A DNA stretch of 24,000 nucleotides, from contig NZ_PDOB01000003.1 of assembly GCF_002760665.1 (NCBI RefSeq), forward strand, positions 43,434 to 67,433, in the 5' to 3' direction. The notes under the pieces are model-generated. The model searched no databases and was not told where the DNA came from. It was given only the letters and a program-made list of their open reading frames with translations. Made by a program: the position numbers and the translations under genes. This document shows, piece after piece, positions 1-24,000 of this stretch (position 1 is its first letter; the number at the start of each line of letters is the position of its first letter). Source of the stretch: Massilia psychrophila (GTDB lineage Bacteria; Pseudomonadota; Gammaproteobacteria; Burkholderiales; Burkholderiaceae_D).

Positions 1-1
1 G

Positions 2-301
2 GTGCCGCTGGCGGCGGCGCAACCGGTTTTAAACAAGCTGCCGGAGGTGCTGACGCCGACGGGCGCGGCGGTCGACCAGCCGACCGCGGCGACACCGTGG
101 CTGTTCATCGGTGTCGCCAGCGCGGCCGTGTTCGCGCTGATTGGCGTGTTGCTGTATCTGCTGCAACGCAAGCGCAAGGCCGCCAGGTCGGCGCCGGCGG
201 TCCCGGCCAGTTTCGGGTTCATTGCCAGCGTCAGGGACCGTCTGCTGCCGGGCCGTAAAGCTGCCGATTCGGCGGCGGCGGCTAAACCGGGGGGCGGTTA
301 A
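2..301 (+). CDS. 3' end of a CDS entering from upstream; C-terminal single-pass membrane anchor, function unknown
   Basis: The frame is open from the window edge to TAA at 299-301. A hydrophobic helix WLFIGVASAAVFALIGVLLYLL is followed by basic QRKRK. Third-codon positions are GC-rich. Confidence 0.4.
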   Translation: MPLAAAQPVLNKLPEVLTPTGAAVDQPTAATPWLFIGVASAAVFALIGVLLYLLQRKRKAARSAPAVPASFGFIASVRDRLLPGRKAADSAAAAKPGGG

Positions 302-350
302 TCGTTGGCTTCGGAGCAATATTGCAAAAATGACGAGTTAGCGCACGAAC

Positions 351-572
351 TTGTCTACACAAGATCTTTTTTTCGGCTATACTTATTTTCGTGGTCCTGA
401 GGGATCACAAAAACCGGGCCAGGATCTGGCGCAGCCACCAACGATAGCGTGGCGCGACACGCAGATGAACGTTGAAAAAACGCCTGTTCCGGAAGCGGTC
501 CGTTGGGCCAACGATGTGCTCGCGGACGCCGGATGCAACCGGCCAGAGGCGACATCAGGAGATACCTGGTGA
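351..572 (+). CDS. Hypothetical small ORF (73 aa; TTG start, or 35 aa from ATG 466); may instead be a non-coding transcript
   Basis: This is the only + strand ORF between the upstream CDS and a strong terminator at 592-616. It has no Shine-Dalgarno sequence, GC3 is low in its first half, and I recognise no family. Confidence 0.15.
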   Translation: MSTQDLFFGYTYFRGPEGSQKPGQDLAQPPTIAWRDTQMNVEKTPVPEAVRWANDVLADAGCNRPEATSGDTW

Positions 573-591
573 TCGCTCTCAAGAATTGTGG

Positions 592-616
592 AAAACCGCC
601 TCCGGGCGGTTTTTTC
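592..616 (+). terminator. Rho-independent terminator
   Basis: aaaccgcc-tccg-ggcggttt hairpin followed by a T-run (ggcggttttttc). Confidence 0.7.
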
Positions 617-642
617 ATGGGCGTACGAAAACGCTCTCCCAA

Positions 643-666
643 TAAAAAAGCGCCCCGCAGGGCGCT
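643..666 (-). terminator. Rho-independent terminator downstream of fliT
   Basis: On the minus strand, agcgccc-tgcg-gggcgct is followed by ttttttatt. It lies 19 nt after the fliT stop codon and faces the + strand terminator at 592-616. Confidence 0.7.
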
Positions 667-684
667 GTCGTTGTCAGCATAAAT

Positions 685-966
685 TTAGTGTGCGGCTATT
701 GCCTGTTCCACTGGGCTCATCCACGTCTCGGTGACGTCGCGAATCGCGCGGTCGTTGGCCATGATCTGCTTGAGCAGGTCGATCTTGCGCAGGCGCGGCG
801 CACCCGACAGGGCAGGGACACCCGTCAGGGTAGCTGCGGCTTGGTCGGCGCACTGGTTTTCAAGCCGGTCCAAGGTATTCCAATCGCCCGCTTGCGCCGC
901 CAGCGACATTTTGGCCGTCAGGCCTGCAAGGTTTTCATACATCGAGAGAACTTCGTTTGATGTCAT
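685..966 (-). CDS. fliT: Flagellar export chaperone FliT-like protein (93 aa)
   Basis: Small helical protein with the FliT-like pattern YE.L...T..M...A..GDW..L..LE..C and K..LL..I...D..IR....WM. It is preceded by a near-consensus sigma-28 promoter and followed by a terminator. Confidence 0.55.
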   Translation of the reverse strand: MTSNEVLSMYENLAGLTAKMSLAAQAGDWNTLDRLENQCADQAAATLTGVPALSGAPRLRKIDLLKQIMANDRAIRDVTETWMSPVEQAIAAH

Positions 967-1010
967 TGTCGCACCGGCTAAAAATTGATTGGATTACTGA
1001 TTGTCCTTAC

Positions 1011-1037
1011 ATAACGGCTGCCTACCGGCAAACTTTA
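1011..1037 (-). promoter_or_regulatory. Sigma-28 (FliA) class III flagellar promoter
   Basis: The minus strand reads TAAAGTTT-gccggtaggca-GCCGTTAT. The consensus is TAAAGTTT-N11-GCCGATAA, so the -35 matches 8/8, the spacer is 11 nt and the -10 matches 6/8. It lies about 45 nt upstream of the fliT ATG. Confidence 0.55.
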
Positions 1038-1275
1038 GGATGTTTGCGAAAATAATTGAAAATTCTTTCAATTTGTTACGTCAAACAGTAACGTTGAAAG
1101 AAAAAAATGTAAATCCGATAAGCTTGCCTGCATCTGGTCTGCATCTTGCCCGCCGCCGCGCGCCGATCGGCAAGGATATCGGCGAGCTGAAGCTGACCCC
1201 GCTCATCGACAAGCAGCAGCAGACGCTGACGTCTAACCTGACGCGGCTTTTGGTGCCGGGGCGCTTGGGAAAGCC

Positions 1276-1794
1276 ATGATCGCCACGACGATGGAGCCAA
1301 CCGACGCGCGCCGCCTGCTGCCGAGCTGGGACGAGCCGTCGTTTCGCGCGAGAAGCGGGAACTCCTCGATGGCCAGGTCGAGCGCGCATCGATCCTCAAT
1401 CTCGACGCGCGCAAGACCATCCACGGTCAGGCATAAGTATTCCAACACCACCGGCGCCGACTTGTGGGCCGCGCTGGAAAAACTTCTGGCAATCCGGTCG
1501 AGGACGGCCGGCGTCAGTCCGTCGATGATCGACTTCGTGATGAACGTGGCGGGGCGCAATGCCGACGGCGCGACTGTTGCCGCGAGCGAGCACATCGACC
1601 AGGCCTGGGCGTTCGCCGTCGCCAACCGCGACAAGCTGATGAAAGACCAGGATGCGATTGGCCAGAACAAGGCGTTTTCGGATATCGTTGCCAGTTCCAG
1701 CGATCCAGATGTCGCAGCCCGGCGCGTCGGCAACGGCATCCGGCTCCGCGCGGCGCAGAAGGCCGCTTGCTGCCGCAAGTGCGCGCCGCATTGA
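1276..1794 (+). pseudogene. Collapsed remnant of an M1-family aminopeptidase N gene
   Basis: ATTMEPTDARRLLPSWDEPSFRA matches the conserved M1 segment TQFEPTDARRAFPCFDEPxFKA. About 35 codons later comes HKYSNTTGADLWAALEK, with SGNPVED in a shifted frame. C-terminal-domain-like WAFAVANRDKLMK and SSSDPDVAA follow. The GAMEN and HExxH-E catalytic core that should lie between these pieces is absent. Only about 0.5 kb remains of an expected 2.6 kb or so. Confidence 0.6.
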
Positions 1795-1854
1795 CATGAC
1801 ATGAAACCGTTGCACCACGCTCGACCATCAAAGCGACACCACGAAGGGGACCAC

Positions 1855-3907
1855 ATGAAGCCAAGCTGGACACCCATCAAGATTACCATCACCCTTGCCG
1901 CCTGCGGCGCCATGCTGGCGCTTTCGCCGGCCGGCGCCCAGGTGACGGCGCCGGCAGCGTCGGCGGCATCGAGCGCCGGGCCGGCCACGATAGCCATGCT
2001 GCCGGGCGACGATTTTTTCGCCTACGCCAATCGCGACTGGCTGGTCAAGACCGAGATCCCGGCCGACCGCAGCAGCTGGGGTGCGTTTGCCGCGATCGCC
2101 GAAGACACGAACGCTCGCATCGTCAAGATGTTCGCCGCCATCGACGCCGACAGGAAGTCCGGCGTGGAGGCGCGCAAGGTGGCGGCGTTTTATTCAAGTT
2201 ACATGGACGAGGCGGCAATCGAGGCGAAGGGCGGATCGCCGCTCAAACCAATGTTGGCTGCCATCGACGCCATCAAGGACAAGGCGGCGCTCACGCGTGC
2301 GCTGGGCGCTTCGCTGCGCGCCGACGTCGATCCGCTCAACAACACCAACTTTTTTACCGAGAACGTTTTTGGGTTGTGGGTGGCCCAGGGCTTGTCCGAT
2401 TCGTCGCGCAACATGGTGTATTTGCCGCAGGGCGGCCTGGGCATGCCCGACCGCGCCTATTACCTGACCGACAGTCCAAAGATGGCGGAACTGCGGACAA
2501 AATACCTGCAGCACATCGGCGCCATGCTCAAGCTGGCCGGCTACTCCGACAGCGAAGCGCGCGCGGCCAAGGTGTTCGCGCTGGAAATGGACATCGCCAG
2601 GTCGCACGCCACGCGCGAAGATTCGGCCGACGTCATGAAGGGCAACAACACCTGGACCTTGAACGATTTCGCCAGCAACGCGCCGAGTATCGACTGGCCG
2701 GCTTTCTTCAAGAGCGCCGGGCTCGGCGCGCAGACCAAATTCATCGTCTGGCATCCGGGCGCCGCCAAAGGCGAAGCGGCGCTGGTCGCCAGCGCGCCCC
2801 TGGCCAGCTGGAAGGATTACCTGGCCTTCCACCAGATCAACCATTTCGCGCCCAACCTGTCGAAGGCTTTCGTCGACCAGCGCTTCGCGTTCTACGGCGC
2901 GGCGCTGTCGGGCACGCCGAAACAGTCGGCACGCTGGAAGCGCGCGTTGGCCGCCACCAACATCGCGCTCGACCAGCCGGTCGGCAAGGTCTACGTCGAA
3001 CGCAATTTCGCCGCTGAAGACAAGGCGCGTGTGAAGCAGATGGTGACCAACATCGTCGCCGCCTTCAGCAAACGGATCGACAAGCTCGACTGGATGGCGC
3101 CAGCCACCCGCGCCCAGGCGCAGGAAAAGCTCAAGACCTTGTATGTCGGCGTCGGCTACCCGGACACATGGGCGTCGTATGCGGCACTGAAGGTTGTGCC
3201 CGGCGACGCGTTCGGCAACGTCGTGCGCGCCGAGAAATTTCATACCGCGCAGCGGCTAGCCAAGTTGAACAAGAAGATCGACAAAACCACATGGTCGATG
3301 CCGCCGCAACTGGTGAACGCGGTCAACATGCCGCTGTAAAATGCGATCGTGTTCCCGGCCGCGATCCTGCAGCCGCCGTTCTACGATCCGAAAGCATCCG
3401 ATGCCACCAATTACGGCGCCATCGGCAGCGTGATCGGCCATGAAATCAGCCACAGCTTCGACGACCAGGGTGCCCAGTTCGACGCCCAGGGCCGGCTGCG
3501 CGACTGGTGGACCGAAGAAGACAAGGAGCATTTCAAGCAAGCTGGTGGCCCAGTTTTCAGCCTACAAGCCGTTCCCCGACCTGGCCGTCAACGGCAACCT
3601 GACCTTGTCCGAAAACCTGGCCGACCTGGCCGGCTTGGCGGCATCGTACGACGCTTACCGCACCACCCTGGCAGGCAAGCCGGCTGCCGCCGATGCCGAC
3701 AAGGCGTTTTTTCTCGGCTTCGCACACAGCGAGCGCAGCAAGATGCGCGAGGCGCAGCTGCGCCGCATCGTGATGACCGACGGCCATGCGCCATCGCAGT
3801 ACCGCGCGGCGACGGTGCGCAACATCGACGCCTGGTACACCGCCTTTAACGTCCAGCCCGGTGAGGCCCTGTACCTGCCGCCTGCCGAGCGAGTGCGGGT
3901 CTGGTAA
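1855..3907 (+). pseudogene. M13 family zinc metalloendopeptidase (PepO/neprilysin/ECE-like), disrupted by a nonsense codon and a frameshift
   Basis: GGGGA RBS before ATG 1855 and signal peptide MKPSWTPIKITITLAACGAMLALSPAGAQ. M13 motifs present: GDDFFAYANRDWL, NAIVFPAAILQPPFYD, zinc site GHEISH (3436-3453), SENLADLAGL and the C-terminal RVRVW. An in-frame TAA at 3337-3339 sits inside the conserved VNAxxxPxxNAIVFPA segment. The frame shifts from frame 1 to frame 2 near 3535-3542 (HFKQ / KLVAQFSAYKP). Confidence 0.8.
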
Positions 3908-3940
3908 ACTAATGCTAGCCAAGTCGCGTCGCGCCGGCTT

Positions 3941-3964
3941 GCGCCGCGCGGCGCGTTTTTTTTT
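3941..3964 (+). terminator. Rho-independent terminator after the M13 gene
   Basis: GC palindrome gcgccgcgcggcgc followed by a 9-T run. Confidence 0.6.
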
Positions 3965-3979
3965 CGACCGCATACCGCC

Positions 3980-4603
3980 ATGACCACCGACATCGACGAC
4001 ATCACCCGCCGCACCCTCGACTATTACGACGGCCACGCCCAGCAGTTCTTCGCCGGCACGATCGACCATGACGTGTCGCAAAATATCGCTGCGCTGCTTG
4101 GCGCGATTGAGTCGACGCTCCCGTTCACCATCCTCGACCTCGGCTGCGGTCCGGGCCGCGACCTGAAAACCTTCAGCATGCTGGGCCACCGCGCCATCGG
4201 CGTCGACGGCGCGGCGCAGTTTGTCGACATGGCGCGCGCCTTCAGCGGCTGCGAAGTGTGGCAGCAGGATTTTGTCCACCTCGACCTGCCGCCGGCAATG
4301 TTCGACGGCATCTTCGCCAACGCGGTGCTGTTCCACGTACCCAGTGCCGCCTTGCCGAAAGTATTGAAAGACCTGTATGCCGCGTTGAAACCGGGTGCGG
4401 TGCTGTTCACTTCCAATCCGCGCGGCCATAACGAAGAGGGCTGGCAAGGCCCGCGCTATGGCAGCTACTACGATGTCGAGACGTGGCAGCACTACCTGGT
4501 GGCCGCGGGTTTTTCACCGCTGCATCACTACTACCGGCCGCCCAACTTGCCACGCGACCAGCAGCCGTGGCTGGCCAGCGTGTGGCGTAAACCGGTGCGT
4601 TAA
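3980..4603 (+). CDS. Class I SAM-dependent methyltransferase (207 aa)
   Basis: Motif I ILDLGCGPGRDL, then the acidic loop GVDGA and motif IV-like FDGIFANAVLFHV, which is the typical Methyltransf_11/25 layout. The substrate cannot be inferred. Confidence 0.8.
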   Translation: MTTDIDDITRRTLDYYDGHAQQFFAGTIDHDVSQNIAALLGAIESTLPFTILDLGCGPGRDLKTFSMLGHRAIGVDGAAQFVDMARAFSGCEVWQQDFVHLDLPPAMFDGIFANAVLFHVPSAALPKVLKDLYAALKPGAVLFTSNPRGHNEEGWQGPRYGSYYDVETWQHYLVAAGFSPLHHYYRPPNLPRDQQPWLASVWRKPVR

Positions 4604-4673
4604 GTGGCGAACAGAGGCTTCATTTGATTACGCCTATTCTGATTCCTCCCAACCATTAAATGAGGTACTCAAA

Positions 4674-4856
4674 ATGAACAAAGACCAAGCCAAAGGCAAG
4701 GCCAAAGACATCGGCGGCAAGATACAGCAAGAAGTTGGCAAGGCTGTCGGCAGCAACAAGCAGCAAGCCCAAGGACTGGGCAAGCAGGCCGAGGGCAAAA
4801 TGCAGGAGAAGGCAGGCGATGTGAAAGACGCCGTCAAGGGCAGCGGCAATCGCTGA
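4674..4856 (+). CDS. CsbD-family general stress protein (60 aa)
   Basis: MNKDQAKGKAKDIGGKIQQEVGKAVGSNKQQAQGLGKQAEGKMQEKAGDVKDAV is the classic CsbD repeat pattern. A GAGG RBS lies 8 nt upstream of ATG 4674. The 153-aa ORF in the track is an upstream overextension. Confidence 0.85.
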   Translation: MNKDQAKGKAKDIGGKIQQEVGKAVGSNKQQAQGLGKQAEGKMQEKAGDVKDAVKGSGNR

Positions 4857-4906
4857 GCTGCCTTACCGGGCTCAGGCCGGTGTGGGGCATGATCGTTGCA
4901 GCCTCC

Positions 4907-5662
4907 TTAAAAATTCCTGCCGGTGATGGTGCTGCCGTCTGGCCGCGTAATGGTGAATTTGGCCTTGGCGCCAAGAGTGCCGGCAGGGCTCGCTTCGAAA
5001 CAGTAGGCGTCGGAACCGATCGGTGTCGCACTGGCGTTTTCCTGGCGCGTGGTGAGGCAGAACATGGTCAGCGCACCGTCGTTTTCGACCGACCAGTTGT
5101 AGGTGCTGGTGCCGAGCTTTTGCCCATTGGGTGTGCATCCCGCGTTACCGTCGAGTACGAACATGGCGCCGCTGGTGCCAACCGCGCTTGCGCCCGGCAA
5201 GGCCGGCATCGTGCCGCGCAGGCCGAAACAGGCGCCATTGGTGGTACTCACGCCGACCATCGACGCGCCATTGAAGTACAGCGTGCCGTCGCTGCTGACC
5301 GGGTTGGCGCCGGCGATGGTGAAGCGGATCGACTGGTCAATCGTTTGCCCGCTGGCGCCGGTCAGCGCAAAACTGCGGTTGGCGCCGGGTTTCATGATCA
5401 CCGACAGATCGAACGCTCGGGCATCCGGGGTCTTGCCGCTCATGGCCCAGGTGTGCGGAGCGCCGAGGTAGTCGCGCCACGCGGCGTTGATGTCGACGCC
5501 GCCGGTGACGACCGGACCCGGTGCAATGACAGGCGGAGGCGCTGAGCCGCCGCCACTGGCACCGCCACCGCCGCCACCGCCGCACGCCGCCAGCAAGGCG
5601 GCAAGGGTGACGGTGACGGTGAGGGCGAAGGGCGGCGAGGTATGTTTGGGCAGGTAGTTCAT
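4907..5662 (-). CDS. Hypothetical lipoprotein (251 aa)
   Basis: Signal peptide with lipobox LLAAC followed by a Gly-rich linker (GGGGGGGASGGGSAPPP). The mature part is beta-rich with four Cys. An AGGAGG-like RBS is present (gaggaggattca before the ATG). I recognise no family. Confidence 0.7.
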   Translation of the reverse strand: MNYLPKHTSPPFALTVTVTLAALLAACGGGGGGGASGGGSAPPPVIAPGPVVTGGVDINAAWRDYLGAPHTWAMSGKTPDARAFDLSVIMKPGANRSFALTGASGQTIDQSIRFTIAGANPVSSDGTLYFNGASMVGVSTTNGACFGLRGTMPALPGASAVGTSGAMFVLDGNAGCTPNGQKLGTSTYNWSVENDGALTMFCLTTRQENASATPIGSDAYCFEASPAGTLGAKAKFTITRPDGSTITGRNF

Positions 5663-5869
5663 TGAATCCTCCTCATTGATTATGAATATTATTTGTTAGA
5701 GGCGCCAGACGCCGCAGTGACCGATGAGAATGGCGGTAGTTTGATCCAGCATAAGCAAACCTTGAATGCTGGGTTAACGTACGATCCCGCACAGACCGTC
5801 TGTTGCGCGCGCGCTATTCTGGCGTATCTGCATGGCCATCCGGGCATGTGCTATTCAAGGAGCTCCACC

Positions 5870-6049
5870 ATGAACAAAGATCAGATCAACGGCAAACTGC
5901 AAGACATCGGCGGCAAAATCCAGGAAGAGGCCGGCAAGCTGACGGGCAGCACCGAACAGCAGGCCAAAGGCCTGGCCAACCAGGTCGAAGGCAAGACCCA
6001 GGAAAAGCTCGGCGACGCCAAGGAAATCCTCAAGGACGCGACCAATTAA
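5870..6049 (+). CDS. CsbD-family general stress protein, second paralog (59 aa)
   Basis: MNKDQINGKLQDIGGKIQEEAGKLTGSTEQQAKGLANQVEGKTQEKLGDAKE, with an AAGGAG RBS 7 nt upstream. By eye it is roughly half identical to the paralog at 4674-4856. Confidence 0.85.
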   Translation: MNKDQINGKLQDIGGKIQEEAGKLTGSTEQQAKGLANQVEGKTQEKLGDAKEILKDATN

Positions 6050-6078
6050 GTTTGGTGAAGCAAAAGACAGACGCAACG

Positions 6079-6110
6079 AAAAACAGCCGCGAATTTCGCG
6101 GCTGTTTTTT
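6079..6110. terminator. Bidirectional rho-independent terminator (csbD on +, dipeptidyl peptidase on -)
   Basis: aaaaa-cagccgcg-aattt-cgcggctg-tttttt: an 8-bp stem flanked by an A-run and a T-run, lying between two convergent genes. Confidence 0.75.
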
Positions 6111-6133
6111 GTGCTTCGATGTTGTGTTCCCGC

Positions 6134-8344
6134 TTAACGCGGGTCGAGATTCTTCTTGAAAAATGCCTCGATGGTGGCGTACACGTGGCGCTGGCCGGCG
6201 CGCGAGGAGATGCCGTGCTTGGCGCCAGGATAGGTCATCAGGTCGAACTTGATGCCGCGGTTGACCAGGCCGTCGATCAGGCGGGTGGTGTTGGTGAACA
6301 GCACATTGTCATCGGCCATGCCGTGAATCAGCAGCAGCGGCGACTTCAGGCCATCGAGGTGGGCGAACACGCCGCTCTGCTTGTAGGCTTCGGGGTCGGA
6401 CTTGGGCGTGGCGCCGACGAACTGTTCGGTGTAGTGGGTATCGTACAGCGCCCAGTCGGTCACCGGCGCCACCGACACGCCCATCGCGATCTTGCTTGAC
6501 GCGGCCGACAGCAGGCGCAGGCTCATGAACCCGCCGTAGCTCCAGCCGAATACGCCGACCCGCTTCGGATCGACGAACTTCTGCTTGGCCAGCCAATCGA
6601 TGCCGGTGACCTGGTCTTCGACCTCGTGCTTGCCCAGTTCCTTGTAGATGACGTCGGTGAATACGCGTTCGCGGCGCGAAGAACCGCGGTTATCGAGCCG
6701 GAACACGACGTAGCCTTGCTGCGCCATGTACTGGTCGAAATAGTTGCCCCATTTGCGGGCCACGTGCTGGGCGTGCGGGCCGCCGTAGGTCGACAGGAAC
6801 ACCGGGTAGCGCTTGCTGGCCTTGAAGTTGCTCGGTTTGATCATCGAGTAGTACAGCGTCTGGCCGTCGTTTGACGTCAAAGTGCCGTATTCGGTGGCCA
6901 GGTGGTCCAGCTTGAATTTGGCGTACGGATGGCTGCCGTCCAGTTCATTGCGCTCGAGCCAGCCGACCATCGCGCCGTCTGGCTTCCTGATCGAAATTTG
7001 CGGCGGCGTGTTCGGGTCCGAGAACGTATCGACGAATACTTCGCCGTTGCGCGAGAACGCCGCCTCGTGCCAGCCGTCGGCGGTGGTGATGCGAACCGGA
7101 GCGTCGGCGCCGCTGCCGTCAAGCGGGAGCGAATAGATCTGCTTGTCGACGACGTTGTCGCGGTTCGACGAAACGAACACGCGGCCGGTCTTTTCGTCGA
7201 CCGCCTGGACGTTGTCGATGCCCCAGGCGCCGCTCGACACGGTATGTATCAGCTTGCCATCCATGCCGTACAGATACAGGTGATTGCGGCCGCTGCGTTC
7301 GGACGACCATAGGAAGGCGTTCTGGCTTTCCAGGAAACGCAGGTCGTCGTGGATACTGACCCAGGTGGCCGAGGTTTCGGTGAGCAGCGTGCGCTGGGCC
7401 AGGGTGGCAGCATCGACCGCGATCAGGTCGAGGCGCTTCTGGTCGCGCGACTGGCGCTGGTACACCAAAAATTTGCTGTCGGCGCTGAAGTCGGCGCGTA
7501 CCAGGTAAATGTCCTTGTCGGCGCCGATGTCTACTTTGCGCTGCACGCCGGTAGCGGGCGAGACGATCATCAGCTCGGCGATGACGTTGGGGTCGCCGGC
7601 GGCCGGGTAACGCTGCTCGACGACGTCGGTACGGTCGGCAAAAATTTCGAAGCGACGCACCACCGGCACCGGCGCTTCGTCGAAGCGCTTGTAGGCGATG
7701 GCCGAATCGTCCGGCGCCCAGTAGTAACCGGTACGCTGGCCCATTTCTTCCTGCGCCACGAATTCGGCTTCGGCGTTGTGGATGGTGTCTTTTCCGTCAC
7801 TGGTCAGCTGCTTTTCGGCACCCGTGGTGAGGTCGATCACCACCAGGTTCTGGTTGCGCACGAACGAGACGTAGCGGCCCTTGGGTGAAATTTTCGGATC
7901 GGCGACATTGCCGGAAGCGACTTTACGCGCGCTGTCCGGATGGGCGGCGTCGACCAGGTACAGGTCGCCGCCGATCGGCACCAGCAGCTGCTTGCCGTCG
8001 GGCGACCAGCTGTAGTTCAGGATGCCGGTCAGGTTGGCGCTGCGGGAGCGCTCGCGGCGCGCCTGTTCCTCGGGTGAAATCGATTCGTTCGGCACCAGCA
8101 GTTTCGAGTCGACCAGGCGATGCGTCGTCTTGTCCTTCATGTTGAATTCCCACAGGTCCAGCTGGAACTGGTTGTCGGCACGGCCGCGCAGGAACGTGAT
8201 GCGTTCGCCGTCAGGCGATACGCGCAGGTTGCGCACGCCAGGTCCCGCCAGCGCCGGGTCGGCGTGGATACGGTCCAGTGTCAGGCGTTCGGCAGATGCG
8301 GGAACGGCCGACATGGCGGCTAAAAAACAAAGGAAAAAACGCAT
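6134..8344 (-). CDS. S9B family dipeptidyl-peptidase IV (736 aa, secreted)
   Basis: Signal peptide MRFFLCFLAAMSAVPASA. The DPPIV N-terminal beta-propeller region is followed by an alpha/beta hydrolase domain with catalytic GWSYGGF (Ser), HGMADDNV (Asp) and GAKHG (His). The start is set at ATG 8344; the 60 codons upstream in the track ORF look non-coding. Confidence 0.9.
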   Translation of the reverse strand: MRFFLCFLAAMSAVPASAERLTLDRIHADPALAGPGVRNLRVSPDGERITFLRGRADNQFQLDLWEFNMKDKTTHRLVDSKLLVPNESISPEEQARRERSRSANLTGILNYSWSPDGKQLLVPIGGDLYLVDAAHPDSARKVASGNVADPKISPKGRYVSFVRNQNLVVIDLTTGAEKQLTSDGKDTIHNAEAEFVAQEEMGQRTGYYWAPDDSAIAYKRFDEAPVPVVRRFEIFADRTDVVEQRYPAAGDPNVIAELMIVSPATGVQRKVDIGADKDIYLVRADFSADSKFLVYQRQSRDQKRLDLIAVDAATLAQRTLLTETSATWVSIHDDLRFLESQNAFLWSSERSGRNHLYLYGMDGKLIHTVSSGAWGIDNVQAVDEKTGRVFVSSNRDNVVDKQIYSLPLDGSGADAPVRITTADGWHEAAFSRNGEVFVDTFSDPNTPPQISIRKPDGAMVGWLERNELDGSHPYAKFKLDHLATEYGTLTSNDGQTLYYSMIKPSNFKASKRYPVFLSTYGGPHAQHVARKWGNYFDQYMAQQGYVVFRLDNRGSSRRERVFTDVIYKELGKHEVEDQVTGIDWLAKQKFVDPKRVGVFGWSYGGFMSLRLLSAASSKIAMGVSVAPVTDWALYDTHYTEQFVGATPKSDPEAYKQSGVFAHLDGLKSPLLLIHGMADDNVLFTNTTRLIDGLVNRGIKFDLMTYPGAKHGISSRAGQRHVYATIEAFFKKNLDPR

Positions 8345-8567
8345 GGATTGTCTCGATGTGATTGGTTGAACTGGAACAACTTCGAAACGATACCAGAGTC
8401 GGGTGGTGAACGCTGAACATACGGGAAGCCCTTGTATAAGCGAGCACGCTACAGTCAGGCCGTCGTTCCCGCGCAGGCGTTTCGCCCGATTTGGTAGCGG
8501 ACCGACGCAATTGGATCCCCGCATTCGCGAGGATGACGGCGTCGGAGCTTGTGGGAAGGAGACGATG

Positions 8568-9959
8568 TCAAGCTGCCAGCACGCGCCGATTGGCCAGCTT
8601 CCGCAACGCTATCGTCAGCAGCAGCGCCGCCACCGTCAGCCCCAGCACCAGTCCGATCCAGAATCCGAACGCAGCCATTGGCGCGCTTGGCGACCATGGA
8701 AACCAGGCCGGCGCCAGGCCCAGCACGTAGCCCAGCGGCAGCGAAAATATCCAGAACGCGACCAGCTGGATGACCATCGGCTGGCGCGTCACCTTGTAGC
8801 CGCGAATGGCGCTCGAAGCGGCCACTTGCGTTGCATCCGACAATTGGAACAGGGCCGCGAACAGCAGCAGCTGCACGCACAATTGCTGCACTTGCGGGTC
8901 GGACGTGTAGGCGCGCGCAATTTCCCAGCGAAACAGCGCGATGAAGCCGGCCGACAGCGCGCCGAACGCGATCGACATCGCCACCCCCACCCACGAGACA
9001 AAGCGCGCCTTGCGCGGATCGCCTCCGCCCAGGGACTGGCCGACCCGGGTGATGAGGGCGATGCCGAAGCTGAGCGGCACCATGAATACCAGCGAGGAAA
9101 AATTGAGGGCGATCTGGTGGGCCGATATCTGCACCACGCCGAAGCGCGCCACCAGCAGGCTGACCGCGCCGAACGCGCTGACCTCGGCAAAATAGGTGAC
9201 GCCGATCGGCAGGCCGAGCCGCAGCATGCTGCCGATCTCGGCCCAGTTCGGCCACTCCCAGTGGGTGAACGGAAACGTCTGCGTGTAGGCCGGCGCAATC
9301 CGGATCCAGGCGACCATCGCCGCCAGCATCAGCCACATGCTGACGGCGGTGGCCACCGCGCAGCCGACCGCGCCCATTTGCGGCATGCCGAGGTTGCCGA
9401 ACACCAGCAGCCAGTTGACGGCCACGTTGAACAGCAAGCCGCCGACGGCAATGATCATCACCGGCTTGGTCTGGTTGATGCTGGTGGTGTAGCCGTACAG
9501 CGCGCGGTAGCAGGCGAACGCCGGCATGCCCAGGCTGATGACGTGGACGAACATCGAGGCCTTGTCGTTGACTGCCTGCTCGAGCCCGATATGGTCGAAC
9601 AGCAAGGTCGACAGGTTCGCCGCGGCGCACGCCAATAAACCCACGCCGACGCCTTTCCACAGCGACTGGCGTACCGAGTGCGCAATCAAATGGTAATTGG
9701 CGGCGCCCATTTCGTGGGCGACGACGGTATTAATCGCCATCATGATGCCCATCACCGTGACCAGCACGATCGACCACACCGAGGCGCCCAGCGAGACGGC
9801 CGCCAGCTCCTCGGCGCTGACGTGGCCGGTCATGGCGACGTCGGCCACGCCCATGCCGACGGTGGCGAGCTGTCCGATCAGCATTGGCCAGGCCAGCTGC
9901 CACATGGCCTTGATTTCGGTAGCGACAGCGGAGGAGGGCGAAGCGATGGCGGTGGACAT
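8568..9959 (-). CDS. MATE family multidrug efflux transporter (NorM-like, 463 aa)
   Basis: About 12 predicted TM helices and the typical MATE N-terminus LAWPMLIGQLATVGMGVADVAMTGHVSAEELAAVSLG. The second half shows an internal repeat (LGLPIGVTYFAEVSAF). Confidence 0.9.
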   Translation of the reverse strand: MSTAIASPSSAVATEIKAMWQLAWPMLIGQLATVGMGVADVAMTGHVSAEELAAVSLGASVWSIVLVTVMGIMMAINTVVAHEMGAANYHLIAHSVRQSLWKGVGVGLLACAAANLSTLLFDHIGLEQAVNDKASMFVHVISLGMPAFACYRALYGYTTSINQTKPVMIIAVGGLLFNVAVNWLLVFGNLGMPQMGAVGCAVATAVSMWLMLAAMVAWIRIAPAYTQTFPFTHWEWPNWAEIGSMLRLGLPIGVTYFAEVSAFGAVSLLVARFGVVQISAHQIALNFSSLVFMVPLSFGIALITRVGQSLGGGDPRKARFVSWVGVAMSIAFGALSAGFIALFRWEIARAYTSDPQVQQLCVQLLLFAALFQLSDATQVAASSAIRGYKVTRQPMVIQLVAFWIFSLPLGYVLGLAPAWFPWSPSAPMAAFGFWIGLVLGLTVAALLLTIALRKLANRRVLAA

Positions 9960-10095
9960 GGAATGCGCGGCGGCGGAAACCGGTGATTTTACTGTCTATC
10001 CGCCAGTGCCGCCAACGATCTCATCGCCACTGACGCTGCCGGTAACGCAGGCAGATCGGCATGGCCGTCTGAACTTCGGCTCAGCGCGCATATCC

Positions 10096-10178
10096 CCGCT
10101 TTTTAAACGGGTCAGACCCCATTAAAAATTGGCTAAGGCAGGCTTGTTCCGCTTTTTAAACGGGTCAGACCCCATTAA
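10096..10178 (+). repeat. Two perfect 30-bp direct repeats (REP-like element), 53-bp period
   Basis: ccgctttttaaacgggtcagaccccattaa occurs at 10096-10125 and again at 10149-10178, separated by 23 bp. It contains the GGGTCTGACCC-type core (reverse strand) typical of REP-like elements. Confidence 0.9.
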
Positions 10179-10375
10179 TGGAGACGACCATCCCGCTGGA
10201 AAACATCCAGGATGTAACGTTTGTGGAGGAACCGATCCTGCGCCACATCCACCTCAGCACGCTGAAGTTCGACACCGCGGGGCATAGCGTCGGCCAGGTC
10301 TCCGACATGCACCTGACCGGCATCATCGAAGCGAGGCTCGAGGAGATCGTCGGCTTGCTGAAGCAAGGGCGCTAG
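10178..10375 (+). pseudogene. 5'-truncated remnant of a bPH_2 (YdbS/YdbT-like bacterial PH domain) membrane protein gene
   Basis: The 65-aa ORF TIPLENIQDVTFVEEPILRHIHLSTLKFDTAGHSVG matches only the C-terminal half of the bPH_2 domain. The N-terminal TM helices and first beta strands are missing. Its ATG overlaps the last base of the second REP copy. Confidence 0.45.
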
Positions 10376-10391
10376 CTGATAGTTGCGCCGC

Positions 10392-11294
10392 TCAGTAGCG
10401 CCCAACCTCAACCGGCGGCAGCGACTTCAGGTAGGTGTACACGGCGAGCAGGTCGGTGTCGGTCATGTGCTTGAACGAATCGACCGGCATTACCGGGCTG
10501 ATCGGCGTGCCGTCCGGCCGGCGGCCGCTGCGCATGGTCGCCATGAAAACGTCGCCCGTCGGGTAGCGGGGCATGACGCTGCCCTTGCCGGGCGTCAGGT
10601 TGGCAGTGGCTGGCCAGGACGGCGGCGCGCCGGGAACGACGCCGCCGCTCAGGCGCGCGCCGTGGCAACCGATGCAGGTGTTGGCCACATAGGCGCCATG
10701 CTCGATCGACACCGCGGGCGCCACCGGCATCGAGGGCGGTAACGCGTGATCGATTTTTTCGGCAGCGTCTTTTACCGCGCCGAACGCATACAGGACTTTG
10801 ACCATGGCCGGCAGCTCGATCACCGGCGCGATGCCGGCCGCCGGCGGCAATTGCCTGACGTAGGCAATCACCGCCGCCATGTCGGCGTCGGTGAGGCGGT
10901 TGTAGTCTTCGCTCGGCATGATCATGATCGGCTTGCCGTTCGGCTTGACGCCGTGGCGCACCGTGCGCACCCAGTCCTCGACCTTGTAGGCGCTCGTTAC
11001 GCTGTTGGCGCCGGCGGTGATGTTGGGCGAAATGACCAGCATCGCACCCTCTTGCATGACGGTCTTGCCGGCGCCGTTGGCGCCATGGCAATCGACGCAG
11101 CCGCGGGTGCTGAACAGGTAGCGGCCCTGTTCGACCTCGGCCGGGTCGCCGCGCACGTCGACCGGCGCCACCTGCAGCGCGATTGTGCGCACCAGCTTGC
11201 GCTCGCCCGCGGCTTTGCCGCCGATCACCGTTGCGACGCCGGCCAGTGCCAGCAGACCCAACCCGATGCTGGTGCGTCTCATCCACTTGTTCAT
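10392..11294 (-). CDS. Diheme c-type cytochrome (300 aa, exported)
   Basis: Two CxxCH haem-binding motifs (CVDCH and CIGCH) and an N-terminal signal/anchor MNKWMRRTSIGLGLLALAGVATVIG. The start is set at ATG 11294, preceded by an AAGGAA RBS. Confidence 0.85.
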   Translation of the reverse strand: MNKWMRRTSIGLGLLALAGVATVIGGKAAGERKLVRTIALQVAPVDVRGDPAEVEQGRYLFSTRGCVDCHGANGAGKTVMQEGAMLVISPNITAGANSVTSAYKVEDWVRTVRHGVKPNGKPIMIMPSEDYNRLTDADMAAVIAYVRQLPPAAGIAPVIELPAMVKVLYAFGAVKDAAEKIDHALPPSMPVAPAVSIEHGAYVANTCIGCHGARLSGGVVPGAPPSWPATANLTPGKGSVMPRYPTGDVFMATMRSGRRPDGTPISPVMPVDSFKHMTDTDLLAVYTYLKSLPPVEVGRY

Positions 11295-11482
11295 GGCATG
11301 TTCCTTTTTTTCAACACTACTCCGTGGTATCAATTTATCATGTTAGCAATAATGAAATAAGTGATAAATCAAACCGCTGTCATGTTTTCCCGGTAAAGTG
11401 CAGTCATCAAAAGCGAGCAGTGCGCCGCCGCGCGCAGCGCTGCAGTACGATCAAAAAAAACCAATGCCGGGAGTGCTGTTTC

Positions 11483-12412
11483 GTGGAATACAAAGATTAT
11501 TACCAAAGTCTGGGCGTCGAGAAAGCCGCCTCGGCCGACGACATCAAGAAGGCTTACCGCAAGCTGGTGCGCAAGTACCATCCCGACGTCAGCAAGCACA
11601 AGGATTCCGATAGCAAGACCAAGGAAATCAACGAAGCCTACGGCGTGCTGGGCGACGCTGAAAAACGTACCGCTTATGACGAGCTCGGCAGCGGCGGGCG
11701 CGCCGGCCAGCGATTCCAGCCGCCGCCCGACTGGGCCTCGTCTTTCGGCGGCGGTGCGAACGGCGCCGACAGCGATTTCTTTTCCGACCTGTTTGCCAAT
11801 GTGGGACAGCGCTCGCGCGGGCGTGGACCGGGCGCCGGCTACCAGGCGCGCGGCGAAGACATTCACGCCGCCATCACCGTCGACCTGGTCGATCTCTACC
11901 ACGGCGCCACCCGCACCGTCACCATGCGCGTGCCGCAGCGCGACGCCAGCGGCCGGGCGGTGACCACCGACAAGTCGATCGAAGTGAAGATTCCCAAAGG
12001 CGTGTTGCCGGGCCAGCAATTGCGCCTGTCCGGCCAGGGTCATCCCGGCATCGGCGGCGGCGGTAGCGGCGACCTGTTTCTCGAAATCGGCCTCAAGAGC
12101 GACCAGCGTTACCGTGTCGATGGCAGCCACGTATACGAAACCGTACCGGTGACGCCGTGGGAAGCGGCGCTCGGCGCCGGCATTGCCGTGCCGACGCCAT
12201 CGGGCGATGTCGAAGTCACGGTACCGGCCGGCTCGCAAACCGGGCGCAAGCTGCGCTTGAAGGGGCGCGGCATTCCAGCCCGGCTGCCGGGCGACCTGTA
12301 CCTCGTCCTTGAAGTGGTATTGCCGCCGGCCGACAATGAAAAGGCCCGCGCCCTGTACGAAACCATGGCGCGCGAGCTTGCCTTCAACCCGCGCGCGCGC
12401 ACCGGAGCTTGA
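11483..12412 (+). CDS. cbpA: Curved DNA-binding protein CbpA (DnaJ-like co-chaperone, 309 aa)
   Basis: J domain KDYYQSLGVEKAASADDIKKAYRKLVRKYHPDVSK with the HPD motif, plus DnaJ C-terminal beta domains. There is no zinc-finger region, which is typical of CbpA. The start is GTG 11483 after GGGAG, and cbpM follows within a few nt. Confidence 0.85.
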   Translation: MEYKDYYQSLGVEKAASADDIKKAYRKLVRKYHPDVSKHKDSDSKTKEINEAYGVLGDAEKRTAYDELGSGGRAGQRFQPPPDWASSFGGGANGADSDFFSDLFANVGQRSRGRGPGAGYQARGEDIHAAITVDLVDLYHGATRTVTMRVPQRDASGRAVTTDKSIEVKIPKGVLPGQQLRLSGQGHPGIGGGGSGDLFLEIGLKSDQRYRVDGSHVYETVPVTPWEAALGAGIAVPTPSGDVEVTVPAGSQTGRKLRLKGRGIPARLPGDLYLVLEVVLPPADNEKARALYETMARELAFNPRARTGA

Positions 12413-12414
12413 CC

Positions 12415-12723
12415 ATGTCACAAGACGATCCCGTGAACGCCGTGCCGCTCGAAGAAGTGGCCCTCAGTGTCGAGGAACTGGCGCGCGCCTGCGCCGTCGA
12501 GCCCGATTGGGTGGTGCGCCACATCCGCGCCGGCGTCCTCGGCGAAGGCGACAGCATCGAAATCACTTCGGTGCGCTTTCGCAGCGGCGACCTGCTGCGC
12601 GCGCGCGGCCTGCTGAGCCTGGAGCAGACCTTCGACGCCAACGAGGAGATCGCCGCCCTGGTGCTCGACCTCGGCGACGAAATCCATCGCCTGCGCGCGC
12701 GCCTGCGGGTGCTCGAAGGCTGA
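12415..12723 (+). CDS. cbpM: Chaperone-modulator CbpM (MerR_2-like, 102 aa)
   Basis: Small ORF starting 3 nt after the cbpA stop, with SVEELARACAVEPDWVVRHIRAGVL and a C-terminal helix, which is the canonical cbpA-cbpM pairing. An in-frame TTG at 12409 is an alternative start. Confidence 0.75.
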   Translation: MSQDDPVNAVPLEEVALSVEELARACAVEPDWVVRHIRAGVLGEGDSIEITSVRFRSGDLLRARGLLSLEQTFDANEEIAALVLDLGDEIHRLRARLRVLEG

Positions 12724-12879
12724 GCGTTCGCGCAGTACCCGCCAAAAACCGGACATCCCCCCTGCGTCGCGCCGGCCGGATTTCCGCTGCCTTAATATTT
12801 GTCCACGACAATTATATCGATACCCGTATAATTTCTTCCTATCCGTCACCGCCGACGCTCACTCTGCTACCCTCCGTAC

Positions 12880-14445
12880 ATGGTAAAGATCAACCCGGTT
12901 CCGTCCACTTCCCCCCGGCGCACCATCTGTTTCGACCGCAATCGCCTTCAACTCGAGGATATCGCCGCCGTGGCCGACGGCAGCGCGCGCGCCGTCTTGT
13001 CGTCCGACCCGGCGTTTCGCGCCGCGATTGCGCGCGGCCCGGCCTTTCTCGACCGCTTGCTGCAAGAGGAGGGCGTCATCTACGGCGTCACGACCGGCTA
13101 CGGCGACTCCTGCACGGTGCCGGTGCCGGCTGAACTGGTGGCCGAATTGCCCCACCAGCTCTACACTTATCACGGCTGCGGCCTGGGGGCGTTCCTGACG
13201 CCGGCGCAAACCCGCGCCGTCATGGCAACGCGCCTGGCGTCGCTGTGCAAAGGTTTTTCAGGGGTCTCGGTTGCGCTCCTCGAACAGATCGTGGGCCTGC
13301 TCGATGCCGGCATACTGCCGCTGATTCCTTCGGAAGGTTCGGTTGGCGCGAGCGGCGACCTGACGCCGTTGTCGTACCTCGCGGCGGTGCTGTGCGGCGA
13401 GCGCGAGGCGTGGTGCAACGGTGAGCACGTGGCGGCGGGCGAAGCGCTGGTTGCCGCCGGCATGGCGCCGCTGCGCCTGCGGCCGAAGGAAGCGCTGGCG
13501 ATCATGAACGGCACTGCCGTGATGACCGGCTTGGCCGTGCTCGCCTATGGCAGCGCCGAGTACCTGGGCCAGCTAACTACGCGCATCACGGCCATGGCGT
13601 CGATCGCGCTCGACGGCAACGCCGATCATTTCGACGAGGTCCTGTTTTCGGTCAAGCCGCATCCCGGCATGCAGCGGATAGCCGCGCGCATCAGGGGCGA
13701 CCTGCCGCGCGCCGAGCGCGCGCGCAACGGCAATCGCGTGCAGGACCGCTATTCGATCCGCTGCGCGCCCCACGTCATCGGGGTGCTCGAAGACAGCCTG
13801 CCATTTTTCCGCCAGCTGATCGACAATGAGCTTAACAGCGCCAACGACAACCCCATCATCGACGCCGACGGCGAGCACGTGCTGCATGGCGGTCACTTTT
13901 ACGGCGGCCATATCGCCCTTGCCATGGATACCTTGAAAAATACCGTGGCAAACCTGGCCGATTTGATGGACCGGCAGATCGCCCTGCTGGTCGATGCGCG
14001 CTACAACAACGGCCTGCCGCCCAACCTGTCCGGTGCGACGGGGCCGCGGATCGCAATCAATCACGGCCTGAAGGCGCTACAGATCAGTTGCTCGGCCTGG
14101 ACCGCCGAAGCGCTGAAGCTGACCATGCCGGCATCGGCCTTTTCGCGCTCCACCGAGTGCCACAACCAGGACAAGGTCAGCATGGGCACCATCGCGGCGC
14201 GCGACTGCCTGCGCGTGATCGAGTTGACCGAGCAAGTTGGCGCAGCCTTGCTGATCGCGGTACAGCAAGCCGTGCGGCTGCGCTGCGAACTCGACCCAAA
14301 GCTGGCGCTGTCGGCCGCGGTCGCCGCGATGATGGCATCGCTCGCCGCCGACGTCGCGCCGGTAGAAGAAGACCGGCGCCTCGACCTTGACCTCCACCTG
14401 TTGTTGACGCGCATTCGCGGCAAGGCATGGCGCCTCTATGTGTAA
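12880..14445 (+). CDS. tal: MIO-dependent aromatic amino acid ammonia-lyase, predicted tyrosine ammonia-lyase (521 aa)
   Basis: HAL/PAL/TAL family motifs: YGVTTGYG, the MIO-forming GASGDL (Ala-Ser-Gly at 13348-13356), QDRYSIRCAPHV and NDNP. The TAL call rests on the position immediately upstream of pyp-pcl and on a length similar to the Rhodobacter TAL. Confidence 0.75.
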   Translation: MVKINPVPSTSPRRTICFDRNRLQLEDIAAVADGSARAVLSSDPAFRAAIARGPAFLDRLLQEEGVIYGVTTGYGDSCTVPVPAELVAELPHQLYTYHGCGLGAFLTPAQTRAVMATRLASLCKGFSGVSVALLEQIVGLLDAGILPLIPSEGSVGASGDLTPLSYLAAVLCGEREAWCNGEHVAAGEALVAAGMAPLRLRPKEALAIMNGTAVMTGLAVLAYGSAEYLGQLTTRITAMASIALDGNADHFDEVLFSVKPHPGMQRIAARIRGDLPRAERARNGNRVQDRYSIRCAPHVIGVLEDSLPFFRQLIDNELNSANDNPIIDADGEHVLHGGHFYGGHIALAMDTLKNTVANLADLMDRQIALLVDARYNNGLPPNLSGATGPRIAINHGLKALQISCSAWTAEALKLTMPASAFSRSTECHNQDKVSMGTIAARDCLRVIELTEQVGAALLIAVQQAVRLRCELDPKLALSAAVAAMMASLAADVAPVEEDRRLDLDLHLLLTRIRGKAWRLYV

Positions 14446-14495
14446 AAGGCAACGTTCAATTTGTTCTGGACAAACGATGGGGCAACAGTAATGTG

Positions 14496-14524
14496 TTGAT
14501 GGCGATTAATCGTTGTAGTATGAC
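14496..14524 (+). promoter_or_regulatory. Candidate sigma-70 promoter for pyp with a palindrome in the spacer
   Basis: TTGATG-17 nt-TATGAC lies about 65 nt upstream of the pyp ATG. The spacer contains the perfect 10-bp palindrome cgattaatcg (14503-14512). This is sequence-only evidence and is weak. Confidence 0.3.
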
Positions 14525-14590
14525 AATATCGTAGGCGCAATTCGGCTGCCATGCGGTCTGCCGCCAACCTCCACTTTTTAGGAAATCACC

Positions 14591-14977
14591 ATGCTAGAAC
14601 TTGAAACCATTGCTTTCGGGAAAACAGGCATCGAAAACGTCCTCGGCAAGCTGGCGGACAAGGACTTCGACAAGCTGGCTTTTGGTGCCATCGAACTGGA
14701 CAAGAATGGCACGGTATTGAAATACAACTCGGCCGAGGGAGCCATCACCGGGCGCGATCCGGCGACCGTCATCGGCAAGAATTTTTTCCGCGATGTTGCT
14801 CCATGCACCGCCAAGCCGGCGTTCAAAGGGGTGTTCGATGCCGGTGTCAAGGCAGGCAACCTGAACACGATGTTTGAGTACGTGTTCGACTATCAGATGC
14901 AAGCGACCAAGGTCAAGGTACACATGAAACGCTCGATCAGCGGCACGTCGTACTGGGTCTTCGTCAAGCGCATCTGA
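14591..14977 (+). CDS. pyp: Photoactive yellow protein (PYP, 128 aa)
   Basis: A gapless by-eye alignment to Halorhodospira halophila PYP (recalled from memory) gives about two-thirds identity. Conserved blocks are [57 protein letters not shown] and SYWVFVKR. The chromophore Cys (Cys72, TGC 14804-14806) and pocket residues Tyr45, Glu49, Thr53 and Arg55 are all present. An AGGA RBS precedes the ATG. Confidence 0.95.
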
Positions 14978-14992
14978 CCAATCGGCGGCGGC

Positions 14993-16234
14993 GTGGCGAT
15001 CAAACAGCCGGTGGCCCCGGTGTGGTGGGAACATGATGCGCATCTGCTGCGCTTTGTGTGCGACCTGGTGGCCGGCGAGTTGTCGCTGCTGCGCCGCAGC
15101 CGCGTCGAGCCGGGCTTGCCCTGGCCCGGGACGCTGCATATCGGACGCGATCTTGGCGCCGACTCGCTCGAAGTACTCTCTGTCGCCACCGCATTGTCCG
15201 ACATGCTGCATCTGCACCGGTCGGGGATCGAGGATTACCTGTTGGCCCGGTTGGAAATCGAAGAGTGGGCAGCGATTGCCCGCCAGAGCCTGCGCCAGTT
15301 TTCAGCCGAACTGACGTTTCGCACCTCCGGTAGCGCGGGTATTCCGAAACGCTGCACCCACCCCGTGTCGTCGCTTTGGCAAGAGGTAGCCGTCCTGGCG
15401 GCGTTGCTGCCGGGACGGCGGCGCATCCTCAGCGCCGTGCCTAGCCATCACATCTACGGCTTCCTGTTTACGGTGCTGTTACCGCAGGCGCCCGGCATGC
15501 AAGACCTGGATGTGCTCGATGTGCGCGGCAGCTCCGCGGCTCGGCTGGCGCACGAACTGCGTGCTGGCGACCTGGTCGTGGCGCATCCCGAATTTTGGCG
15601 CGCCGCGCTGCAGTCGCAACCGTTATTCGCGCCCGGCGTAATCGGGGTGACGTCGAGCGCCCCATGTCCGGATGAACTGGCCGAGGCATTGCTGGCGGCA
15701 GGCCTGGACAAACTGATCCAGGTATATGGCAGTTCCGAAACCGGCGGCGTAGGGTGGCGCGAGTCTGCCGCTGCGCCTTTTCAAGCCTTCCCGTACTGGC
15801 GGCGCGTGGCTGAGGACGATGCGGTGCTCGAGCGTACGCTGCTTGACGGCGCATGCGCGCGTTGCGCCATCCAGGATACGCTGGAATGGGTCGGCACCGA
15901 CACCTTTCGACCCGCGGGCCGGATCGACCAGGCGGTGCAGGTCGCCGGCATCAATGTGTTTCCGGCCCAGGTGGCTGCCGCATTGCGCGAACACCCGGCG
16001 GTGCTTGACGCCTCCGTGCGGCTGATGCGCGCCGACGAGGGCAACCGGCTCAAGGCATTTATCGTGCCCCGCGCGGCGCACGCCGATCGCGTCATGCTGC
16101 AGGCGCAACTGGCGGCATGGTCGCGCGAGCGCTTCGACAGCTCCCAGCGGCCGATGGCGTTTTCATTCGGCAGTCAGTTGCCAAGGCAGGCCAACGAAAA
16201 GCTGGCGGACTGGATCATCGACGCTACCGGTTAA
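14993..16234 (+). CDS. pcl: 4-coumarate-CoA ligase of the PYP-activation family (pCL, 413 aa)
   Basis: Short adenylate-forming enzyme with TSGSAGIPKR (P-loop/A3) and YGSSETGG (A5), plus a C-terminal KAF and PRQANEKL-type region. It starts at GTG 14993, 15 nt after the pyp stop. The N-terminal 95 aa or so carry a carrier-protein-like LGADSLEVL motif. Confidence 0.8.
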   Translation: MAIKQPVAPVWWEHDAHLLRFVCDLVAGELSLLRRSRVEPGLPWPGTLHIGRDLGADSLEVLSVATALSDMLHLHRSGIEDYLLARLEIEEWAAIARQSLRQFSAELTFRTSGSAGIPKRCTHPVSSLWQEVAVLAALLPGRRRILSAVPSHHIYGFLFTVLLPQAPGMQDLDVLDVRGSSAARLAHELRAGDLVVAHPEFWRAALQSQPLFAPGVIGVTSSAPCPDELAEALLAAGLDKLIQVYGSSETGGVGWRESAAAPFQAFPYWRRVAEDDAVLERTLLDGACARCAIQDTLEWVGTDTFRPAGRIDQAVQVAGINVFPAQVAAALREHPAVLDASVRLMRADEGNRLKAFIVPRAAHADRVMLQAQLAAWSRERFDSSQRPMAFSFGSQLPRQANEKLADWIIDATG

Positions 16235-16298
16235 GGCAGCGCAGTTGCCCGCCCTACTGGCAAGGTTGCACGCCAGCCGCGGCCGAAACGCTGGCAGC

Positions 16299-17468
16299 TC
16301 AAGACGCCTTGAGTGCCGGATAATCGATATAGCCACCCGCGCCGCCACCGTACATGGTGGCTGGGTCCGGCGTGTTCAACGGTGCCACGATGCGCAGTCT
16401 CTGAACCAGATCCGGATTGGCGATGAACGGACGGCCAAAGGCAATCAGGTCAGCGCTGTCGCTGGCGCGGGCGGCCAGGGCCAGGTCCAGATCGTAGCCG
16501 TTGTTGGCCATGAACAGCCCGTTGAACAGGCGGCGCAGAATCTGCAGGTCGAAGCCGCCGGGCACCTCGCGCGCGCCGCCGGTGTCGCCTTCGATTACGT
16601 GCAGATAGGCCAGATGAAAACGGTTGAGCTGTTCGACAGCGTAGGTGAACAGCGCCTGCGGGTTGCTGTCGGCGATGTCGCCAAAGGCACTGAGCGGCGA
16701 AATCCGGATGCCGACCCGATCACCGCCCCAGACCTGGACCACGGCTTCCGTCACTTCCAGCACCAGCCGTGCGCGGTTTTCGATCGAGCCGCCATAGGCA
16801 TCGGTGCGCTGGTTGGTCTTGTCGCGCAAGAACTGGTCGAGCAGATAGCCGTTCGCCGCATGGATTTCGACGCCGTCGAAACCGGCGGCCTTGGCATTGT
16901 GTGCAGCGCTGCGGTATTGCTCGACGATCGAGGCGATTTCGCTCGTTTCCAAAGCGCGCGGTGTCACCATCGGTACGAAACCGTCGTTGGTATAGGACTG
17001 GCCTTCGGGTTTGATTGCCGAAGGTGCCACAGGTAAAGCGCCGTCGACTTGAATCGATGGATGGGAAATGCGCCCTACGTGCCACAGCTGCAGGAAAATC
17101 TTGCTGCCGGCCGCATGCACGGCCTCGGTAATCTTTTTCCAGGCTTGTACTTGCGCGTCACTGTAAATGCCGGGCGTGAAAATGTAGCCTTTGCCCTGTG
17201 GGGAAATCTGGGTAGCTTCGGCAATAATCAGTCCGGCGCCAGCGCGCTGCACGTAGTATTCGGCGGCCAGGTCACCGGGGATATCGTCTTCCTTTGCGCG
17301 GCTGCGCGTCAGCGGCGCCATGACGATGCGATTGGACAATTGCAGCGGTCCGAGTTGCATCGGCTTGAACAGATCGCTCGATGCGTTGCGATCGACTGCA
17401 GCGTCGTGCGCGGCGGTAGTGGCGGTAGTGGCGTTAATGGCGTTAGTGGCGGTCATGGAACTGGTCAT
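16299..17468 (-). CDS. Old Yellow Enzyme family NADH:flavin oxidoreductase / alkene reductase (389 aa)
   Basis: LFKPMQLGPLQLSNRIVMAPLTRSRA, QLWHVGR, GFDGVEIHAANGYLLDQFL and GRPFIANPDL are typical of OYE/NemA. The start is set at ATG 17468 (AGGA RBS); ATG 17456 is an alternative. Confidence 0.9.
   Translation of the reverse strand: MTSSMTATNAINATTATTAAHDAAVDRNASSDLFKPMQLGPLQLSNRIVMAPLTRSRAKEDDIPGDLAAEYYVQRAGAGLIIAEATQISPQGKGYIFTPGIYSDAQVQAWKKITEAVHAAGSKIFLQLWHVGRISHPSIQVDGALPVAPSAIKPEGQSYTNDGFVPMVTPRALETSEIASIVEQYRSAAHNAKAAGFDGVEIHAANGYLLDQFLRDKTNQRTDAYGGSIENRARLVLEVTEAVVQVWGGDRVGIRISPLSAFGDIADSNPQALFTYAVEQLNRFHLAYLHVIEGDTGGAREVPGGFDLQILRRLFNGLFMANNGYDLDLALAARASDSADLIAFGRPFIANPDLVQRLRIVAPLNTPDPATMYGGGAGGYIDYPALKAS
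17412..17456 (-). repeat. Imperfect 9-bp tandem repeat x5 at the 5' end of the OYE gene
   Basis: The + strand reads ggcggtagt ggcggtagt ggcgttaat ggcgttagt ggcggtcat. This encodes MTA-TNA-INA-TTA-TTA at the N-terminus. Confidence 0.9.
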
Positions 17469-17786
17469 TATTTGATCCTGTAAAAGAGGAGCGGCGCGGC
17501 GCGCTGCTTTGACTGCGGCTTCCATGCTTGAACGTACGAAACGATGGCGCGCAATCAATTTGAAAGGAGATATCTTAGACGCAAAGGCAGATCGGCGTCG
17601 GACCCGACAGAAGTTGTTACTCAGGTACTATGCTGAGACGTGGCACAGCCAAGCCTTCATAATTGGCCTTTTCGATGCGGTCGGGCCTGCCGGCACAGAA
17701 CAAGGCGAGTGTCGGCGCTGGCGCTGTAGGGACCGGCGCTGTCGCTCTTGGTTGGACAATGCCGGTGCGCCGGGCACCGTACGCCG

Positions 17787-18095
17787 TCAGGCCTTCTTGA
17801 CCCAGGCGGCGCACCATCCTTTCGCGCTCACCTGCTTGCCGCCAAACGCACCGCACGGCGCCATCGGGTCGGTCGACTTGCCGGCGTACAGCTGGCAATT
17901 GGCGCACAGGCGATCTTTGGCGTAGGTGGGCCACTTCTTGACGTCGACCTTGCTGGCGTCTGCCTTGTAGCCCAATGCCACGGCCGCCGGATCGGACTCG
18001 GGCAGCACCTCGGCACGGGCGAACGCAGTTTTGCCGAGGCCGAGAGACAGGGCGGCGGCGGGAATCGTAGTAAGGAAGATACGGCGCGTTGTCAT
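17787..18095 (-). CDS. High-potential iron-sulfur protein (HiPIP, 102 aa precursor)
   Basis: Tat signal TTRRIFLTTIPAAALSLGLGKTAFA. The mature domain has the four-Cys HiPIP pattern C.NC...(12)...C...(13)...GWCAAW. Confidence 0.85.
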   Translation of the reverse strand: MTTRRIFLTTIPAAALSLGLGKTAFARAEVLPESDPAAVALGYKADASKVDVKKWPTYAKDRLCANCQLYAGKSTDPMAPCGAFGGKQVSAKGWCAAWVKKA

Positions 18096-18190
18096 GATAA
18101 CTCCTTCGGAACGTGAACAAGAAGTGTACCAACATCTTTTCGCAGAATCGCGCGTTTCGTTTGAAATATCACGCTATACTTGAGTTTTGC

Positions 18191-18223
18191 CGGTTCACTT
18201 ACGGTTCATTCTTGGTTCAATCA
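18191..18223 (+). promoter_or_regulatory. Three tandem 11-bp direct repeats (candidate operator of the MerR/LitR-like regulator)
   Basis: cGGTTCActta / cGGTTCAttct / tGGTTCAatca. GGTTCA occurs at 18192, 18203 and 18214, exactly 11 bp apart. The array lies about 10 nt downstream of a TATACT hexamer (18175-18180) and ends at the regulator's ATG (18223). Confidence 0.5.
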
Positions 18224-19197
18224 TGATTGTCTTGCAAATTAAAACGAAGGACGCCGCTCCCGCCGTGGGCTATCGCAGCGGCGTCGCCGCGCGGCTCGCC
18301 GGCCTGCCGGTGGAAACGCTGCGGGTCTGGGAGCGCCGCTACGGCGTCTGCGACACGCGCCGTTCGGCGCACGGTCAGCGGCTCTATTCGGAAGCCCAGG
18401 TCGGCCGGCTCAGCCTGATCAAGCAACTGGTCGATCATGGCCATCCGATCGGTTCCTTGGCACAGTTGGAACTCGACCAGCTGCGCGCGATGGCGCCGGC
18501 GTCGCGCGCGCCGTCGCGGCCGCTGCGGCTGGCGCTGGTGGGTCAGGCAATGGCGCTGCGGCTGTCCGGCAGCAGGAGTGCCTGGCCGGGACTCGACATC
18601 GTCGGCAAGTGCCGGGAACTCGATGGCGCCGCAGCGGCATTGGCCGGCAGCAGCGCCGAGGTGCTGCTGATCGAAGTGGCGGAGCTGGACGACAGCGCGC
18701 TGCCGGCGATCGTCGCGCTGCGCCAGCAGCTGGGCGCGGCAATCGTGGTGCTGTACCGCTTCTGCGCCAGCGCGACGATCCGCCATCTGCGCGAGCAGGG
18801 GTGCCTGGTGGCGCGCGTGCCGGCCGACGCCGCTGAAATTGTGCTGCTGTGCCAAGCTGCGTTGGCGGCCGTGGTGGGGCAGGCGGAGCAGGCGGGGCAA
18901 GCGGATCTGCCGCAGCACGCGCCATCGGCCGCGCGCCGCTTCGACGACGAGGCGTTGTCCGCGTTGTCCGCGGCGAGCAACAGCGTGGCCTGCGAATGCC
19001 CGCGCCACCTGTGCGACATCCTGCTCATGATCAACAGCTTCGAGCGCTACAGCTTGCAGTGCGCTTCGCGCACGCCGGCCGACGCGCTGCTGCATGAACA
19101 GCTGGGCATCGCCGCCGGCTCCGCGCGCGTGCTGCTGGAAGCGGCCCTCGAGCAGCTGGCGCGGGCCGATGGCCTGCCGCTGCCCGCCGCACTGTAG
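18223..19197 (+). CDS. MerR-family transcriptional regulator with a long non-canonical C-terminal region (LitR/CarH-like architecture, 324 aa)
   Basis: MerR HTH: YRSGVAARLAGLPVETLRVWERRYGVCDTRRSAHGQRLYSEAQVGRLSLIKQLV. This is followed by a Rossmann/receiver-like alpha-beta region (RLALVGQ, VLLIEVAELDD, AIVVLY) and a C-terminal CECPRHLC...C cluster. An AGGAGG RBS for the photolyase gene overlaps its stop. The start is uncertain (ATG 18223 or in-frame TTG 18187). Confidence 0.8.
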   Translation: MIVLQIKTKDAAPAVGYRSGVAARLAGLPVETLRVWERRYGVCDTRRSAHGQRLYSEAQVGRLSLIKQLVDHGHPIGSLAQLELDQLRAMAPASRAPSRPLRLALVGQAMALRLSGSRSAWPGLDIVGKCRELDGAAAALAGSSAEVLLIEVAELDDSALPAIVALRQQLGAAIVVLYRFCASATIRHLREQGCLVARVPADAAEIVLLCQAALAAVVGQAEQAGQADLPQHAPSAARRFDDEALSALSAASNSVACECPRHLCDILLMINSFERYSLQCASRTPADALLHEQLGIAAGSARVLLEAALEQLARADGLPLPAAL

Positions 19198-19208
19198 GAG
19201 GTCCGCCC

Positions 19209-20786
19209 ATGCCGCGCCCTGATTCAGAGTTTGATCCGGTGGTTGACGCCACCCCCGCCACCACGCTGCGCCTGCTGCTGGGCGACCAGCTCAACGCGCA
19301 GCATTCCTGGTTCCGGCACCGCCACGACGACGTCGTGTATGTGCTGATGGAAGTACGCCAGGAAACCGACTACGTCCTGCATCACGCGCAAAAAATCATC
19401 GCCATTTTTGCCGGCATGCGCGAGCTGGCGCGCCAGCTCGCTGCAAGCGGCCACCGGGTCTGCTATCTCACTATCGACGACGCCGCCAACTTGCAGTCGC
19501 TGCCGGCCAACCTGGACATGCTGCTGGCGCGCTACAGTGCCGCCGAATTCGAATATCAGGCGCCCGACGAATGGCGTCTGGATGCGCAAATGGCGACGTA
19601 TACGCGCACGCTGGCGGTGCGTTCGGCCATGGTCGACAGCGAACATTTTTACAGCGCGCACGGCGAAGCCGCGCAGTTGTTCAGCAAACGCCAGCGATGG
19701 TTGATGGAGCATTTCTACCGCGCCATGCGCGTCAAGCACAAGGTGCTGGTCGACGCCGACGACAAGCCGCTCGGCGGCCAGTGGAATTTCGACCATGACA
19801 ACCGCAAGTCGTGGCCGGGAACGCCGACCGCGCCGGCCGACTGGCGCGCGCCGCACGACCATTCGGCGCTATGGGAAACGATCCAGAAAGCCGGCGTCGC
19901 CAGCTTTGGCGCGCCGCACGCAGCGGCCCTGGCCTGGCCGCTCAACCGCGACGAGGCGTTACAGCACCTCGATGCCTTTGTCGAACACGCGTTGCCGCAT
20001 TTTGGCCAGTTCCAGGATGCCATGAGCAGCCGCTCGTCGCGCCTGTTCCATTCGCTGCTGTCGTTCGCCCTCAACACGAAAATGCTCAACCCGCGCGAAG
20101 TCGTCGCCAGGGTCGAATCTGCCTGGCACGCGGGCCACGCCCCGCTCGCCGCCGTCGAAGGGTACATCCGCCAGATCCTCGGCTGGCGCGAGTACGTGCG
20201 CGGCGTGTACTGGGAACAGATGCCGGAGTATGTGGAGCGCAACGTGTTTGGCCACACCCGGGCCTTGCCTGGCTGGTTCTGGACCGGCCAGACCAAGATG
20301 CGCTGCATGGCCAGCGCGATCGGCGACTCGCTCGAACACGCGCATACCCACCACATCCACCGCCTGATGGTGATCGGTAACTTCGCCTTGGTGGCAGGGC
20401 TCGATCCGGTCGCGCTGCACCACTGGTACCTCGGCGTATATATCGACGCGTTCGAATGGGTCGAACTGCCCAACACGCTGGGCATGAGTCAGTTCGCCGA
20501 TGGCGGCATGCTGGCCACCAAACCGTACGTGTCGAGCGCGGCGTATATCGACCGCATGAGCGATTACTGCAAAGGCTGCCATTACGACAAGAAGCAGCGT
20601 TTGGGCGAGCGGGCTTGCCCCTTCAATGCGCTGTATTGGGATTTTTTTGCGCGCAATGAAGAGCGGCTGGCGAGTAATCCGCGCATTGGGATGGTATATC
20701 CGCAGTTGCGCAAGATGGAGCCGGAGGCGGTGAAAGCGTTAAGGGAGAAGGCGGGGGAGTTGAGGGCGCAGCTCGATGGGTTGTAA
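19209..20786 (+). CDS. phrB: Iron-sulfur bacterial cryptochrome/photolyase (FeS-BCP; PhrB/CryB-like (6-4) photolyase, 525 aa)
   Basis: COG3046-type N-terminus (LRLLLGDQLN) and an FAD-domain signature. Four Cys lie at 366, 454, 457 and 470; the 88/3/13 spacing equals the [4Fe-4S] ligands Cys350/438/441/454 of Agrobacterium PhrB as I recall them (MRCMA, DYCKGCHYD, ERACPFN). Confidence 0.9.
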   Translation: MPRPDSEFDPVVDATPATTLRLLLGDQLNAQHSWFRHRHDDVVYVLMEVRQETDYVLHHAQKIIAIFAGMRELARQLAASGHRVCYLTIDDAANLQSLPANLDMLLARYSAAEFEYQAPDEWRLDAQMATYTRTLAVRSAMVDSEHFYSAHGEAAQLFSKRQRWLMEHFYRAMRVKHKVLVDADDKPLGGQWNFDHDNRKSWPGTPTAPADWRAPHDHSALWETIQKAGVASFGAPHAAALAWPLNRDEALQHLDAFVEHALPHFGQFQDAMSSRSSRLFHSLLSFALNTKMLNPREVVARVESAWHAGHAPLAAVEGYIRQILGWREYVRGVYWEQMPEYVERNVFGHTRALPGWFWTGQTKMRCMASAIGDSLEHAHTHHIHRLMVIGNFALVAGLDPVALHHWYLGVYIDAFEWVELPNTLGMSQFADGGMLATKPYVSSAAYIDRMSDYCKGCHYDKKQRLGERACPFNALYWDFFARNEERLASNPRIGMVYPQLRKMEPEAVKALREKAGELRAQLDGL

Positions 20787-20908
20787 GGACGTCCGAGGTG
20801 CGCAAGGACTGCGGTGCCGCTACCTCTTTCGCTCCCGGCGTGGCGATACGCTGCCGTCTTGACGATGGCAATGGCAAGGGCAAGGGCAGGGCTGGAAAGC
20901 GACCGTTG

Positions 20909-22282
20909 CTATTGCCGCGGCACATTGGCGTGGTAGACCGTTTTGATATTCACAAATTCCTGAATGCCGAACCAGGACAGCTCGCGGCCATAGCCTGAGT
21001 GCTTGACGCCGCCGAATGGCAGGCGCACATCCGACTTCACCAGCGCATTCACGAACACGGAACCGGCATCGATTTGACGCGCGATACGATCCGCCTTTGA
21101 CTTGTCGCTCGTAAACACTGCCGAACCCAAACCAAACTCGGACTGGTTTGCCAAGGCGATCGCGTCAGCTTCATCGTCCGCTTCGATGATCGAGGCCACC
21201 GGTCCAAAGATCTCTTCTTCGAAAGCCACCATGCCGGGTCGTACGCCACCCAGAACGGTCGGCGGGTAGTAGCTGCCGGGTTGATCCGGCACCGCGCCGC
21301 CAATTAACAGCTGCGCGCCTTGTGCCACGCTGCGGCAGACTTGATCGTGAATCTGGTCGCGCAGGTCGGCGCGCGCCATTGGGCCGATGTCGGATTCCGG
21401 ATCTGTCGGGTCGCCAAAGCGAACGTTGCGAAACTGCTCCACATAGCGCCGCGTAAATTCTTCCTGCACCGACCTGACGACAATGAAGCGCTTGGCGGCA
21501 ATGCAGCTCTGGCCACCGTTGATCAGCCGGCTCTTGACGCAGGTTTGTACCGCGAGTCCAAGGTCGGCATCTTGCAACACGATGTAGGCATCGCTGCCGC
21601 CGAGTTCAAGCACGCTTTTTTTGAGCTCCGAGCCGGCGATTCCAGCGACCGATTTTCCGGCCGGCGTGCTGCCGGTCAAGGTGACTGCACGCACCAGCCG
21701 ATGGCGGATGATCGGCTCCACCCGTGTGCCCTCGACCAGCAAAGTGGTAAAAGCGCCAGCAGGGAAACCTGCCTGCATGAAAACATCCTGGATTGCCAAT
21801 GCGCAGCCACACGCATTCGACGCATGCTTGAGCAGGCCGACATTGCCGGCCATGAGCGCCGGCGCCGCAAAGCGGAATACTTGCCAAAACGGGAAATTCC
21901 ATGGCATGACGGCCAGGACCACGCCTAGCGGATCGCAAGCGATATAGCTGTCCGCAGCATCCGTCGCGATGGGCTGATTGGCAAGAAACTTTTCAGCGTT
22001 ATCAGCATAAAAATCGCAGCAGTCCGCGCACTTTCCAATTTCGGCGACGCCATCCTTCAATACCTTGCCCATCTCGCTTGCCATCAATGCCGCCAGTTCT
22101 GTTTGCCGTTGGCGCAACACATTCGCCGCCACGCGCATCAGCGCTGCGCGGGCTGCAAAGGAGGTCGTGCGCCAATCATGGAAGGTGCTGTCAGCGGCGC
22201 TGATCAGTTGCTCAATTTTGGCATCGTCGTAAGGGGCGTAGGTCGCGATCTGCTGCTGGGAGTGCGGGTTGACGCTCTGCAT
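20909..22282 (-). CDS. NAD(P)-dependent aldehyde / succinate-semialdehyde dehydrogenase (457 aa)
   Basis: ALDH superfamily: WNFPFWQV, catalytic Glu in LELGGSD, catalytic Cys in [10 protein letters not shown], and EEIFGPV. The start is set at ATG 22282 (MQSVNPH, AAGGA RBS); the 105 upstream codons in the track are not supported. Confidence 0.9.
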
Positions 22283-22649
22283 GAGGAGTCCTTTGGGCCG
22301 GCGCGCAATGGCGTTGACCATGGGTGAAGGAATTGGGCTTTGAATACGGCATTGGTACACGCCCTGGTAGTGGCTGATGCCCGCGTCGCCGTAGCGACCG
22401 GTTGATGACGGACCGTGCAGGTGGTAGCTGGCAGACGGGCCCCGACGTAACAGGCGCAGCGCCGGCGTAGTTGGTTGGACCTGGTTCTTGGGCCGTCGTT
22501 CAATGGCGATCTCACAGACCAAATGCAGCACCTTCTGCTGTAACGTGCCGGCGCGGTGAAAATCTACCGACATTTGATCACGCGCTTGCAAGCGCAAGTC
22601 GCTTCAGCGGCGCCGAGCAGTGCTCGGCGAAACCCCGCTTACGCCCCGC

Positions 22650-22674
22650 GGACGCGGGTTCGATTCCCGCCGCC
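22650..22674 (+). repeat. Inverted 25-nt copy of the tmRNA T-arm/acceptor 3' end
   Basis: ggacgcgggttcgattcccgccgcc on the + strand is identical to the tmRNA sense sequence encoded on the minus strand at 22734-22758. After the 25 nt it diverges (cggtagc versus TCCACCA). Confidence 0.85.
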
Positions 22675-22688
22675 CGGTAGCGCAAGCG

Positions 22689-22717
22689 AAAAAAAACCGC
22701 CCATCGGGCGGTTTTTT
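22689..22717. terminator. Bidirectional rho-independent terminator immediately 3' of ssrA
   Basis: aaaaaaaa-ccgccc-atc-gggcgg-tttttt, lying 10 nt beyond the tmRNA CCA end. Confidence 0.8.
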
Positions 22718-22726
22718 AGGATGATG

Positions 22727-23087
22727 TGGTGGAGGCGGCGGGAATCGAACCCGCGTCCAGAAGCACTCTACAGACAGTTCTACATACTTAGCACTGCCAT
22801 TTAATTTAACCAATACAACGCGGACGTGCACGCTTTGTACCAGCGAGTTACCTATTATTTAGTTCCGTACCAAGTAACCCGGTAAAGAACGAGTCCCTGT
22901 AAATGACTCTAGAGCTTTTAACGGCCCACCCCAGGGACGAGGTGTTCTAGAGCTAACAGCAATTAAGCTGCCAGTGCGTACGAGTTATCGTTTGCAGTTA
23001 AGTTTTTTCAGGTTGTATTTACGAGGTAGCCCGCCCTCGGTATGCCCTGCGCTGCTTTGCAACCCCTGTCGAAACCAGGTCGCCCCC
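22727..23087 (-). ncRNA. ssrA: tmRNA (SsrA), 361 nt
   Basis: 5' end GGGGGCGACCTGGTTTCGACAGGGG. 3' end GGACGCGGGTTCGATTCCCGCCGCCTCCACCA. The acceptor stem carries the G3:U wobble. The tag ORF GCAAACGATAACTCGTACGCACTGGCAGCTTAA (22963-22995) encodes ANDNSYALAA*. Confidence 0.95.
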
Positions 23088-23158
23088 ACAGAACGGTCAT
23101 TGTAACGCAATCTTTGGCCTTGTGCGGTGCGGCTTGCGTACCGCACAAGGCATCAAGC

Positions 23159-23770
23159 TCAGCGGTTGCCGTTGGCAATCTGGTTGCCGAGCATGCCGCC
23201 ACCGATGACGCCGGCGACCGTTGCCAGCTTCTTGCCGTTGCCGCCGCCAACCTGGTTGCCGAGCAAGCCGCCAACGACCGCGCCAAGACCGATGCCGACG
23301 TAATTCGGTTGCGCAGGCGCTGGCTGCTGCACGGCCGGCGCGCTGTAATTCGCGTTGTTGTTCGCGCTGTAGTTTGCGTTGTTATTTGCGTTGTTATTGC
23401 GTTGGTAATCGCGCTCGTAGTCGTTGCGCGCAACCTGGGTGTGGCGGTGGGCGACGTGGCGTGGCGCTTGCTTGACCACCGGCGCCTTGCGTACAACCGG
23501 CGCGGCAGCTGGCTCTTCAAGATATTTCGGTTGCGGCGCGGCGGCGGCCATCAGCATCGGGGCCGGGGCCGGGGCCGGGGTCGGGGCTGGCGCTACGGCA
23601 GACAGTTGGGTCGCAAGCGGCAACGCCGATGGCGCCGGCGCGATGGTGGCGCGCGAGTTCGGCAGCAAACCCGTGATCGCCGCGGTGCCGGCCAGGCTGA
23701 CGATGACGACGGATACTGCCGCGGCGGCCATCAGCGGGTGGATGCGGGTTGCGGTCTTGATCGATTCCAT
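23159..23770 (-). CDS. Glycine-zipper 2TM domain membrane protein (SlyB / 17-kDa antigen-like, 203 aa)
   Basis: N-terminal anchor MESIKTATRIHPLMAAAAVSVVIVSLAGTAA, then a Pro/Ala-rich and Asn-rich low-complexity linker. The C-terminal glycine zipper is GIGLGAVVGGLLGNQVGGGNGKKLATVAGVIGGGMLGNQI. An AGGAG RBS precedes ATG 23770. Confidence 0.8.
   Translation of the reverse strand: MESIKTATRIHPLMAAAAVSVVIVSLAGTAAITGLLPNSRATIAPAPSALPLATQLSAVAPAPTPAPAPAPMLMAAAAPQPKYLEEPAAAPVVRKAPVVKQAPRHVAHRHTQVARNDYERDYQRNNNANNNANYSANNNANYSAPAVQQPAPAQPNYVGIGLGAVVGGLLGNQVGGGNGKKLATVAGVIGGGMLGNQIANGNR
23559..23588 (+). repeat. GGGGYY hexanucleotide tandem repeat x5 inside the glycine-zipper gene
   Basis: ggggcc ggggcc ggggcc ggggtc ggggct on the + (template) strand. 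It encodes the PAPTPAPAPAP linker on the minus strand. Confidence 0.9.
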
Positions 23771-23882
23771 TATTCTGCTCCTGAGACGTTGAGTGAGGCT
23801 GCAGGAACAGATTAACGGGAGCGCGTGCGCCAAGATAGGCGCAGGGTGTTTCAAACGTTACAAGCTGTAAAGACGGCGTCGC

Positions 23883-24000
23883 TCAGGCGCTCATTCTTGC
23901 GCCGATGCCCGCATCGGCCATGCCGCGCAACATTTCCAGCAGGTCGGCCGGGGTGTCGAGCAGGAAGTCGGCGCCCCAGGCGGCCGGTTCGATGGCGCCG
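23883..24000 (-). CDS. 3' end of a CDS continuing beyond the window, function unknown
   Basis: The minus-strand frame is open to the window edge and ends at TGA (23883-23885). It translates as GAIEPAAWGADFLLDTPADLLEMLRGMADAGIGARMSA*. GC3 is very high, which is consistent with coding. It is too short to assign. Confidence 0.45.
   Translation of the reverse strand, partial: GAIEPAAWGADFLLDTPADLLEMLRGMADAGIGARMSA

Follow-up and report, generated by a model that had tools for sequence, protein, structure and literature searches.

A three-gene photoactive yellow protein cassette, predicted to be self-sufficient, in nonphototrophic Massilia psychrophila

Genes at the locus

We analyzed a 24-kb stretch of DNA (here called the window) in which three genes were found on the same strand, as the initial annotation had claimed, with open reading frames at precisely the following coordinates.

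12880 to 14445, plus strand: tal, MIO-dependent aromatic amino acid ammonia-lyase, predicted TAL of the "Tyr-His" type (521 amino acids; PF00221)
14591 to 14977, plus strand: pyp, photoactive yellow protein (PYP) (128 amino acids; TIGR02373)
14993 to 16234, plus strand: pcl, PYP-type p-coumarate-CoA ligase (413 amino acids; TIGR02372 match, slightly below the cutoff)

The gap between tal and pyp is 145 nt and that between pyp and pcl is 15 nt. pyp and pcl belong to a single unit, preceded by a conserved promoter region of its own, and tal is a separate unit upstream of them. The betaproteobacterial setting was borne out by PYP, which is 100% identical to the RefSeq protein "photoactive yellow protein [Massilia psychrophila]." The reported lack of photosynthesis genes held as well, and domain and family searches over the full 24 kb detected no photosynthesis, GGDEF/EAL, histidine kinase, or MCP gene.

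By profile and alignment, the pyp product can be assigned as a full, equivalog-level member of the PYP family. The initial annotation had proposed a family profile search, and the protein scored 184.8 bits on the NCBIfam equivalog TIGR02373 (cutoff, 143.05), matching model positions 1 to 124 of 124. Besides, a Pfam search returned a PAS domain match, and the alignment with PYP chains of the PDB covered all 128 residues (E = 2.8e-54); a single PAS core preceded by an N-terminal cap makes up the whole protein. In a gapless alignment with an offset of +3, it shares 66% identity with Halorhodospira halophila (H. halophila) PYP, and on this basis Tyr45, Glu49, Thr53, Arg55, and Cys72 were equated with residues 42, 46, 50, 52, and 69 of that protein. 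All five are present, in agreement with the earlier statement that the chromophore cysteine and the pocket residues are intact, and the FDYQM stretch (residues 96 to 100) is likewise kept.

The ligase matched AMP-binding (PF00501) and AMP-binding_C (PF13193) in Pfam, and its translation contains the adenylate-forming motifs TSGSAGIPK and YGSSETGG. On TIGR02372 (PYP-type 4-coumarate-CoA ligase), it scored 326.1 bits, 8.6 bits short of the cutoff of 334.7, with a full-length match (positions 9 to 385 of 386) and the runner-up family at 63 bits. Since ligases of the same clade score 319 to 325 bits (324.5 for the pyp-linked ligase of Glaciimonas and 318.9 for that of the syntenic contig L087), the whole branch appears to lie slightly below this cutoff. 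Furthermore, among 80 related loci (the best 80 of 253 genomes), 78 have a pcl homologue directly 3' of pyp. Judged by the profile match and this gene order, the ligase is of the PYP-linked type, as had been proposed.

The tal product showed a full-length match to Lyase_aromatic (PF00221; E = 1.6e-154), and its best PDB match was the TAL of Rhodobacter sphaeroides (RsTAL; 2O6Y/2O78; E of about 1e-73). Residues 157 to 159 form the MIO triad Ala-Ser-Gly, and the catalytic residues Tyr68, Asn210, Tyr291, Arg294, Asn429, and Gln430 are kept relative to RsTAL. Thus, of the claim that tal encodes an MIO ammonia-lyase converting tyrosine to p-coumarate, the family assignment stood, whereas the tyrosine specificity is a prediction, as discussed below.

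Promoter regions and extent of the module

The regions upstream of tal and pyp contain a common palindrome, and a continuous module was recognized at the DNA level.

12794 to 16222, plus strand: tal-pyp-pcl module common to other genomes at the DNA level (blastn)
12799 to 12811, no strand: palindrome TTGTCCACGACAA (TTGTC-N3-GACAA), copy 1, an exact match overlapping the -35 element of the tal promoter-like site
12805 to 12832, plus strand: sigma-70-like promoter 5' of tal (ACGACA-16 nt-TATAAT; 10/12 matches)
14461 to 14473, no strand: palindrome TTGTTCTGGACAA, copy 2, with one mismatch, 130 nt 5' of the pyp ATG

Copy 1 is identical in the Glaciimonas metagenome-assembled genomes L001 and L002, and a CGTATAA core holding the -10 hexamer of the tal promoter does not vary among the five sequences aligned. 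In copy 2, the right half (TGGACA) stands at -35 spacing from TAATGT. Among 84 loci, 16 carry the palindrome 5' of pyp (-101 to -156), where 0.34 would be expected; the count is uncorrected for shared ancestry. The palindrome also precedes pyp in L087, which is without tal. Because the same palindrome occurs at both promoter regions, it suggests that one DNA-binding protein, as a candidate only, may coregulate tal and pyp. No regulator gene was conserved beside pyp when neighboring ORFs were clustered over 81 loci, and no relevant publication on the half-sites turned up in a literature search. The palindrome is unlike the PplR1/PmlR2 LitR consensus (TGTACA-N12-TGTACA). An RNA element was rejected: neither the 145-nt gap between tal and pyp nor the conserved leader of tal had a credible Rfam match, and the leader folds no better than shuffled sequence (z = 0.74).

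Over positions 12794 to 16222, blastn gave 79 to 84% identity to L001, L002, and the metagenome contigs L084 and L085, and no homology to these four beyond those limits. The syntenic relative L087 keeps pyp-pcl and has a DJ-1/PfpI gene where tal would be. The cassette is a two-part one, in which pyp-pcl is the part that the lineage has at this site of the chromosome and tal is the variable part.

Predicted function and competing readings

We consider it probable (about 0.85) that the cassette is a self-sufficient gene set for holo-PYP, a cytoplasmic blue-light receptor, in a nonphototrophic Massilia. As known for these families, the MIO lyase would deaminate L-tyrosine to trans-p-coumaric acid, and the truncated adenylate-forming ligase would convert p-coumaric acid, ATP, and CoA to p-coumaroyl-CoA, from which the acyl group would be moved onto Cys72 of apo-PYP in a thioester bond. 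The phenolate would be bound by Tyr45, Glu49, and Thr53, with Arg55 as a shield. Upon blue light, the chromophore would be isomerized and protonated by Glu49, and the N-terminal cap would unfold to give the signaling state.

The strongest competing reading, which we regard as unlikely, is that the lyase is not a TAL and instead acts on histidine or phenylalanine, or is a stray aryl-polyene enzyme, in which case p-coumarate would come from elsewhere (e.g., plants or another enzyme) or PYP would carry another chromophore. The selectivity pair speaks for it: His89-Leu90 of RsTAL corresponds to Tyr97-His98 in this lyase, and His89Phe by itself is reported to switch RsTAL to phenylalanine. Because of this replacement, the label of a Rhodobacter-type TAL was rejected; two further pocket differences are Met405 to Lys398 and Asn432 to Glu426. 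The best NCBIfam match was hutH (TIGR01225), but its 394.3 bits did not reach the cutoff of 539.15 and the window contains no hut genes; the scores on FlxA (NF053541; 314 bits, cutoff 700) and BagA (NF041222; 377 bits, cutoff 1000) also fell well below their cutoffs. The Tyr-His motif occurs in 118 of the best 120 lyase homologues, and the closest ones (74 to 78% identical) are located in aryl-polyene-type clusters of Oxalobacteraceae, none of them adjoining pyp, and form a sister clade of this lyase in a neighbor-joining tree. However, the aryl-polyene setting would likewise imply an aryl acid starter, that is, a hydroxyphenyl acid product. Most Burkholderiales pyp loci have no lyase nearby (within 10 kb, one was present in just 2 of the 33 loci retrieved among the best 80 of 253 genomes, both from Glaciimonas), and the DJ-1/PfpI replacement in L087 points the same way. 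On the other side, the Asn-Gln-Asp segment (residues 429 to 431) aligns with the equivalent segment of RsTAL, lyases of the noncanonical Tyr/Phe-His type adjoin pyp-pcl in three unrelated lineages (Idiomarina, a spirochaete, and Glaciimonas), and the promoter palindrome is common to tal and pyp. We infer TAL activity from gene context only.

The initial annotation had stated that no output partner is adjacent to the cassette. This was right for the classical types, none of which occurs in the 24 kb; however, a regulator gene lies about 2 kb downstream of pcl with a photolyase homologue.

18223 to 19197, strand not given: CarH/LitR-like MerR regulator gene, with an HTH nearest to CarH/LitR structures (3WHP and 5C8D)

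A second, still less probable reading is that light-activated PYP binds this regulator and lifts repression of the (6-4) photolyase gene. The MerR gene lies 11 nt 5' of the FeS-BCP/CryPro ((6-4)) photolyase homologue, and the C-terminal part of its product (about 230 amino acids) had no Pfam or PDB match and, in a single-sequence AlphaFold model, a mean pLDDT of 42, too low for the model to be of use; a C-terminal part without a known domain has also been reported for Burkholderia class III LitR. Besides, there is a precedent in the short-LOV/class II LitR pair of Pseudomonas mendocina, in which a small blue-light receptor without an effector domain acts on LitR. If true, PYP-MerR would be the PYP version of that antirepressor pair and the long-sought first signaling partner of a stand-alone PYP. 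However, a search of 86 other loci, with the E value relaxed to 1e-3, gave no MerR or photolyase homologue closer than 10 kb to pyp, and L087 is without the MerR gene though it keeps pyp-pcl and the photolyase gene. The pyp/tal palindrome was not found at the MerR/photolyase promoter in a motif search of the window, and unrelated OYE and HiPIP genes on the opposite strand intervene between pcl and the MerR gene. The link of MerR and photolyase to the cassette is lineage specific and probably coincidental. It is likelier than a PYP-MerR pair that TTGTC-N3-GACAA marks a dedicated regulator that would control both genes, tal and pyp, in Oxalobacteraceae and Alcaligenaceae.

It is very improbable that the cassette was acquired horizontally and is now decaying, without a working photoreceptor. 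In favor of this reading, tal is variably present at the site, pcl is broken across three reading frames in L084 and L085, the closest metagenomic relatives, and the G+C content falls to 0.587 in pyp, with the flanks at about 0.66. Against it, the three ORFs are full length with end-to-end family-model matches, three independent metagenome assemblies hold an identical locus with the same PYP, the same gene order, and all genes intact, and conservation extends to all pocket residues as well as to the promoter elements and ribosome-binding region of pyp.

As for the output of a functional holo-PYP, every ORF up to about 6 kb from pyp was clustered over 81 loci, and only pyp, pcl, and tal recurred widely. 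PAS-GGDEF-EAL genes occur in 14 of 80 loci and MCP genes in 10; both are missing from the window, and a conserved neighbor was therefore rejected as the output partner. CbpA/CbpM, OYE, HiPIP, MerR, and photolyase were rejected too, none of them being near pyp in other lineages. GGDEF/EAL genes are the commonest genes of pyp operons according to the literature, and they neighbor the cassette in L001, L002, L084, and L085. M. psychrophila has a second PYP homologue as well, WP_099917596.1, with PAS-GGDEF genes beside it. Because the nearest relatives of the cassette sit between operons in which a PYP-like protein is combined with PAS-GGDEF and GGDEF-EAL enzymes, the output most likely runs through a partner encoded elsewhere, which would act on c-di-GMP and biofilm behavior; as the window holds no partner gene, this is proposed by analogy only.

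Distribution, significance, and comparison with known systems

PYP had been described in the initial annotation as best known from purple phototrophs and a few halophiles. It is neither rare nor restricted to such organisms: PYP matches were present in 253 species-level genomes, Burkholderiales made up 33 of the best 80, and PYP is common among nonphototrophic Burkholderiales. The three-gene logic of PYP, ligase, and lyase has been familiar since the H. halophila operon. Furthermore, a published survey (Dohmen et al. 2025) lists 984 PYPs, the M. psychrophila protein among them. Because the protein is already annotated in RefSeq and included in that survey, the cassette is an unexceptional example of an already known system and matters little as a discovery. 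The details new here are its two-part nature, the Tyr-His lyase clade, the conserved palindrome, and the GGDEF/EAL surroundings of the closest relatives.

Its practical value is that it is among the few Burkholderiales loci with the complete set in one place, and it is therefore convenient for heterologous holo-PYP production. It would also make it possible to test for true TAL activity in the Tyr-His lyase clade, which is also represented in aryl-polyene clusters, and the palindrome and the GGDEF/EAL neighborhoods of the closest relatives are leads on the regulation and the signaling target of PYP.

The pyp-pcl-tal operon of H. halophila has the same three functions, identical pocket residues, and pcl immediately 3' of pyp, whereas the order in Massilia is tal-pyp-pcl with tal as an upstream unit, and the Massilia host is a nonphototrophic, nonhalophilic betaproteobacterium, unlike H. 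halophila. The Massilia lyase belongs to a clade different from the His-Leu type adjoining pyp in Halomonas and Alkalimonas-like loci. With the TAL of Rhodobacter sphaeroides/capsulatus (2O6Y), it has the MIO triad and the catalytic Tyr, Arg, and Asn in common, but the identity is only 38%, and His89-Leu90, Met405, and Asn432 stand against Tyr97-His98, Lys, and Glu. The aryl-polyene-type lyases of Janthinobacterium, Massilia glaciei, and Undibacterium (Oxalobacteraceae) are 74 to 78% identical and share the Tyr-His motif; their genes lie amid ApeI/ApeP-like, ketosynthase, ACP, LolA, and MMPL genes without pyp, whereas the Massilia lyase gene is solitary 5' of pyp.

PYP-like/PAS-GGDEF/GGDEF-EAL operons of Massilia and Glaciimonas are given in the supplement of PMC12826048. 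In Glaciimonas, L084, and L085, the tal-pyp-pcl module described here is bordered by such operons, which are absent from the Massilia window. Their PYP-like proteins keep the equivalents of Tyr42, Glu46, and Cys69, as does Massilia PYP, but are only 26 to 27% identical to it, with Thr50 changed to Ala and Arg52 to Leu. In Idiomarina loihiensis, PYP is reported, in work cited by PMC12826048, to control biofilm in a nonphototroph, a role that is only hypothetical for Massilia. The Idiomarina order is pyp-pcl-tal, against tal-pyp-pcl in Massilia, and the pcl proteins are only 35 to 38% identical. The two hosts are nevertheless alike in being nonphototrophic, and their lyases belong to the same noncanonical clade, being 57 to 61% identical with Phe-His in Idiomarina and Tyr-His in Massilia.

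The tal-pyp-pcl genes and their two-part arrangement

Profile searches placed the three genes in the families to which the initial annotation had assigned them, and their shared direction and intergenic gaps (145 nt for tal/pyp and 15 nt for pyp/pcl) were exactly as it had described.

12880-14445, +, tal, aromatic amino-acid lyase, 521 aa (Pfam, full-length, E 1.6e-154)
14591-14977, +, pyp, PAS fold, 128 aa (Pfam; NCBIfam equivalog model)
14993-16234, +, pcl, 413 aa (Pfam AMP-binding and AMP-binding_C)

The 128-aa protein scored 184.8 bits against the NCBIfam photoactive yellow protein (PYP) equivalog, above the cutoff of 143.05, and its identity as a PYP is thereby confirmed. It aligned without gaps to Halorhodospira halophila PYP (66% identity, offset 3), with Tyr45, Glu49, Thr53, Arg55, and Cys72 at positions 42, 46, 50, 52, and 69; the chromophore Cys and pocket residues are therefore retained, as proposed. 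The 413-aa protein aligned over the full length of the PYP-type 4-coumarate-CoA ligase model and scored 326.1 bits, slightly below the cutoff of 334.7, the second-best NCBIfam family reaching only 63 bits. The cassette is thus real and was read correctly.

In tblastn searches with the window proteins as queries, the pyp-pcl pair was present in 78 of 80 PYP loci, and a lyase lay within 10 kb of pyp in only 25. The order tal-pyp-pcl, with the lyase upstream, was shared by only two Glaciimonas MAGs among these 80 loci; the gammaproteobacterial order is pyp-pcl-tal. At the DNA level, Glaciimonas and two metagenome contigs (L084 and L085; lyase 91% identical to that of the window) were homologous to the window only over 12794-16222 (79 to 84% identity), and the flanks were unrelated. 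In these two contigs, the nearest metagenomic relatives, pcl is split over three frames (L084 12107-13340 and L085 6140-7373), by either pseudogene formation or assembly error, with tal and pyp intact.

Through homologues of the upstream gene cbpM, we reached a Massilia-like contig (L087) that is syntenic with window positions 7791-20753 at 81 to 94% nucleotide identity, with two exceptions: a DJ-1/PfpI family gene (L087 5259-5858, between cbpM and pyp) stands in place of 12730-14589, which holds tal and its flanking spacers, and the MerR gene (18209-19248) is missing. Further relatives carry cbpA-cbpM-DJ-1 without pyp (L090 and L091 for cbpM-DJ-1). Hence, pyp-pcl is the resident pair at the cbpM|OYE site of this Massilia lineage, with tal as the variable component. 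None of CbpA/CbpM, the OYE reductase, HiPIP, MerR, or the photolyase homologue was found near pyp in any other lineage examined.

Two electron carriers of kinds often associated with phototrophs flank the region, a dihaem c-type cytochrome (10392-11333, -) and the HiPIP (17787-18095, -); in this nonphototrophic genus they showed no linkage to pyp elsewhere. Separately, an M13 peptidase (1801-3907, +) is broken into three open reading frames in different frames, the N-domain at 1801-3339 and the catalytic domain divided over 3349-3849 and 3440-3907, and reflects either a sequencing error or a pseudogene with frameshifts.

A palindrome upstream of tal and pyp

A palindrome with the consensus TTGTC-N3-GACAA occurs twice in the cassette.

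12799-12811, palindrome copy 1, TTGTCCACGACAA, exact, overlapping the -35 of the tal sigma-70-like site
12805-12832, sigma-70-like site ACGACA-16-TATAAT, upstream of tal
14461-14473, palindrome copy 2, TTGTTCTGGACAA, one mismatch, 130 nt before the start codon of pyp

Copy 1 falls within the shared module, 5 nt from its left edge. Glaciimonas keeps both copies, and L084 and L085 have an exact palindrome upstream of pyp and a tal-upstream copy with two mismatches. With at most one mismatch allowed, 16 of 84 loci have the palindrome 101 to 156 nt before pyp, versus 0.34 expected (Poisson P about 1e-21, without correction for shared ancestry), and the surrounding sequence has diverged. All 16 loci belong to Oxalobacteraceae or Alcaligenaceae; the palindrome was noted upstream of pyp in the range L001-L016 and in L084, L085, and L087. 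Since the tal-less L087 still has it, the palindrome is part of an autonomous pyp-pcl promoter. A TTGACA hexamer follows it by 4 to 5 nt in Noviherbaspirillum, and in the Massilia/Glaciimonas type its right half stands at -35 distance from TAATGT. We read the palindrome as a putative operator of a dimeric regulator cocontrolling tal and pyp-pcl; among the neighbors of pyp, no conserved regulator gene emerged as a candidate. Neither an Rfam element nor a significant RNA fold was found.

The tal leader (12839-12879) contains blocks invariant in Massilia and Glaciimonas, ATCCGTCA and CTCACTCTGCTA, which are better conserved than coding DNA; it lacks a Shine-Dalgarno-like sequence ahead of the ATG, and its RNA fold was not significant (z = 0.74).

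Output of the cassette

The 24-kb window showed no gene for a GGDEF, EAL, histidine kinase, or MCP protein, in agreement, for these kinds of partner, with the earlier remark that no output partner is adjacent. In Glaciimonas and in L084 and L085, a divergent operon for a PYP-like protein, a PAS-GGDEF protein, and a GGDEF-EAL protein flanks the module. The divergent PYP-like proteins (127 to 130 aa), all flanking the module, are as follows.

L084 9410-9802, -, at the head of an operon that also has PAS-GGDEF or GGDEF-EAL genes
L001 (Glaciimonas MAG) 7679-8071, -, heading an operon of the same kind
L084 13666-14049, +, probably heading a second pair

They are 26 to 27% identical to the window PYP and keep the equivalents of Tyr42, Glu46, and Cys69 but have Ala at the Thr50 and Leu at the Arg52 position. 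A second pair, PYP-like plus PAS-GGDEF, lies downstream of the module in L085; in the truncated L084 it is only probable, because the downstream gene is annotated only in L085. Such PYP-like/GGDEF operons of Massilia and Glaciimonas have already been tabulated (PMC12826048). PAS-GGDEF-EAL genes occurred in 14 of 80 PYP loci and MCP genes in 10. The GGDEF/EAL setting of the relatives, together with these 14 loci, points by analogy only to c-di-GMP or biofilm control via partners encoded elsewhere as the most likely output, and several PYP paralogues may depend on a single tal/pcl pair.

A local effector was also considered.

18223-19197, +, MerR-family regulator, 324 aa (HTH closest to CarH/LitR structures)
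19209-20786, +, FeS-BCP/CryPro (6-4) photolyase homologue (7YKN, E 1.8e-154), 11 nt after the MerR gene

The pair looks like a LitR-type light-response unit, possibly of class III; the C-terminal ~230 residues of the regulator had no Pfam or PDB match, and the C terminus of Burkholderia-type class III LitR has no known domain (PMC9758184). That PYP acts through this regulator has a precedent in class II LitR, the effector of a short LOV protein (PMC9758184), but the MerR-pyp linkage exists only in the lineage of the window, and L087, otherwise syntenic, has no MerR gene, which makes this route very improbable.

The lyase and comparison with known PYP systems

The closest solved structure to the lyase was the PYP-associated tyrosine ammonia-lyase (TAL) of Rhodobacter sphaeroides, RsTAL (E about 1e-73, 38% identity), and scores against the HutH, FlxA, and BagA NCBIfam models were all far below cutoff. 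The MIO triad is kept, and Tyr68, Asn210, Tyr291, Arg294, Asn429, and Gln430 are conserved, which bears out the assignment as a MIO ammonia-lyase. However, the His89-Leu90 selectivity pair of RsTAL is Tyr97-His98 in the window lyase, and Met405/Asn432 are Lys398/Glu426; His89Phe alone turns RsTAL into a PAL (Watts et al. 2006, cited by PMC9002059).

The pyp-adjacent lyases fell into two types. Halomonas, Alkalimonas, and others have a canonical His-Leu lyase (33 to 40% identical to that of the window), whereas the window, Glaciimonas, and Idiomarina (57 to 61% identity) have a [Tyr/Phe]-His-Gly-Cys-Gly lyase; a spirochaete pyp-linked lyase (49%) has the related motif Tyr-His-Gly-Val-Gly. Janthinobacterium, Undibacterium, Massilia, Rugamonas, and Pseudoduganella abound in the nearest homologues outside the cassette (74 to 78% identity; Tyr-His in 118 of 120). 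In each of the contexts examined, one from Janthinobacterium, one from Massilia glaciei, and one from a metagenome contig, the homologue, with 74 to 78% identity and the Tyr-His motif, lies in an aryl-polyene-type cluster.

L081 10001-11557, aryl-polyene-type cluster lyase
L083 10001-11560, aryl-polyene-type cluster lyase
L086 8001-9557, aryl-polyene-type cluster lyase

These clusters contain ApeI-like and ApeP-like proteins, ketosynthases, two ACPs, a glycosyltransferase, LolA, and MMPL, with a halogenase-like flavoprotein in two of the three, and pyp was absent from all three. In a neighbor-joining tree, the pyp-linked Massilia/Glaciimonas lyases were sister to the aryl-polyene lyases, with the Idiomarina and spirochaete lyases branching outside. 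The pyp and aryl-polyene contexts support the predicted TAL activity of the cassette lyase, because both call for a hydroxyphenyl acid.

The window PYP is 100% identical to the RefSeq entry "photoactive yellow protein [Massilia psychrophila]" (Oxalobacteraceae, Burkholderiales), and three metagenome assemblies hold the identical PYP in the same gene order, from cbpA to aldehyde dehydrogenase. More than 1,400 homologues were found, many of which carry the name PYP already, in Massilia, Glaciimonas, Herminiimonas, Noviherbaspirillum, Herbaspirillum, Bordetella, Pusillimonas, and Castellaniella. When a single genome was scanned for each species, 253 PYP loci came up, 33 of the best 80 being from Burkholderiales, and Dohmen et al. 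2025 (PMC12826048) reported 984 PYPs across many phyla; the view of PYP as chiefly a protein of phototrophs and halophiles is therefore out of date. Of their 113 predicted pyp operons, 7 include TAL, which precedes pyp in 2 of them, and 42 include pCL; GGDEF/EAL proteins, histidine kinases, and MCPs are proposed as PYP partners. Since their supplement holds the window PYP itself (WP_099914574.1), along with a second PYP homologue in M. psychrophila, the cassette belongs to a well-known system and had been annotated and catalogued before. To this system our analysis makes modest additions: the two-part build of the cassette, the noncanonical Tyr-His lyase that aryl-polyene clusters also carry, the conserved promoter palindrome, and the GGDEF/EAL setting of the nearest relatives.
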